Positions 1-64,000 of a DNA stretch of 64,000 nucleotides are shown here, one piece after another. The position numbers and the translations under genes were made by a program. Below the pieces are notes generated by a model. The model was not told the DNA's origin. It did not search any database and saw only the letters and a list, made by a program, of their open reading frames with translations. Within the stretch, counting starts at the first letter, position 1, and each line of letters starts with the position of its first letter. This DNA is from Thermodesulfobacteriota bacterium (GTDB lineage Bacteria > Desulfobacterota > Binatia > Bin18), in NCBI GenBank assembly GCA_964291405.2, contig OZ219926.1, positions 480,001 through 544,000 of the forward strand, in the 5' to 3' direction.

Positions 1-95
1 CCAAGCTGATCGTTTGCTCCCCATTTTCCCCAGTTGCTCAAGGTCGAGAAGAACTCCTCTACCTGGGCTTCAGTCAGATCATCGTTGACTGCCAT
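1..95 (-). CDS. Cyclase family (kynurenine formamidase-like) metal-dependent hydrolase; only the N-terminus is in the window
   Basis: Manual translation gives MAVNDDLTEAQVEEFFSTLSNWGKWGANDQLG. NWG(R/K)WG.DD.LG is the typical N-terminal motif of the family. GGAGG RBS at 101-105 on the minus strand. Not in the ORF track. Confidence 0.75.
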   Translation of the reverse strand, partial: MAVNDDLTEAQVEEFFSTLSNWGKWGANDQL

Positions 96-198
96 AACGT
101 CCTCCTTTTTTCGTTCCGTCTCGTCCCACGCTTTTAGCGCAAAAGCGCGGAAAAGAGAAAGAGGTCCAGGGACACACGAGCCAGGACTCGTTTTTACA

Positions 199-228
199 TT
201 GACAGGCCGCCCCGTTTGGTTCGATAAT
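199..228 (+). promoter_or_regulatory. Putative sigma70-type promoter
   Basis: TTGACA (199-204), 18 bp spacer, GATAAT (223-228), upstream of the AGGAGG RBS and GTG at 273. Confidence 0.5.
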
Positions 229-272
229 CGCCTCGGACTTATTTTATCCACATACCCAAAAAGGAGGCTGCT

Positions 273-1691
273 GTGTCACATGACATCGTCCTAAAGAACG
301 GGTTAGTCGTTACGCCGAACGGCGTGATCCGGGGCGGGATTGCCGTTGAAGGGGAACAGATCGTCGCGGTCGGTGCGAGCTCAAGCCTCGGTCAGGCCAA
401 ACGCGAAATCGACGTTGAGGGCAAAATCCTGTTCCCTGGGACGTTTGACCCCCACGTCCACTTCGGCATCTCGGACCGCTTTGGCGATGAGGCCATGGTC
501 GAAGATTTCTTGCGCGACACCAAGGATTGCCTGCTCGGCGGAGTCACGACAATTGCCACTACCACCCTGATCGGCAAGGATCCGATGTTGGACCTGTTTG
601 ACCAGGCTGTCGAGTGCGGCACCAATCATTCGTGGTGCGATTTCAAGGTGACCTGTGTGGTTAACACGCTCGATCAGGTCGCCCAAATCCCGGCCGTGGC
701 CGCGAAGGGCGGTGTGTCGTATAAATTCTTTACCGGCTATTCCGGCCCGCAGGCCGAAGCCTTTGGCATGAATCCGGACGGCATCACGCCTTCATTTTTT
801 CATGCGGCCTGCGAGCAATTGGCCCACTGTGGCCCCCCGACCTTTGCCAAGATTCATGCCGAAGATCCGTACGTCCGCGGTATCCTGATCGATCGCTTGC
901 GCGAAATGGGCCGAGCCGACCAGCTCACGGCCTGGGCCGAGTCCAGTCCGGAGTGGGCCGAAAGTGTCCAGGTCTATACCTATGGGATGATTGCCAACCA
1001 ACTCCGCGTCCCGATCTACCCGGTTCATATCAGCGCCGCGCATACCGTGGAAACAGTCAAGCGCCTCCACGCCGAAGGGCTGAACGTTGTTGGGGAAACG
1101 GTCGCCTGTTTTCTCAACACCACGGCTCCGGAAATGGACGCGCTGGGTATGGGCGGCAAAGCGAAAATTCAGCCGCCGATTCGTTTTGAGAAAGACAAAG
1201 AGCGGCTATGGCGAGGACTTCAGGAAGGCACCCTGTCTGTCGTCGGAACGGACAGTCTGACCTACTCTTCGTCGTTCAAGACCGATGGAGATTTCTGGGA
1301 CTGCCGTGTCGGCATTAACCTTCAGGTGGCCGATACCCTGCCCCTCCTGTTTCACGAAGGGGTGAACAAAGGTCGTATCGATCTGGGGACTCTCTCAAAA
1401 ATCCTGTCCGAAAATGCGGCCAAGCTGTACGGCCTCTACCCCAAGAAGGGGGCCCTGGCCATTGGCTCAGACGCAGACATCGTGGTTCTCGACCCGGAAA
1501 AGGACGCCGTACTGGGGGTCGACCGAATGCGGTCGCGCGCAGACTATTCCTTGTGGGAGGGCCGGCAGGTCAAGGGTATTCCGGTAAAAACCTTTCTGCG
1601 TGGCCAGTTGGTTATGGAGGACGGCGAGATTGTGGCCGAACAGCCAAGTGGCCGATTTGTTGAGCAGGTTATTCGACCGCGCGGATTATAA
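273..1691 (+). CDS. Dihydropyrimidinase/hydantoinase/allantoinase-like cyclic amidohydrolase
   Basis: DPHVH metal motif, SYKFF (carbamylated Lys position), HAED, HIS, GTD, C-terminal KKG.LAIGSDADIVV; RBS AGGAGG. Confidence 0.85.
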   Translation: MSHDIVLKNGLVVTPNGVIRGGIAVEGEQIVAVGASSSLGQAKREIDVEGKILFPGTFDPHVHFGISDRFGDEAMVEDFLRDTKDCLLGGVTTIATTTLIGKDPMLDLFDQAVECGTNHSWCDFKVTCVVNTLDQVAQIPAVAAKGGVSYKFFTGYSGPQAEAFGMNPDGITPSFFHAACEQLAHCGPPTFAKIHAEDPYVRGILIDRLREMGRADQLTAWAESSPEWAESVQVYTYGMIANQLRVPIYPVHISAAHTVETVKRLHAEGLNVVGETVACFLNTTAPEMDALGMGGKAKIQPPIRFEKDKERLWRGLQEGTLSVVGTDSLTYSSSFKTDGDFWDCRVGINLQVADTLPLLFHEGVNKGRIDLGTLSKILSENAAKLYGLYPKKGALAIGSDADIVVLDPEKDAVLGVDRMRSRADYSLWEGRQVKGIPVKTFLRGQLVMEDGEIVAEQPSGRFVEQVIRPRGL

Positions 1692-1706
1692 ACGAAGGAG
1701 GCGGCT

Positions 1707-2345
1707 ATGGCTCAGACTGAAGATAAAAATGCGATTTATGAACATGCCCAACTCGGCCATAAACTCGGCTTCGGAAAAAAGCCCGCGCTGATTGTGGTGG
1801 ACTTTCAGTTGGGCTTTACCGTTCCGGAACAGTCCCCGCTTGCCGGCGATCTCGGCGCCGAAGTCGCGGCGACAAACGAGCTCATCGCCGCGGCTCGCAA
1901 GAAAGACATTCCGGTTATTTTTACGGTTGTGGGCTATGATCCCCACCGGCAGGACGATGCCGGCCTGTGGCCCGAAAAGGCACCCTCTCTGCGTATGCTT
2001 ACTATCGGAAGCGATTTGGTCAAGCTCGACCCGCGCCTCAATCAGGAGCCCGGCGACCTGGTGATCACCAAAAAATACGCCTCCGGTTTCTTCGGCACCT
2101 ATCTGGCCTCGACCTTAACCATGCAGTCGGTTGATACCGCTATCGTTACCGGCTGCACTACCAGCGGCTGCGTCCGCGCAACGGTGATGGATGCCCTGGC
2201 GAACGGCTTTCGGCCCATTGTGCCGATTGAGTGTGTCGGCGACCGGGCCCAAGAGCCACATCAGGCCAATCTGTTCGATATCGGTGCAAAGTACGGGGAT
2301 GTCATGCCGCTTCAGGAGGTGTTGGAGTATCTGGAACAGTTGTAA
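1707..2345 (+). CDS. Isochorismatase-family cysteine hydrolase (N-carbamoylsarcosine amidase/maleamate amidohydrolase-like)
   Basis: ALIVVDFQ, KKYASGFFGT and GCTTSGCVRAT carry the catalytic D/K/C triad. Confidence 0.85.
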   Translation: MAQTEDKNAIYEHAQLGHKLGFGKKPALIVVDFQLGFTVPEQSPLAGDLGAEVAATNELIAAARKKDIPVIFTVVGYDPHRQDDAGLWPEKAPSLRMLTIGSDLVKLDPRLNQEPGDLVITKKYASGFFGTYLASTLTMQSVDTAIVTGCTTSGCVRATVMDALANGFRPIVPIECVGDRAQEPHQANLFDIGAKYGDVMPLQEVLEYLEQL

Positions 2346-2444
2346 ATCCGCAGCGTGTTGAGCACCCTGCGCAGGCACTTCCCTTCGTCCCCAGGCTGGG
2401 TTAGGTTGTCGGGCGGTTGCAGTTGAGTATTTGGAGGAAAACCG

Positions 2445-3065
2445 ATGTGGGGAGTGAAGCAGTTCGTTATTTTTTCAGTCGTCTTACTGGTCAATCTGCC
2501 TGGGTGTTCGGAGGCGGGTGGCGGAGCAGCCGGAGGGCCGGTTGTCCTCATGTCAACGTCCAAGGGAGAGGTGAAAATCGAGCTGTTTCAGAAAGAGGCG
2601 CCGGAAACGGTCACAAACTTCCTTGCCTATGTCAACGATGGATTTTATGACGGGACGATTTTCCATCGGGTGATTCCCGGCTTCATGATCCAAGGGGGCG
2701 GCTTTACCGAAGCCATGCAGCAGAAGCCGACCAAGCCTGCCATCAAGAATGAGGCCGCCAACGGCCTGACCAACGATACCGGAACGCTGGCCATGGCCCG
2801 CACAAACGTGGTTGATTCCGCCACCTCTCAGTTCTTCATCAACGTCAATGATAATGACTTTCTGAACCATAAGGATACCTCGATGCAGGGCTTCGGGTAT
2901 TGCGTGTTTGGCAGAGTCATAGAGGGCATGGACGTCGTGAGTACCATCGAACAGGTGCAGACCGGGCGGAAGGGCATGCACGCCGACGTGCCGCAGGAGC
3001 CCATCATTATTCAGTCCATGAAAGTCGTCTCCGAGGCGCAGTATGACGCCACAAGTGAGTCGTAA
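2445..3065 (+). CDS. ppiA: Cyclophilin-type peptidyl-prolyl cis-trans isomerase, exported/lipoprotein
   Basis: [36 protein letters not shown]; N-terminal signal with LPGC lipobox. Confidence 0.9.
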
Positions 3066-3088
3066 ATCCAATATGTAGCGGAGGTAGT

Positions 3089-3577
3089 ATGCGTTTACAC
3101 ACACGTTTCCATTGGTCTTCCTGGGTTCTCCTGGCCGTGCTGAGTGGCACGTTCGTTTTCCTTGCGACGCCACAGCAGTCCGCAGCCGAGCTCTCCTCGG
3201 AGCTAAAACAGGCACTGGACTCCAGCAAATATGTCTATATCCAGTCCGAGCGGAAGAGCGGCGAGTTGGGCTCAAAGGCTGAGATCTGGTTTTTTGAGCA
3301 TGATGGGGCCGTCTGGGTGGGGACGCCAGTAACGACGTATCGCGTCAGGCGCATCCAGGCTGGACGCACAAAAGCCAAAGTCTGGATCGGCTCGCGCGAT
3401 GGACAGTCGTTTGATGCCACCGGGTCGCTGGTGAAAGACGATGCCGTCACCGAAATCATGTTCAAGACCTTTGCCGAAAAGTACTCGGACGGCTGGCCGC
3501 AATATGAAGAAGGCTTTCGGAGCGGTTTTGCCGACGGCTCACGCACCCTGGTGCGCTATGACCCAGCGGGCATGTAG
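3089..3577 (+). CDS. Secreted split-barrel (PNPOx/DUF2255-like) protein
   Basis: Signal peptide ending SAA; EIWFFEHDGAVWV...FAEKY resembles split-barrel flavin/deazaflavin-binding proteins; RBS GGAGG. Confidence 0.5.
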   Translation: MRLHTRFHWSSWVLLAVLSGTFVFLATPQQSAAELSSELKQALDSSKYVYIQSERKSGELGSKAEIWFFEHDGAVWVGTPVTTYRVRRIQAGRTKAKVWIGSRDGQSFDATGSLVKDDAVTEIMFKTFAEKYSDGWPQYEEGFRSGFADGSRTLVRYDPAGM

Positions 3578-3616
3578 GCAGCGGGCTGATACGGGCGGAG
3601 ACTTCTCTGCCCTCAC

Positions 3617-3728
3617 CTAGAACGTTTCACGATAAATTGTAACCACGCTCGTACACGCTCGTCATGCCGGACTTGATCCGGCATCCAGAGGTCGGAGAGC
3701 GGCCTCACAGCAGCGTGATTTGCTCTAG
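3617..3728. mobile_element. Composite MITE/REP-like element, copy A
   Basis: Ends CTAGAACGTTTCACGATAAATTGTA and GCGTGATTTGCTCTAG; internal palindrome GTCATGCCGGACTTGATCCGGCATCCAG; similar copies at 6163, 57363 and 59893. Confidence 0.7.
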
Positions 3729-6058
3729 TGGCCACTATTGAAGACAAAACGGCGTGGGAGATTCACACGCGCGAGACGAGGCGCGTGCGGTTGCGGAGCC
3801 TCGCCGATTCCATCAACGATACGGCGCGCACGGCGCGAACTTCTCTGTCGCTATTCTTGATAGTGGCGCTCTATCTGTTCCTGACCTTGCTGTCCTCCAC
3901 TGACGAAAACCTGCTTCGCAATAGTCTGGTCGAACTGCCACAGGTAGGTGCCGGCATCTCGCTTAAAAACAGTTATATCTTTGCACCGCTGATCTTCCTC
4001 TACCTGCACGCTCAGTTGTTGTTCCAACTGACTGTGTTGGCAGGGAAAGTGCAGACGTTCGAGGTTGCGCTGAAGGAAGAGTTTCCTGACACAGTAGCCC
4101 CGAACATGCAAGAGAAAGTTGAGGCGAAAAGGAAGGAATGTTGGAATTGGCTCTCCGCGTTCACCCTTGTTCAGCGATTACGGCTGCCCCCCGGCAAACT
4201 GTCCAAGGTGTTCGTATGGCTCGGCGTTGAGGCGATCCCGGTGGTATTGCTGTTCGTTCTTGACCTCTCATTCGTCCGCTATCAATCCGGTTGGATTACG
4301 TGGGAACACCATATCATCTTCCTCCTCGATTTGGTGCTCCTTGCATGGTTCAACTGTCGGGTATTTGATGGATGGTTTCGGGTATTTTGGAAGAAGCTCA
4401 TCAGTTGCTTCCAAACATTGTATGCGTGGATAGCGAAAGGAGAAGGGCAGCGAAGGACATCGGGCCCTGGACGTCCCACGCCCGCGGAAAGACGACTCTG
4501 GGAGATATTAGCGAAAGGACCGGAGCAGCCAGGGACACGTGCAGAAAGACGACTCTGGGAGATATTGAAGTCCGTTTGGGGAGTGGCGGTTTTCTGTATG
4601 GTGCTCTTGTTGAAGCTCACTTGGGGAACAGCGGTGTTCTGTATGGCGCTCCTGTTGCTCCGTGCCGCCTATCCACCGGAATTTGATCCTAAAACTGAGG
4701 AAGAGGACCGACTGGGTATCTGGAGATCGGCAGTAGTAGAAGAAGACCGGCGATCGGAGATGGCAGAAAAAGTCCGGCGACCGGCGGTGGCAGAAAAAGC
4801 CCAAAAGTCTACTTGTCAAATGATCGAAGAGTTCTGGCAGGCGGTGTGGGAGAATGGAGAAAACATAATCGACGCTGGTCCTTGCGAGTGGTGGGGCTTA
4901 GCCTGCCGCTATCTTGATGTCAGCCATAAGCGGCTAGTCAAGACTCAGGCTCATGAGATATCTGATCAACCCAGTGACGAAAGCTTTGCAACCATCGATT
5001 TATTTGGGCGGAATTTGCTCTTCGCATATTTTCGAAAAACACAATTGCAGGGTGCGAACCTTGTTAGGGCGCGCTTACAAGGCGCGGACCTCGTTAGAGC
5101 ACAGTTGCAAGGTGCAGGCATTTCGGAGGCACAATTGCAGGGTGCGAACCTTGTTAGGGCGCGCTTACAAGGCGCGGACTTCGTTAGAGCGCAGCTACAA
5201 GGCGTGGACCTTGGGAGCGCACGCTTGCAAGGCGCGGACTTCGCTAGCGCACAGTTGCAGGGCGTGGACCTTGGGAGCGCACGCTTGCAAGGCGCAAGCC
5301 TCAAGAATGCATGCTTGCAGGGTGCGAGCCTCAAGAATGCATGCTTGCAGGGTGCGTACCTCCAGGGCACACAGTTGCAAGGCGCAGACCTTGGGAGCGC
5401 GCAGTTGCAGGGCAGTTTTGGTCAGCCAGGCCGACAGTATTTGGCACAGGCGCCCAGCGTTTCGTGCGACTTTCCTACTGACAAATCATCCTATCTGAAT
5501 TTGGTATGGACGCCCGGCGTTTCGTACGACTTTCCTACTGACAAATCATCCTATCTGAAAAAGCTAGTCCCCAACGAGAAGATAGCGACTGTCAAGCTTC
5601 TGTGGGGGAAATTGTCGTCCCTGAAGGAACACTTGCAGGAGCGCATGGAGGCAAACCAGAGTTCTATAGACCCCCTTCCAGACAGCTCCCGCCGACCTAA
5701 TTGGGAAACCTGGGCCAAATGGACAGCCGAATTTGCCTGCAAGGACGTATACACTGCTCGCAGTAGCCTGAAACGCTGGACGTCAGAAGAACCTCTGTCC
5801 GGTTTAGTTAGAGATTTTGATGCGTATCAACTTGAACTCCTCAAAGATTACGCGGCCGCACGAGAGCAAGAGACAGGGGAAGCATGCCTCGGTCCTCGTT
5901 TGTCCGATTTATCCAGTTTAAAATATAGAGATTTTGATGAAGCTCAAAAACTTGTCCGCGAAGCTTTAGTAGCCGCACGAGAGACAGGGGAGGAATGCCC
6001 TGGTCTCCATTCCATCCCGGACGACGAGTGGAAGAAAATTACTGGTAGTTGGCCTTGA
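3728..6058 (+). CDS. Membrane-anchored pentapeptide-repeat protein
   Basis: Several N-terminal hydrophobic helices, then a long run of A(Q/R)LQG-A(D/N)L pentapeptide units; the GTG start is uncertain. Confidence 0.8.
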   Translation: MATIEDKTAWEIHTRETRRVRLRSLADSINDTARTARTSLSLFLIVALYLFLTLLSSTDENLLRNSLVELPQVGAGISLKNSYIFAPLIFLYLHAQLLFQLTVLAGKVQTFEVALKEEFPDTVAPNMQEKVEAKRKECWNWLSAFTLVQRLRLPPGKLSKVFVWLGVEAIPVVLLFVLDLSFVRYQSGWITWEHHIIFLLDLVLLAWFNCRVFDGWFRVFWKKLISCFQTLYAWIAKGEGQRRTSGPGRPTPAERRLWEILAKGPEQPGTRAERRLWEILKSVWGVAVFCMVLLLKLTWGTAVFCMALLLLRAAYPPEFDPKTEEEDRLGIWRSAVVEEDRRSEMAEKVRRPAVAEKAQKSTCQMIEEFWQAVWENGENIIDAGPCEWWGLACRYLDVSHKRLVKTQAHEISDQPSDESFATIDLFGRNLLFAYFRKTQLQGANLVRARLQGADLVRAQLQGAGISEAQLQGANLVRARLQGADFVRAQLQGVDLGSARLQGADFASAQLQGVDLGSARLQGASLKNACLQGASLKNACLQGAYLQGTQLQGADLGSAQLQGSFGQPGRQYLAQAPSVSCDFPTDKSSYLNLVWTPGVSYDFPTDKSSYLKKLVPNEKIATVKLLWGKLSSLKEHLQERMEANQSSIDPLPDSSRRPNWETWAKWTAEFACKDVYTARSSLKRWTSEEPLSGLVRDFDAYQLELLKDYAAAREQETGEACLGPRLSDLSSLKYRDFDEAQKLVREALVAARETGEECPGLHSIPDDEWKKITGSWP
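5041..5412 (+). repeat. Coding tandem repeat with 30-bp (10-aa) period
   Basis: Recurring gcacagttgcagggcgcggacc-type units with exact sub-duplications, e.g. gcaagcctcaagaatgcatgcttgcagggtgc followed by a near-copy. Confidence 0.85.
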
Positions 6059-6162
6059 CCGTAGAGGCAGGTGAAAGCTTACTCCCCATCCCCAGCCAGG
6101 ATACGACCCTGAAAGCGGCGGATGAGGTCGCGGGCGATTTGGCCAGAGTGACGCATAGCCGA

Positions 6163-6315
6163 TAGAGCGTTTCACAATAAGTTGTATTGTAGCTGGGCCG
6201 CTACCCTCTCGTCATGCCGGACATGATCCGGCATCCAGAGGCTGGGGGCTGGGGGCCTGGATTCCTGCTTTCGCAGGAAGGACGGGTGGCTACACATCAT
6301 CGTTATTTGCTCTAG
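6163..6315. mobile_element. Composite MITE/REP-like element, copy B (most complete)
   Basis: Left end TAGAGCGTTTCACAATAAGTTGTA, right end GGCTACACATCATCGTTATTTGCTCTAG (imperfect terminal inverted repeats). Internal inverted pair GTCATGCCGGACATGATCCGGCATCCAG and CTGGATTCCTGCTTTCGCAGGAAGGAC. Confidence 0.75.
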
Positions 6316-6389
6316 CGTCGGAGGAACGACTTCCTGCCCTTGGCTGTCCGTTGCTTGACTTTCTTACCGGCGTTGCGTTGTATGCCCCT

Positions 6390-7532
6390 ATGAGCAAGTC
6401 CTTGATTACGTGGACCATCGGACTCCTTCTCCTCGTGCTGGCCGGTCCAGCCATCGGGCAGACCGATGAGGAGATAGAAGAGTTGTTCTGGAAAAGTGTG
6501 GAATGTCAGAGTAAGCGGCAGGTGCAGGCGTATCTGGAGGTGTATCCGGCAGGGGCGTATGTAGCGGAGGCCCACGCCTGTCTGGAAGGGCAACTTGGGT
6601 TGGACCGGGCTGCGCGACGGTTGGTACAGCACGGGTTGACAGCACTCGACTACTCGGTCGGGGCAGCGGATGGGCTATTTGGACCGGCGACACGGAAAGC
6701 AATGCGAGAATGGCAAGCTGGGAAGGGGTTTACGGGGACGGGGTATTTGACGCGAGAGCAGGCCGATGCCCTGATAACGCAGGGGAGCGATGCCGTGGCC
6801 GAGCAGCGGCAGCGAGAAGAGACCCAGCGAGAGGCGGAGGAAGCAGAGCGCCGACAGGCCGCCGAGGCAGAGCGGCAGGCGCGGGAGGCGGCAGCACGGG
6901 CGGAAGCAAAACGGCAACGACAGGCGCAGGAAGCCGCAGCTCAAGCAGAAGCCGAACGGCAACGGCAAACGTGTACAGGTCGGTCGGAAGGCGCCGAGTG
7001 TTTTATAGAACTGGCTGGCCGGCCTGGATGCTACGTCTTTACTTTCAACTTTTTGCCGGGCGGAAGCATGACCTGGGCCGGTGAGTGTACCGACGGTCTG
7101 GCCCACGGAATGGGGACGCTGACATTTACAAGAAATAGCTCCAAGACCGAATACTCTGGACTTATCCAGGACGGTAAGCGGCAGGGCCACTTTGTCCGAC
7201 GTAGGGGGAATGGGGATGTAGGAGAAGGGCCATTTGTCGATGGCAAGCCACACGGCCACTGGGTCATACGCCAGGCAGACGGAGATGTCTGGGAAGGACC
7301 GCGTGTAAGCGGCAAGCGCCAGGGTCGTTGGGTCATACGCTATGCAGACGGAGATGTCTGGGAAGGGTCCTATGTGGACGACAAGCTGCACGGTCATTGG
7401 GTCAATCGCCAAGTGGATGGAGATATATACGAAGGACCCTATGTAGACGACAAACAGCACGGCCGTTGGATCTTGCGCAAGGCAAACGGGAGTGTCAGGG
7501 AATTCACGTATGTGAACGGTGAGCGCCAATAG
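6390..7532 (+). CDS. Secreted protein with peptidoglycan-binding domain, coiled-coil linker and MORN-like repeats
   Basis: Signal peptide from ATG 6390; ADGLFGPATRKAMREWQ...TGYL (PG_binding_1-like); EAERQ-rich linker; 23-aa repeats of type GDVWEGPYVDGKxHGxWVxRxAD. Confidence 0.75.
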   Translation: MSKSLITWTIGLLLLVLAGPAIGQTDEEIEELFWKSVECQSKRQVQAYLEVYPAGAYVAEAHACLEGQLGLDRAARRLVQHGLTALDYSVGAADGLFGPATRKAMREWQAGKGFTGTGYLTREQADALITQGSDAVAEQRQREETQREAEEAERRQAAEAERQAREAAARAEAKRQRQAQEAAAQAEAERQRQTCTGRSEGAECFIELAGRPGCYVFTFNFLPGGSMTWAGECTDGLAHGMGTLTFTRNSSKTEYSGLIQDGKRQGHFVRRRGNGDVGEGPFVDGKPHGHWVIRQADGDVWEGPRVSGKRQGRWVIRYADGDVWEGSYVDDKLHGHWVNRQVDGDIYEGPYVDDKQHGRWILRKANGSVREFTYVNGERQ

Positions 7533-7580
7533 TGGCTTGACCTGAATCTGGGACCACCGAGGATACGGAGCAGAGGGGCG

Positions 7581-8885
7581 ATGGCGCAAAGCAGGGACAA
7601 CTGGTCGGGAACGCTGGGGTTCGTACTCGCCGCTATGGGGTCGGCGGTCGGCCTGGGCAATATCTGGCGCTTTCCGTCGGTCACCGGAGAATACGGTGGC
7701 GGCGCATTTATCCTGGTCTATCTGGGTTGTGTCATGGCAGTCGGCATCCCGATTATGACTGCCGAACTCCTCATCGGACGGGGCACGCAACGGAGTGCCG
7801 TTGGCGCATTTTCTACGCTGCGGCCAGGCTCGCCGTGGCCCATCACGGGCTGGCTCGCCGTGACGACCAGTTTTGTTTTGCTGTCCTACTATTCGGTCGT
7901 CGGCGGCTGGGTTCTGCATTACATTTTCTTATCTCTTGCCGATAGTTTTACCAGTCGATCAACGACAGAGATCGGACAACTCTTTGACTCGCTTTCAGTC
8001 GCTCCAGCCCTCCAAACGTTTTGGCATGCCGTTTTTATGGTCCTCACCATAGGGTTTGTCTCGCGCGGCGTCTCGCGTGGCATTGAGTGGGGCAATAAAA
8101 TCATGATGCCGGCCCTTTTCCTGATGCTCTGTTTCCTGCTGATCTATGCCCTCACGACCGATGGTGCCTCGGAAGGCATTGCTTTTTTATTGACGCCGGA
8201 TTGGGACAAGATTGGTCCCGAGGCGGTGCTTGCGGCCTTGGGACAAGCCTTTTTCTCACTGAGCATCGGCCTGGGGATGCTCATCACCTATGGGAGCTAT
8301 CTGCAACGCGACAGCAAGCTGCCCCGCTCCACTCTCTTCGTGGCGGCCAGTGACACCGGGATTGCACTCCTGGCCGGGTTTGTCATCTTTCCCCTGGTGT
8401 TTACCTTTCAACTGGAACCAAGTGATGGTCCGGCGCTTATTTTCAAGACACTCCCTACCGTATTCAGTCAGCTCCCATTCGGACAATTCCTCTCCGTCCT
8501 GTTCTTTTTGCTCCTCACCTTTGCGGCCTTAAGTTCTGCTATGGCCGGCCTGGAAGTTGTCGTCGCCTATTTTGTTGATGAGCGAGGCTGGGCTCGCGTG
8601 CCGGCCAGTTGGGGGCTGGGGGGCGTGATAGGGGCTCTGGGCATTTTCTCGGCCGTGAAAGGTGTCGGTCTGGCCGACACCATAGTCACGAGCTATTTGC
8701 TGCCCGTTAGTGGGCTACTGGTTGCCTTGTTTGCCGGCTGGTGGCTGACGCATCAGGAGCGGCAAGCGGAAGTCCCAGCCAGCGATCTGAGACCGGTCCT
8801 CTATCTGGGATGGGTCTTTCTGCTGCGCTTTGTGGCGCCTATTGCCGTGACGATTATTTTGTTGCAATCGATCGGATTGTTCTAG
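7581..8885 (+). CDS. Sodium-dependent transporter, NSS/SNF (LeuT-like) family
   Basis: GSAVGLGNIWRFP, GGGAF, ALGQAFFSLS signatures; many transmembrane helices. Confidence 0.92.
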   Translation: MAQSRDNWSGTLGFVLAAMGSAVGLGNIWRFPSVTGEYGGGAFILVYLGCVMAVGIPIMTAELLIGRGTQRSAVGAFSTLRPGSPWPITGWLAVTTSFVLLSYYSVVGGWVLHYIFLSLADSFTSRSTTEIGQLFDSLSVAPALQTFWHAVFMVLTIGFVSRGVSRGIEWGNKIMMPALFLMLCFLLIYALTTDGASEGIAFLLTPDWDKIGPEAVLAALGQAFFSLSIGLGMLITYGSYLQRDSKLPRSTLFVAASDTGIALLAGFVIFPLVFTFQLEPSDGPALIFKTLPTVFSQLPFGQFLSVLFFLLLTFAALSSAMAGLEVVVAYFVDERGWARVPASWGLGGVIGALGIFSAVKGVGLADTIVTSYLLPVSGLLVALFAGWWLTHQERQAEVPASDLRPVLYLGWVFLLRFVAPIAVTIILLQSIGLF

Positions 8886-8886
8886 C

Positions 8887-10101
8887 GTGGGTACGCACGA
8901 GACCGCGTGCTGCATCGTTGGTGGGGGTCCGGCCGGGGCCATGCTCGCCCTCCTGTTGGCGCGTCAGGACGTGCCGGTCACGCTACTTGAAAGCCACCTC
9001 AATTTTGACCGTGATTTTCGCGGCGATACGCTCCATCCGTCGGTCATGGAGATACTGGATTCGATTGGCCTGGCCGATCGTCTGTTGAGCCTGCGTCATT
9101 CCAAGATCGACCGCCTCTCTATCCAAACGCCCGAAGAGTCGCTCCAGTTGATCGACCTGCGCCGCCTCAAAACACCCTACCCGTATATCACCCTGATTCC
9201 CCAAGTCGATTTCCTGGACTTCATCACCGCCGAAGCAAAACGCTACCCCCACTTTCAGCTTCAGATGGGAGCCAATGTTCAGGATTTGGTCAAAGAGAAG
9301 GGTAGCATCCAGGGCGTTCGCTATCGGGCCGCGCATGGAGACTGGCACGAGGTCCGCGCTCAGCTCACGATTGGGGCGGACGGCCGTTTTTCTCGGCTGC
9401 GCCGCCTCGCCAAGCTGGAACCGCGGACGTCCCGGCCACCGATGGATATGCTGTGGTTCCGGTTGCCGCGGCAGTCGGACGACCCGATTGATGCCGGCGC
9501 GACGCTCCGTATTGGGCAGGGACGCCTGCTTGTTCTTCAGAACCGGTATACCTATTGGCAGATCGGCTATGCCATCCTTAAAGACAGCTATAGGCACGTC
9601 CGGGCCGCCGGTCTGGAAGCCCTGCAACGGTCCGTCAGCGAGCTCGTCCCCTGGGCTCACGACCGCGTGGACCAGCTCTCGAACTGGCAGGATATTGCCG
9701 TCCTGTCCGTTGGTGCCGACCGGCTGTCGCGGTGGTATCAAGCCGGCCTGCTGCTGATAGGCGACGCCGCCCATGTCATGTCTCCAGTCGGCGGTGTGGG
9801 CATTAACTATGCGATTCATGATGCCGTGGTCGCGGCAAATATTCTGGCTCAGCCCCTCCGGAGCCACACTGTCCAAGAGTGTCATCTGGCGGACATACAG
9901 CGGCAACGCGAGTGGCCAACACGCGTTATCCAGGCGTTTCAGGCGCAGATTCAGCAGCGCCTTATTGCCCCGGCATTACGCGGCAGCGCGTCGTTTCGGC
10001 TCCCCCTGTCCATACGGCTGGTCCCACGGATTCCGCTGCTGCGCACTATTCCCGCCGCGTTGATTGCCTTTGGACCCAAACGGGTTCGCGTAGCAGCATA
10101 G
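8887..10101 (+). CDS. FAD-dependent monooxygenase/oxidoreductase (FAD_binding_3 type)
   Basis: GGGPAG, GADGRFS, LIGDAAHVMSPVGGVGINYAIHDA. Confidence 0.88.
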   Translation: MGTHETACCIVGGGPAGAMLALLLARQDVPVTLLESHLNFDRDFRGDTLHPSVMEILDSIGLADRLLSLRHSKIDRLSIQTPEESLQLIDLRRLKTPYPYITLIPQVDFLDFITAEAKRYPHFQLQMGANVQDLVKEKGSIQGVRYRAAHGDWHEVRAQLTIGADGRFSRLRRLAKLEPRTSRPPMDMLWFRLPRQSDDPIDAGATLRIGQGRLLVLQNRYTYWQIGYAILKDSYRHVRAAGLEALQRSVSELVPWAHDRVDQLSNWQDIAVLSVGADRLSRWYQAGLLLIGDAAHVMSPVGGVGINYAIHDAVVAANILAQPLRSHTVQECHLADIQRQREWPTRVIQAFQAQIQQRLIAPALRGSASFRLPLSIRLVPRIPLLRTIPAALIAFGPKRVRVAA

Positions 10102-10233
10102 ACGCGGCACAGGGCGCCGTTTCCCCGCATGAGTTGGCCGTGATATCACTATGATTACCAGAGCCCTGCTTATGGCTGATGCACACCCGACCAGTAGACC
10201 GCTTTGTCTGGGCTGAGGGAGTGAGGAGGAGTC

Positions 10234-11037
10234 ATGGATTGGAATGCCCTGATAGCGGCGACGCTCACCATCTATAGACGCGCGACAAGAGAGACGGTCG
10301 AGAAACTCGGAAAAGGCTGGTGGATCGCCCTCCTGCCCTTGGTGTACACGCCGCTCATCATTCTTGCGGCAACCTTTTTTGGGCGGATGGGTTTTGTCGG
10401 AGGACTCCTGGTTGGACTGGTCATGGTCCTGTGTACCAGCTCGTACTTATATTTTATTGACGGCGTTGTGCACGGCCAACGCGTTCAGCCACAAGAGTTA
10501 CTCGATAGTTGGCGGCCCCACTTTGGCTCGGTTATCAGCATTCTGTTCTTCCTGATGTTGGTCCGCCTGCTGTTCTCGATGCTGCCCGGCGGGGCTGGCT
10601 CTCAGGCCCTGTATGTGCTCGTCCACCTCATTCTCCCGATCCTGCTCAGCCCGGTCACAGAGGTCATCTACCAAGGCCGAACCGACGGATGGGCCATGAT
10701 CCAGGAGAGCGTTGAGTTTCTGCGTGAAAGTGGTGTGGAGTGGTTTGTGCCCTTGGTTGGGCTGGTGGTGGTGGTGTCGGTTCTCGGCGGTTTACCGCCC
10801 ATTGCCCTGGCTTCGTCGCTCTTCTTTCCGCTCGATATTCTGGCCATGCCCATGCAGATTGGTCGATCAATGCTGCTGCCCCTTGGCATCGGGTTTTGGA
10901 ATTCGGCGGCGGAGATTATCTGGGCCGCAGGCTGTTCTTTTTTCCTCTACGTGGTCATGGTTTTTCGCGGCCTGTTGTTTCGGGCGCTCGCCGGTGGGAC
11001 CCGCCGGCAGCGTATTTTCCGTTCCCGCCTGGACTAG
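10234..11037 (+). CDS. Integral membrane protein of unknown function
   Basis: About 6 hydrophobic segments; RBS GAGGAG. Confidence 0.65.
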   Translation: MDWNALIAATLTIYRRATRETVEKLGKGWWIALLPLVYTPLIILAATFFGRMGFVGGLLVGLVMVLCTSSYLYFIDGVVHGQRVQPQELLDSWRPHFGSVISILFFLMLVRLLFSMLPGGAGSQALYVLVHLILPILLSPVTEVIYQGRTDGWAMIQESVEFLRESGVEWFVPLVGLVVVVSVLGGLPPIALASSLFFPLDILAMPMQIGRSMLLPLGIGFWNSAAEIIWAAGCSFFLYVVMVFRGLLFRALAGGTRRQRIFRSRLD

Positions 11038-11046
11038 AAACAAGCC

Positions 11047-11763
11047 TTACTCAATGGGGCCGAGTTCTATCTCTTCTAATATCTCCTCTTCTTCAGGACT
11101 GAGTTCGACATCTTCTAGGCCATAGTCTTCTGCAAGGTCGGAGTCCAGGTCCTCCTCTAAGGCGCTGAATTCCGTTTCCTCAAATTCGTCCTGCTCTTCC
11201 AACTCGGCTTCGTCTCTTTCTTCAAAGTCTTCGCCTAAGGCCTCTTCCAAAGGGCTCCATTCCGTTCCGTCTTCTACAGTCTCAAGGGTCTCATCCGCCT
11301 CTCCCGTCCATTCGGCAATAGATGCTAGCAAGGGCCTGGCCAGAGCGGTCGGAATGCCATAGGCGGCTTCGGGCCCGGGCTTGCCCATGGTCACATAGGA
11401 CGCCTCGTCATCGTCTTTTACTTTGAAGAACACTCCGGACATGATCCTGCGCCCGCCGACAAACTGAATCGTCTCAACGCGGAAAAACTTCCCGGTTACC
11501 TCACCGTTGATATTTCTCTGGTCCCCCATGGCGCTGACTTCCCAGCCGTTTTCCGACGCCACGTCCCGAAACAGCATGAGCGCCATTTGTGGCGAGACGT
11601 TCAGATTCAGTTTCTCACCAGCCTTGATCCGCTCTTCTTTTTTCGGCTCTACACCTGGAATGATGGCTGACACGGATGACACTGTTGATTTCACAGAGCC
11701 ACAGCTCACGAGGCCGAGGAAGCTCAGGCTAACCGCCCAGACGACATTGCGCGTTATTTTCAT
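11047..11763 (-). CDS. Lipoprotein with a highly acidic C-terminal tail
   Basis: MKITRNVVWAVSLSFLGLVSC lipobox; the last ~80 aa are dominated by E/D. Confidence 0.65.
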   Translation of the reverse strand: MKITRNVVWAVSLSFLGLVSCGSVKSTVSSVSAIIPGVEPKKEERIKAGEKLNLNVSPQMALMLFRDVASENGWEVSAMGDQRNINGEVTGKFFRVETIQFVGGRRIMSGVFFKVKDDDEASYVTMGKPGPEAAYGIPTALARPLLASIAEWTGEADETLETVEDGTEWSPLEEALGEDFEERDEAELEEQDEFEETEFSALEEDLDSDLAEDYGLEDVELSPEEEEILEEIELGPIE

Positions 11764-11795
11764 GACCGCTTTTCCTCTCACATGAGAGCTGATGC

Positions 11796-12671
11796 TTATA
11801 CGTGTTGGGCCCGCTCAACAATAGGCGCGAGTTGCTTAACGGCTTCAACGCCATTGCGAAAGGCAGCTTGAGCCGCAGCCAGTATCACTCGGGTGACGCC
11901 AGCTTCCTGGTAGTGTTTGAGCGTATCGCCATCCAGGCCGCCTTCGGGCGAGGAGAGCAGGAGAACCGAGAATTCAAGGGCTTCGGGGTCACGACCAGCC
12001 TCCCGGGCCAGTTGTTTGATGACCGGAATGTCTTCCTTGGCCTGCTCGGGCGTGAGCCCCCCAGGGCACCAACCATCGGCATAGCGGGCCACCCGCTTGA
12101 GCGCGTAGCGTCGATCATGCGCGCCGAGAAAGATCGGCGGAGTAGGCTTTTGAACCGGCTTGGGAAAAAGTTTGACCGACGGAAAGCGGACAAACTCGCC
12201 ATCATAGCTGGCTTCCTCCTTGGTCCACAGCTCTCGCAGGGCTTCCACCGATTCACGCAGGTGTTGCCAGCGTTTGGGAAACTGCACGCCCATAATTGCG
12301 GCTTCCTCAGGGAGCCAGCCGGCTCCGACCCCGAAGAGGAGCCGTCCGTTCGAGTACAGATCAATACTCGCCGCAGCCTTTGCCGTCGTGATGGTGTTCC
12401 GTTCCGGCAAGAGGCAAATCCCCGTCCCCAGACGAATCGTCTGTGTCGCCTGCGCAGCTGCCGCCAAGGCCACAAACGGGTCAATCAGATGTGCGTAGAA
12501 TTCAGGGATTTTCCCATCCGGCGAGCGGGGGTAATAGGTCGTAGAGTGTGTCGGTATGACTAGATGCTCGGCAACCCAAAACGACTCAAACCCGAGACGC
12601 TCGGCCTCCTGGGCAATATTCCCCGGCTCTCCGGACTGTTCGGTTAAAAAAGCGAGCACCCCGATCTGCAT
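11796..12671 (-). CDS. LLM-class (probably F420-dependent) oxidoreductase
   Basis: AERLGFESFWVAEH, DPFVALAAAAQAT..IRLGTGI, PKPVQKP.PPI, ADGW. Confidence 0.85.
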   Translation of the reverse strand: MQIGVLAFLTEQSGEPGNIAQEAERLGFESFWVAEHLVIPTHSTTYYPRSPDGKIPEFYAHLIDPFVALAAAAQATQTIRLGTGICLLPERNTITTAKAAASIDLYSNGRLLFGVGAGWLPEEAAIMGVQFPKRWQHLRESVEALRELWTKEEASYDGEFVRFPSVKLFPKPVQKPTPPIFLGAHDRRYALKRVARYADGWCPGGLTPEQAKEDIPVIKQLAREAGRDPEALEFSVLLLSSPEGGLDGDTLKHYQEAGVTRVILAAAQAAFRNGVEAVKQLAPIVERAQHV

Positions 12672-12792
12672 GACTAGCCTCCCTTACCTTGTGTCAGTTT
12701 TTCTGTAAAAATTTGACCTTAGTAGGAAATGGCCAGAGACTCAATTGCGGCATTCATCCCACCACTCACAACGTAGTTTTTCTTTTCCCTGT

Positions 12793-14868
12793 ATGCAGCA
12801 CCGTATTCGCTTTTTCTCTCTTTGTCTGCTGTGTTTCATCGGCAGTTCAGCCCTCGTCTGGTCTCAAGACAACGCTGACGTTTCCCCCTCCGCAGACGTA
12901 TCGCCCTCCTCTGTCTTTCTGCCCGGCTACCACGCGTTTCAAAACAAAGACTGGGAGACTGCTCGCGCGGCCTTTGAACACGTACAGCAGCACGAGCCTC
13001 TGCTGGCCGATTACAGCTTGTATTTTTTAGGGGAACTCCATCTCAAGGCTGGTAGCCCGGTGGAAGCGCGCGCTGTCTTCGAGCAGCTTTTGGACGAGCA
13101 CCCGACGACGATCTGGCAGAGCAACGCAGCCCTGGCCTTAGCCCGGCTCACCTTTGTAGAAGAGCGGTGGAAACGCACCCTGGCCCATGCCAAGCAAGCG
13201 CAACAAGCTCCGCTAGTGACCGACGCGGTTCGGCATCAATGCACACTCCTCATTGCCCAAGTCTACGAACGACAGGGGAAGCAGTCTCTCGCCTATCAAC
13301 GCTATCAAGCCCTGCGGGCAAGCGCGCCACGGACGGCAGTCGGGACAACAGCCAAAGCCCGAGTCGCCGCGCTTCGAGAGCAGTACCCGGAGGATTTTCC
13401 ACTCCGGACGGCACGGGCGTATTACGACGAGACCAGGTTGTTAGTGAAGGAGGAAGATATTGAAACGGCACGAAACCTCGCCGAACAGTTTCAGACGCGC
13501 TTCTCCACCAGCAGCCTGAGACCGGCCGGCCTGCTCTTACTCGCCGGGCTCTATAAAAACCTGGGACAACGAGAGGCAGCCATCGCACAGTGGCAGGAGG
13601 TTGTCGAACGCTATCCAAACACTCCATTTGCCCCCAAAGCCCTATACCGCTGGGCACGGTTTTTCTGGAATCAAGACGAAGACGACGCGGCCCTATTGCT
13701 CTTCAAGCGGCTGACCAAAGCGTATCCACGCCACGACCTAGCCGCAGAGGCGTGGAATGCCATGGGGCGTATCTTTCAATCCAAGCAGGACAATGCCAGC
13801 GCGGCTGCGGCCTATCAACACCTCAGACAAAAGTTCTCTCGCACGCCATTGGCCCTTGAAGCGCACTGGCGCCAAGGCTGGATGGCCTATAGCCAGGGGA
13901 AGTATCAAACCGCGCAGAAGATATTTCAAAAACTCGCGCAGTCTGTGCCCGGAACCGTCGAAGGCATACGCGCCCTGTACTGGCAGGCGCGCGCAACCGG
14001 GCGCTTAGGTCAATCCGAGAAAGCGGCCACCATGTATCGACGGCTCCTGCGTCGCTATCCGCATGGCTATTATGCGCTGTGGGCGGAAAAGCGCCTGGGC
14101 ACAACGCTATCGGCCCTTCCCCTCAAGACTCCGCCGGTCTCCCCTACCCCTCGCCTCTCTACGATCCAGAACGCACACTATCAGCGCTACACCACCCTCG
14201 TGGACCTCGGACTCCTAGACCTGGCGCGTCGTGAGCTCGACTTCGTCCGCCACCACGCACGAAGGGGAGCGTCCTGGACAAAATTTTTTATCCCCGAGTA
14301 TCAGCGCGTCAATGACTATACCTCGGTGTTTCGGTTGCTGCCGCAGCTGAACCTGCGTAGCGCGGCTAGGCAGGCCTATCTCTACCCACAAGCCTATTGG
14401 AACTTCGTCCTCACACACGCCGAAAAAAAGGACCTCGATCCCTATCTCATTATTTCCCTCATTCGACAGGAAAGTCTGTTTGACGCAGCAGCAGTCTCAC
14501 GGGCGAACGCTTATGGACTGATGCAGCTACTACCAACAACTGCGGCTAGACTCACCGACTTGCCGCTGAACGGTGGGAGCGCTTTAACCGACCCGGCACT
14601 CAATATTCATCTCGGGACAACCTATCTACGGGGTCTCTTGGAGCGCTATCAGGGGAGTCTTATTTTAGCTTTAGGTGCCTACAATGCCGGCGAAAGGGCG
14701 GCTGACAAATGGCTCGCGCGATTTGGAGAGCTGGAACCGGACGAGTTTGTCGAGAACATCAGTTACGGCGAGACACGCCGCTATGTGAAGCTGGTCCTGC
14801 GCAATTATCGAACGTATGTGCAGATGTACGGGAATGGAGCAACGGTCACTGATATCCGTTTGCCTTAA
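12793..14868 (+). CDS. slt: Soluble lytic murein transglycosylase with TPR-like repeats
   Basis: IRQES, A.GLMQL, AYNAG and ETRRYV SLT motifs; helical repeats; signal peptide; the start may be 12745 or 12793. Confidence 0.88.
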   Translation: MQHRIRFFSLCLLCFIGSSALVWSQDNADVSPSADVSPSSVFLPGYHAFQNKDWETARAAFEHVQQHEPLLADYSLYFLGELHLKAGSPVEARAVFEQLLDEHPTTIWQSNAALALARLTFVEERWKRTLAHAKQAQQAPLVTDAVRHQCTLLIAQVYERQGKQSLAYQRYQALRASAPRTAVGTTAKARVAALREQYPEDFPLRTARAYYDETRLLVKEEDIETARNLAEQFQTRFSTSSLRPAGLLLLAGLYKNLGQREAAIAQWQEVVERYPNTPFAPKALYRWARFFWNQDEDDAALLLFKRLTKAYPRHDLAAEAWNAMGRIFQSKQDNASAAAAYQHLRQKFSRTPLALEAHWRQGWMAYSQGKYQTAQKIFQKLAQSVPGTVEGIRALYWQARATGRLGQSEKAATMYRRLLRRYPHGYYALWAEKRLGTTLSALPLKTPPVSPTPRLSTIQNAHYQRYTTLVDLGLLDLARRELDFVRHHARRGASWTKFFIPEYQRVNDYTSVFRLLPQLNLRSAARQAYLYPQAYWNFVLTHAEKKDLDPYLIISLIRQESLFDAAAVSRANAYGLMQLLPTTAARLTDLPLNGGSALTDPALNIHLGTTYLRGLLERYQGSLILALGAYNAGERAADKWLARFGELEPDEFVENISYGETRRYVKLVLRNYRTYVQMYGNGATVTDIRLP

Positions 14869-16301
14869 CCGTCCTGCAACGTCGTGAGGAGCTTACGTGG
14901 CAGCCCCCCAAATGCGCCGTTCGACATCACCAGTACGACATCACCAGCCCGGCACTCCGCGGTGAGGCGTAGACGAATATCCTGCACGCTGCCGCCGGCC
15001 TGGGCATATTTGCCACGGGCTTGGAGGTCGGCGACGAGTTCGGCCGGCGCGAACAGGTCAGCGGTGGCAAGCGGGTCTTGCGGTTTGGTAAACACCGGGC
15101 CAAGCAGGATGCGGTCGGCGCGCCCAAGTGCCTCGGTCAGGGGTTTTTGAAAGATCTTTCTCCGACACGTATTGGAGCGCGGCTCGAAGACGGCCCAGAC
15201 CCGGCGTCCAGGATAACGCAGTTGGACGGCTTCGATCGCCACAGTGACGGCAGTGGGATGATGCGCAAAGTCGTCAATAATCGTAATTCCTTTGGCTTCC
15301 CCGACCAACTCCTGGCGACGCTCAACCCCGAGAAAGCTAGCCATACCAGGGGCAACCTCATGGGCGGACAAGCCAATCATCGAAGCCAAGGCACTCACCC
15401 CCAAGGCATTCCGCACATTCATGCGCCCCATCAGCGGGCAGGTAAAATGCCCCCAGGCGTGTTGGCCTCGCGTAATCGTAAAAGCCAGTTGACGACCGTC
15501 GTCCCGGATGTCGTGCGCCTGCCAGTCAGCCTGCTCGTTTAAACCAAACGTCACAAACGGTTTGCCTATCGCTCGCGCGACGTGCAGAAGCTCCGGGAAA
15601 TCGTTACAAGCGACAATTGGGGCTCCTAACGGGAGGAGCTCAAGCAGACGTTGAAAGGCCGCTTTAATCTGGTCGAGGTCCTGATAAATGTCGGCATGGT
15701 CAAATTCAATGGCATTCAGGAGAACCGCTTGAGGGCGGTAGTGCAGGAATTTCGGGCCCTTATCAAAAAAGGCCGAGTCATATTCGTCGCCCTCAATTAC
15801 AAAATCTCGGCCGCTACCCAGACAATAGCCCCGGCCAAAATTCCGGCTGATTCCACCAACCAGCAGGCCTGGGGACTGACCAGCCTGGGCTAAGACCCAG
15901 GCTAACAGCGCCGTTGATGTGGTCTTGCCATGCGTTCCAGCGACAACCAACGGGCGTTTGTCAGCAAGAAAGAAGGCACCGACCGCCTGGGGGAAAGAGA
16001 TATAGGGGATGTTCGTGTCTAATAAGGCTGCGACTTCGGGGTTCGTGCGGGAGACCGCATTTCCCACAACGACGAGGTCTGGCGCGGGGCTCAGATTCTC
16101 CCCTTGATAGCCCTGGATAACGGGGATGTCGGCGTGAGCGAGAAAGTCGCTCATCGGAGGATAGATTTCCCGGTCCGAGCCGGTCACCCGATAGCCGCGC
16201 TCTTTCAGCATGGCAGCCAGCGTTGCCATACCAACGCCGGCTATAGCGATACAATGGATGTGACGGATTCCCCTCAGGTCCGGTTCAGTGACATGCGGCA
16301 T
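14865..16301 (-). CDS. mpl: Murein peptide ligase (UDP-MurNAc:L-Ala-gamma-D-Glu-mDAP ligase)
   Basis: GTHGKTTST, EGDEYDSAFFDKGPKFLHY, EFDHADI, DDFAHHPTA, FEPRSNT, MSNGAFGG. Confidence 0.92.
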   Translation of the reverse strand: MPHVTEPDLRGIRHIHCIAIAGVGMATLAAMLKERGYRVTGSDREIYPPMSDFLAHADIPVIQGYQGENLSPAPDLVVVGNAVSRTNPEVAALLDTNIPYISFPQAVGAFFLADKRPLVVAGTHGKTTSTALLAWVLAQAGQSPGLLVGGISRNFGRGYCLGSGRDFVIEGDEYDSAFFDKGPKFLHYRPQAVLLNAIEFDHADIYQDLDQIKAAFQRLLELLPLGAPIVACNDFPELLHVARAIGKPFVTFGLNEQADWQAHDIRDDGRQLAFTITRGQHAWGHFTCPLMGRMNVRNALGVSALASMIGLSAHEVAPGMASFLGVERRQELVGEAKGITIIDDFAHHPTAVTVAIEAVQLRYPGRRVWAVFEPRSNTCRRKIFQKPLTEALGRADRILLGPVFTKPQDPLATADLFAPAELVADLQARGKYAQAGGSVQDIRLRLTAECRAGDVVLVMSNGAFGGLPRKLLTTLQDG

Positions 16302-16339
16302 ACCGGGCTCGGCTCACGCAGTCGTGTTCAGCCGACGAT

Positions 16340-17575
16340 TCACGAGGCTAAAGGGAGGGCTCCGGATTCTCCAGAGGCTGCTTCACCTTGCGTATCCGGA
16401 CGTCCTGTTGTCTCAGGCGCGGGCTCACTCGTCCTCTGTCTCTCGGCGTCAAGCAAAGCCTTCATGACGGCATTATGCAGGATGGGCCGAAAGGCGGTGA
16501 TCTTTTCGTTCTCCCGGCGTGGATGGACGCGGTTACTCAGCAGAATGATGTGGATGTTCCGCTCCAGATCGATCCACACCGAGGTTCCGGTAAAGCCTAA
16601 ATGGCCCATGGAGCGAGACGAGAAAAATTCGCCAGCACTTGACCCCTGCGGTGAGGGGGTGTCCCATCCACAGGCCCAGGTCGAATCCGGCACCGCGGTG
16701 TTCACGGTCCAAAAGTCGCGCACGACATCGGCGGGCAGAAAGGGATGGGCGCCAGCATGACATTCCACCAGAGTACTGACTAAGCGATCGACCTCATCAA
16801 TGGGCGCAAAGAGACCGGCATGGCCAGAGACGCCGCCCATGGCGTAGGCGTTGTCGTCGTGGACCTCCCCACACAAGATGCGTTCACGCCACGGACAGCG
16901 TTCGGTCGGAGCGATCATCTCGGTGGCCGTCTCATATCTTTTCTGGCGTAGCGTCTCGATATTAATAAACCCAATAGCCTGCAGGCCGAGCGGGCGATAA
17001 ATCTTATTCCAACAGTATTGGTCAAGACTCGTGCCACTCATATCTTCAATCAAGGCACCGAGCAGCATAAAGCCGAGGTCGCTATACAGCGCCCGCGCGC
17101 CCGGTTCATATTCAGCTTTTTCGCGCTGGATTTGGGCATAGATGAAATCCCGCGCGCTTTGTGAGCCTAGCGTCGCCAGTCGGGAGACCTTCTGTTTCTG
17201 CGCCCTGAGCTCTTTGTAGTATGGCCGCCAAGCTGGCAGCCCAGAGGAGTGAGAGAGGAGCTGCCGTACGGTCGTCGCCGTTTTGCCACACGTCCCAAAA
17301 TTCGGGAAAAAGCGGCTGATCCGATCATCGAGTCGGATTTTCTTTTCCGCCACGAAGCGCATCAGGGCCACTGTGGTTGCCAGCGGCTTAGTGAGTGAAG
17401 CCAGATCAAAAACCGTATCTTCGCTGAGCGGCGTGCGCTCAGGCTCCAGGCTCCGATATCCGTGCGCCTTGCGATAGACGACCTCTCCGTCTTGCCTGAC
17501 TAAGACGACAGCTCCAGGAAATGTCCCATCTCGCACCGCCTCTTCTAACACCACATCCACCGCCGAGAAGTCCAT
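16340..17575 (-). CDS. Serine hydrolase of the beta-lactamase class C/AmiE-like family
   Basis: FDLASLTK (SxxK), YSD, GEVHDDNA, GHLGFTGT. Confidence 0.85.
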   Translation of the reverse strand: MDFSAVDVVLEEAVRDGTFPGAVVLVRQDGEVVYRKAHGYRSLEPERTPLSEDTVFDLASLTKPLATTVALMRFVAEKKIRLDDRISRFFPNFGTCGKTATTVRQLLSHSSGLPAWRPYYKELRAQKQKVSRLATLGSQSARDFIYAQIQREKAEYEPGARALYSDLGFMLLGALIEDMSGTSLDQYCWNKIYRPLGLQAIGFINIETLRQKRYETATEMIAPTERCPWRERILCGEVHDDNAYAMGGVSGHAGLFAPIDEVDRLVSTLVECHAGAHPFLPADVVRDFWTVNTAVPDSTWACGWDTPSPQGSSAGEFFSSRSMGHLGFTGTSVWIDLERNIHIILLSNRVHPRRENEKITAFRPILHNAVMKALLDAERQRTSEPAPETTGRPDTQGEAASGESGALPLAS

Positions 17576-17590
17576 CTTCCCTCCCTCCGC

Positions 17591-18508
17591 TTATGTTACT
17601 GCAGACTCGAGGAATACTAACTGCTGCTGCCCGACATCGAGGCGAACACGGGTACCCAACGGTAGGGCGAAATTCTCTCCGCCGTGCCCGGCCGGCAGAC
17701 CAAACCCAACTGGATAGGAGTAATCTGCAAATGCGTCAGCAATAACAGACAAGAGCAAGGTCGGATCATCTTCCGTTCCCCAACACCCTTGCATATCCCC
17801 AAACACAACCCCTGCCAGATGTTCCAATACACCACCCTGCTTGAGCTGAACTAACATTCTGTCAATACGATACGGCTTTTCGCCAATATCTTCAAGGAAT
17901 AAAATAGCGCCTCGCGGATCAAAAGCAAAGGGTGTCCCCAGTGTTGCGACAAGGACGGACAAACAGCCGCCCAATAACGGCCCCTCAGCCACGCCGGTCC
18001 GGAGGGCCGTCGAGAAGGGCAGCGATGCCTCGCCTGTACCGCGAGTCAGGAGATTGAACAGATGCGCACGGGAGCGTTCGGATAAGCCTTCGGCGAACTC
18101 ACCAGCGACAAGGGGCCCATGAAAGCAGACCAAGCCGGCCCTTTGGACAAACGCATTCAGCAGCAGGGTGACATCGCTATAGCCGACAAAAATTTTCGGC
18201 TGTTGCGAGAAGATCGTAAAATCGAGCAAGGGCAGGAGACGACCGGAGCCATAGCCTGCCCGGCTACAAAAAACCGCCTGAATACTCGGGTCCGTGAACA
18301 TAGCCGTCAACTCCTCAGCCCGAGTCTGGTCCGTCCCTGCGAAGAATCGATCGCGTTGGAGCGCTTGGGCTCCAACCTGGACCGAAAATCCGCACTGCTG
18401 AAGCGCGAGACAACCCTGCTTCAGCTTGTCTTCTTGAACGGCAGCCGCAGGAGAAACAATGCCGATCCGATCGTCTGACTTGAGCCGAGGCGGCTTGTGT
18501 ATGGCCAT
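17591..18508 (-). CDS. ldcA: LD-carboxypeptidase (peptidase S66)
   Basis: RAGYG, GYSDVT, HGP, LFLEDIGE..YRIDRML, GHG. Confidence 0.88.
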   Translation of the reverse strand: MAIHKPPRLKSDDRIGIVSPAAAVQEDKLKQGCLALQQCGFSVQVGAQALQRDRFFAGTDQTRAEELTAMFTDPSIQAVFCSRAGYGSGRLLPLLDFTIFSQQPKIFVGYSDVTLLLNAFVQRAGLVCFHGPLVAGEFAEGLSERSRAHLFNLLTRGTGEASLPFSTALRTGVAEGPLLGGCLSVLVATLGTPFAFDPRGAILFLEDIGEKPYRIDRMLVQLKQGGVLEHLAGVVFGDMQGCWGTEDDPTLLLSVIADAFADYSYPVGFGLPAGHGGENFALPLGTRVRLDVGQQQLVFLESAVT

Positions 18509-18511
18509 CCG

Positions 18512-19648
18512 TTACCGTGCACCAAAGAAGCGCCGCTTGTCCTCAGTGACCCGCGTCTCGTACTTCCGTTCGAGTAAGGCACTGGGCACGTAGAGGGGTT
18601 CGAGGCGTTGGCGCGTCTCCCAGACCTGCTCGCAGGCGGTGACGAGGTGCTTCAGTTGTTCGGGGAATAGTCCTTGAAAGCCGTCTGATTTGGCAATGAG
18701 CGGATTGGGATGGCATTCGACCAGGACGATAGAGGCTCCGGCCATGATGCCGGCCAGGGTCATGGGATGCACCAGATCGCGCAAACCGGTTCCGTGCGAA
18801 GCGTCTATGGCAATCGGCAGACAGGACAATTGATAATGGAAGGCTGCCACTCCACCCAGGTCCAGGGTATTGCGCGTGTATTTATTGGCGCTCAGGATTC
18901 CCCGCTCGCACAGGATGACGTTTTCCTTGCCCAGGGCCATCACCCGCTCGACCCACAATAAATAGGCCTCCATGTCCAGGGAGTTGCCACGTTTATGGAT
19001 GATGGGCAGCGACGTGTCACGCAAGCGGTTCAGCAATGCCTGATTTTTGGCATTGGGCTCCCCGATTTGGAAGCAGTCCACTCCCAAGTCCTCGTATATA
19101 GGCACGTCGCCTGGGTCGAGAACTTCAACAACGGTCGGCAACTCGAATGCCCGTCCGGCTTTGACGATCAGATTGAGACCGTTGCGCAAAGCCTCGTCGG
19201 AGCTCGATCCAATGCCCTCCCAGCCGCTATACGGACTGGAACGGTATTTGACCACCCCGCCACGCAGCACTTTCCCCCCGGCTTCTTTGACAATCCGGGC
19301 GGCTTCCATAATCTGGGCCTCACTCTCAACCGAGCACGGGCCGGCAATGACCGTAATTTCGTCGCCCCCAACCTCGACCTCACCGATCTGGACGCGCTGA
19401 TGCATGAGGTTGTCGGGCGAGCCCTTTTGCGCCGCTCGTTTATACGCTCGCGAGATAGGAATCAGACTCTCTACGCCGCCCATTTCTTGGACTTCGCCAG
19501 TCGGCAGGCGGGTAATATCTCCATACACCCCGATCAGGGTAATCTCCTCACCAACCATTTTGCCGGTTTTATAGCCCCAGCCATGCAGTTTTTTTTCAAC
19601 AGCGGTAACTTCGTCTTGGGTTGCCCGCTTCGTCATTTTAATCAGCAT
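18512..19648 (-). CDS. aroF: DAHP synthase, type I-beta, with N-terminal regulatory domain and atypical active-site motifs
   Basis: IAGPCSVES, KRG, LCERG, DASHGTG, ECHPNP, SDG present; but KYRS replaces KPRT and GEPN replaces GARN. Confidence 0.75.
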   Translation of the reverse strand: MLIKMTKRATQDEVTAVEKKLHGWGYKTGKMVGEEITLIGVYGDITRLPTGEVQEMGGVESLIPISRAYKRAAQKGSPDNLMHQRVQIGEVEVGGDEITVIAGPCSVESEAQIMEAARIVKEAGGKVLRGGVVKYRSSPYSGWEGIGSSSDEALRNGLNLIVKAGRAFELPTVVEVLDPGDVPIYEDLGVDCFQIGEPNAKNQALLNRLRDTSLPIIHKRGNSLDMEAYLLWVERVMALGKENVILCERGILSANKYTRNTLDLGGVAAFHYQLSCLPIAIDASHGTGLRDLVHPMTLAGIMAGASIVLVECHPNPLIAKSDGFQGLFPEQLKHLVTACEQVWETRQRLEPLYVPSALLERKYETRVTEDKRRFFGAR

Positions 19649-19717
19649 AGTTATACCTCAGCGATTGCTTGCTCCAGCAAGAGAAGAGAAAAGACAAAAA
19701 TAGGCCTGCGATATGAA

Positions 19718-19744
19718 CAAAAAAGATGTGCCCCCTAGGGGGCA
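19718..19744 (-). terminator. Terminator-like hairpin downstream of the leader peptide (candidate attenuator)
   Basis: Perfect palindrome TGCCCCCTAGGGGGCA (19729-19744) followed on the minus strand by CATCTTTTTTG. Confidence 0.6.
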
Positions 19745-19794
19745 AAATAGAAAGCGAAGGAAAACGGTGAAGAAGAGAGCCGATCCGCCATCAT
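19735..19794 (-). CDS. Putative aromatic amino acid leader peptide MMADRLSSSPFSFAFYFAP
   Basis: 19 codons with 4 Phe and 1 Tyr within 7 codons; stop codon ends ~86 bp upstream of the DAHP synthase start; TTGACA at 19826-19831 (minus). Confidence 0.65.
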   Translation of the reverse strand: MMADRLSSSPFSFAFYFAP

Positions 19795-19859
19795 CTTTCT
19801 ACCACTACCGCTTCTGCTGAAGCGTTGTCAATATGGCTGACCGGGGAAACAGGTGCCGC

Positions 19860-21289
19860 TTACCGAGGCTGCAACGTCATCATCACTGGTCGATTCGGGC
19901 GCAAGGTAAAAACAGGATCAGGCTCAACCGTACAGCCGGGAATCAAGCTCAGTCGATATTTTTGGCCCACCGTTGCCAGGACGAGCTGGGCTTCCATGAG
20001 GGCAAAGGTATTGCCAATACATTGATGCGGACCCCCGCCAAACGGGAAGTAGGCGTAGCGCTGACGTTCAGCCACCTGTTCGGGCGTAAAGCGTTCGGGT
20101 TCAAAACCCTCCGGATTGTCCCAGATATCAGGCCGCCGGTGGGTGACGTACGGGCTGACGATCATTATTCCGCCCTTCTGAATCTTGAAGCGACCAATCA
20201 CATCATCCGCGACGATGCCGCGACCTATCGCCCAGGCCGCCGGATACAGCCGCATGGTCTCTTCAATAATCATGCGGCTGTATGGGAGTTGGGACAGGTC
20301 TGCGGCGTTTGGCGCACGGCCTCCGAGTACCGTATCCAATTCGGCGTGCAGCTTACGTGCCACCTCTGGATGTTTGGAGAGGAGATACCAGACCCAGGCC
20401 AGCGTGACGGCGGTCGTTTCGTTGCCCGCGCCAATAAAAGTCGTGACCTCATTACGGAGTTCCTGATCGGTTAAGCCCTCGCCGGTCTCTTCGTCTCTCG
20501 CGGCCAGCAACATGCCCAGCAAATCGTTTGGTCCGTCGGTGTTCAGCGCGAGGTTCTTGCGGCGTTCCCGAATAATGCCGAAGACTCTCTCATCGGACAG
20601 CTGCGCGGCTTTCTGAAGACGTCGATTGGCCGGAGTTGGGACCCAGAGCGGCAGGGAGAGCGGGCGCCGCGTGCGCCGACTCAGATATTCCAGGGTGATC
20701 CGCGACCACTGCCGCATCTCATCGGTATCAGTCGCACTGAGATCGGTACTGAACAGCGCCCGGCCGACAATCGTCGTGGCCAAGTCCTGCATTTCGGTCA
20801 TTACATCAAGGGGTTTGTCTGCCTGCTGGACTCTGGCCCAGCGCTCCAGCATGGCCGTGGTCTCATCGACCATGGTTGTCGCAAAATTCTCAATCTGCCG
20901 GCGGTGAAACGCGGGCTGAGCCAGCCTCCGCCGTCGGCGCCAGACCTCACCCTCGCTGGTGATGAGGCCGTTGCCAAAGACCTGCTTCACCACTTCATTG
21001 AAAGCAGATTGCCTACTGTAGTTGTGATTATTGCCCTGTAAGACGTGTTGGACGTCGTCTGGATGACTAACAAAGTAAAACTGCCACGCTCCGGCCCCCA
21101 TGCGGACAACATCCCCATACTCTCGCGCCAGGTCTATATAGATACGTGTCAGGTCACGGGGTGAGCCAAACACAAGAAAAGAAAGGAAGCCGAGGAGATT
21201 TGTGGGGGGCCGGGAGGGTCGATTATCACTTGTGACTGAGCGGGTCGTGAGTGAAGTTCGGGCTCGACCGCTTGGGCATCAGTTTGCAT
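19860..21289 (-). CDS. Cytochrome P450 with an apparent frameshift near the 5' end
   Basis: AGNETT, EETMRLYP, FEPERF, FGGGPHQCIG heme motif. The ATG at 21289 has a GGAGG RBS and reads ...DPPGPP, but is out of frame by one base across the G6 run at 21204-21209. Confidence 0.88.
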
Positions 21290-21418
21290 CTCCTGCCTCC
21301 TTGGGGGATATATGTTTGGACTCGGATCGGCTAAATAGTCTGTATTCGTGCCTCGGTTTGGCTGATAATGAGCCTAACACAGGGAGCAGAGAAAATCCTG
21401 GAAAAACAACGCTATTCC

Positions 21419-21445
21419 GGTAGTGTTATGGTAGTATTTCGGTAG
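21419..21445. promoter_or_regulatory. Three GGTAG direct repeats with 11-bp period (candidate wHTH operator)
   Basis: GGTAG at 21419, 21430 and 21441, between the divergent P450 and regulator genes. Confidence 0.45.
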
Positions 21446-21453
21446 CGTCACCA

Positions 21454-22227
21454 GTGACCCCAGACCGACATTACGTCTTTCCGCCCTTTCGCCTCGACCC
21501 AACTAATGCCTGCTTGTGGCGAGACAGTATCCGTATTGCTCTTCGCCCCACCCCTTTTGCCATTCTTCGGTATTTCATCGAACATCCCGGGCAGCTTGTG
21601 ACCAAGGAAGAACTCCTCCGTGCTGTCTGGGCCGACACGCAGGTCAGCGCCGCTGTTCTCAAAGGATATATTCAGCAGATTCGTAAAGCTTTGGGGGATG
21701 ACGCGAGAGCGCCACGATTTATTGAGACCGTCCAACGGCGTGGCTATCGCTTCATCGCCCCACTCACCATAGCCCAGCTCCCCCCACGTCTTGATTCCCC
21801 AGGACAGCAACCGCTCTCCTCCACTCCCCAATCCGCCACTCTCGTGGGCAGAGAAAAAGAACTGGTCCAATTACAGACGTGGTTTGAAGTCGCTCAGTCC
21901 GGTCAGCGCCAGATTGTCTTTGTGAGCGGTGAACCAGGTATTGGGAAGACAACTTTAGTTGAGGCGTTTCTTGAGCGTATTGGTCGCATCGACGGTCAAC
22001 GTCAACGCATTGCTCGCGGACAGTGTGTCGAATCGTATGGCACTGGAGAAGCCTACTTGCCTATCCTTGAAGCACTGGGCCGTTTGTGCCGCGTTGGAGA
22101 GCACGAACAGGACAACTCAATCCTGGCCGAGCGGATTACGGGCAAACTCGATGTGCGTAAGGCAGCGGTCCATCTGCCCGACGCCGAGCCTACCCAACTC
22201 AGACGAACTTCCCTGGAGAGACCTTGA
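21454..22227 (+). pseudogene. Truncated winged-helix (OmpR/CadC-like) plus AAA-ATPase transcriptional regulator
   Basis: PGQLVTKEELL..VW and PRFIETVQRRGYRF; LVGRE; Walker A GEPGIGKT; ends before any Walker B or TPR region and has a foreign C-terminus. Confidence 0.7.
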
Positions 22228-22567
22228 AGATTTTGGCCAGTTTGCGGGCTGTTTTCATACTCACCGGGCGGAGGCCACGTTCCATATTAGACACATGTTG
22301 ACGAGGAATCCCCCCGAGCATTTCGCCTAATCGGGCTTGCGTCAGCCCATGATTCTCTCGGTATATCTTGAGGACATCACCCGGAGTGGTCTTTGATTGA
22401 ATCTCTCGATACCACTCGGTTGCAAAAACATCCAAGACCTCCTCATCACTCTCCTCTGTAAGAAGCAGCTCTTTGCCAAATTCTTCTTCCAAAACCGCAA
22501 TCAGCTTAGGGGGGAGTTCCCCCCTGATGTTGACCTCAATACGGGGCGTTTTCACGACTGCCTGCAT
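22199..22567 (-). CDS. XRE-family HTH antitoxin (HigA-like)
   Basis: Start ATG 22567 with GAGGTG RBS; LKIYRENHGLTQARLGEMLGGIPRQHVSNMERG.RPVS is an HTH. Confidence 0.8.
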   Translation of the reverse strand: MQAVVKTPRIEVNIRGELPPKLIAVLEEEFGKELLLTEESDEEVLDVFATEWYREIQSKTTPGDVLKIYRENHGLTQARLGEMLGGIPRQHVSNMERGLRPVSMKTARKLAKIFKVSPGKFV

Positions 22568-22799
22568 AGGACACCTCAATGATGACGGAATTGCGCTCAT
22601 GAGACCAGCAAGCCACCCAACTATGGGCGAGGTGGCAATGGTATTGATCTTTTCCCAGTTTGCTGAAATTTGGCCAATCATTTCTTATTGGACCCTTGTC
22701 ACGTAAATCTTCTACAAGATTGGCCATCTTCTTCTGAATAGGCTCAGGCATTCTGCTTATGCTCTTGAGCGTTTTTCTCTTGATGATGACCTTATACAT
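22536..22799 (-). CDS. RelE/HigB-like toxin
   Basis: Small basic protein (YKVIIKRKTLK...YHCHL...EVSYAGSRENAPY) upstream of and overlapping the HTH gene; start 22799 or 22808. Confidence 0.72.
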   Translation of the reverse strand: MYKVIIKRKTLKSISRMPEPIQKKMANLVEDLRDKGPIRNDWPNFSKLGKDQYHCHLAHSWVACWSHERNSVIIEVSYAGSRENAPY

Positions 22800-22806
22800 A
22801 TTGAGC

Positions 22807-22829
22807 ATGTAACCGTTATTTGATTACAT
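22807..22829. promoter_or_regulatory. Palindromic operator in the toxin-antitoxin promoter
   Basis: ATGTAACC-N7-GATTACAT inverted repeat with one mismatch, just upstream of the toxin. Confidence 0.5.
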
Positions 22830-23077
22830 AGCAAGACGACTCCAGCGAAGGTAAAACTCGAACTGTCCCTCTTCAGGGTATGCGCCTGACACGGGGATAA
22901 AGGACAATCCCAGGAAAGCAACGCACCCGCGTACTTTTAACCTACCGCTCTTTATCATCGGCAATTATATTTGCGTTCTGAAAAAGAATGATTATTGAAA
23001 AGAACGGAACGCTCTAGGCACCGGAGGGTGGACTCTGCCTGCTTGTGCCTGTTTTGATACTGGAAGAGGAGAAAACA

Positions 23078-25042
23078 ATGGGGGAACAATCGAATCAGAC
23101 CGCTGAGACGTTTGCCTTTCAGGCGGAAACCAAACAACTGCTGAATCTCGTTATTCACTCGCTCTATACCAATAAGGATATTTTCCTGCGCGAGCTGATC
23201 TCGAACGCGTCGGATGCGTTGGACAAACTGCGCTTTGAGTCGCTGACGAAGCCTGAGCTGTTGCCAGACGCGGCCGCGCTCGAAATTCGCCTGGAAGTAG
23301 ATAAACAGAGCCGCACGCTCACCATTACCGACAACGGTATTGGCATGAGCCGGGACGAGGTGGTGAGCAATATCGGGACGATTGCCAAATCCGGTACGCG
23401 CGCCCTGCTCGAACAGGTGCGGCAGGACGGACAGTCGCCGGAAGCCTTATCAGAGTTGATTGGCCGTTTTGGCGTTGGTTTTTACTCGGCGTTTATGGTG
23501 GCGGATAAGGTAACCCTGATCACCCGCCGCGCTGGCGAGGACGCCGCCACGGAGTGGGAATCCACGGGAGACGGCGAGTATTCACTGCTAGCAGCCGAGC
23601 GTCCTCAGAGCGGGACCTCAATCGCCCTCCAACTCAAGCCGGCGGACCCTGAAAACGGGATTGAGGATTTCACGGACTCCTGGGTACTGAACAGTATTGT
23701 GAAACGGCACTCCGATTTTGTCACCTATCCGATTAAGAACAAGCAGGAACGTGAAGAAATCGAACGGGATGATGAGGGCAAGCCCAAGGAAGGCGCGCAA
23801 CCGACCATTGTGGTGGAAGACAAGACCCTCAACTCCATGAAGCCCATCTGGACGCGGACACCGTCCGAGGTCACAGAAGACGAATATACCGAGTTCTACA
23901 AGCATATTGCCCACGACTGGAATCCACCGCTCAAGACGCTCAATTTTCGGGCCGAGGGACGCTTTGAGTTTCAGGCTCTGGTTTTCTTGCCCTCACAAGC
24001 CCCATTCGATCTCGCCTTTCATGCCTCGCCGTTCGGGCTCCAACTCTACGCCCAACGGGTCATGATCATGGAGCAGTGCGAAGACCTCATTCCGCGCTAT
24101 CTTCGTTTTCTGAAAGGCGTAGTTGATTCCGCTGACCTGCCACTGAATGTTTCGCGCCAACGGCTCCAGCAGGATCGGCATATTACCCAAATCCGTAATT
24201 GGTTGACCAAAAAAGTGCTGGACTCGTTGAGCACCCTCGCCCAGCAGGATGCGGAGGCTTATCTCAAGTTTTGGGAACAATTTGGTCGGGTCCTCAAAGA
24301 GGGACTGAGTACGGACTTTGAGAATAAAGACCGTATCGCCCCGCTGCTGCTCTTTCCTTCCTCCAAAGACCCGGAAAAGCTCGTCAGTTTGAAAGACTAC
24401 GTCGAACGCATGCCCCTCGCTCAGCCGGAGATTTTCTATTTAACTGGCGAATCCCGGAGCGCGGTTGAGAACTCTCCGCATGTGGAAGCCTTTAAGCAGA
24501 AAGGGCATGAAGTCTTGTATTTGATTGACCCGGTGGATGAGCTCGTCGTGCAATCCCTGACCGAGTTCGAGGGAAAAAAGCTCAAGTCCATTGGGAAAGG
24601 CACGGTCCACATCGGCAGCGAGAGCGAACGGGAGGCGGCAGAGCAAGAGCTTAAACAGAAGTCCGAGGGCTATACGGATTTACTCCAAACGCTCCAGAAA
24701 ATGCTGGACGAACATATTAAAGAAGTCCGCTTGTCCAATCGGCTGACGGCATCTCCCGTCTGTCTAGTCAGCGAGGAGAGCGACCCGAGCCCTCAAATGG
24801 AACGGCTGTTACGCCAGGCTCAGCAAGACCTGCCCAAACAAAAGCGGATCATGGAGCTGAATCCGACCCATCCCCTCTTGGAGAAACTCCAAGCGCGCTT
24901 TCAACATGACAACGATGACCCACACCTGAAGATCTACGCCGAGTTGCTGTTTGGCTATGGCCTCCTGGCCGAGGGTTCGGAACTCCCCGACCCGGTGCGT
25001 TTCAATACCCACCTGGTGGAACTGATGGCGACCAACCTGTAG
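23078..25042 (+). CDS. htpG: Molecular chaperone HtpG (Hsp90)
   Basis: FQAE, SLYTNKDIFLRELISNASDA, DNGIGM, GTIAKSGT, GRFGVGFYS; RBS GAGGAG. Confidence 0.96.
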   Translation: MGEQSNQTAETFAFQAETKQLLNLVIHSLYTNKDIFLRELISNASDALDKLRFESLTKPELLPDAAALEIRLEVDKQSRTLTITDNGIGMSRDEVVSNIGTIAKSGTRALLEQVRQDGQSPEALSELIGRFGVGFYSAFMVADKVTLITRRAGEDAATEWESTGDGEYSLLAAERPQSGTSIALQLKPADPENGIEDFTDSWVLNSIVKRHSDFVTYPIKNKQEREEIERDDEGKPKEGAQPTIVVEDKTLNSMKPIWTRTPSEVTEDEYTEFYKHIAHDWNPPLKTLNFRAEGRFEFQALVFLPSQAPFDLAFHASPFGLQLYAQRVMIMEQCEDLIPRYLRFLKGVVDSADLPLNVSRQRLQQDRHITQIRNWLTKKVLDSLSTLAQQDAEAYLKFWEQFGRVLKEGLSTDFENKDRIAPLLLFPSSKDPEKLVSLKDYVERMPLAQPEIFYLTGESRSAVENSPHVEAFKQKGHEVLYLIDPVDELVVQSLTEFEGKKLKSIGKGTVHIGSESEREAAEQELKQKSEGYTDLLQTLQKMLDEHIKEVRLSNRLTASPVCLVSEESDPSPQMERLLRQAQQDLPKQKRIMELNPTHPLLEKLQARFQHDNDDPHLKIYAELLFGYGLLAEGSELPDPVRFNTHLVELMATNL

Positions 25043-25055
25043 GTTTGGGACCGGC

Positions 25056-25553
25056 ATGCCTTTTCGCATTGGTCAGGGCGTAGATATTCACCGGCTCGTG
25101 CCGGGACGCAAGCTGATTCTGGGCGGTGTTGAGGTCCCGTGGGAGAAGGGCCTCCTGGGCCACTCCGATGCCGATGTCGTCTGTCATGCTCTGAGCAACG
25201 CGCTCTTGGGCGCCCTGGGCGAAGGAGACATCGGCCAGCATTTCCCGGATTCCGATCCTCGTTATCGTGGCGTGTCAAGCCTTGCCCTGCTGCGGGTTGT
25301 CATGGAGAAAGTTAAAGCCCAGGGCTACCGCGTGTGCAACGCGGATTTAACCATTCTTGCACAACGGCCAAAGCTCGCCGCCTATAAAGATGCCATGCGT
25401 CAGAACATGGCGGAAGTCCTGGAGGTCGAGCCATCGGCTACGAACATTAAAGCGACCACGGGCGAGACTCTGGGCTTTATCGGGCGCGCAGAAGGCATGC
25501 GGGCCGAGGCCGTTGTCCTTCTGGAGGCCGCTCCCACCGGGACGCCCGACTAG
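25056..25553 (+). CDS. ispF: 2-C-methyl-D-erythritol 2,4-cyclodiphosphate synthase
   Basis: RIGQGVDIH, LGHSDADV, GDIGQHFPD, KATT.E.LGFIGR.EG. Confidence 0.95.
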   Translation: MPFRIGQGVDIHRLVPGRKLILGGVEVPWEKGLLGHSDADVVCHALSNALLGALGEGDIGQHFPDSDPRYRGVSSLALLRVVMEKVKAQGYRVCNADLTILAQRPKLAAYKDAMRQNMAEVLEVEPSATNIKATTGETLGFIGRAEGMRAEAVVLLEAAPTGTPD

Positions 25554-25611
25554 GGCCGTGCCGCCCCGTCTACGAGAGCTTTCCAACCGATCAGCAGGGT
25601 AGGACCGAGGC

Positions 25612-27042
25612 CTATTTGAGCGGTTTGGCGGAAAAGCCGTCGTCGCTATACGACAGCAGCGCCCGTTTGCTGTTGACGACCGTCTCCAACACGACCTCAT
25701 GGCCCCACAGGCGATGCAGGTAGGAAATCGCTTTCTCCGCATATTCGAGCTGGAGGTCGCGCCCTTCGTGGTGATGTTTGACGTACAGGCTACGGTTCTG
25801 ATTGTAATCCGCGTCTTCAACTTTAATGACCGGCACCCCGCCCATGCCCACGTTCTTGATCAGGGTTTCTTTGATGTCGCGCCAGTCTTCTTTATCTGAA
25901 ACCTTGGAGATCACGAGGTCCTCGCCACGTGGCTCATATTCGAACATGTCCATTTCGCGCATGAGTTCTTCGGTCAGAAAGCGGCGCAGGAAAGAGGCAT
26001 CCCGGTCCACTTCACGGGCTTCGAAAATCGCTTGGGTGCCGGTTTTGGTTGGCCGGCCATATTTTTCGATCTCCTCCGGAGTCGGATCGTCGTGGCGGCG
26101 TTTAATATCATCCCACACTTTGAGACCCAGGTAATAAGGGTTCAGGCCCTTGGGAAAGGGACGCACAACCTGGTTATGTCGGACGAGAAATTCCAGATAC
26201 AAATCCTGGGGGAGATCGAGGCTGTTCATGATTTCGCGGTGCCAGTAGCTGGCCCAGCCCTCGTTCATGATCTTCGTCTCCATCTGGGGAATAAAATACT
26301 GGGCGGTCTCGTGCACAATAGTCAGCAGGTCACGCTCCCAATCGCTCAGCTTATCGTTATGGTCACGAATAAACAGCAAGAGATCCTCTTCTGGAGAAGC
26401 CGGCAGTTTGTTGAGGTTCGGGACTTCGACATCTTCCTGCTGGTGCAGGTCTGCAAACGGATCATCCGCGGGGCGCGCGGCCTCTACCATCCTCTCCCGC
26501 TGCTCTCGTAGCGTGAGCTTTTTGATCGCAAGATTCCGCCGGCACTGCAACGAGAGACCGTGGGCGGCATCCAAAATCCATTCGACTTTTTCAACGCCAA
26601 TAGAAGGATCCTCAAGATAGGAGCGGACCCGATCGGCCTGGACCTTGAAGCGACTGATGGTGTGCTCAGACTGAGTACTTTTGAAGGTGAAATTGTTTTT
26701 GAAAAAATCGTTATGGCCGTAGACATGGGCAATCGTCAGAACCTGGAGACAAAACGAGTTGTCGGTCATCAAGTAGGCGATCGACGGGTCAGAGTTGATG
26801 ACCATCTCATACGGCAAGCCGGACACCCCGTAGTCGTACATGGTTTTGAGCTTCTCAAAGCTCTTCCCATAGGACCAATGCGGATAGTGCGACGGCATAC
26901 CCGAATAGGCCATATAGCCCAGCATCTGGTTATGGTCACAGACTTCAAACTCTTGATCAAAACAGGATAAGCCGAACTCCTGGACCTTGACGCGAATTTT
27001 TTCGTCCCAGCCCTCCAGGTCTTTCACATTCCACTCAGCCAT
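25612..27042 (-). CDS. spoVR: SpoVR/YcgB family protein
   Basis: YPHWSYGK, YEMVINSDP, AHVYGHNDFFKNN, TKIMNEGWASYWH. Confidence 0.92.
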   Translation of the reverse strand: MAEWNVKDLEGWDEKIRVKVQEFGLSCFDQEFEVCDHNQMLGYMAYSGMPSHYPHWSYGKSFEKLKTMYDYGVSGLPYEMVINSDPSIAYLMTDNSFCLQVLTIAHVYGHNDFFKNNFTFKSTQSEHTISRFKVQADRVRSYLEDPSIGVEKVEWILDAAHGLSLQCRRNLAIKKLTLREQRERMVEAARPADDPFADLHQQEDVEVPNLNKLPASPEEDLLLFIRDHNDKLSDWERDLLTIVHETAQYFIPQMETKIMNEGWASYWHREIMNSLDLPQDLYLEFLVRHNQVVRPFPKGLNPYYLGLKVWDDIKRRHDDPTPEEIEKYGRPTKTGTQAIFEAREVDRDASFLRRFLTEELMREMDMFEYEPRGEDLVISKVSDKEDWRDIKETLIKNVGMGGVPVIKVEDADYNQNRSLYVKHHHEGRDLQLEYAEKAISYLHRLWGHEVVLETVVNSKRALLSYSDDGFSAKPLK

Positions 27043-27068
27043 ACCTGCTCCTCTGCCGCCCGGTGTCC

Positions 27069-28301
27069 CTATTGTTCAGCCGTCGCACGCGTTTCCGTCG
27101 CGATCGGAGTACGTTCTTTGGACATAAAGGTCTTAAAGCTCGGCCAGATGTCTTCTTTGCGTTCGATCAGCACGGTCTGGAAATTCTCGGCTTCCAGGCG
27201 GCGGAAAATATTGAGCATGGAGCTTTCGTAATAGCGCGATCCGAGTGGCTTGATCTCACCATAGCCAAACAAGTTACACAGTTCGCACAGTTCTTGGGCG
27301 GCCTTGAGGGCTGCGGGGTTATCGGAGTCAAAATTATCTCCGTCCGAACAGTGAAAGGCGTACAGATTCCACAATGACGGATGATAGCGGGCCTGGATCA
27401 CTTCGAGCGCTTTCGTGTATCCGGAGGAGATGAACGTCCCGCCCGACTCTCCCTTATAGAAAAATTCTTCCTCGGTGACTTCTTTCCCCTCGGTATGGTG
27501 CGCAATAAAGGCAATCTCGACATTCCGGTATTTAGTGCAGACAAATTGGTACAGCATGAAGAAGAAGCTGCGCGCCAGATATTTTTTCAGGGTATCCATC
27601 GACCCCGAGGTGTCCATGATGCACAGGACCGCGGCGTTGGATTCCGGCCGGACATCCTCGACCAGATGGCGATAGACGAGGTCCTCTTTGCGAAAGGGGA
27701 AGCGCTCCTCCTCGTCCGTTTGATCGTCGTCCTGCCTGGTAGTAGCCAAGCGACGTTTAATGCGTGATTTGACCGTCCGTTTCTTATCCAGCCGAATCCG
27801 GATGCCCGCTTTCCGAAAGCCCTTGCGCTTGCTGATGCGGTCGGACAGGACCTCGCGCAAAATCTTGCGTTCCATATCCGGCAGTTCGAGGTCCTCGAAC
27901 ATGATCTCGATCAGCTCTTCCAGGGTCACATCAGTCTCATAATAATCAACACCGGGCTGATCGCCGGCTTTATCCTCGCCCTGCCCTTGGCCGGTTCCAT
28001 CGGTCTTGCCAATGACCTGGCCTTTTTCCGAGTTGCCGTCTCCCTGGCCAACGCCGGATGCGTTCTCACCGTAGATAAAGCGGTATTCCTTGACCCCACG
28101 GATGGGGACTTTGATGACTTTATCCTTGTTCTTGCCGATGATGGATTCTTCGGCAATCAGGTCGGCGATGTTCTCGCGCACCGCTTCTCTGACCTTCTGC
28201 CGGTGCCGCTGCCGGTCGCCGGCACTCCGGTCGGAGCGCAGCGCATCGGACGACGAGTACGGACGAAAGATCGCGTTGATTGTCGGTTTCATACCCTGCA
28301 C
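27069..28301 (-). CDS. yeaH: YeaH/YhbH (DUF444) vWA-like protein
   Basis: MDTSGSM, GESGGT.ISS, YAFHCSDGDN; lies between prkA and spoVR. Confidence 0.9.
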   Translation of the reverse strand: MQGMKPTINAIFRPYSSSDALRSDRSAGDRQRHRQKVREAVRENIADLIAEESIIGKNKDKVIKVPIRGVKEYRFIYGENASGVGQGDGNSEKGQVIGKTDGTGQGQGEDKAGDQPGVDYYETDVTLEELIEIMFEDLELPDMERKILREVLSDRISKRKGFRKAGIRIRLDKKRTVKSRIKRRLATTRQDDDQTDEEERFPFRKEDLVYRHLVEDVRPESNAAVLCIMDTSGSMDTLKKYLARSFFFMLYQFVCTKYRNVEIAFIAHHTEGKEVTEEEFFYKGESGGTFISSGYTKALEVIQARYHPSLWNLYAFHCSDGDNFDSDNPAALKAAQELCELCNLFGYGEIKPLGSRYYESSMLNIFRRLEAENFQTVLIERKEDIWPSFKTFMSKERTPIATETRATAEQ

Positions 28302-28350
28302 CGCCTCAACTCACCTCCGCAGGCCAGACTGAAGAGCAGCCGGCTGCACG

Positions 28351-30282
28351 TTAATCTTTCCACAAATGATTGGCCGCGTATTTTAAGATCACGTCAACAC
28401 TGTCTTCCGGATACCCGAGTTCAATCAAGCGCCGCACCATGGCCGCATGTTTTTGCTGCTGTTCCTCGTCTCGCGTCCGGGCCTTGGTAATAATGCGGCT
28501 GATATCACGCACGGAACTCATGAGCTTTTTCTCAATCGCGTCCTTCAGCGGCTCATAGCTCTCATAGCCAACCTTCTCTTCCCGGCGTAATGACGCCCAG
28601 AGATAGGCAATCACCTCCTGGCGGAAGCCGTCTGCCGCCGAGCCGATAATCGCAATCTGCTCCTCAATGGATTTGAGAAACCCTTCGTCCGGCAAAAGCT
28701 CTTCCTTGGTGTTGCGATCCTTGACCTTCGTCTGGTTCACATACGCTTCGGCGTGGTCCAGGTAGTTCTGAAAGAGGGATTCGGCCTGTTCCTGATAGGA
28801 ATAAACAAAGGCTTTGGTAATCTCTTTCTCCAGAATTTCGAGATATTCTTTATGGATCGTGTCTTGGAGAAACTCCAGATACTGCTTGCGCGTATCGTCG
28901 GCAATTTCCATTTCCTTGACCATCCGAATCAGGGCTTCGCGCACACTGATCGGATTAATCGAGGACCCCCCGTCCGACAGAGCATTATCAAGCGCTTTCA
29001 TCACAAAGCGGGTGGATATGCCGGACATGCCTTCGCGCTTGGCATCCTCGCGCAGTTCTTTGACGGTGATCTTTTTGGTGCGGCCTTTTTCAACCACTTC
29101 CTCGCCGTTGTACAGGCGCAGCTTGGTCATCAGGTCGCATTTTGGCGAGGGCTCCAGACGTGACAGGATGGCGAACATCGCCGCGATTTCGAGCGTATGC
29201 GGTGCCACGCTCGCTCGGAAGTCGGAATTGTGCAGCATCTTTTGGTAGATTTTGACCTCTTCCGACTGGCGTAAATTATAGGGCACCCTGACCACCACAA
29301 TACGGTCCAGAATCGCCTCGTTGGTATGATCGGCCTTGAACTTTTGCCACTCTGCCTCGTTCGAATGGGCCACAATAACCGTGTCGACAAAGACCGTCCC
29401 GTGGCGACCTGGCGCGGGCACGAATTTCTCCTGCGTAGCCGTAATCATCGCGTGCAGATATTCCGTCTCGTTCTTGAAGACCTCAATAAACTCGACCACG
29501 CCGCGGTTACCGACGTTGAACGCCCCATTCAGTTCGAGTACACGCGGGTCGCCTTCTGAGTAACGGTCCAATTTTGAGATGTCCTCCGAGCCGATCAGCA
29601 CCGAGGTGTCCTGATTGTTGGGATCAACCGGCGGTACGACACCAATCCCGCGCCGGTTTCGCTTGGAAAAACCGACCGTGGTGACCGGCATTTCCTCATA
29701 CCGGTTTTTGAATTCCTCACGCAGGCGCCAGCGGGTCACCGGACAGAGATCGCCCTCAATCCGCACGTCGAGCATCTTCTCGAATTCTTTGCGCAAATGG
29801 CGAGGGATGAGCAAGAGCGGCTCTTCGTGCATGGGCGAGCCCGCAATCGCATAGATCGGATCAAGCCCTTCCAGCCCGCGCTGGAGCTTCTCGACGAGCG
29901 AACTCTTCCCGGCCCCAACCGGTCCCATGAGATAGAGAACCTGGCGACTCTCTTCGCCGCGCATGGCTGCGGACTGAAAGTAGCGCACGATCTGGGCCAA
30001 GGTTTCTTCAATGCCGAAGAATTCGTCCTTGAAGAAATTATAGACTTTGAGTGACTCGTCCTTGAATAGCCGTCTGACCCGTGGGTCATCGGTCTCGTTC
30101 ACATGAGAGACCCCTTCGCGCATGATCATATCATAGGTCCGCGCATGGGCGTGCTTGACCAGCGAGGGGTCTTTCCTGATCTTTTCCAGGTATTCGATGA
30201 AGGTTCCGCTCCAGTGCTTGCTCTCTTGATTCTCCCGGTCTGCCTTGATCATCCGCTCAAAAACATTTTGCTCGGCTGCCAT
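28351..30282 (-). CDS. prkA: PrkA/YeaG family serine protein kinase (AAA+)
   Basis: LMGPVGAGKSS, NRGVVEFIEVFK, AHSNEAEW, EAILDRI; start ATG 30282 with AAGGAG RBS. Confidence 0.92.
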   Translation of the reverse strand: MAAEQNVFERMIKADRENQESKHWSGTFIEYLEKIRKDPSLVKHAHARTYDMIMREGVSHVNETDDPRVRRLFKDESLKVYNFFKDEFFGIEETLAQIVRYFQSAAMRGEESRQVLYLMGPVGAGKSSLVEKLQRGLEGLDPIYAIAGSPMHEEPLLLIPRHLRKEFEKMLDVRIEGDLCPVTRWRLREEFKNRYEEMPVTTVGFSKRNRRGIGVVPPVDPNNQDTSVLIGSEDISKLDRYSEGDPRVLELNGAFNVGNRGVVEFIEVFKNETEYLHAMITATQEKFVPAPGRHGTVFVDTVIVAHSNEAEWQKFKADHTNEAILDRIVVVRVPYNLRQSEEVKIYQKMLHNSDFRASVAPHTLEIAAMFAILSRLEPSPKCDLMTKLRLYNGEEVVEKGRTKKITVKELREDAKREGMSGISTRFVMKALDNALSDGGSSINPISVREALIRMVKEMEIADDTRKQYLEFLQDTIHKEYLEILEKEITKAFVYSYQEQAESLFQNYLDHAEAYVNQTKVKDRNTKEELLPDEGFLKSIEEQIAIIGSAADGFRQEVIAYLWASLRREEKVGYESYEPLKDAIEKKLMSSVRDISRIITKARTRDEEQQQKHAAMVRRLIELGYPEDSVDVILKYAANHLWKD

Positions 30283-30344
30283 AAAGCGCTCCTTGTATGA
30301 GTGCAAGGGGTTGCGTTGACAGTTACCCACCACCTCTTGGGGGC

Positions 30345-30372
30345 ATTATAGGAAGTGGGGATGGCGAATCAA
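30345..30372 (-). promoter_or_regulatory. Sigma70-type promoter for the prkA operon
   Basis: Minus strand TTGATT, 16 bp spacer, TATAAT. Confidence 0.55.
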
Positions 30373-30411
30373 GACCTAGATTCGGACCATACGAACAAGA
30401 GACAGGAAAGA

Positions 30412-30486
<75 letters not shown>

Positions 30487-30496
30487 AAGGAGAGAG

Positions 30497-30569
30497 CTGA
30501 GGTGGTAGGACTCGAACCTACAATCGCCTGATCCAGAGTCAGGTGGCTTACCAATTAGCCCACACCTCA
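30497..30569 (-). tRNA. tRNA-Gln(CTG)
   Basis: TGAGGTG...CCTGA-CT CTG GA-TCAGG...GGTTCGAGTCC...CACCTCAG; CCA not encoded. Confidence 0.93.
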
Positions 30570-30603
30570 GTGCTGTTCACAATAAATAAGCAACCATAGG
30601 AAG

Positions 30604-32019
30604 TCAAGATTCAGCCGTGACCGGTGGCTCCGCTAGGACACGGTCAATCCGGGCAAGACAGCGTTCCTTTCCCAACACCTCCATGACTTCAAAAATCCCA
30701 GGGCTCGCCGTCTTTCCGGTGAGTGCGACTCGAACCGGTTGGGCAATTTTACCCAATTTGACCTGCTCGGTTTCCATAAACGCAACAAATACCTCATGAA
30801 GTGTCGGCTCATCCCATACTGTCACGTCGTGCAGTTGGGTCCGCAAGCGCGCCAACAGCGGAAGAGTGGCGGCCTTCAAAAATTTCTTCGCCGCCTTCTC
30901 CTCCAATGGAATATTGTCCGACAGATAGAAATGGGACTGCGTGCCCAATTCGACCAGCGTTTTCGCCCGAGGTTGCAGCGTTGTCACCATCCGTGCCAGC
31001 CAGCCGTCATCAGGCATGGGACGTTCCGTTGCAGAGAGAAAGGGCTTCACTTCTTGTGCGAGTTGCTCGGCAGGCCGCGCATTGAGATAGTGCGCATTCA
31101 GCCACTCCAGCTTTTCCGGGTTAAAGACGCCGGCTGATTTACCGACATCTTCGAGCTTGAATTTTTCTTCAAGCTCCTGCCACGAAAAGACTTCGTCGTC
31201 GCCATGCGCCCAGCCGAGACGCGCTAGAAAATTCACCAGCGCATCTGGCAAATAGCCCGCTTCTCGATACGCGCGGACGGCGGTCGCTCCGTGGCGCTTG
31301 CTGAGCGGTGCCCGGTCGTTACCCAAAATCAGAGGCAGGTGAGCGAAATGCGGGAGCGAGGCGTCCATTGCCTGGAAGAGCAGGACCTGACGCGGTGTAT
31401 TTGTCAGATGATCATCGCCTCGAACAATATGAGAGATGTGGAGGTCGGCGTCGTCGAAGACTGAGCAGAAGTTATAGGTTGGTGAGCCGTCGGAGCGCAC
31501 AAGAATCAGATCATCCAGTTCCTGATTCTGAAACACTACCCGCCCCTTGAGCAGGTCATCAACAACGGTCTCACCTTCTTTGGGACTTCGGAAACGCACC
31601 GTGTAGGGGCGAGACTCGCCCGACGCGGGCAGATAGTCCCGGCAGGTCCCATCGTAGGCCGGACTGCGCCCTGCGGCCAGTGCGGCTTTCCGTTTTGCCT
31701 CAAGCTCCTCGGGAGTGCAAAAACAGCGAAAGGCTCGCCCTTGGCTGAGCAACCGTTCCCCCATGTCCTGGTACTGCACCGAGCGCTGGCTCTGATAGTA
31801 CGGGCCCTCGTCCCAAGCCAGACCAAGCCACCGCATCGAATCCACAATATCGTCGTGGAATTCTTGGGTAGAGCGTTGTACGTCGGTGTCATCAATACGC
31901 AGCACGAAAGTTCCGGATTGTTGCCGCGCAGCAAGGAGGGCAAACAGAGCGGTCCGGGCTCCACCAATATGCAGGAAGCCGGTCGGACTCGGGGCAAAAC
32001 GTGAACGGACGGTTGTCAT
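30604..32019 (-). CDS. gltX: Glutamate--tRNA ligase
   Basis: RFAPSPTGFLHIGGART, LRIDDTD, RGDDH, LSKRHG, NFLARLGW. Confidence 0.96.
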   Translation of the reverse strand: MTTVRSRFAPSPTGFLHIGGARTALFALLAARQQSGTFVLRIDDTDVQRSTQEFHDDIVDSMRWLGLAWDEGPYYQSQRSVQYQDMGERLLSQGRAFRCFCTPEELEAKRKAALAAGRSPAYDGTCRDYLPASGESRPYTVRFRSPKEGETVVDDLLKGRVVFQNQELDDLILVRSDGSPTYNFCSVFDDADLHISHIVRGDDHLTNTPRQVLLFQAMDASLPHFAHLPLILGNDRAPLSKRHGATAVRAYREAGYLPDALVNFLARLGWAHGDDEVFSWQELEEKFKLEDVGKSAGVFNPEKLEWLNAHYLNARPAEQLAQEVKPFLSATERPMPDDGWLARMVTTLQPRAKTLVELGTQSHFYLSDNIPLEEKAAKKFLKAATLPLLARLRTQLHDVTVWDEPTLHEVFVAFMETEQVKLGKIAQPVRVALTGKTASPGIFEVMEVLGKERCLARIDRVLAEPPVTAES

Positions 32020-32025
32020 GTCCGG

Positions 32026-32054
32026 ACGCTACCCACGGGCAGCCGACAAGTCAA
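32026..32054 (-). promoter_or_regulatory. Promoter predicted to give a leaderless gltX mRNA
   Basis: TTGACT, 17 bp, TAGCGT, 6 bp, ATG; no Shine-Dalgarno sequence. Confidence 0.5.
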
Positions 32055-32149
32055 CGCCGGGCGGGCCGCATATCCGACTCCTAATACCGGTCCGCAGGGT
32101 GGGAGGGGGTTTGAGTTCTTGAAGTGTATCAGGTAAGGTGCGCTGAGCT

Positions 32150-32222
32150 GAGCCGATAGCTCAGTTGGTAGAGCATCTGCCTTTTAAGCAGAGGGTCCCG
32201 GGTTCGAGCCCCGGTCGGCTCA
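32150..32222 (+). tRNA. tRNA-Lys(TTT)
   Basis: GAGCCGA-TAGCTCAGTTGGTAGAGC-A-TCTGC-CT TTT AA-GCAGA...GGTTCGAGCC...TCGGCTCA. Confidence 0.95.
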
Positions 32223-32244
32223 TCCCTCTTTTACAATCCATTCT

Positions 32245-32319
<75 letters not shown>

Positions 32320-32325
32320 CTCTCC

Positions 32326-33612
32326 TCACACAAACATCCCCAGAGGCTCGAACTCCTCTCGGAGCAACGCCTTCGTATCATCATAGCCCAGCCATTCCTG
32401 AATCAACGTAGCGTAGACACGCCGGAAGTCGGTCGTATAGCGCAGATTGCCGTCGTCCAAATCGGTCAGACTGGGCGGCGTGCTGTAGAAACCACCCTTG
32501 ACCTTCTCCCCAATGACGTAGACCGGCGTGGCCGTACCGTGGTCAGTGCCTTTACTGGCATTCTCGGGGACGCGTCGGCCAAATTCGGTAAAGACCATAA
32601 TCGCGACGTCATCGGCCCGACCGATGCGGTTGAGGTCTGCCATAAAGCCACGTAGCGCGTCGGTGGTATAGGTCAGGAGACGGAAGTGGAGATCGTTTTG
32701 GTGGACGTGTGTATCAAAGACGTTGCCCGCATAACTGACGTAGTACAGCCGGGTCGGTATCTCGGCTTTGATTAAGGCCGCAACCTTGCGCAAATCAAGC
32801 CCGAGACCGGCCGCCCGCACGCCGTAGTCGACCGGGGTCTGATAGTCCGCCCATGCCTGACGAACAAAGGCCGCGCTTTCCGTTGCGTTTTCAGCCAAGC
32901 CAGTCAGGAAGTCCAAGGAAGCGTTGGGTGTTGCCCGCTTGTCGCTCAGCCGCGGGAAGAGCGGTTGTTGCTGGTGAACACCATTCCGTTTAAACCCTTC
33001 TGGGTCATAGAAGACCAGGGGCGAGTGATGGCGACTCCGCACGGCGAGGGATTGCGCGGTGGCAATATTGACCAGATAGTTGCGCTGCACCTCGGGGTCG
33101 AGCGTATCGGCCAGACGGCCTAACCAGCCAAGCTTTTCGCCCGCATGAGGACTGCCCGTATGCCAAAAGCCCATGGACGCAAAATGCGACAGGATCGGAT
33201 TGTCGTATCCGCAGGCGTGCACAATCGCCAGCTTGCCGTCTTTGTATAGATGCTCGAATCCGGCCATGGCCGGATGAAAGCCAAAGTGCGCGTCGATCTT
33301 CCGCACATCTTGGGCCGGAATACCAATGGTCGGGCGCTGCTGATAATAGGCATCGTCACTATATGGAATGATCGTATTCACCCCGTCGTTCCCACCCGAG
33401 AGTTCGACCACGACAAGAATGCGTTCCGGATGCGCATGGGGTGACGTCGCAGCCTCCACTTGCTTTGCCAGTACTGAGAACGGGCCGCGGGACACAAGGG
33501 GAGTACCAAGTAGTCCGGCCCCAACGCCGAGGCCGTACATGCCCACTCGGAGGGCGTCGCGCCGTGAGAGTGACCTATTCAATAGAGACGTTTTTACCGA
33601 GGTCTTAGCCAT
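32326..33612 (-). CDS. DUF1501 protein with Tat signal
   Basis: SRRDAL twin-arginine motif; LSGGNDG.NT..P, SHF, FDTH, EFGRR..EN...GTDHG. Confidence 0.88.
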   Translation of the reverse strand: MAKTSVKTSLLNRSLSRRDALRVGMYGLGVGAGLLGTPLVSRGPFSVLAKQVEAATSPHAHPERILVVVELSGGNDGVNTIIPYSDDAYYQQRPTIGIPAQDVRKIDAHFGFHPAMAGFEHLYKDGKLAIVHACGYDNPILSHFASMGFWHTGSPHAGEKLGWLGRLADTLDPEVQRNYLVNIATAQSLAVRSRHHSPLVFYDPEGFKRNGVHQQQPLFPRLSDKRATPNASLDFLTGLAENATESAAFVRQAWADYQTPVDYGVRAAGLGLDLRKVAALIKAEIPTRLYYVSYAGNVFDTHVHQNDLHFRLLTYTTDALRGFMADLNRIGRADDVAIMVFTEFGRRVPENASKGTDHGTATPVYVIGEKVKGGFYSTPPSLTDLDDGNLRYTTDFRRVYATLIQEWLGYDDTKALLREEFEPLGMFV

Positions 33613-33631
33613 ACGCCTTATCCTTCGTTAA

Positions 33632-35542
33632 TTAGCCCAACTGATATTCTGGCGTGCTCATAATGAGATGGACCAGATGACGGACCGGCTCCTCCAGATA
33701 GGTCATCGCCGGTTTGATCGTATCTGTCCCCAGCTCCCGAGTGAGGAAGTCAATAAGCGCTTGTCGGTCGTCTTCCGCCAGGGGAACCCGCACTAGACGA
33801 TCAAGAAAATAATCAACGACCTCAGACGTTGTAGCAAGCCCAGCCTGGCGAGCGATGCTGGTCATGGAAAGCTGGGCGGCAAAACGAGGAATGGGTTTCA
33901 CCCGCCGAAAAGCTTCTTGCCAGCCGTGCGTGCTCCCGTAGCGAGTGTTATAGTCTTCGTCCGCTCCCGCCATCATATTAAACATGGACATGGACTCGGA
34001 GCCTGACGGGTCCATGGCGTTACCGGACATGGCGTTATCATCGGTCTCAATCGTCGCCGCCGTGATTTCATAGCCTTGGGCGATCTTGGTCGCCACCTTT
34101 TGGTTGGTCACCGGCATCCAACGGTCCGGTGGCCGAAAATTCACCATATCGGGAAAGAAGACCGCGCGAGCGAAGTTTCCGCGTTCAAGCAGCAAGGCGG
34201 GCGTGATCCAGCTCCGTCCCCCCTCCCAGCCCGCGACGTTCGGCGGATGAAAGAGTTCTTGGCCCAGGTCGCGAGTGGTCGTGTTGAAGTCGGGCACTCC
34301 GGGAATATTGGTCAGCCCGAGCTTGCGATAGGTCGAAATCACGAGATGCACTGGGCTTTTGATCTGGGTTCCGTAGGCTGGCGGACTGTAGAAGTCGCGC
34401 GAGAGAAAAATCGTCGCCAACAGCGGCGCGATTTCGTAGTGATGCTCTCGCAGGATTGCGCCGAGTTGCACCACCAGCTCGGGCGCGGGATTTTGTCGAA
34501 CAAAATAGCGATATAACTTTGCCGCAATAAAGCGGGCCGCCACATCCTGTTCCAGAATAATATCAATAATATCGGTGCCGTCGTAATTCCCGGTATGTTC
34601 GAGGAAGGTCTTCTGCCCGTCGTCGTGCAGCTCGGGTTTGACCACAAAGTCCAGCCCGACATGGGTCCAGCCGGTAAACGCCCGGGAGGCCTCGCGAATG
34701 TCAGTCTCGGTGTAGTTGCCCACACCCAGGGTGAAGAGTTCCAGGATTTCTCTGCCAAAGTTCTCGTTGGGGTGGCCTTTGATATTCTCCCCAGCATCCA
34801 GATAGACGAGCATGGCCGGATCCTGGGCGACGCCGATGAGGAGATCGCGAAAACTCCCATTCCCCCGTTGCCAGAATAATTCGAGCTGTTTGAGGAGCTT
34901 GCGGTAGTCCCGCACCTTGGTATCTGAGGTCGCAAAATGGCCGTGCCAGAACAGGGCCAATTTTTCCTGAAGCGGACGCTTTGTCACCAGCATACGCTGA
35001 GCCCACCACTGTCCGGCCCGTCGCATTTCCAGTGCGTCGGCCCGCAGCCAATAGAAAAAACGATCGACAACGGGCTGGAGGGGACGACTCCCGCCGGGTT
35101 TGACCTTGACCCCCATGGACTCGCCGTTGACACGGGCAATACGTACGGCATCAGCTCGACTTTTCGGAAACGGGTCAAGCGTTGGGTCGAACACCCCAGA
35201 TTCGTCGAACGGCGGGACGTGGCTGTTGTCCGTGTCTTGGTAGTGAACGAGATGACGAACGGCGGCGGCTGGCGTCATCGCAGCCAAGTGGTCAACTTCT
35301 TGGGGTGGGCCGCCAAAACCGGCCCGCTCCAAGAGATGGGCGGCCCGGTCCCGACTCCATTCTTGGGCGGTTATGGGCGTGAGGTCGCCCGTCCATGAAT
35401 GGGGTCCGGCTCGAAGACCCTGCTTCTGGGGACGAGCCTCCTCGGCGAAAAGGGGGGGTATCAGAAGGACGAGAAAGATACAGGTTCCAGTCCCTACCCT
35501 GCTGACGAGCCGACTCAGCCTCGGGCTCCAAATCCATTCCAT
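33632..35542 (-). CDS. DUF1800 protein
   Basis: AAHLL.RAGFG, LQEKLALFWHGHFAT, DPAML.YLD, PNENFGREILELFTLG, PPNVAGW, SPEYQL-like end; paired with DUF1501. Confidence 0.88.
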   Translation of the reverse strand: MEWIWSPRLSRLVSRVGTGTCIFLVLLIPPLFAEEARPQKQGLRAGPHSWTGDLTPITAQEWSRDRAAHLLERAGFGGPPQEVDHLAAMTPAAAVRHLVHYQDTDNSHVPPFDESGVFDPTLDPFPKSRADAVRIARVNGESMGVKVKPGGSRPLQPVVDRFFYWLRADALEMRRAGQWWAQRMLVTKRPLQEKLALFWHGHFATSDTKVRDYRKLLKQLELFWQRGNGSFRDLLIGVAQDPAMLVYLDAGENIKGHPNENFGREILELFTLGVGNYTETDIREASRAFTGWTHVGLDFVVKPELHDDGQKTFLEHTGNYDGTDIIDIILEQDVAARFIAAKLYRYFVRQNPAPELVVQLGAILREHHYEIAPLLATIFLSRDFYSPPAYGTQIKSPVHLVISTYRKLGLTNIPGVPDFNTTTRDLGQELFHPPNVAGWEGGRSWITPALLLERGNFARAVFFPDMVNFRPPDRWMPVTNQKVATKIAQGYEITAATIETDDNAMSGNAMDPSGSESMSMFNMMAGADEDYNTRYGSTHGWQEAFRRVKPIPRFAAQLSMTSIARQAGLATTSEVVDYFLDRLVRVPLAEDDRQALIDFLTRELGTDTIKPAMTYLEEPVRHLVHLIMSTPEYQLG

Positions 35543-35732
35543 GAGCTGTTCTCTCCTACTCCAGATATATACTCGTTGATCCGGCTACAGCACAAGATGC
35601 CAAAAAACACCCCCGGTTTCGCGTTCCTGTCCTTCGCTGCTCCCTTGCCTTGATGGGCGAGAGAATATATCCGCTTAGCCAAGCACCGAATTATCATTTT
35701 ACAATAGGCACTAAAGGTGGGGGGATTGGTCT

Positions 35733-38444
35733 ATGGCACATAACCTTTTTGATTCTTTGCAAACCTTTACCACCGCGGCTGGAAAAACCAGCCAGTTTTA
35801 CGCCCTGCCCCGACTCGAAAAGGCGGGCGTCGGACCAGTTTCTCGGCTTCCGATCAGTATCCGTATCGTGCTGGAGTCGGTCTTGCGCAACTATGACGGC
35901 CAGAAGATTACCGAAGAGGACGTCCGGACCCTCGCCAATTGGGGACCGACAGAAACCCGTACAGCGGAAATTCCCTTTGTGGTGGCACGGATTATCCTGC
36001 AAGACTTTACCGGCGTCCCCCTGCTGGTCGACTTGGCCGCTATGCGTTCGGCCGTGGCCAAGCTGGGCAAAGATCCCAAATTGATCGAACCTCTGGTGCC
36101 GGTGGACCTGGTGGTCGACCACTCTATTCAGGTCGATCATTCAGGGGTGGGAAACGCTTTACAACGGAATATGGAGATCGAATTCGAGCGCAATCAGCCC
36201 CGGTATCAATTTCTGAAATGGGGTATGCAGGCGTTCGATAGTTTTCAGGTCGTGCCGCCGGGTATCGGTATTGTCCATCAGGTCAATCTGGAATACCTGG
36301 CCAAAGGCGTTCTTGAGAGAGATGGCATCTATTATCCGGATACCCTAGTCGGCACGGATTCGCATACCACCATGATTAACGGCCTTGGGGTGGTCGCCTG
36401 GGGTGTTGGGGGGATTGAGGCAGAGGCCGGCATGCTAGGGCAACCGGTGTACTTTCTCACCCCGGATGTCGTTGGTATGCATATGACCGGCCGCCTGCGT
36501 GAGGGGGTCACCGCGACGGACCTCGTGCTGCACTGTACCGAGATGCTCCGCGCCGCCAAGGTCGTAGGGAAATTCGTGGAATATTTTGGCGAAGGTGCGG
36601 CCTCCCTGCCCCTGACCGACCGAGCAACGATTGCCAATATGGCGCCGGAGTATGGCGCGACTATGGGCTTTTTCCCGATTGATGAGGAAACCTGCAAATA
36701 CCTGACAGCCACGGGTCGAACCGAGGAACAGGTTGATGCGTTCCGGAGCTATTTCCAGGCCCAGCAGATGTTTGGCATTCCGCGCCGGGGTGAGGTGGAC
36801 TACAGCCAAGTACTTGAACTCGACTTGGCCGATGTGCAGCCTGGTCTGGCCGGTCCACGTCGTCCGCAGGACCGGATTGATCTTCCGGATATGAAGGAGA
36901 CATTCCAGGGACTCCTGACAACGCCGCTCAACGAGGGTGGTTTCCATGTCGACCAAGCGACGCTCGACCAGCGCCATGCCATACCGAAAGACGGACCTTC
37001 GAATTTCGGTGATATTGGACATGGGGATGTGCTCATTGCTGCGATTACTTCGTGTACAAACACCTCAAACCCGAGTGTGATGTTGGCAGCCGGGCTCATG
37101 GCCAAGAAGGCGGTCGAACGCGGCATGACGGTCAGACCGACGGTCAAAACGTCTCTGGGTCCGGGCTCGCGTGTCGTAACGGAATATCTGGAGAGAACCG
37201 GATTACAACAGTATCTCAACCACGTTGGCTTTCAGACCGTGGGCTATGGCTGCACCACCTGCATCGGGAACTCCGGCCCTCTTGATTCGGAGATCGAACA
37301 GACCGTCACACAGCATAATCTTGTGGCTGCCAGCGTCTTGAGCGGCAATCGCAACTTCGAGGCCCGCGTCCACCAAAATATTCGAGCGAATTTCCTGATG
37401 AGTCCACCGCTCGTCGTGGCATTTGCCCTGGCAGGTCGGGTTGATATTGACCTGACCAGCGAGCCCGTGGGCCAGGACAAAGACGGAACCGACGTCTATT
37501 TACGTGACCTGTGGCCGAGCGGGAATGAAATTCAAGACCTGATGGCATCCGCCATGGACTCAGACACCTATCGCCGGTTGTATACCGACTTTGAAGAACA
37601 AAATCCGCTCTGGAACGACATTTCCAGTTCAACCGGTGCAGTCTACGAGTGGAACGCGGAATCGACCTATATTCAGGAGCCGCCCTTCTTTGATGCTTTC
37701 GGCCTCCAGGCCGGGACGATTCAAGACATTACCGATGCCCGTCCGCTGGCCGTGCTGGGCGATTCCGTCACCACCGATCACATCAGTCCCGCGGGAGCGA
37801 TTAAGCCGGATGCGCCAGCCGGACAGTATCTCCAGGAGCATGGAGTTGCGGTCAAAGACTTCAATAGTTACGGCTCACGCCGCGGTAATGATCGCATTAT
37901 GACCCGGGGCACATTTGCCAACGTGCGGATTAAGAACTTGATGGTGCCTGGAGTTGAGGGTGGGGTCACGCAGTATCATGCGGCTCATGGGAATGGTGGC
38001 GAGCAAATGGCGATCTACGATGCGGCCATGCAATATCAGGCCGATGGCACCCCTCTGGTCGTGTTGGCCGGGCAGGAGTACGGCACGGGAAGTTCACGTG
38101 ACTGGGCCGCCAAAGGGACGCGGCTGCTTGGGGTGAAAGCGGTCATCGCCCAAAGCTTTGAGCGGATTCACCGCAGCAATTTGGTCTTTATGGGCGTGGT
38201 GCCCTGTCAGTTCAAAGAGGGCACCAGCGTGCAAACGCTGAGCCTTGACGGGACTGAGAGGTTTGATCTCATCGGCCTCAACGCTGACCTCAAACCTCTT
38301 CAGGACGTGACCTTGGTCGTCCGCCGTGCCAATGGACAATCAATAGATGTCCAGGTTACCGTTCGCATAGATACGCCCATTGAGGTCGAATACTACCGGC
38401 ATGGGGGCATTTTGCCCTACGTGTTACGGCAGTTGGTTGCCTGA
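35733..38444 (+). CDS. acnA: Aconitate hydratase A
   Basis: [57 protein letters not shown]. Confidence 0.97.
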
Positions 38445-38530
38445 TGCTACGGGGCAATTCAAGAATTGCCCCTCTCCGACCATTCCCCCGGAGGCTCTTA
38501 TCGAGTGCTGTTTGCGGGCACTTTTTACCC

Positions 38531-38559
38531 TTGCAAAGTGCCTATTTGCTTCCTATGAT
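38531..38559 (+). promoter_or_regulatory. Sigma70-type promoter for the dsbA-like gene
   Basis: TTGCAA, 17 bp, TATGAT; ends 10 bp before ATG 38570. Confidence 0.55.
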
Positions 38560-38569
38560 CCGGCCAGAC

Positions 38570-39223
38570 ATGGTCTTACGAATCTTCTCTCTTCTTTTGA
38601 GTTTCTTCCTCGCTTGCCTCGCATTCCCACCAAAGGGCCAGTCCACGACTGATCTGATGGATCAGTATCTCTCTTTATCAGGTGCGTTTTCTTTTGTACG
38701 CCGGGCTCCAGAGGGGACAGAGTCAAAAAAGATCGTGCTGAGCGTCTTTGAGGATTTTCTGTGTCCACATTGCTATGACGTCTTCTCCAACCTCATCCCG
38801 GCACTCAAGCAAAAATATCCAAAGCAGCTCGATGTCCGCTTTCACGCGGTCCCGATTGTCCATGCGTCCTCTCAAATTCCAGCCCGGGCTTATGCCATCT
38901 CTCACGAGTTGGGGCTGAGTGAAGAGATGCAGCGCGCGCTGTTTCACGCACGCTTTGAGGAAGATATTGATACGGGTAGCCGAGCCGGCATCGCCCATGT
39001 CGCCCACCGCATCGGCCTCGATCCCGAATTGCTCCTGAGCCAGCTCGATGCAGACGGGGGGAAGGCTGAGCTTGAAGCAACCATTGCCCTGGGGAACAGC
39101 TATCATATTGAGGGGGTTCCGACCCTGATCATCGACGGTTGGATACGGGTGCAGGATCTCTCTCCTCAGAACATCGAAACGATTATTGACGAGCTACTTG
39201 AGCGTAAACGGGGGAAACCGTGA
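38570..39223 (+). CDS. Periplasmic DsbA-like thiol:disulfide oxidoreductase
   Basis: Signal peptide, FEDFLCPHC, cis-Pro GVPT. Confidence 0.8.
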   Translation: MVLRIFSLLLSFFLACLAFPPKGQSTTDLMDQYLSLSGAFSFVRRAPEGTESKKIVLSVFEDFLCPHCYDVFSNLIPALKQKYPKQLDVRFHAVPIVHASSQIPARAYAISHELGLSEEMQRALFHARFEEDIDTGSRAGIAHVAHRIGLDPELLLSQLDADGGKAELEATIALGNSYHIEGVPTLIIDGWIRVQDLSPQNIETIIDELLERKRGKP

Positions 39224-39318
39224 GTCCAAAGGAGAGCTGACTTTTCCCATCTGGCGAGACAGTCGTATGTTCGTCAGCACCCGCTAGGACCACAGTGCAA
39301 CGCAGACAGGGGGGTGGC

Positions 39319-41748
39319 ATGAGCACTGAAGAGCGTGGCTATTTATATACACTGGGGGAGCAGATTATTGCGCGGCGCAGGCTTGTTTTGCTGCTCGTTA
39401 CCGTCGCCACCCTGATTTTTGCCTCGTTTGCCGTCCAGCTCGACCTCGTCACGCGTTTCGACGAACAACTGCCGGAGAACCACCCTTTCATTCAGGTCCA
39501 TAAAACCTACGCGCCGACCTTTGGTGGGGCCAACGCCATCATGCTGATGTTGGAGGTTGAAGAAGGCACCATCTTCAATCAGGCCACGTTGACCAAGATT
39601 TTCAATATGACCCAGGCGTTGGAACGGGTGTATGGCGTAAATAACGAATTGGTCAACTCCATCGCCCACCGAACCAACCGCCGCGTGATCATGAAAAGTG
39701 GCGGGATGCAGGAAGTCGAGCCGGTCATGGAACGGGCACCCGAGACCGAGGAAGAAGTTGAACGCGTACGCCGGATCGTACATTCCTCACGGAATTTATA
39801 CGGCGTGCTGGTTTCGCTGGACGAAAAGGCCGCCCTGCTCAATGCCACTTTTATCGAGCAGCGGCTCGATTATCGGCGGCTGTTTGAGGAAGTCCGGCGC
39901 TCTATCGTTGAGCCATATGAGGATGACAACACACGGATTTATCTGGCCGGTCAACCGGCCCTGTACGGCTGGGTGTATTTCTACGCCAAGCAAGTCTACG
40001 TCATTTTTCTGGCAACGACGGTACTGCTGTGGTTGCTGCTGTACTGGTATTTTCACGATGTCCGAGGGGCGCTACGGCCCACCTTGACCGGTGTTATATC
40101 GGCCATTTGGGGGCTGGGATTTATCAAGATGATCGGCTTCAGCCTCGACCCCCTCACCCTCGTCATTCCCTTCTTTATTACCGCCCGGGCGGTCAGCCAC
40201 TCCGTCCAGATGCATGAACGCTATTATGAGGAGTATCGCAAGGCGAATGGGCAAAAAGAGCCGGCCATTATTGCCTCGTTCGCCGAGCTTTTCGTGCCCA
40301 CCCTGTCGGGTATCCTGACCGATGCCCTGGGCCTGTTGGTGATCCTGTTCGTGCCCATTGTGCTCTTGCAGAAGCTCGCCATTAGTGCGGCGGTGTGGAT
40401 TCTCGCCATTACCGTGAGCGAGCTCTTGCTGAACCCGATCGTCTACCACTACCTGCGTGAACCCGACATCCGAGTCGTTGAACGGCGCGAGAACGGGCTC
40501 TTCAGGCGCATTGTCTCGACTGCGGCGAATTTTCTCGTCTCCCCCGCAGGCAAAGGGCTGACGCTCGCCAGTTGGGCACTTGTTTTGGTCATAAGCGTCT
40601 ACTTCTGGCAAAATCTGGTGATTGGCGATCCAACCGCGGCCACCCCACTCCTGTACCGCGACTCTCCGCACAATACCGCCCATGCCCGCATCCAAGACAC
40701 CTTTGGTGGGGTTGAGCAGCTCATGGTTGTGGTTGAGCGTAAAGAACCGGAGAAAGAAGAGGCCGAAGACGCGAGCGAAAGCCTGAGTGCGCTCGACCGA
40801 TTTCGTCAGCAAAGCGAGGAGCCTTCATTGGCAACTCCTGAGGTCTTGCCCTGGATCGAACAATTTCAGCGTGCGCTCGAACGCGACCCGGCGGTAGGGT
40901 TGAGCTTCTCATTTGTGGATATTTTGTCGGTCGTAAATGGAGCCATTCATGAACAAGAACCCAAATGGGAGGTCCTTCCCCGACGCAGGAGTGAAGTCCG
41001 GCTCCTGCTCGCCTCCTACTTCTTCGGCACCTCATTTCAGGAAAGCGCACAGGTCATTGATCACCAGTATCGCTCTGCACCCGTCCGATTCTTTCTGACC
41101 GACCATCAGGGGGAAACCATTCGACGGGTTATTCAGCGGGCTCGCGCCTATATCGATGCCCACCCCAGTGACATCGCCCAGTTCCGGCTCGCCGGCGGCC
41201 CTATTGGCGTGTTGGCCGCTGCCAACGAAGAGCTGTTTCGGAATGATATTCTGGTTAATATTCTTGGTTTTGGCACGATCTTCCTTGTCCTCGTTATTAC
41301 CTACCGCTCGATCATGGCCGGGGTGTATATGATTATCCCTCTGCTCGTCGCGAACGCCGTGATTAACGCATATATGGGGGCCCGCGATATTGGTATTAAT
41401 ATCCATACCCTCCCAGTGGTGACGGTCGGCGTCGGATTTGGCATCGACTATGCCCTGTATGTTGTGAGTCGTATTATCGAAGAGCATCGGCTGGGTAGCG
41501 GGCTGGATGACGCGGTGAGGACGGCACTCGCAACGTCCGGGAAAGCGGTGACCTTTACCGCGCTGACCATGATCCTCGGTACGCTGTTCTGGACCATGTC
41601 CAGCCTCCGCTTTAGTGCAGAGATGGGGCTGCTACTCGCCCTCTGGATGGGGGTAAGTTTCTTGGCGACCATGACGCTTTTACCCGTTCTGGTTGCGCTC
41701 TTCAAACCGCGCTTTGTCACGGCACAGGCCGCCGGAGCCGCAGATTAA
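39319..41748 (+). CDS. MMPL/RND-family transporter, paralogue 1
   Basis: Two repeats of TM + periplasmic domain + 5 TM; FGGAN, ARAVSHSVQ, VGVGFGIDY, TSGKAV. Confidence 0.88.
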   Translation: MSTEERGYLYTLGEQIIARRRLVLLLVTVATLIFASFAVQLDLVTRFDEQLPENHPFIQVHKTYAPTFGGANAIMLMLEVEEGTIFNQATLTKIFNMTQALERVYGVNNELVNSIAHRTNRRVIMKSGGMQEVEPVMERAPETEEEVERVRRIVHSSRNLYGVLVSLDEKAALLNATFIEQRLDYRRLFEEVRRSIVEPYEDDNTRIYLAGQPALYGWVYFYAKQVYVIFLATTVLLWLLLYWYFHDVRGALRPTLTGVISAIWGLGFIKMIGFSLDPLTLVIPFFITARAVSHSVQMHERYYEEYRKANGQKEPAIIASFAELFVPTLSGILTDALGLLVILFVPIVLLQKLAISAAVWILAITVSELLLNPIVYHYLREPDIRVVERRENGLFRRIVSTAANFLVSPAGKGLTLASWALVLVISVYFWQNLVIGDPTAATPLLYRDSPHNTAHARIQDTFGGVEQLMVVVERKEPEKEEAEDASESLSALDRFRQQSEEPSLATPEVLPWIEQFQRALERDPAVGLSFSFVDILSVVNGAIHEQEPKWEVLPRRRSEVRLLLASYFFGTSFQESAQVIDHQYRSAPVRFFLTDHQGETIRRVIQRARAYIDAHPSDIAQFRLAGGPIGVLAAANEELFRNDILVNILGFGTIFLVLVITYRSIMAGVYMIIPLLVANAVINAYMGARDIGINIHTLPVVTVGVGFGIDYALYVVSRIIEEHRLGSGLDDAVRTALATSGKAVTFTALTMILGTLFWTMSSLRFSAEMGLLLALWMGVSFLATMTLLPVLVALFKPRFVTAQAAGAAD

Positions 41749-41984
41749 CCGCTTTGTCCGTGGAACACTTGAGGAGAAGAACCGAAGAAGAATATTCCCC
41801 CGATCCTGCCGCCCCTCCTCTGGGAGGGGGAAAAAGCCTCTTCTGAAACTATTGACAAATATGCCCTCTAATAAAGATAAAGCCATTATAGAAAGGATAC
41901 GATTATGAGCCGTGCCCCCCCGTGCTGACCAAACCACCGCTCGCATATATCTCGCAGGAATATTATAAAAAAGGAGAGGATTTT

Positions 41985-43310
41985 ATGAGAACCTATTGGT
42001 GGGCCAGAATTGCCTGCGCACTGACGCTCGTAGGCGCGATGAGTCTGTCAGCCCCGAGCTGGGTGGCTGCCGATGTCAACCCAGGGGACACCATTACCAA
42101 AGACAACATGGCCGAGGCAGGTGAACTCCTTATCCCAGGCATACAGTGGTTTGTCGAAAACGGCATGCCCATTAAGGTCATTGAGTATAAGAAAGTCAAT
42201 CTGCCTAAACTCTACGCCGAAGCGACCGAGAAATACTCAGGCCAAGTCCAAATCTCGGCCGACGGCCGGGAAATGTTAAACTACGTAGCCGGTCTCCCGT
42301 TCCCAAACATTGATCCCAACGACCCCCTGGCTGGGGCGAAGATCATGTGGAACCAGGAGCAGAAGCCTTCTTATGTGGACAACGTGGGGACCGAATGGAT
42401 CATGGAACTCGTCAATAACCGGGGCGAGATGGAACGTATGTACGGCTCCCAGTTCTGGCGTCGGATGATGTGGACCGGTCGTCTGTACACCGACCCCAAA
42501 CCGATTGTCCCGAACAACCCGCCAATGCGGTATACGGAGCAGTTTGGTCCGCTTTTTATTCCCAACGACCTGAAGGGCGCTGGCGTGCTCAATACGCGCT
42601 ATCTGCCGACGAACATTCCGGATGACTCCTATATGTATCTGCCTGAGCTGCGTCGTGTGCGTCGTATCAGCGTCGCAAACCGCTCGGATGCCTTCTGGGG
42701 CACGGACATGGATCTCGACTCCCTGTGGGGCATGAATTCCAAGCACGCGTACTGGAAGTGGCGCCTCTTGGCCGAAAAGCAAATTCTGGCCCCGGTCCAT
42801 ATGGGACAATACGGCACCAGAGATGTCTGGTGTGCACAGCCGGACGGCAGAAGCGGCGTGATCGCGGGTATGCCGTGCAATATCAACTGGGAAAAGCGCA
42901 ACGTCTACGTTGTTGAAGGACTCCCGGTTGCCTACAGCCAGTATGCCTATTCCAAGCGTATCATGTATGTCGACAAAGACTTCTGGGCTCAGAATTTCTC
43001 GGAAATGTACGACAACGGTGGTGAGCTGTGGAAGCTCTGGTTTAATATGTTTGAGTATGGCCCCCTGCCGTACGAAGGCTATCCGGTAAAACCGATCCGT
43101 GGTGCCAAATACAATTACACGGATGACTGGGCCTTCACTCCGCATGGGATGCAGATGGACCTCCAGCTTGCCCACTTCAGCAAGTGGGATGCGCCATCCG
43201 GCTATGAGAAGCGGGAAGACTGGATCAACGAGTGGTATTTCAACGAGGCAATTGAATTCAACACCTCCAAAGCGTTCTCGGTGAACTTCCTCATCCAGAG
43301 CGCCCGTTAG
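41985..43310 (+). CDS. DUF1329 (LolA-like lipoprotein-sorting fold) periplasmic protein, paralogue 1
   Basis: Signal peptide; NYVAGLPFP, KIMWN, DDSYMYLPELRRVRR, YSKRIMYVDK, YDNGGELWK. Confidence 0.82.
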   Translation: MRTYWWARIACALTLVGAMSLSAPSWVAADVNPGDTITKDNMAEAGELLIPGIQWFVENGMPIKVIEYKKVNLPKLYAEATEKYSGQVQISADGREMLNYVAGLPFPNIDPNDPLAGAKIMWNQEQKPSYVDNVGTEWIMELVNNRGEMERMYGSQFWRRMMWTGRLYTDPKPIVPNNPPMRYTEQFGPLFIPNDLKGAGVLNTRYLPTNIPDDSYMYLPELRRVRRISVANRSDAFWGTDMDLDSLWGMNSKHAYWKWRLLAEKQILAPVHMGQYGTRDVWCAQPDGRSGVIAGMPCNINWEKRNVYVVEGLPVAYSQYAYSKRIMYVDKDFWAQNFSEMYDNGGELWKLWFNMFEYGPLPYEGYPVKPIRGAKYNYTDDWAFTPHGMQMDLQLAHFSKWDAPSGYEKREDWINEWYFNEAIEFNTSKAFSVNFLIQSAR

Positions 43311-43321
43311 CCCTACGAGCC

Positions 43322-43357
43322 AGCGAGAGAGGTAACAGCCATGTTACCTCTCTCGCT
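43322..43357. terminator. 16-bp perfect hairpin after the DUF1329 gene
   Basis: AGCGAGAGAGGTAACA-GCCA-TGTTACCTCTCTCGCT; no U-tract, so it may stabilise the mRNA rather than terminate. Confidence 0.55.
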
Positions 43358-43438
43358 CATAACAGACTAACCGGCGGCTTTTTCTCTATTTTCTTTTTTG
43401 CTAGGGTGCCCGTACTTTCATTTTGCGGAGGGGGAATT

Positions 43439-43804
43439 ATGGCCAGTGATACAGAGCAGGCAGGCGGGGACAGTAATCTTTCAAGAGCGGTTTGGTATTA
43501 CATCAGCGTTGGGGTGCTGTGGCTTGGGTTAATACTTACTGGCCTCGCCTTTGAGCGCCTCGGACTGACCACATCGTATCTGACAGGCATACTCCCAGGC
43601 GAGGTAAACAGCCTCAGGACACAGGTCGCAGAGCTTGAGGGCACCAACAAGGAACTCACCCACGATAGGGACCGCGCGGCGAAAACACGCAACACGCTTG
43701 AGGTCGAGGTGAATAAGCTGAAACGGCTCCAGCGGGAACTCGAGGCCGAGATTGATGCATTGAAAGCCGCGCCTGCCGCAGTGGCCACGCCCTCAGCGTC
43801 ATAG
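43439..43804 (+). CDS. Single-TM coiled-coil protein
   Basis: One TM segment followed by a heptad-rich region; GGAGG RBS. Confidence 0.6.
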   Translation: MASDTEQAGGDSNLSRAVWYYISVGVLWLGLILTGLAFERLGLTTSYLTGILPGEVNSLRTQVAELEGTNKELTHDRDRAAKTRNTLEVEVNKLKRLQRELEAEIDALKAAPAAVATPSAS

Positions 43805-43834
43805 TCCAGCCAGCAAGATTTTTGTAGGGTTTTT

Positions 43835-44794
43835 ATGATCGGCGTTCAGAACGTTACCAAATATTATGGGCAAGTTTGCGCCCTTGACCGAGTTTCCTTT
43901 GATATCAAGAGCGGGGAAATTGTCGGCCTGCTCGGACCAAACGGTTCGGGCAAAACGACGCTCATGCGTATCCTAACCGGATTTTTTTCGGCAACGGAAG
44001 GGACAGTCCACGTGGCCGGGCTTGACGTGTCGACGTCTTCGCTTGCGGTCCGCAACCGTCTGGGCTATCTGCCGGAAAACGTCGTCCTCTACCCGGACAT
44101 GTCGGTCCGAGCATTTCTGAATTTCTGCGCTCGGATCAAGATTAATAGCGTGTCACAGCGGCGCACCAATGTTGAACGCGTCCTCAGCGAGTGCGCGCTT
44201 GAAGACATGGCTCATCGTCAAATGGGAACGCTGTCGAAGGGCTACCGCCAGCGGGTAGGGTTAGCCCAGGCTCTCCTGAGTGAGCCTGAGGTTCTCATCC
44301 TGGACGAGCCGACGGTTGGCCTTGATCCGAACCAAGTGATCGATATCCGTGAGCTCATCAAGGGACTGGGCGGGAAGGCAACCATCCTGCTGTCAAGTCA
44401 TATTCTGCACGAGGTGGAATTGACCTGCGAACGGGTGGTCATTATCGATAAGGGTCGCATCATTGCCGAAGATACCACGGAACGCCTGAGCGAGCGGATT
44501 CAGGGCATGGCAAGCGTGCTGGTCCGAGTGGGCGGACCGCGTCAAAGCGTTCTGCATGCACTACGGGCGATCAAGGCGGTCGCCCAAGTCACCGAGCAAA
44601 ACAAGAAAGACGGTGACGGACCAGAGGATGCTGTTTTTACGGTTCAGTCCTCCAATCAAGATATCGCCCGAGAGGTTGCCCAGACAGTAATCAATAACGG
44701 CTGGGCTCTGCATGAGCTCAGACCGGTCACCCTCGACCTTGAAGCCCTTTTTGTCCGTTTGACCAGAAGAGCAGAGCAAAAGGAGGCGGCGTGA
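43835..44794 (+). CDS. ABC transporter ATP-binding protein (GldA-like)
   Basis: GPNGSGKTT, LSKGYRQRVGLAQA, LILDEPT.GLDPNQ, SSH. Confidence 0.9.
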   Translation: MIGVQNVTKYYGQVCALDRVSFDIKSGEIVGLLGPNGSGKTTLMRILTGFFSATEGTVHVAGLDVSTSSLAVRNRLGYLPENVVLYPDMSVRAFLNFCARIKINSVSQRRTNVERVLSECALEDMAHRQMGTLSKGYRQRVGLAQALLSEPEVLILDEPTVGLDPNQVIDIRELIKGLGGKATILLSSHILHEVELTCERVVIIDKGRIIAEDTTERLSERIQGMASVLVRVGGPRQSVLHALRAIKAVAQVTEQNKKDGDGPEDAVFTVQSSNQDIAREVAQTVINNGWALHELRPVTLDLEALFVRLTRRAEQKEAA

Positions 44795-44888
44795 AGAGTC
44801 ACGGAGCCCGTCACATCTCAGCATCGAGGTCAGGCGATCAGCGTCATCGGGTAGAGAGTGGATAAGACATCTTATAAAAGGTGGGACG

Positions 44889-45638
44889 ATGTTTGCGAAT
44901 TTTTGGGCCGTCCTGAATAAGGAATTACGCTCGTATTTTCTGTCGCCGTTTATTTATCTGATCTCGGCGGTCTTCCTGTTGCTGAGTGGCTATTATTTTT
45001 ACTCCGACCTGGTTTTCTATGTCCAGTTTGGCTTTGGTCTGAATATCATGGAAAACTTTTGGCAGCTCATGTTCACCGACCTGCGTCTGGTCATCATGCT
45101 CACCGTCCCCTTCCTGACCATGCGTCTCTTCGCCGAAGAAAAACGGCTCGGCACGATCGAACTCTTGCTGACCTATCCGATGCGTGACGCCGACCTCTTT
45201 TGGGGCAAATTTGTCGCGTGTGCTATTGCCACGCTGTTTATGCTGTCATTCACTCTGATCTATCCAGTGTTGATGTTTGCCCTGCAACCGTTCAATTGGA
45301 CGCTGATAGTGCCTGGCTATGTTGGGCTGGTGATGCTCTCCCTGGCGTTTATCGCCTGTGGCCTGTTTATTTCGTCTCTCACGGATAACATCGTCGTTGC
45401 AGGTTTGGGTTCGCTCGGGACGCTGCTCTTTTTTTGGATTCTGAGCTGGAATGACGGGGCAACGCAATTCGGGCTCATCAGCACGATTGCCTCCGTCTCC
45501 ATGGTCACCCACTTCCAGAGCTTTGCTCTTGGGTTCATCGATGCAAAAGAAATCACCTTCTTTTTGCTCTTTATTATCTTTTTCAGCTTTCTGACCCTTC
45601 GCTCCCTGGAAGCGCGACAGTGGAGGGGACGCCGATGA
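44889..45638 (+). CDS. ABC-2 permease (GldF-like)
   Basis: KELRSYF.SP, P.LTMRLFAEEKR.GTIELLLTYP, GKF. Confidence 0.88.
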   Translation: MFANFWAVLNKELRSYFLSPFIYLISAVFLLLSGYYFYSDLVFYVQFGFGLNIMENFWQLMFTDLRLVIMLTVPFLTMRLFAEEKRLGTIELLLTYPMRDADLFWGKFVACAIATLFMLSFTLIYPVLMFALQPFNWTLIVPGYVGLVMLSLAFIACGLFISSLTDNIVVAGLGSLGTLLFFWILSWNDGATQFGLISTIASVSMVTHFQSFALGFIDAKEITFFLLFIIFFSFLTLRSLEARQWRGRR

Positions 45639-46999
45639 ATGCCAACGTTCGCAACACGATTAAACTCATTATTGGAACTCTGGGATTCTTTGCTCTGATT
45701 GTTGCTGTCCAATCTATCCTATCTGAATACAATCAGCGGCTTGACCTGACTCCACAGAAAAAGTTTACGCTCTCGCCGCGGGCGCAACAGGTCGTATCCG
45801 ACCTGAAACGCGATGTCCAGGTCATGGCCTTTGTTCACAGTGACCGTCCGGAAAATTTCTTTATCAAGGACATGCTCAGCCGCATGGCCAACCTCTCGCC
45901 GCACTTCAACTACAGTATTGTTGACATCAATCGGAATCCTGCCCTGGCCCGGGAATACCAGGCTACCCAATACGGAACCATGGTGTTTGAGTCGAGCGGG
46001 ATACGCAAAGGGACGCTGCTGGGTAGGGGCGAATCCGCAGCCGTTGCCACCCTGCTTCAGGTTTCGCGTGCACCAGGCGACAAAGTTATTTACTTTCTGA
46101 CCGGGCACGGGGAGGCGGCTCTGGCCGACGCCTCCCCGCAGCGGGGCTATAGCAAGCTCCGGGGGGCCCTGGTTGATGAGTTTTATGATGAGAAAAGCCT
46201 CTCACTCGGAGAGAGCGGAGCGGTCCCGGAGGATGCGACTGCGGTTGTCATCTTCGGCCCAACATCTGAGTTTCTCCCGTTTGAGTTGGAAGCACTGGAC
46301 GTCTATGTGCGGCGTGGTGGCGCCCTGTTCGTATTGCTCGATCCGGACAGCTCGCCCTCATTTGTTACCTTTCTTGAGAGATACGGCATTAGCCTGCCCC
46401 CCCTTATTGCAGTCGATCCCACTAAGCGTCTGTTTGCCGGCGAGATGTTGACCTTCCGGGCTTCCGCCACCAAGAAGCCGCACCCGATGATCCGCTCGGT
46501 TAATGCGCCGCCTATTTTTTCACTCGCCCGCGTGGTGTACATGGAGCCAGATGAGGAAAAGGGCCTGATGGCCACAGCTATTCTGGCTACCTCGCCCCAG
46601 GGCTGGGCCAGTGCCCAGGAAAACATCCCACGCACCGGGATTACAAAATTTGAGGAGGGGCGGGACTTTCGTGGCCCAATTCCTATTGCCGGTGAGATGG
46701 CTATTCGGACTGAGGATGCGCTCGGACGTATTGTGGTGTTTGGCGATGCGGATTTTGTCAATAATAATTTAGTCGAACAGGGCGGCAATAAAGACCTCTT
46801 CATCAATGCCATCAATTGGCTCGCCGATGACCAAACTCAGATGGCGGCCAGGCCGGAGACACAACAGTCGGGCGTCAATCAACTCTTTCTCTCCTCGGAT
46901 CAAATTCAGACCGTTCTTGTCACAAGCACCGTCATCGTGCCAGGCTCTTTCTTGTTAATCGGGGTGGGTGTCTTTACGTGGCGGAGGTATCACGGATGA
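45635..46999 (+). CDS. GldG-like ABC auxiliary component
   Basis: RLDLT..KKFTLS, VIYFLTGHGE, RIVVFGDADF.NN, N.DLFINAINWL; ATGA overlap with the permease. Confidence 0.82.
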   Translation: MNANVRNTIKLIIGTLGFFALIVAVQSILSEYNQRLDLTPQKKFTLSPRAQQVVSDLKRDVQVMAFVHSDRPENFFIKDMLSRMANLSPHFNYSIVDINRNPALAREYQATQYGTMVFESSGIRKGTLLGRGESAAVATLLQVSRAPGDKVIYFLTGHGEAALADASPQRGYSKLRGALVDEFYDEKSLSLGESGAVPEDATAVVIFGPTSEFLPFELEALDVYVRRGGALFVLLDPDSSPSFVTFLERYGISLPPLIAVDPTKRLFAGEMLTFRASATKKPHPMIRSVNAPPIFSLARVVYMEPDEEKGLMATAILATSPQGWASAQENIPRTGITKFEEGRDFRGPIPIAGEMAIRTEDALGRIVVFGDADFVNNNLVEQGGNKDLFINAINWLADDQTQMAARPETQQSGVNQLFLSSDQIQTVLVTSTVIVPGSFLLIGVGVFTWRRYHG

Positions 47000-47574
47000 C
47001 GTGGCAGCGGGTTGGGCTATACTACATTCTTGCCGTTGTACTCGGTGGATATTATCTCCTCTTTGAATGGCGTCCGGGCGGCCCGGAGGCGCCTATCTTT
47101 GAACCGCGTCCAGTCCGGGAGGGGACTTTTCTCACCCTCAAACGCGGCACGATTCATAGGCTCTCCATCCATCGCCAGAAGCACACCTTTGTCTCGCAGC
47201 GCAGCGAGGCTCAGCCGGGTGAGACTCAGGCGGAGTGGCGGACCCTTGAGCCGTCAGGTGCACCGGTCACCTCTGCGCTTGTGATCAGTTTTATTGAAAA
47301 CCTCACCCCGGATAGAAAGGTACCCATCGTCCATGAGGCCCCGGAGGATTTGACATCGTACGGTCTGGCCCCCCCTGCTTCAACCGTCATCGTTGAAGGC
47401 GATGGAGAGCAAGGCAAAGAAACCGTTTTCATTGGCGGCTATAATCCGACAAAAACGGCCGTCTATGCCCGTAAAGACGGCTCTCCCGAAGTGCTCCTAT
47501 TGGGCTATAATGTGAAATATTACGAAGACCTTATCTTTCAGGCGACACGGCGTGATACGGAAGAGAGTTCCTAA
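46996..47574 (+). CDS. DUF4340-like membrane-anchored protein
   Basis: N-terminal TM; DLTSYGL..P, IG..NP....VYAR; usual position after GldG; ATGA overlap. Confidence 0.65.
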   Translation: MTWQRVGLYYILAVVLGGYYLLFEWRPGGPEAPIFEPRPVREGTFLTLKRGTIHRLSIHRQKHTFVSQRSEAQPGETQAEWRTLEPSGAPVTSALVISFIENLTPDRKVPIVHEAPEDLTSYGLAPPASTVIVEGDGEQGKETVFIGGYNPTKTAVYARKDGSPEVLLLGYNVKYYEDLIFQATRRDTEESS

Positions 47575-47617
47575 TCGGCGACCAGTCTTAAGCCGCCGCC
47601 CGAGCAAGAAGAGTCAG

Positions 47618-48184
47618 ATGAACAAGCACTCTCGGCGGTCTTGTTCAAGGCTGCTTACATTATCGCTTTTGTTTATCTGGCTCGCTGTGCTGCCCGGCTG
47701 CCAGTTTGAAGAAATAAGTATCCAGGACGACCTGACGACGTATATGGACCAGGCTCGCCTCTGGGCGGCGACCGAGGCAAAAATTAACAACGCGATCGCC
47801 AGCGCCCGAGAAGACCAGTTCGTTCATGACGACTTTGTACTGGAAACTATGCGCCCGGCAATTGGGGTCGCCCGGGAGTATGTTGTCGAGTTAGAGCGCT
47901 ATGAACCACAGTCCCCGGCCCTGATGCAGATACATCAGGGCTATATCGAATCCTGGCGCGCCCATGAGTTCGCCCTGGTGTCGGTCGTTGATGCGGTTGA
48001 GCGACAGGATTACATTCAGCTCTCACGGGCGAACGATGAGCTGCTGGAGGCGCAGCGCTCGGTTTCGGATGTTCTTGCCGCTCTTGCGCGGCTGCTGCGT
48101 GAAGCGGGCCTGGCCCCGGACACGCCGACCGGACGGCCGCTCGCCCCCCCGCGTGAGGGATTCAGCATTGACCCCTCTTCCTGA
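47618..48184 (+). CDS. Helical lipoprotein of unknown function
   Basis: Hydrophobic segment ending in an LPGC lipobox. Confidence 0.6.
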   Translation: MNKHSRRSCSRLLTLSLLFIWLAVLPGCQFEEISIQDDLTTYMDQARLWAATEAKINNAIASAREDQFVHDDFVLETMRPAIGVAREYVVELERYEPQSPALMQIHQGYIESWRAHEFALVSVVDAVERQDYIQLSRANDELLEAQRSVSDVLAALARLLREAGLAPDTPTGRPLAPPREGFSIDPSS

Positions 48185-48373
48185 AAATACCTATTTCAGG
48201 ACGGCAAAAACACAGTCCCATCAAAGCCTGGCAAAAGACCCTGGATTTCCTCCCCTTCCGCAGTAGTAGAAAAAAACCTGCCGCTGAGCTATTGATCCTT
48301 ATCCCCACACTCCATATTACAGTGGGGAAGAAATCCCACTCAGGGCAGAGGTTTTCGAAAGGAGGCTTATATT

Positions 48374-49672
48374 ATGAAGCTGAGAGCAAATTTTTTCGCC
48401 GCGGTCGTATGCGCGGCAGCGGTAAGCTGGGTCGTCCCAGCCGCCGCGAACTTCCCCCAACCGGGGGATGTTGTCGATCAGAGCAATATGGCCGAGGCGG
48501 CTGATGTCCTCAATCCAACGGCAAACTGGATGATCAACCAGGGCATGAAGATGAAGGTCATCGAGTACCGCAAATACGAATGGCCCAGGTTGTACTCAGA
48601 GGCTACAGAAAAATTTGCCGGTCAAGTGAATTTGTCAGAAGATGGTCGGACGTTGACCAACTACGTCGCTGGGTGCCCGTTTCCTAACATTGACGTCAAC
48701 GATCCCCTCGCTGGCGCCAAGGCGATGTGGAACCACGAGTACTTTCCCGATTTCACGGACAACGTGGGCTGCCCCTGGATTCTCGAGCTTGTGAACTACA
48801 AGGGCGAGATGGAGCGCTTCTACGCCTCGCACTTCTGGCGGCGTATGAAGTGGGAAGGTCGGCTGGTCATGGACCCGAAGCCGATCGCGCCGTTTAACCC
48901 ACAGATCACCTATACCGAGCAATGGGGACCGCTGTACGCCCCCAACGATCTGAAGGGCGCCGGCGTGCTGAACTTCCGGTATACCCCGCTCGAAAATCCG
49001 GATGACTCGTATATGTATCTGCCCGAACTGCGCCGTGTACGTCGTATCAGTGTGGCGAACCGCTCAGACGCCTTCTGGGGCACGGACATCGATATCGACT
49101 CGATTTGGGGCTTCAACGCCAAGCCCGGCTACTGGACGTGGCGCGTCTTAGCCGAGAAAGAGACTCTTATGTCGGCCCATTCAGGCCATTATCAGAGTCG
49201 AGCCGTATGGGCCGCTGCACCGGACGGCCGGAGCGGGGCGACTGCCTTCCTGTGGTCAGACCAAGTGCAGTGGGAACGTCGGCCGGTATGGGTCGTCGAA
49301 GGCATCCCGACCGGGTATAACCAGTATGCCTACTCCAAGCGGGTTATCTACCTCGACAAGGAGTATTTCAACACCTCATGGTCAGAGACGTATGATCAGG
49401 GTGGTGAGATCTGGAAAACCTGGACTCAGCTCATGAATATTTCGACGAAGCCCTCAGACAAGTATATTGCGGCAGACTACGACGAGGAGCAGGTCTTTAC
49501 CCACAACGGTCAGGTGATCGATATGCAGATTACCCATAGCTCCAAGTGGGACTGCCCTCCGGGCTATGACGAATACTACGTGCCGAAGTATGACTGGTAC
49601 TTCAATACCGCCAAGGAGTGGAACACGCCTGAGGCGTTCACCGTGAATTTCCTGATCCAGAGCGCTCGCTAA
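48374..49672 (+). CDS. DUF1329 periplasmic protein, paralogue 2
   Basis: Shares NDLKGAGVLN, DDSYMYLPELRRVRRISVANRSDAFWGTD and VNFLIQSAR with 41985..43310; RBS GGAGG. Confidence 0.82.
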   Translation: MKLRANFFAAVVCAAAVSWVVPAAANFPQPGDVVDQSNMAEAADVLNPTANWMINQGMKMKVIEYRKYEWPRLYSEATEKFAGQVNLSEDGRTLTNYVAGCPFPNIDVNDPLAGAKAMWNHEYFPDFTDNVGCPWILELVNYKGEMERFYASHFWRRMKWEGRLVMDPKPIAPFNPQITYTEQWGPLYAPNDLKGAGVLNFRYTPLENPDDSYMYLPELRRVRRISVANRSDAFWGTDIDIDSIWGFNAKPGYWTWRVLAEKETLMSAHSGHYQSRAVWAAAPDGRSGATAFLWSDQVQWERRPVWVVEGIPTGYNQYAYSKRVIYLDKEYFNTSWSETYDQGGEIWKTWTQLMNISTKPSDKYIAADYDEEQVFTHNGQVIDMQITHSSKWDCPPGYDEYYVPKYDWYFNTAKEWNTPEAFTVNFLIQSAR

Positions 49673-49702
49673 ACGTCACAGCCCCCTGCCCTGTTGTGAT
49701 GA

Positions 49703-49738
49703 AAAAATCCCCCGTACAACCCTGTACGGGGGATTTTT
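49703..49738 (+). terminator. Rho-independent terminator
   Basis: AAAAATCCCCCGTACA-ACCC-TGTACGGGGGATTTTT. Confidence 0.8.
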
Positions 49739-49912
49739 ATTTTGATAAGAGGGTTCTTCGTTTTGAGGAGGAAAGTGGCGACAAGGTCGAGGCAACCATA
49801 CTCCATCGTCCCTTGACTTTTGTCGTAAAAAAATGCAAAGGACGGAAGGCACGAAATCTTGTTGGGGAGTCCTCGTGCAAGTCGTCCACACCAAAAGGGA
49901 GGTCACCACATT

Positions 49913-51048
49913 ATGAATACCAATAGGGCCTGCTTGGCCCGGAGATGCACCAGCCTTTTCGCCTTGCTGTTTACTCTTGCGACCCTACTTGGCCTGGCGG
50001 GCTGTCACGGAGGACAGCCAACCGAATGGAGCACATCATTGCTTGCGCGGACCGACAAATTTTTTGGTGCAGCCCACGTCACGGACGACACCTTTGTCGT
50101 TGTGGGCTACGCCGGACGCATCCTGCGGACTGAAGATGCGGGAAACACCTGGGCAGACGTTGATAGCGGTGTGATCTGGTCGCTCAACAACGTCAGCTTC
50201 TCCGGTGAGCATGGCTGGGCAGTCGGCCATAATGGGGCCGTCATTCACTCTCGGGACGGCGGGAAAACGTGGGCTCCACAAACCGCGGACACGGACAAGA
50301 CCCTGATGGCGGTCTCCTTTGTTGACCAACTGCACGGCTGGGCGTGTGGCGATGAATCAACCTGGATGTGGACCGACAACGGTGGAGAAACCTGGAACGT
50401 CGAGCGTATGGACGTGTCCCAGATCGGCCTGTCCGAGTTCACCAGTCTGGCCGTGCCTGACATCATCTATTACAGCGTGCAGTTTCTGGACAAAAACACC
50501 GGCTGGATAGTCGGTGAATACGGCAATGTCCGCTATACCACGGATGGCGGCAAAACCTGGGGGGCACAGCACGACACTCTGCTCGATGAACTCGTTGAGC
50601 AGGGGGCGTGCGGGACGTCATGGTGATGGGTGCGTTTTTCAAGGTACACTTTAGTGACCCCGATAATGGAGTGATGGTCGGCGCCGGTGGGGCGATTGCG
50701 AAAACCACTGACGGCGGTCAGAACTGGACCTGGATCGCGCGTGAGGGCAGCAATGCAGATGTCCCGGCACTGCATCTCTACGATGTTGATACGCCGGGTG
50801 GAAACGGTCGCCTTGTCCTCGCTGGCATGAATGCGGTCGTGCTTGATACCACCGACAGCGGGGCCAACTGGGGTCCGACCCAGACGCCGGATGGGGTCTA
50901 CACCTGGATCAATGCTGTTGCGTTTGGGGAAAATGGCAAGGGCGTTCTGGTCGGCGGGAAAGGCACCATCATGATCACCAGCGATGGGGGCAAGAGTTGG
51001 GAGGTGGTTGAGCAGGAAGTGGAAGAAGAGGAGGCCGCCGCGCATTAG
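49913..51048 (+). CDS. YCF48/BNR-repeat beta-propeller lipoprotein, split by one frameshift
   Basis: LAGC lipobox; repeated (S/T)xDGGxTW Asp-boxes in both halves; adding one G to the G5 run at 50602-50606 joins them into 378 aa. Confidence 0.82.
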
Positions 51049-51116
51049 TTCGGCGGCTGAACGTCGGCGCACAGCAGCATCACGCAGAGTGAAAGATTAG
51101 CAAAAAGGAGAAAACC

Positions 51117-53507
51117 GTGGCTGAGAGAAAGATACCGACTATTGAAGAGCTCGAAGCGCATTCCAGGGATCGTGCCGCCCTCTATCGTTTGGGAGAGGGC
51201 CTGATCCGCAACCGCTTTCTGATCACGATCGGGGTGTTGCTTATCACCGGCTTTATGGCCTGGCAGGCGTTATCGATCCAAATGTCGACCAGCTTTAACG
51301 ATCTGCTGCCCTACCGCCATCCGTTTGTCCGCGTGCATTTCCGCTTTGCCGATCAATTCGGCGGGGCGAACAATGTGAACGTGATGCTGAAAGTGGATAA
51401 GGGTGACGTCTTCACAGTCGGTCTGCTCAGAAAAGTCTACGATATGACGCAGGCCATGGACCGCGTCACCGGGGTGAACCACGACCAGATCGAGTCGATC
51501 GGCCACCGCACGACGCGTTATCTCACCGTGTCAGGAGGAACGATCGCCACTCCCCCGGTCATGCGGCGTCCACCCAAGACGGACCGGGAAGTCGCCGAAA
51601 TCCAGGAGATTTGCTACAACACCGAAACCATTTACGGCCAGTTGGTCTCCCTGAACGGTCAGGCCCTCCTGCTGAAAGCCAACTTCATTGAGGGTAGACT
51701 TGACTACAGGACCGTCTTTGAAGAGATTCGCCGGACCGTCAAAGAACCGTTTGAGACTGCCGAGGAGACGATCTGGGTGGCCGGCGAGCCCCAGCTCTAC
51801 GGCTGGATCTACTACTACGCGAACGAGGTGTTCTACATCTTCCTCGCCGCGGCGGCAGTGTGCTGGATTTTGCTCTACCTGTACTTCCACGATTGGCGGG
51901 GGGCATTGCGCCCGACCATCACCGGCGTTGTATCGGCCTTTTGGGGTCTGGGTATCCAGGCCATGATGGGCTTCTCCATGGACCCGCTGGCTTTGGTGAT
52001 TCCATTCTTTGTCACGGCCCGGGCCATAAGCCATTCGGTGCAGATGCACGAACGCTATTATGAGGAATACCACAAGTGGCAGTGGAATAAGGAAAAGGCG
52101 ATTGTCGCCGCGTTTGCCGAATTATTCGTGCCAACCCTGAGCGGTATTATTACCGACTCGTTGGGCATGCTCGTCATCGTGGTTGTGCCGGTGGTCATCC
52201 TGCAGAAGATCGCCATCTCGGCCTCGATCTGGGTCGCCTCGGTGGCGATCAGCGAACTGCTCATGAACCCGGTGGTGTACTACTACCTCAACGCGCCTGA
52301 CCCGGAAAAGGTCCTGAAACGCGAGAACGGCTGGTTCCAGCGTTTTGCCGACGTATGCGCAGCCTGGATCACGACGCCCAAAAACGCCAGGATGATTGTT
52401 ATCTTCTGGGTTGTTTCCTTTCTCATTGCCCTGACCCAGATTCGGCACCTTACCATCGGCGACCCGACCGCGGCCACGCCGCTGTTGCATCTGGAGTCGC
52501 CGTATAATCAGGCTCATATCGAGATTCAGAAGTATTTCGGTGGAATTGAGCCCCTCATAATTGTGGTTGAGGGACGAGACAAAGAAGTGCTCAAGAACCC
52601 CGATTTATTGCGGCAACTTGAAAAATTCCAGCGTCACATGGAACGCGACAGGGACATTGGCTACAGCTTCTCGCTGGCTGACATCATTCAGGCCATTAAT
52701 ATGACTTTCTATGATATGCAGCCACGCTGGGGCTCCATCCCGGCCAGTTCCCGGCGGGTGAGTTCGCTCTTCTTCTACTATTTTGCCGGAACACCACCCG
52801 GCGAGTCATCGAAATTTCTCGACCCGAGCTATACGGTTTCACGGGTGACGTTCTACTGCGCCAATCACCAGGGAGATAATATCGCCCGGATTATCCAGGA
52901 AGCGCGGAAATTCGTTGCCGACAATCCCCTGCCCAATGCAGACTGGCGTCTGGCCGGTGGTTTGATCGGGGTGACGGCCGCGGCGAATGAAGAGATCCTC
53001 AAAAACAACCTGTATATGCACGGCCTGGGTTTTGGGACGATCTTCCTGATCGTGATGTTTACCTACCGTTCCCCGGTCGCCGCAGTTGTGATGATGATCG
53101 GCCTGTTTCTGGCCGACGGTGTGGTGAATGCGTATATGGGTTTCCGTAATATCGGCATCAACTTGCAGTCGCTGCCGGTGGTGACCGTCGGGGTGGGATT
53201 CGGCATTGACTACGCCTTATATATCGTCAGTCGAGCGGTGGAAGAGTATGACGGCGATATCAACGACGCCGTCCGCCTGGGACTTGCGACAGCGGGGAAA
53301 GCCGTGGCCTTTACTGCGGCAACCCTGATCACCGCGACGGTCCTGTGGGCATTCTCGAACATTCGCTTCTGTTCGGAAATGGGCCTGCTGCTGGCGTTGT
53401 GGATGGGTATCAGCTTCCTCGGCGCCTGTACCTTTGTCCCGTCGGCATTGGTGCTCTGGCATCCGAAGTTCTTTGTTCGGGCGGCCAGGGAAGGTATTAT
53501 TGCCTAA
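51117..53507 (+). CDS. MMPL/RND-family transporter, paralogue 2
   Basis: Same motifs as paralogue 1 (FGGAN, ARAISHSVQMHERYYEEY, LPVVTVGVGFGIDYALY). Confidence 0.88.
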   Translation: MAERKIPTIEELEAHSRDRAALYRLGEGLIRNRFLITIGVLLITGFMAWQALSIQMSTSFNDLLPYRHPFVRVHFRFADQFGGANNVNVMLKVDKGDVFTVGLLRKVYDMTQAMDRVTGVNHDQIESIGHRTTRYLTVSGGTIATPPVMRRPPKTDREVAEIQEICYNTETIYGQLVSLNGQALLLKANFIEGRLDYRTVFEEIRRTVKEPFETAEETIWVAGEPQLYGWIYYYANEVFYIFLAAAAVCWILLYLYFHDWRGALRPTITGVVSAFWGLGIQAMMGFSMDPLALVIPFFVTARAISHSVQMHERYYEEYHKWQWNKEKAIVAAFAELFVPTLSGIITDSLGMLVIVVVPVVILQKIAISASIWVASVAISELLMNPVVYYYLNAPDPEKVLKRENGWFQRFADVCAAWITTPKNARMIVIFWVVSFLIALTQIRHLTIGDPTAATPLLHLESPYNQAHIEIQKYFGGIEPLIIVVEGRDKEVLKNPDLLRQLEKFQRHMERDRDIGYSFSLADIIQAINMTFYDMQPRWGSIPASSRRVSSLFFYYFAGTPPGESSKFLDPSYTVSRVTFYCANHQGDNIARIIQEARKFVADNPLPNADWRLAGGLIGVTAAANEEILKNNLYMHGLGFGTIFLIVMFTYRSPVAAVVMMIGLFLADGVVNAYMGFRNIGINLQSLPVVTVGVGFGIDYALYIVSRAVEEYDGDINDAVRLGLATAGKAVAFTAATLITATVLWAFSNIRFCSEMGLLLALWMGISFLGACTFVPSALVLWHPKFFVRAAREGIIA

Positions 53508-53534
53508 AACCGCTATCCCTTCTTGACTGAAGGC

Positions 53535-53569
53535 AAAAGAGGCAGCCTCATGAGGCTGCCTCTTTTTTT
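53535..53569 (+). terminator. Rho-independent terminator
   Basis: Palindrome AAAAGAGGCAGCCTCA|TGAGGCTGCCTCTTTT plus T-tract. Confidence 0.8.
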
Positions 53570-53832
53570 GTCCAAAGACTGGCACAGTGGCGGAACTGAA
53601 CGCGCACCCGGACGCCTTGAAAAAGATATTGGAAGAGCGGGGCTGAGATAACGTCGAAAGACTCAAGCGACGCTCCACTGGAGTACCCCCCCTACTTATC
53701 GTAGGAGCCACTCAAAGCAGGTCGTCTATATGTGAGAATGGACCGGGGGGGACAGGCGCGCGGTCACAATAGCCACGCGCGAGTTGTTACTAATAATGCG
53801 AAAAGGCAATCTGGAAAACAAAGCGGAGAGCT

Positions 53833-54120
53833 TTATTCCTGATTTTCCAGATCTTCCCCGCCCTTTTGCATCGCCCCTTCAGGGTTTGTCAGCAAGGACT
53901 CACCCAGGGCTTTCGGGTTCGCAGCCAATCCGGGCTCTCGGCTATCCTTATTGGCTTGCTTATACTGGTCGACCAAAGACGGTTTGGGCTCAGCATCCTT
54001 GACCTCTTCGATGGGGGGGGCGCCAAGTTCACACCCGCCCAGCACGACAATCGATCCAATTCCACATGCAATGAGCCCGTTCCGCAGCCATTTGCCGCAA
54101 TGAGAAAAAATATCCTGCAT
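53833..54120 (-). CDS. Small putative lipoprotein
   Basis: Hydrophobic stretch ending LGGC followed by a polar tail; start uncertain. Confidence 0.45.
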   Translation of the reverse strand: MQDIFSHCGKWLRNGLIACGIGSIVVLGGCELGAPPIEEVKDAEPKPSLVDQYKQANKDSREPGLAANPKALGESLLTNPEGAMQKGGEDLENQE

Positions 54121-54363
54121 GGAGCGGTCTATTAAAGAAAGCCGACGCATTTGTCAAGAGCAGAAACACAGGAAGGAAATGCCGTCTGGGCAGTTGCAAA
54201 ATATGAAGAATAGCGCTAGAAGCAGCCTGGAATACCAAATCATCTTTTGCATAATGCATTGCACTAAGGATCTATGGGGAAAGGGGGTGACCTGCTGCAA
54301 CCAGGGAAACAGCAAGTGAGTCAAGGTAGGGAGGATAATTCTTTGTTACAGGAGGGAAAGTTT

Positions 54364-56663
54364 ATGATCAAACACAACGGGAAAAAGCATTCGGGCCTGA
54401 GAGGACTGGTGGCCGGGCTAGCCATCGCAGCCGGGCTCGTTTGGCTCACAAGCCCCGCGCAAGCGGTGGTCCGGGTGGGCGACTCAGAGATTCAAGTCGT
54501 GTACGAGATGCAGCACGCATTTCAATTTGACGGCAGCCCTGGAGATAATTTCGAGTGGGTGCAGTGGCGTAACGAGTTGCGCGTGGAGTACGAGTATCAG
54601 GATCTCGTGTCAACCGAGGGCGGGTTGTTCGGTAAGAACATCAAGATCCCAGGGGTGCGGCGCGCTGACTTCTCCTTCATGTATCGGGGCCGCTTTGACC
54701 CGGTCTATGAAGTCCGCGACAAGTATGACGATATGTACTCCCACCGCATCAAGCAGTTCAAGTCCTTTACCTTTCCCGAGAACGGCTTTCGGGAAATGAA
54801 TCTGGACGTGGACTTTGGGGATGTGATGGGCCACCGGCTGTCGATGAAGCTGGGCAAGCAGCAGATCGTGTGGGGGGAATCCGATCTGTTCCGCTCCATT
54901 GACATTGCCAACCCGCTACGGCTGGACCAGAACCAGGCGGTGGGAGAAGCCTTTGAGGACTTCCGGAGTCCGATCTGGGCCATCAAGTTTCTGTACGACA
55001 TCGGGAACGTCGGATCGTTCTGTCCAACGTCGGTCTGGAGTTGTTCTACACCCCGCGCTGGCGGTCACTCGTGCAGCACCTGGTCCTGGAAGGCGGCTGG
55101 GGCGGCCTGCGCTATGACGACCCGAACTATATTGGCGACGTGGAAGATTACTTTGATTCGCCAACCTCTCCTGGCACCTTAACCACCAAGGGCGTGCCTT
55201 GGGGGCCATACCATGACTACGCCCGGAGTCGTCACCCCTGGTCCGTGTTCCGGGTCGGGCGCAACCTGGCGAATATGGCCCCGGACAGCGGGTGTAATGC
55301 CGATGTCCCATGTACGGACGACGCCGCCGGCCGCGGCACCAACTTCCTGTACCGGATTGGCGGCGGTCGCCATACCCACCACATCCGCGGTACAAAGTGG
55401 AAAAACAGCATGGTCGGCGCACGGATGATGGGGAAGATTTTTGACAACTTCGACTTCACCCTGAACTATATGTACAAGCGCGTCGATCCGTATGCCGTGT
55501 TTGACCTGCCGTCCTTCTTCGGCACAGACCACGACGACGGTCTCGGCAGGGTGGACCAGTACGGTCGGCGACTCGGCTCCTTCAGCAACACTCTGCTGGG
55601 TTCACCCGGCGGGTTCTTTGCGCATGACCCGACCAACCCGAACAATATGCTCAACTTCCGTCGCGCCCTGGACCGGTGTTTCGAGGAGAATCGAGCCTCG
55701 TTTTTCAGCGGGGTCGACATGTTAGGTTACAGCCAGGACGGCAACCCGAACAACGACCGACTTGCGACCGCCTGCTTCGAGGTTGCCCACTCGTATCCGT
55801 GGACGAACGTGTTTGGCTTCACGGTTACCTATAATGACTTTGATTACACCGGTGCGGTGTTCCGCCTGGAGCAGAGTTGGTCGACCAACGAAGGGCGCAA
55901 CTGGGGCGGCTCGAACTATGGTGGGCAGTCTCAGGCGCACTTTGATGCGAAGTTGCAGCACGCTCGGGAGGTCTATCTGGACAGACTGGATGACAACCCG
56001 GAGTACGCCGCAGCGGTCGATCAATATGCGGCCGACAACGGGGTTGACCGTCGTGGCGCGGTATTCGGCGCACCGGACGTTGACCCGCTCATCACCGGAC
56101 CGCACAGCGATGGAGAAGGCAATCCCTGCGTACCGGGTGTGAACGTGTGTCCGGGCAAGAAGATCAACGGCGCGCGGATCAAACAGGGATCGTCTGTGTG
56201 GCGGAGCATGATCGGGTTTGACCTGATTCAGTCCATTCAGTCCTTTCCGGGCATGGGCTGGACACGCGGCCTGCCGGGCGGTATTGGTGACCAGGCCACC
56301 TTCTACACCTTCCAGGCCCTGACCACCTATCAGAACGATAACCGGCCCTCGGGCGTCAACGCCTTCACCAATGCGCCGCGAGACCGGCACCATCGGTTTA
56401 ATCAGTTGTACACCTTTGGCCTGTCGGGCTTCTACTTCCGAGGCAAACTGGAACCGCTGTTTGCGGTCGCCTACTCGGTGAACTCCAAGCATCCGCTGAT
56501 TCTGGCCCAGAGCTACTGGCACGGCTTCCTCTTCCGCAACCTCGACATCTTTGCCGGCACGGTCATGTATATGGGCGGCCGCAACGACACCGATGGTACG
56601 GGGCTGCACCTGTGGGCCGACCGCGATCTGTTCTGGATTCGCCTCCAGTACTACCTGCTGTAG
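54364..56663 (+). CDS. DUF1302-like outer-membrane beta-barrel, copy 1 (one frameshift)
   Basis: Signal peptide; KLGKQQIVWGESD.FRS.D..NP; C-terminal FWIRLQYYLL; one base missing at ~55020 relative to the paralogue; 766 aa if repaired. Confidence 0.78.
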
Positions 56664-56684
56664 TCACATCGATAACCACTAACC

Positions 56685-56714
56685 GGGGCGGGTATGATAC
56701 CCGCCCCTTTTTTT
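56685..56714 (+). terminator. Rho-independent terminator
   Basis: GGGGCGGGTAT-G-ATACCCGCCCC-TTTTTTT. Confidence 0.8.
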
Positions 56715-56783
56715 CCCACCTCACCCGTAACACCTCCACTTACGTTTCTTGACTTTTCCATGTGGACGGCATTGGATAGGTGT

Positions 56784-57365
56784 ATGAAGGGTCTTCTGCT
56801 CACCTGCTTACTTTGGGCCGGGGCGCTAGTTGTCCCGCCTGTTCCCGGCTGGGCTCAAGACCGCTCGTCGGATGCAGCCAGCCGGGAAATTATTGAGCGA
56901 CTGACACGGGTCGAAACTCGGCTGGACGGATTAGAAGATAGCATCAGACAACTGCGGGAGGACATGAACACCCAGAACCAACAACTCCGCACGGATATGC
57001 AGCAACTGCGCGAGGACATGCAGCTTCAGAACCAGCAACTGCGCGAGGACATGCAGCTTCAGAACCAGCAACTGCGCGAGGATATGCAGCAACTCCGCGA
57101 AGACCTGAATCATCAATTGGACCGGCACTTTCAGCTCATCCTCGGCGTCCTGGCGGCCTTTACTTTCATGTTCATCAGCATCCTCGGCTTCGCCATTTGG
57201 GACCGTCGTACCATGGTCAGGCCATTTGCCGACAAGGTGAAAAATCTGGAAGACGACCTCTCAACAAAAGGCCGTCGGTTAGGTGTCATTCTTGATGCAC
57301 TTCGGTCCCTGGGACAGCGCGACGAGCGAGTCGCCGCCATTCTCAAACGCCTGAATCTGCTGTAG
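56784..57365 (+). CDS. Signal peptide + coiled-coil + C-terminal TM protein, copy 1
   Basis: ...GWA|QD signal, IERLTRVETRLD, QQLREDM repeats, TM segment, WDRR, RDERVAAILKRLNL. Confidence 0.72.
   Translation: MKGLLLTCLLWAGALVVPPVPGWAQDRSSDAASREIIERLTRVETRLDGLEDSIRQLREDMNTQNQQLRTDMQQLREDMQLQNQQLREDMQLQNQQLREDMQQLREDLNHQLDRHFQLILGVLAAFTFMFISILGFAIWDRRTMVRPFADKVKNLEDDLSTKGRRLGVILDALRSLGQRDERVAAILKRLNLL
57000..57090 (+). repeat. 33-bp coding tandem repeat (~2.7 copies)
   Basis: CAGCAACTGCGCGAGGACATGCAGCTTCAGAAC exact at 57000 and 57033, partial at 57066. Confidence 0.9.
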
Positions 57366-57488
57366 CGCGTTTCACGTCAAGCTGTCGCCATACTGCCCCG
57401 CTCTCGTCATGCCGGACCTGACCCGGCATCCAGCGATCTCCCGTTTTTCCGTTCGGGTACATGACGCATCGTTGTCATATTCGCTTAA
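57363..57488. mobile_element. Composite MITE/REP-like element, copy C (degenerate)
   Basis: TAGCGCGTTTCACGTCAAGCTGT...CTCGTCATGCCGGACCTGACCCGGCATCCAG; the initial TAG is the stop codon of the upstream gene; right end poorly defined. Confidence 0.6.
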
Positions 57489-57560
57489 CATTTTCGCTTG
57501 ACATTCAGGCCATTAAAGTATTATCCATGGGGGACCAATCTTTTCAAAGGAGGGAAGGCT

Positions 57561-59818
57561 ATGGTCGAACGCACTAGGGGGCGAAGGCGAAGGGCAGGCC
57601 TGAGGGGATTCGTGGCCGGGCTAGCCATCGCAGCGGGACTTGTATGGTTGACGAGCCCCGCACAAGCGACGATCCGAGTGGGGAATTCGGAGATTCAAGT
57701 CGTGTACGAGATGCAGCACGCATTTCAATATGACGGCAGCCCAGGGGATAACTTCGAGTGGGTGCAGTGGCGCAACGAGATGCGCGTGGAGTACGAGTAT
57801 GGTGATCTTGTGACGCCCGAGGGCGGGTTGTTCGACAAGAACATCAAGATCCCGGGGGTGCGGCGCGCCGACTTCTCCTTTATGTATCGCGGTCGCTTTG
57901 ACCCGGTCTATGAAGTCCGCGACAAGTATGACGACATGTATCCCCACCGTATCAAGCAGTTCAAGTCCTTTACTTTTCCCGAGAACGGGTTCCGGGAGAT
58001 GAACCTGGACGTGGACTTCGGGAATGTGATGGGCCATGGGCTGTCGATGAAGCTGGGCAAGCAGCAGATCGTGTGGGGCGAATCCGATCTGTTCCGTTCC
58101 ATTGACATTGCCAACCCGCTACGGCTGGACCAGAACCAGGCGGTGGGCGAATCCTTTGAGGACTTTCGGACCCCTATCTGGGCGATCAAGTTCCTGTACG
58201 ACATCGGGAACGTCGGGACGTTTATGTCCAACGTCGGTCTGGAGTTATTCTACACGCCCCGCTGGCGACCCATCACTCAGCACCTGGTGTTGGAAGGTGG
58301 CTGGGGCGGCCTGCGTTACGACGACCCGAGCTTCATTGGCGATCCGACTGATTACTTTGATTCGCCGACCTCACCAGGCATCTTGACCACCAAGGGCGTC
58401 CCTTGGGGGCCATACCATGACTACTCCCGGATTCGCCATCCCTGGTCGTTGTTCCGGGTCGGGCGCAACCAGGCGAGGATGGCAGGTGATTCCGGGTGTA
58501 GTGGTTCAGGACCGTGTACGGACGATACCGCCGGCCGGAATGCAAACTTCCTGTACCGGATTGGCGGCGGTTCGAAAACCCACCATATTCGGGGCACGAA
58601 GTGGGACAACAGCATGGTCGGCGTGCGGTTGATGGGGAAGATTTTCGATAATTTTGACTTTACTCTGAACTATATGTACAAGCGCGTCGATCCGGGCGGC
58701 GTGTTCCATTTCGACACCTTCTTTGCCGACTCACCGCTCGATGCGGATGGCAAACGGACGGTGGGCTTGGACGGCCGCCCGCAATCGGCCGGATACGCAG
58801 GAGGTGTCCCAACGGAGGGGAGATTTGCGGGTAGAGCTGTCGCCCCTGGGACGTTTGTTCATGACCCGACTGACCCGACAATATGCTCAACTTCCGCCGC
58901 GCCCTGGACCGGTGTTTCGAAGATAACATTGCGACCAACTTCGTCGGGGTTGACATGTACGGCTACAGCCAGGATAGCAACCCGAACAACGACCGATTGG
59001 AACCGCGTGTTTCGACGTGTCTCACTGGATGCCGTGGACAAACGTGTTTGGGTTCACGGTCACGTATAACGACTTCGACTACACCGGTGCGGTGTTCCGC
59101 CTGGAGCAGAGTTGGTCCACCAATGAGGCGCGCAACATAGCACCGGTCGCGAACGGCGGCAGGTCTCAGGCGCACTACGAGGCGCGCGTAGCCGCGGCGC
59201 AAGCCAGGGCCATAGCAGAGGGCAGGACGGGCTCGCAGATTCCGACCCATCCCTTTACGGACGGCGACGGCAACCCCTGCGCCGAGGGACACGGCAGCTT
59301 CTGTCCCAGCCCACGCCAGCGCGTTGCGCGCATTAAGACCGGCACGTCTCGTGTGGCGGAGCATGATCGGCTTTGACCTGATTCAGTCCATTCAGTCCTT
59401 TCCGGGCATGGGCTGGGCACGCGGCCTGCCGGGCGGTATTGGTGACCAGACCACCTTCTACACCTTCCAGGCGCTGACCACCTATCAGAACGATAACCGC
59501 GCAACAGGCCTGAACGCCTTCACCAATGCCCCGCGTGACCGGCACAGTCGGTTTAATCAGTTGTACACCTTTGGCATGTCGGGCTTTTACTTCCGGGGCA
59601 AACTGGAGCCGCTGTTTGCGTTCGCCTACTCGGTCAACGCCAAGCAGCCGTTGCTTCTGGCCCAGACCTACTGGCACGGCTTGTACTTCCGCAACCTCGA
59701 CCTCTTTGCCGGCACGGTCATGTATATGGGCAGCACCAACCAGGTCGATGCCACGGGGCTGCACCTGTGGGCGGAGCGCGACCTGTTCTGGATTCGTCTC
59801 CAGTACTACCTGCTGTAG
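57561..59818 (+). CDS. DUF1302-like outer-membrane beta-barrel, copy 2 (three frameshifts; pseudogene or sequencing errors)
   Basis: Colinear with copy 1; indels at ~58878 (-1), ~59001 (-1) and ~59350 (+1); 752 aa if repaired; no in-frame nonsense codons seen. Confidence 0.72.
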
Positions 59819-59838
59819 ACTCACCAGTAACCACTAAC

Positions 59839-59870
59839 CGGGGCGGGTATTATGCCCGCCCTTTTTCTTT
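59839..59870 (+). terminator. Rho-independent terminator, paralogous to the one at 56685
   Basis: GGGGCGGGTA-TTA-TGCCCGCCC followed by a T-tract. Confidence 0.75.
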
Positions 59871-59892
59871 CCCTCCCTCGCCTCACCTCAGT

Positions 59893-60037
59893 TAGCGCAT
59901 TTCACGATAAGTGGTAGCCCTATTATTTCGTCTTCGTCATGCCGGAATGATCCGGCATCCAGAGACCGGGGGGTGGGGATGGATTCCTGTTTGCACAGGA
60001 ATGACGGACGGCTACACAGAATCGCGATTTGCGCGAG
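59893..60037. mobile_element. Composite MITE/REP-like element, copy D
   Basis: TAGCGCATTTCACGATAAGTGGTAGCC...GTCATGCCGGAATGATCCGGCATCCAG...GGATTCCTGTTTGCACAGGAATGAC...GGCTACACAGAATCGCGATTTGCGCGAG. Confidence 0.72.
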
Positions 60038-60098
60038 GTGGTGAGACGTTCCTTCCTGAAACCAGGAAGCATTGACGTGGGCAGCATTGTATAGACAC

Positions 60099-60578
60099 AT
60101 GAGGGGTCTTCTGCTCACCTGTTTACTCTGGACCGGGGCGCTGGTCGCCCTGCCCGCTTCCGGCTGGGCGCAAGATAACGCCACGGACGCAGCCGGCCAT
60201 GAGACTATCGAGCGGCTGACACGGGTGGAAACTCGCCTGGATGAAGGACTGAAAAGACTGGAAGGCAGCATCACGCAACTCCGTGAGGACCTCAGTCTCC
60301 AAAACCGGCAACTCCGTGAGGACATGCAGCAACTCCGGGCCGACATGAACAAACAGAATGAACAACTCCATGACCGACTGGGCAATTTTATGCTGCTCTT
60401 TACCGGCGTGATCAGCATCATCGGGGTTATCCTGGCCAGCATCATCGGGTTTACCGGACGGGAACGGAAAGGGGCAAGGACGGAGCGGAGTGAATTGGCA
60501 GACATCCGCGCTGCCTTACACGCCTGGGCCCAACGCGATGAGAACGTTGCCGCCGTGCTCAAACAGTTCAACCTGTAG
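60099..60578 (+). CDS. Signal peptide + coiled-coil + C-terminal TM protein, copy 2
   Basis: Paralogue of 56784..57365 (MRGLLLTCLLW, IERLTRVETRLD, QRDENVAAVLKQFNL) with a shorter coil. Confidence 0.72.
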   Translation: MRGLLLTCLLWTGALVALPASGWAQDNATDAAGHETIERLTRVETRLDEGLKRLEGSITQLREDLSLQNRQLREDMQQLRADMNKQNEQLHDRLGNFMLLFTGVISIIGVILASIIGFTGRERKGARTERSELADIRAALHAWAQRDENVAAVLKQFNL

Positions 60579-60612
60579 CCATTCTGCTGTAGCTTCGACA
60601 ATCGTATCGAGC

Positions 60613-60654
60613 AAGAAAAAAGGGGGGTCGCATAATGGACCTCCCTTTTTTCTT
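60613..60654 (+). terminator. Probable terminator
   Basis: AAGAAAAAAGGGGGGTC-N8-GACCTCCCTTTTTTCTT. Confidence 0.65.
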
Positions 60655-60722
60655 TGGGTGAAATATGGGAAGATGCCGCCTGCTTGCGTAGGGTCAGAAC
60701 AAATTGAAGGAGGAGTATCAAT

Positions 60723-62411
60723 ATGGCGACAGTTGACGGCGGGACGCTGATTGGACGGATATTACAGGAACAGGACGTGAAGTATATGTTTGCCGTGAAT
60801 GGCGGACACACCTTCCCCATTCTGGCCACCCTCAGAGATAATGGCATCAAACTCATCCACATGCGCCACGAGCAAGCCACCGCCTATGCCGCGGATGGCT
60901 ACGCCCGTGTGACCGGCAAACCCGGCATCTGCTGTGTCACGGCCGGTTGTGGCCTGACCAATGCGGTGACCGGCCTGTGTGGCGCCGGTCTGACCAATAG
61001 TGCGGTCGTCTGTCTCGCGGGTCAGCACCCCACTACCGAGGACTTTATCGGCTCCTTCCAGGAAGCCTACGGTTCGGATGTGGTGAGTTCGTTCTCGAAA
61101 TTTGCCAAGCGCGTACTCGACTGGTCAACCATTGAAATCGACCTGCGGCAGGCATTTCGGGAAGCCACCTCAGCCCCCCAGGGCGTCTCCCTGCTCGAAA
61201 TTCCAACCAATATTCTCTACCACCAGGAGGACGAGTCCAAACAGCGCAAAGGCGCAAAAGTCTATGGTCCGGATGAACTCCGCTTCCAGGGTGACCCGCG
61301 CCAGATTGAACGCGCGGTTGAACTCATCTTTCAGGCGAAAAAACCGCTCATTGCCGGTGGAGATGGAATTTTCTGGTCCGGGGCCGAGGCCGAACTGAAA
61401 GAATTGGCCGAACTCACCAGTACCCCGGTGTACTGCCGTCGCGCCGGCCAGGGTGCGGTTGACGAAGACCACCAACTCGCCATTCGTGGCGCGTGGAAAA
61501 AGCCGTTTACGGGCGAAGCCGATGTGGTGCTGGCCATTGGCTTCAAATTCTGGAGTGGAGAAAAATTCGGGCAACCCCCAACCTGGAGCGATAAAGCCAC
61601 CTATATCCAGGTCGATGCCACCGCCCAGCGGGTTGGCTGGCACGTCCCAGCCGAAGTCGGCATTGTCGGCGACCCCAAGCTGGTGCTGCGTCAGATGATC
61701 GACACGGCCAAGGCGATGCAGCTTGACTTTAGCGCCAAGCGGGAGAGTCCCTGGCTCCAGAACATGGTTGAGGTGCGCGAGAACTATAATAAGCTCATCA
61801 GCGACCGTGAGCAGCAGCATCACGGTGCCACCCCTATCCACCCCGACCGTCTGGCCAAGGACCTCACCTCTGTTATCGATAAGGATGCAACCCTCATCGT
61901 CGACAGCTTCACGCTGAGTGGCTACACGAGCCAGTGGTTTACCGCCCATGAGCCGGGTCAGATTGTCGACGCCGGGCCACTGGCCCCAGTCGGACACGGC
62001 GTGGGGATGGGTATTGGGGTGCAGCTCGGGCGTCCGGGCAAACAAGTCATCGTGGTCAGCGGTGACGGAGGTCTGGGCATCGGCGGCATGGATATGGAGA
62101 CCGCAGCCAAATACAACATCCCGATTATTACCCTGCTGTGGAACAATAGCTCGTGGGGGCCGACGTTTGAGTCCATGCCCCTGCTCAAAGGCCGTACGGA
62201 CCCGTTCGATATGATTAAGGACATTCGCTATGACAAGGTGTTTGAACCTATGGGTGTCTACACCGAGCATGTGGAGCAGCCGGACGAGATTATTCCGGCT
62301 CTGGAGCGCGCCCTCTCCTCCGGTAAGACCTCGCTGATTAACGTGTTCGGCGATAAGAGCGTCGGGCACCCATCGCTCGGCGGGAACTTGTTAGGCTCAA
62401 CTCAGGTCTAA
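60723..62411 (+). CDS. Thiamine-pyrophosphate enzyme (acetolactate synthase/2-hydroxyacyl-CoA lyase-like)
   Basis: MRHEQATAYAADGYARVTG, GDGG...WNN TPP-binding motif; RBS GGAGGAG. Confidence 0.88.
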   Translation: MATVDGGTLIGRILQEQDVKYMFAVNGGHTFPILATLRDNGIKLIHMRHEQATAYAADGYARVTGKPGICCVTAGCGLTNAVTGLCGAGLTNSAVVCLAGQHPTTEDFIGSFQEAYGSDVVSSFSKFAKRVLDWSTIEIDLRQAFREATSAPQGVSLLEIPTNILYHQEDESKQRKGAKVYGPDELRFQGDPRQIERAVELIFQAKKPLIAGGDGIFWSGAEAELKELAELTSTPVYCRRAGQGAVDEDHQLAIRGAWKKPFTGEADVVLAIGFKFWSGEKFGQPPTWSDKATYIQVDATAQRVGWHVPAEVGIVGDPKLVLRQMIDTAKAMQLDFSAKRESPWLQNMVEVRENYNKLISDREQQHHGATPIHPDRLAKDLTSVIDKDATLIVDSFTLSGYTSQWFTAHEPGQIVDAGPLAPVGHGVGMGIGVQLGRPGKQVIVVSGDGGLGIGGMDMETAAKYNIPIITLLWNNSSWGPTFESMPLLKGRTDPFDMIKDIRYDKVFEPMGVYTEHVEQPDEIIPALERALSSGKTSLINVFGDKSVGHPSLGGNLLGSTQV

Positions 62412-62429
62412 GGAAAGAATCGCCAATCC

Positions 62430-62462
62430 AAAAAAGGGCAGGCATAATGCCTGCCCTTTTTT
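62430..62462. terminator. Bidirectional terminator
   Basis: AAAAAAGGGCAGGCA-TAA-TGCCTGCCCTTTTTT between convergent genes. Confidence 0.85.
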
Positions 62463-62502
62463 CTTGGTCCATATAGGTCTCACTGTCCCCTGAGCAACCG
62501 CC

Positions 62503-62757
62503 CTACCCGCCCTCTTTGCGCATCACGATTTCGATTTCATCAAGCGGAGAAACCCCTCGATTGCGAATATGACAGTTCCAGCCGGCAAACTGGCGTAAGT
62601 ACGTAAACACTTCCCGGACCAGACCTGGCTTTACTTCTCTTTCCCATTCGTTCAGCCATTCGTCCCCCTCAAAATCGTCATCGTCCCATGCCTCGGGGGG
62701 GATGTCCGCACTCAGAGAGAAGCGCAGATTGAACCGATGCTCATCTTTTTCTGCCAT
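62503..62757 (-). CDS. Small acidic hypothetical protein
   Basis: 84 aa, 9 bp downstream of the selenoprotein gene on the same strand. Confidence 0.6.
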   Translation of the reverse strand: MAEKDEHRFNLRFSLSADIPPEAWDDDDFEGDEWLNEWEREVKPGLVREVFTYLRQFAGWNCHIRNRGVSPLDEIEIVMRKEGG

Positions 62758-62766
62758 ACAGCGCCT

Positions 62767-63387
62767 TTATGTGACGCCCAGCGCCGCCAGGTCTTCCAGA
62801 TAGGCTTCCGCCGGCACCATGCCGATTTGGCGCCGTTTCCCGCCAATCAGGACGGTCGGCACCGCACTCACGAAATACGTATTCATCGCGTCTTCGCACT
62901 GCTGACGCACCTGGTCCTGGAGGGCGGTATCCTCAATATCGTGCAGGAAGGTGTTCATATCGAGACCCACCTGCCGGGCAATCTCCACGCAGGTCTCCTT
63001 TTCAATCAGACTCTTGTTCTCGATAAAAAAGGATCGGAAGAGTCCGGAGTGAAAGCGGAGGAAGGCGTCTTCGCCCTGACGCTGGGCGGCCGTACCGGCT
63101 TCCAGACCGGGCATGCTCCAGCGTGGAAATTCCGCATGCGGCCACATGGAATATTCCAGGCCATCCGGTTCAGCCAGGGCTGACGCCCGCTGCCAGGCCT
63201 GCTCCACATAGCTGTCCTTAAACTGAAACGAGCGAGCCTCATAATGCGGACGAAGGGCAAAAGGATGCCATTTGACACTGACTCGATCACCAAAGCGTTC
63301 CTTGATTTTGCGAAGCCGCTCCGCGGCCGGGAAACACCACGGTCACAGATAGTCCGAGAATTCGATGATTTCAATTGGTGTATCCAT
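62767..63387 (-). CDS. DsbA/FrnE-family thioredoxin-fold selenoprotein (U-P-W-C)
   Basis: ATG 63387 reads MDTPIEIIEFSDYL-TGA-PWCFPAAERL and continues in frame into ORF 62767..63207, which has the cis-Pro AVPT; 206 aa; hairpin after the TGA. Confidence 0.85.
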
Positions 63388-63533
63388 ACGGTTACCCCCC
63401 TGTTGTACTGCCCCAGTTCTACCCGAAACAGGCTACGCCGACCAGGGGCCGGTCCAATCCCTTGCATTTTCCACAAAACAGCAGTACCACCATAAAAATA
63501 CTAGACACCGCATCACAGTAAGGAGAACGAGTC

Positions 63534-64000
63534 ATGCGAGTCATTGATGGAGATGCCCATTTTCTCGAACCGTTGGATCTTTTTCGGCGCTATATTGACC
63601 CTACCTACCGCGAGCAGGCGATGCAGATTGAAACCGACCGGGTGAGCGGGGAAAAAAAGTTTCTGGTCAACGAGAAACCCATGCAGATCTTCGATGTCGA
63701 ACAATTTCTGAGCGCGGTTGCCGGCTACGGCCAAAAGGAACAAGGCCGGGACCTGAACACCTTCGACCGGTACCATTATTACAGTACTGAGTGGTCAGAC
63801 ATGGGCCAGCGGGTGCAATTCCTCAATGACGAACAGATGGCCTGCCAGGTCATCTACCCGACGCTCGGCCTGTTCTGGGAGGGCGAGGTGGACGACCCCT
63901 ATCTGGCCGACGCCCACTGCCGCGCGTATAACACCTGGACATTTGAGGTGTGCCACTCACACAAGGACCGTCTCTACCCTGCAGCGCATATCTCACTCCG
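63534..64000 (+). CDS. Amidohydrolase-2 family protein, running off the window end
   Basis: MRVIDGDAHFLEP...QVIYPTLGL...CRAYNTW...DRLYPAAHISL; RBS AAGGAG; not in the ORF track. Confidence 0.85.
   Translation, partial: MRVIDGDAHFLEPLDLFRRYIDPTYREQAMQIETDRVSGEKKFLVNEKPMQIFDVEQFLSAVAGYGQKEQGRDLNTFDRYHYYSTEWSDMGQRVQFLNDEQMACQVIYPTLGLFWEGEVDDPYLADAHCRAYNTWTFEVCHSHKDRLYPAAHISL

Follow-up and report, generated by a model that had tools for sequence, protein, structure and literature searches.

DsbA-like selenoproteins with a UxxC active site (COG2761, PF01323) have been on record since a 2005 report from the Sargasso Sea (PMC1088965). Three forms of them were counted in ocean data (PMC2398784), and a 2026 review includes them in its list (PMC13188914). 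The literature places FrnE proteins in the cytoplasm and gives them a CP(W/F)C site, and the published account of Deinococcus radiodurans FrnE reports disulfide-isomerase and insulin-reducing activity, protection against cadmium and diamide, and recycling via a C-terminal CxxxxC motif (PMC8945050). In the same account, CxxxxC is absent from the FrnE proteins of S. roseofulvus and D. maricopensis (PMC8945050), and this motif is therefore not defining for the subfamily. The bacterial selenocysteine-insertion (bSECIS) consensus is given as a loop of 3-9 nt, a stem of 4-16 bp, a G in the first two loop positions, a spacing of 16-37 nt, and an energy of -7.5 kcal/mol or lower (PMC13188914).

We analyzed a gene in a 64,000-nt stretch of Binatia DNA (the window; contig OZ219926.1, positions 480,001 to 544,000). 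A table-11 open-reading-frame list places the start of this gene at GTG 63207, 60 codons 3' of ATG 63387. Read from the upstream ATG, the minus-strand frame continues to TAA 62769-62767 and contains a sole TGA, at codon 15. The start, the 60-codon extension, and the single TGA at 63343-63345 had all been proposed in an original prediction, whose coordinates were correct. The residues around the TGA are MDTPIEIIEFSDYL-U-PWC (FSDYL-U-PWC), giving a U15-P-W-C18 active site. Like form 1 of the DsbA-like selenoproteins, the gene combines PF01323, UxxC with one Sec, an in-frame UGA followed by a hairpin, and Cys homologues. Because D-Y-L-U-P also fits the DxxUP motif of form 2, assignment to form 1 rests on the second Cys, with the published forms compared by description. 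This type of selenoprotein is already known, the Binatia gene is an additional member, and the class itself will not surprise a selenium specialist. Our literature search found no paper on selenocysteine use in Binatia or Binatota; the single paper that mentions both Binatota and selenocysteine has the latter only within the title of a reference, and 'selen' does not occur in the text or 9 supplementary files of the Binatota genome paper. The input to BSepDB includes at least 11 Binatia genomes, listed with no Sec status (PMC13326102), and these genes may already be in that database.

A scan of GTDB genomes using an alignment of 30 homologues yielded 51 loci at 24-94% identity, with record titles that include Binatia, Methylomirabilota, and Bryobacterales. 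One locus (L045) is partial and lacks the site. The codon is TGA in 47 of the 50 loci spanning the site and TGC or TGT in three (L047, L048, L050), counts that overstate independence because the loci are kin. Codon-level tests used 45 core sequences, comprising the window copy and L001-L044; L045 (partial), L046 (frameshifted), L049 and L051 (distant), and the three Cys loci were left out. We refer to the clade of the window copy (26 sequences, down to 63% identity) as clade 1 and to the other 19 core sequences as clade 2.

Features of the selenoprotein-type locus, in window coordinates
Feature	Position	Strand	Basis
FrnE-type DsbA-fold oxidoreductase gene, 206 aa	62767..63387	-	Pfam PF01323, FrnE profile, structure model
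Predicted selenocysteine codon, in-frame TGA, codon 15	63343..63345	-	47 TGA and 3 TGC/TGT among 50 loci
Cys18, resolving cysteine of UxxC	63334..63336	-	Cys in 45/45 core sequences
Cys164, further conserved cysteine	62896..62898	-	Cys in 43/45 core sequences
RBS-like G run	63395..63400	-	7 nt 5' of ATG 63387; read from sequence
SECIS-type hairpin GGCCGC-GGA-GCGGCU	63314..63328	-	Loop at 63322-63320; conserved in its clade
84-aa acidic protein gene	62503..62757	-	9-nt gap; 74 homologues
Bidirectional intrinsic terminator-like hairpin	62424..62468	.	Long, perfect inverted repeat bearing A/T tails

Fold, genomic setting, and likely function

Residues 7-195 of the protein matched the Pfam DSBA family PF01323 (E 1.6e-22; 80.7 bits vs a cut-off of 25.6). 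A profile built from 54 sequences had Deinococcus FrnE as its best match (E 4.8e-33, 117.7 bits), followed by SCO1869 and YjbH (76.1 bits), with the isomerase-like protein 3fz5 at 65.4 bits. A structure model computed from a wider alignment, with Cys replacing Sec, had a mean pLDDT of 96.6; an earlier model from a close and mostly truncated alignment (pLDDT 64.3) was discarded. In Foldseek comparisons, FrnE (5co3) was the best match to the model with a TM score of 0.81, and YjbH was second at 0.79. Pro177 of the model lies in a V-P loop that aligned with the V-P loop of FrnE, and UPWC near the N-terminus of the DsbA-like domain matches the site feature of the FrnE subfamily (cd03024). Thus D. 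radiodurans FrnE (5cnw/5co3) resembles the window protein in fold (24% identity), in its N-terminal C/U-P-W-C motif, in the V-P loop, and in having no signal peptide, but has Cys where the first active-site residue here would be Sec, and is a 260-aa protein with a CxxxxC tail that is absent from the 206-aa window protein.

No NCBIfam model scored at its cut-off. The nearest was NF041057, the Rcas_1661 family of thioredoxin-like (seleno)lipoproteins (DsbG-like), which shares a DsbA-type fold and a UxxC Sec site with the window protein, but the match scored 39.7 vs 190 bits and was limited to residues 82-196, and no lipoprotein signal was seen here. The model starts straight into a strand (E5-11), the N-terminus is polar, and the conserved start lies 14 codons 5' of the UGA, so that by inspection of the sequence, the starts, and the model no export signal peptide of the kind found in periplasmic DsbA is evident; the absence of a signal peptide, part of the original prediction, thus stood. 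Numerous other database matches, including P0059 and P0061, are proteins of 400-1200 aa with at least four tandem DsbA/DsbG-like domains bearing CPFC or CPYC sites.

Based upon these sequence and model comparisons, the product is very probably a cytoplasmic thiol/selenol-disulfide oxidoreductase of the FrnE type with Sec as the nucleophile, and its role is most likely that of a cytoplasmic disulfide reductase or isomerase. By analogy with the fold and biochemistry of FrnE, the U15 selenolate would attack substrate disulfides, C18 would resolve the resulting adduct, giving a selenenylsulfide, and either TrxR or a low-molecular-weight thiol would serve as the cellular reductant that recycles the enzyme. 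Its likely job would be to repair or reduce oxidised proteins of the cytoplasm during oxidative or disulfide stress. Cys164, which is not conserved in distant homologues, is a candidate relay in place of the absent C-terminal CxxxxC.

An alternative that we consider unlikely is that Sec is inserted but the main role is not that of a reductase, the protein serving instead as a redox-sensing adaptor like YjbH or as an enzyme like GST-kappa/HCCA isomerase tied to neighbouring hydrolase and SDR genes. YjbH (6ghb) was the best match in a single-sequence PDB search (E 7e-9) as well as the second by fold, and it shares the DsbA-like fold and a D-x-L-C-P motif with the window protein. Moreover, in most Binatia loci a same-strand run of HAD hydrolase, alpha/beta hydrolase, SDR, and inositol monophosphatase genes, itself downstream of tRNA-Pro and surE, lies 5' of the Sec gene. 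However, the family profile favours FrnE over both YjbH and 3fz5, and YjbH is an Spx adaptor of 298 aa. The gene run is also largely absent from Bryobacterales loci and is interrupted in the window and in 21 of 51 loci, all in the window's subclade, by a divergent Amidohydrolase_2 gene directly upstream of the Sec gene (63534-64000, + strand, in the window). No selenium or redox theme was seen among the neighbour genes.

The divergent amidohydrolase gene also suggests that the Sec gene and the 84-aa gene that starts 9 nt past its stop probably constitute a separate two-gene unit that ends at the bidirectional terminator. That terminator-like hairpin sits between the unit and a convergent TPP-enzyme gene; a terminator scan found 2 sites vs 1.5 ± 1.2 in shuffles, a count that is not significant alone, but the inverted repeat with its A/T tails was seen directly. 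As predicted, the neighbour is acidic (20 D/E vs 11 K/R). It belongs to a real family, with 74 homologues at 47-94% identity, none of which has a Pfam domain, and an Atlas search with it returned only unnamed clusters. The 84-aa gene adjoins the Sec gene in 26 of 51 loci, lies 7 kb off in one more, and was undetected in the remaining loci, several of which have short flanks. Co-transcription, also part of the prediction, is therefore plausible in the window, where the gap is short and both genes share the terminator 3' of them, but the two genes are not consistently paired across loci, and we reject a fixed partnership of the Sec gene with the 84-aa protein.

Elsewhere in the window, tandem DUF1302-like outer-membrane genes (54274-56663 and 57498-59818, + strand) share about 86% identity over their first parts and are split over several frames. 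These splits correspond to single-base gaps vs relatives in blastn alignments and are most likely assembly indels. A small-protein gene lies 3' of each DUF1302-like gene (56694-57365 and 60072-60578, + strand); the two products are related, each running from a hydrophobic N-terminal stretch through a repeat-rich coiled coil to a membrane segment at the C-terminus, and gave only weak Pfam matches. Two MMPL/RND-type transporter modules with secreted-looking neighbours (39295-43310 and 48374-53507, + strand) lie beside the DUF1302-like genes.

The hairpin downstream of the UGA

A spacer of 14 nt (63342-63329) separates the TGA from the hairpin, placing the start of the GGA loop 20 nt past the TGA. 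The original prediction had both the position and the sequence of this stem-loop right. The hairpin has a 6-bp stem, a 3-nt loop with G in the first loop positions, and an energy of -9.3 kcal/mol or lower, and it falls within the published bSECIS consensus, differing in that its loop lacks the common GU. Hairpins in 41 of the 47 TGA loci also fall within this consensus, the other six missing the -7.5 kcal/mol limit; one of the 41 passes only at a spacing of 18 nt. The same loose in-house consensus test, however, was passed by 109 of 250 random TGAs from the window. Folding was not significant vs shuffles in five windows (z between -0.96 and +0.69), and three of these five favoured a competing hairpin starting right past the UGA, although a ribosome stalled at the UGA would be expected to cover the 5' arm of the competitor. 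A search of 62400-63600 against Rfam gave 18 weak matches (E up to 10) with no SECIS family among them, and Rfam at its gathering thresholds likewise yielded none; bacterial SECIS elements are described as often unlike each other (PMC13188914). The bacterial SECIS search thus came out in favour of the hairpin by consensus but not by Rfam. The hairpin alone is weak evidence, and the weight is carried by conservation and covariation across relatives.

Multiple comparisons bear on this point. First, using a spacing window of 20-21 nt that was picked after the data were seen, the best hairpin fell at this distance in 40 of 47 TGA loci (the loop being no longer than 5 nt in 39 of these), in none of the three Cys loci, and after 8 of 250 random TGAs. 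Second, 14 of the 15 hairpin bases are invariant in the 26 clade-1 sequences, and codons 21, 22, and 24 show no third-base variation among the 26, whereas elsewhere just one four-fold site in 61 is invariant. Of 39 sites in clade 2, the four with the lowest entropy are those of codons 21-24. Third, the sister sequences form their stem in another register, in which a U bulges on the 3' side and the loop is of GUG type. In sequences with this clade-2-type stem (the 19 core sequences plus L046, L049, and L051), 92.1% of cells are paired and two-sided changes occur at three of the six pairs, which are found as G-C, A-U, and U-A. Their covariation score was reached by none of 500 shuffles and was lower in all six slid registers, a control that takes no account of relatedness and scores a structure derived from the same sequences in which it was counted. 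Finally, the loop G falls at +22 in both registers and is invariant in all 31 aligned TGA sequences, though residue 23 is Glu, Val, or Ala. The hairpin is therefore unremarkable taken alone, but its conserved spacing, frozen synonymous sites, compensatory pairs, and loop G uphold the original description of it as SECIS-like.

Reading of the in-frame TGA

The prediction placed the TGA at the first Cys of a CPWC motif, and alignment with Cys-containing homologues bore this out, with Cys in the UGA column in the three Cys loci and in 27 full-length distant proteins. Taken together with codon conservation, synonymous-site constraint, covariation, and fold, these homologues support the predicted UxxC selenoprotein of DsbA/FrnE type, and we conclude with high confidence that 62767..63387 is a real, well-supported hidden selenoprotein gene. 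Translation can begin from ATG 63387, which is conserved, and protein-level selection acts on the 14 codons that lead to the UGA; the hairpin in the coding sequence, as its conservation indicates, offers the loop G at +22 from the UGA. By the established bacterial pathway, a SelB-GTP-Sec-tRNA(Sec) complex would bind the loop and insert Sec at codon 15, whereas translation without selenium would be expected to end after 14 residues.

The host is a bacterium of a soil-and-sponge type. No sel genes were seen in the window or in the 10-kb flanks of the loci examined. The window has only four tRNAs, all of them ordinary, Rfam gave no tRNA-Sec, and ARAGORN found only tRNA-Pro and one tRNA-Arg, again with no tRNA-Sec, in the flanks of the 51 loci. 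Read-through scans of the window and flanks, which are noisy and return mostly shadow frames, gave no convincing second selenoprotein among the matches listed. A sponge-microbiome study describes SelA and SelB as co-occurring in most symbiont bins (PMC5649159), and its supplement gives 2 SelA, 1 SelB, 0 SelD, and 2 COG2761 proteins for sponge bin18, which is 87% complete. From its name and host, bin18 would be the Aplysina genome of Binatota order Bin18 (PMC8262859), and it probably belongs to Binatia.

The sequence evidence establishes recoding of the UGA and not the identity of the inserted residue. Hairpin-dependent insertion of Cys, or of Cys and Sec alternately, by a selC*-type tRNA-Cys with a UCA anticodon would therefore give the same picture, and such tRNAs, accompanied by another SelB, have been reported from Desulfobacterales and Syntrophobacterales (PMC7609411). 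We regard this reading as improbable. The descriptions of selC*-type tRNA-Cys come from anaerobes (PMC7609411), whereas published work portrays Binatota as aerobic methylotrophs (PMC8262859); PF01323 proteins with UxxC and a SECIS element are a listed Sec family; and bin18 has SelA (PMC5649159), which would be needed only by the Sec route.

Selenocysteine insertion is still more strongly favoured over the idea that the UGA is a true stop, in which case the locus would be a pseudogene or would encode a product of 146-184 aa from an internal start, as annotated. In-frame GTG starts do occur downstream, and 55 of 56 homologues in protein databases are annotated in short form, with starts 3' of the active-site motif and hence without it; the exception, P0036, corresponds to the TGC locus L047. 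However, loss of the motif from 55 of 56 entries is expected because gene callers terminate at UGA. The predicted starts are also inconsistent, giving annotated lengths of 113-232 aa, and the short forms lack strand 1 as well as the catalytic motif. Moreover, across the 45 core sequences no part of the gene is better conserved than the codons that precede the UGA. Protein identity to the window copy is 92% for codons 2-14 vs 77% for codons 31-206, with 181 synonymous and 47 non-synonymous differences in 44 comparisons that are not independent. The start codon lies exactly 14 codons 5' of the UGA in 46 of 47 TGA loci (12 codons in L049), and is mostly preceded by a GGAG or GGGG run. In the 47 stop-bearing loci, the site is always TGA and never TAA or TAG. 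A true stop is accordingly very improbable, and the annotation of the clade can be corrected to restore the catalytic N-terminus missing from these database entries.

Two further possibilities have a negligible chance of being right. A sequencing or assembly error for TGC or TGT, which the single-base gaps in the two nearby DUF1302-like genes might suggest, is refuted by recurrence of the TGA in 47 separately assembled genome records, and a variant code with UGA read throughout as Trp or Gly (tables 4 or 25), for which nothing speaks beyond the single in-frame TGA, is contradicted by TGA stops that terminate long window ORFs (30604-32019, 35733-38444) and homologues L027, L034, and L039 and by codon usage in the 45 core genes, which use TGG 235 times and TGA 45 times, once per gene and always at the Cys-aligned codon-15 site. 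Recurrence of the TGA, conservation before it, TGG usage, and TGA stops elsewhere thus practically exclude an error, a pseudogene, or a code in which UGA is Trp.

Distribution and evolution of the site

The nearest loci, at 88-94% identity, are titled Candidatus Binatia, and Binatia or Binatota is named in 32 of the 51 titles. In a quick tree of 91 proteins, from which L045 and L046 were left out, the Binatia and Bryobacterales genes formed one clade of 47 rows (SH-aLRT 99), comprising 45 TGA genes, one truncated entry, and one Cys gene. Binatia can be added to the groups for which there is evidence that selenocysteine is used. Six loci (L021, L022, L033, L038, L039, L045) are titled Enterobacteriaceae or Klebsiella pneumoniae; their neighbouring genes are common to Binatia loci and those in the tree (all except L045) nest among Binatia loci, and the titles are probably wrong.

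The 26 perfect-stem sequences form one group, whose support of 93 falls short of the starred level, and are nested among bulged-stem sequences, which suggests, on a parsimony reading, a single switch of SECIS register within the clade. Tentatively, these genes may represent an uncatalogued, near-purely Sec FrnE subfamily fixed across Binatia, in which the register switched once with the loop G kept at +22; the combined proposal is doubtful enough that we offer it only as a possibility. In the proposed switch, synonymous swaps and a Val-to-Glu change might have converted a bulged-U stem with a GUG-type loop to the perfect 6-bp stem with a GGA loop. If this were true, it would mark an aerobic Binatia lineage as a selenocysteine user and provide a natural experiment, indicating either that SelB needs the position of the G and not the sequence of the stem or that SelB co-evolved with the switch.

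The Bryobacterales locus L047 has a TGC codon yet still forms (10034-10079) the stem found in its TGA sisters, with compensation at the outer pair (-6.4 vs -9.8 kcal/mol). By parsimony, it is probably a Sec-to-Cys reversion with a remnant SECIS element; such reversions are described as known but uncommon (PMC1794560). Together, the two SECIS registers and this probable reversion provide a compact natural test of SelB recognition. TGA also occurs in two distant lineages, represented by L049 and L051, and the tree needs four changes at the site, which argues that Sec was gained or lost several times in the wider family. L048, a Cys copy that groups with the TGA locus L049, has a hairpin at about the same place (10031-10076) with G third in the loop. 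L046 (10001-10614) carries TGA but shifts frame near residue 105, reflecting either assembly error or decay.

Among the best 150 representative matches, 50 are single-domain relatives of 170-260 aa, of which 27 have a full CxxC motif, 14 begin just past the motif, and nine do neither. Thirteen distant homologues (about 30% identity; P0071, P0078, P0080, P0085, P0099, P0100, P0114, P0140, P0144, P0151, P0154, P0169, P0183) also begin just past the motif, are scattered over the tree, and are candidates for additional unannotated Sec forms.
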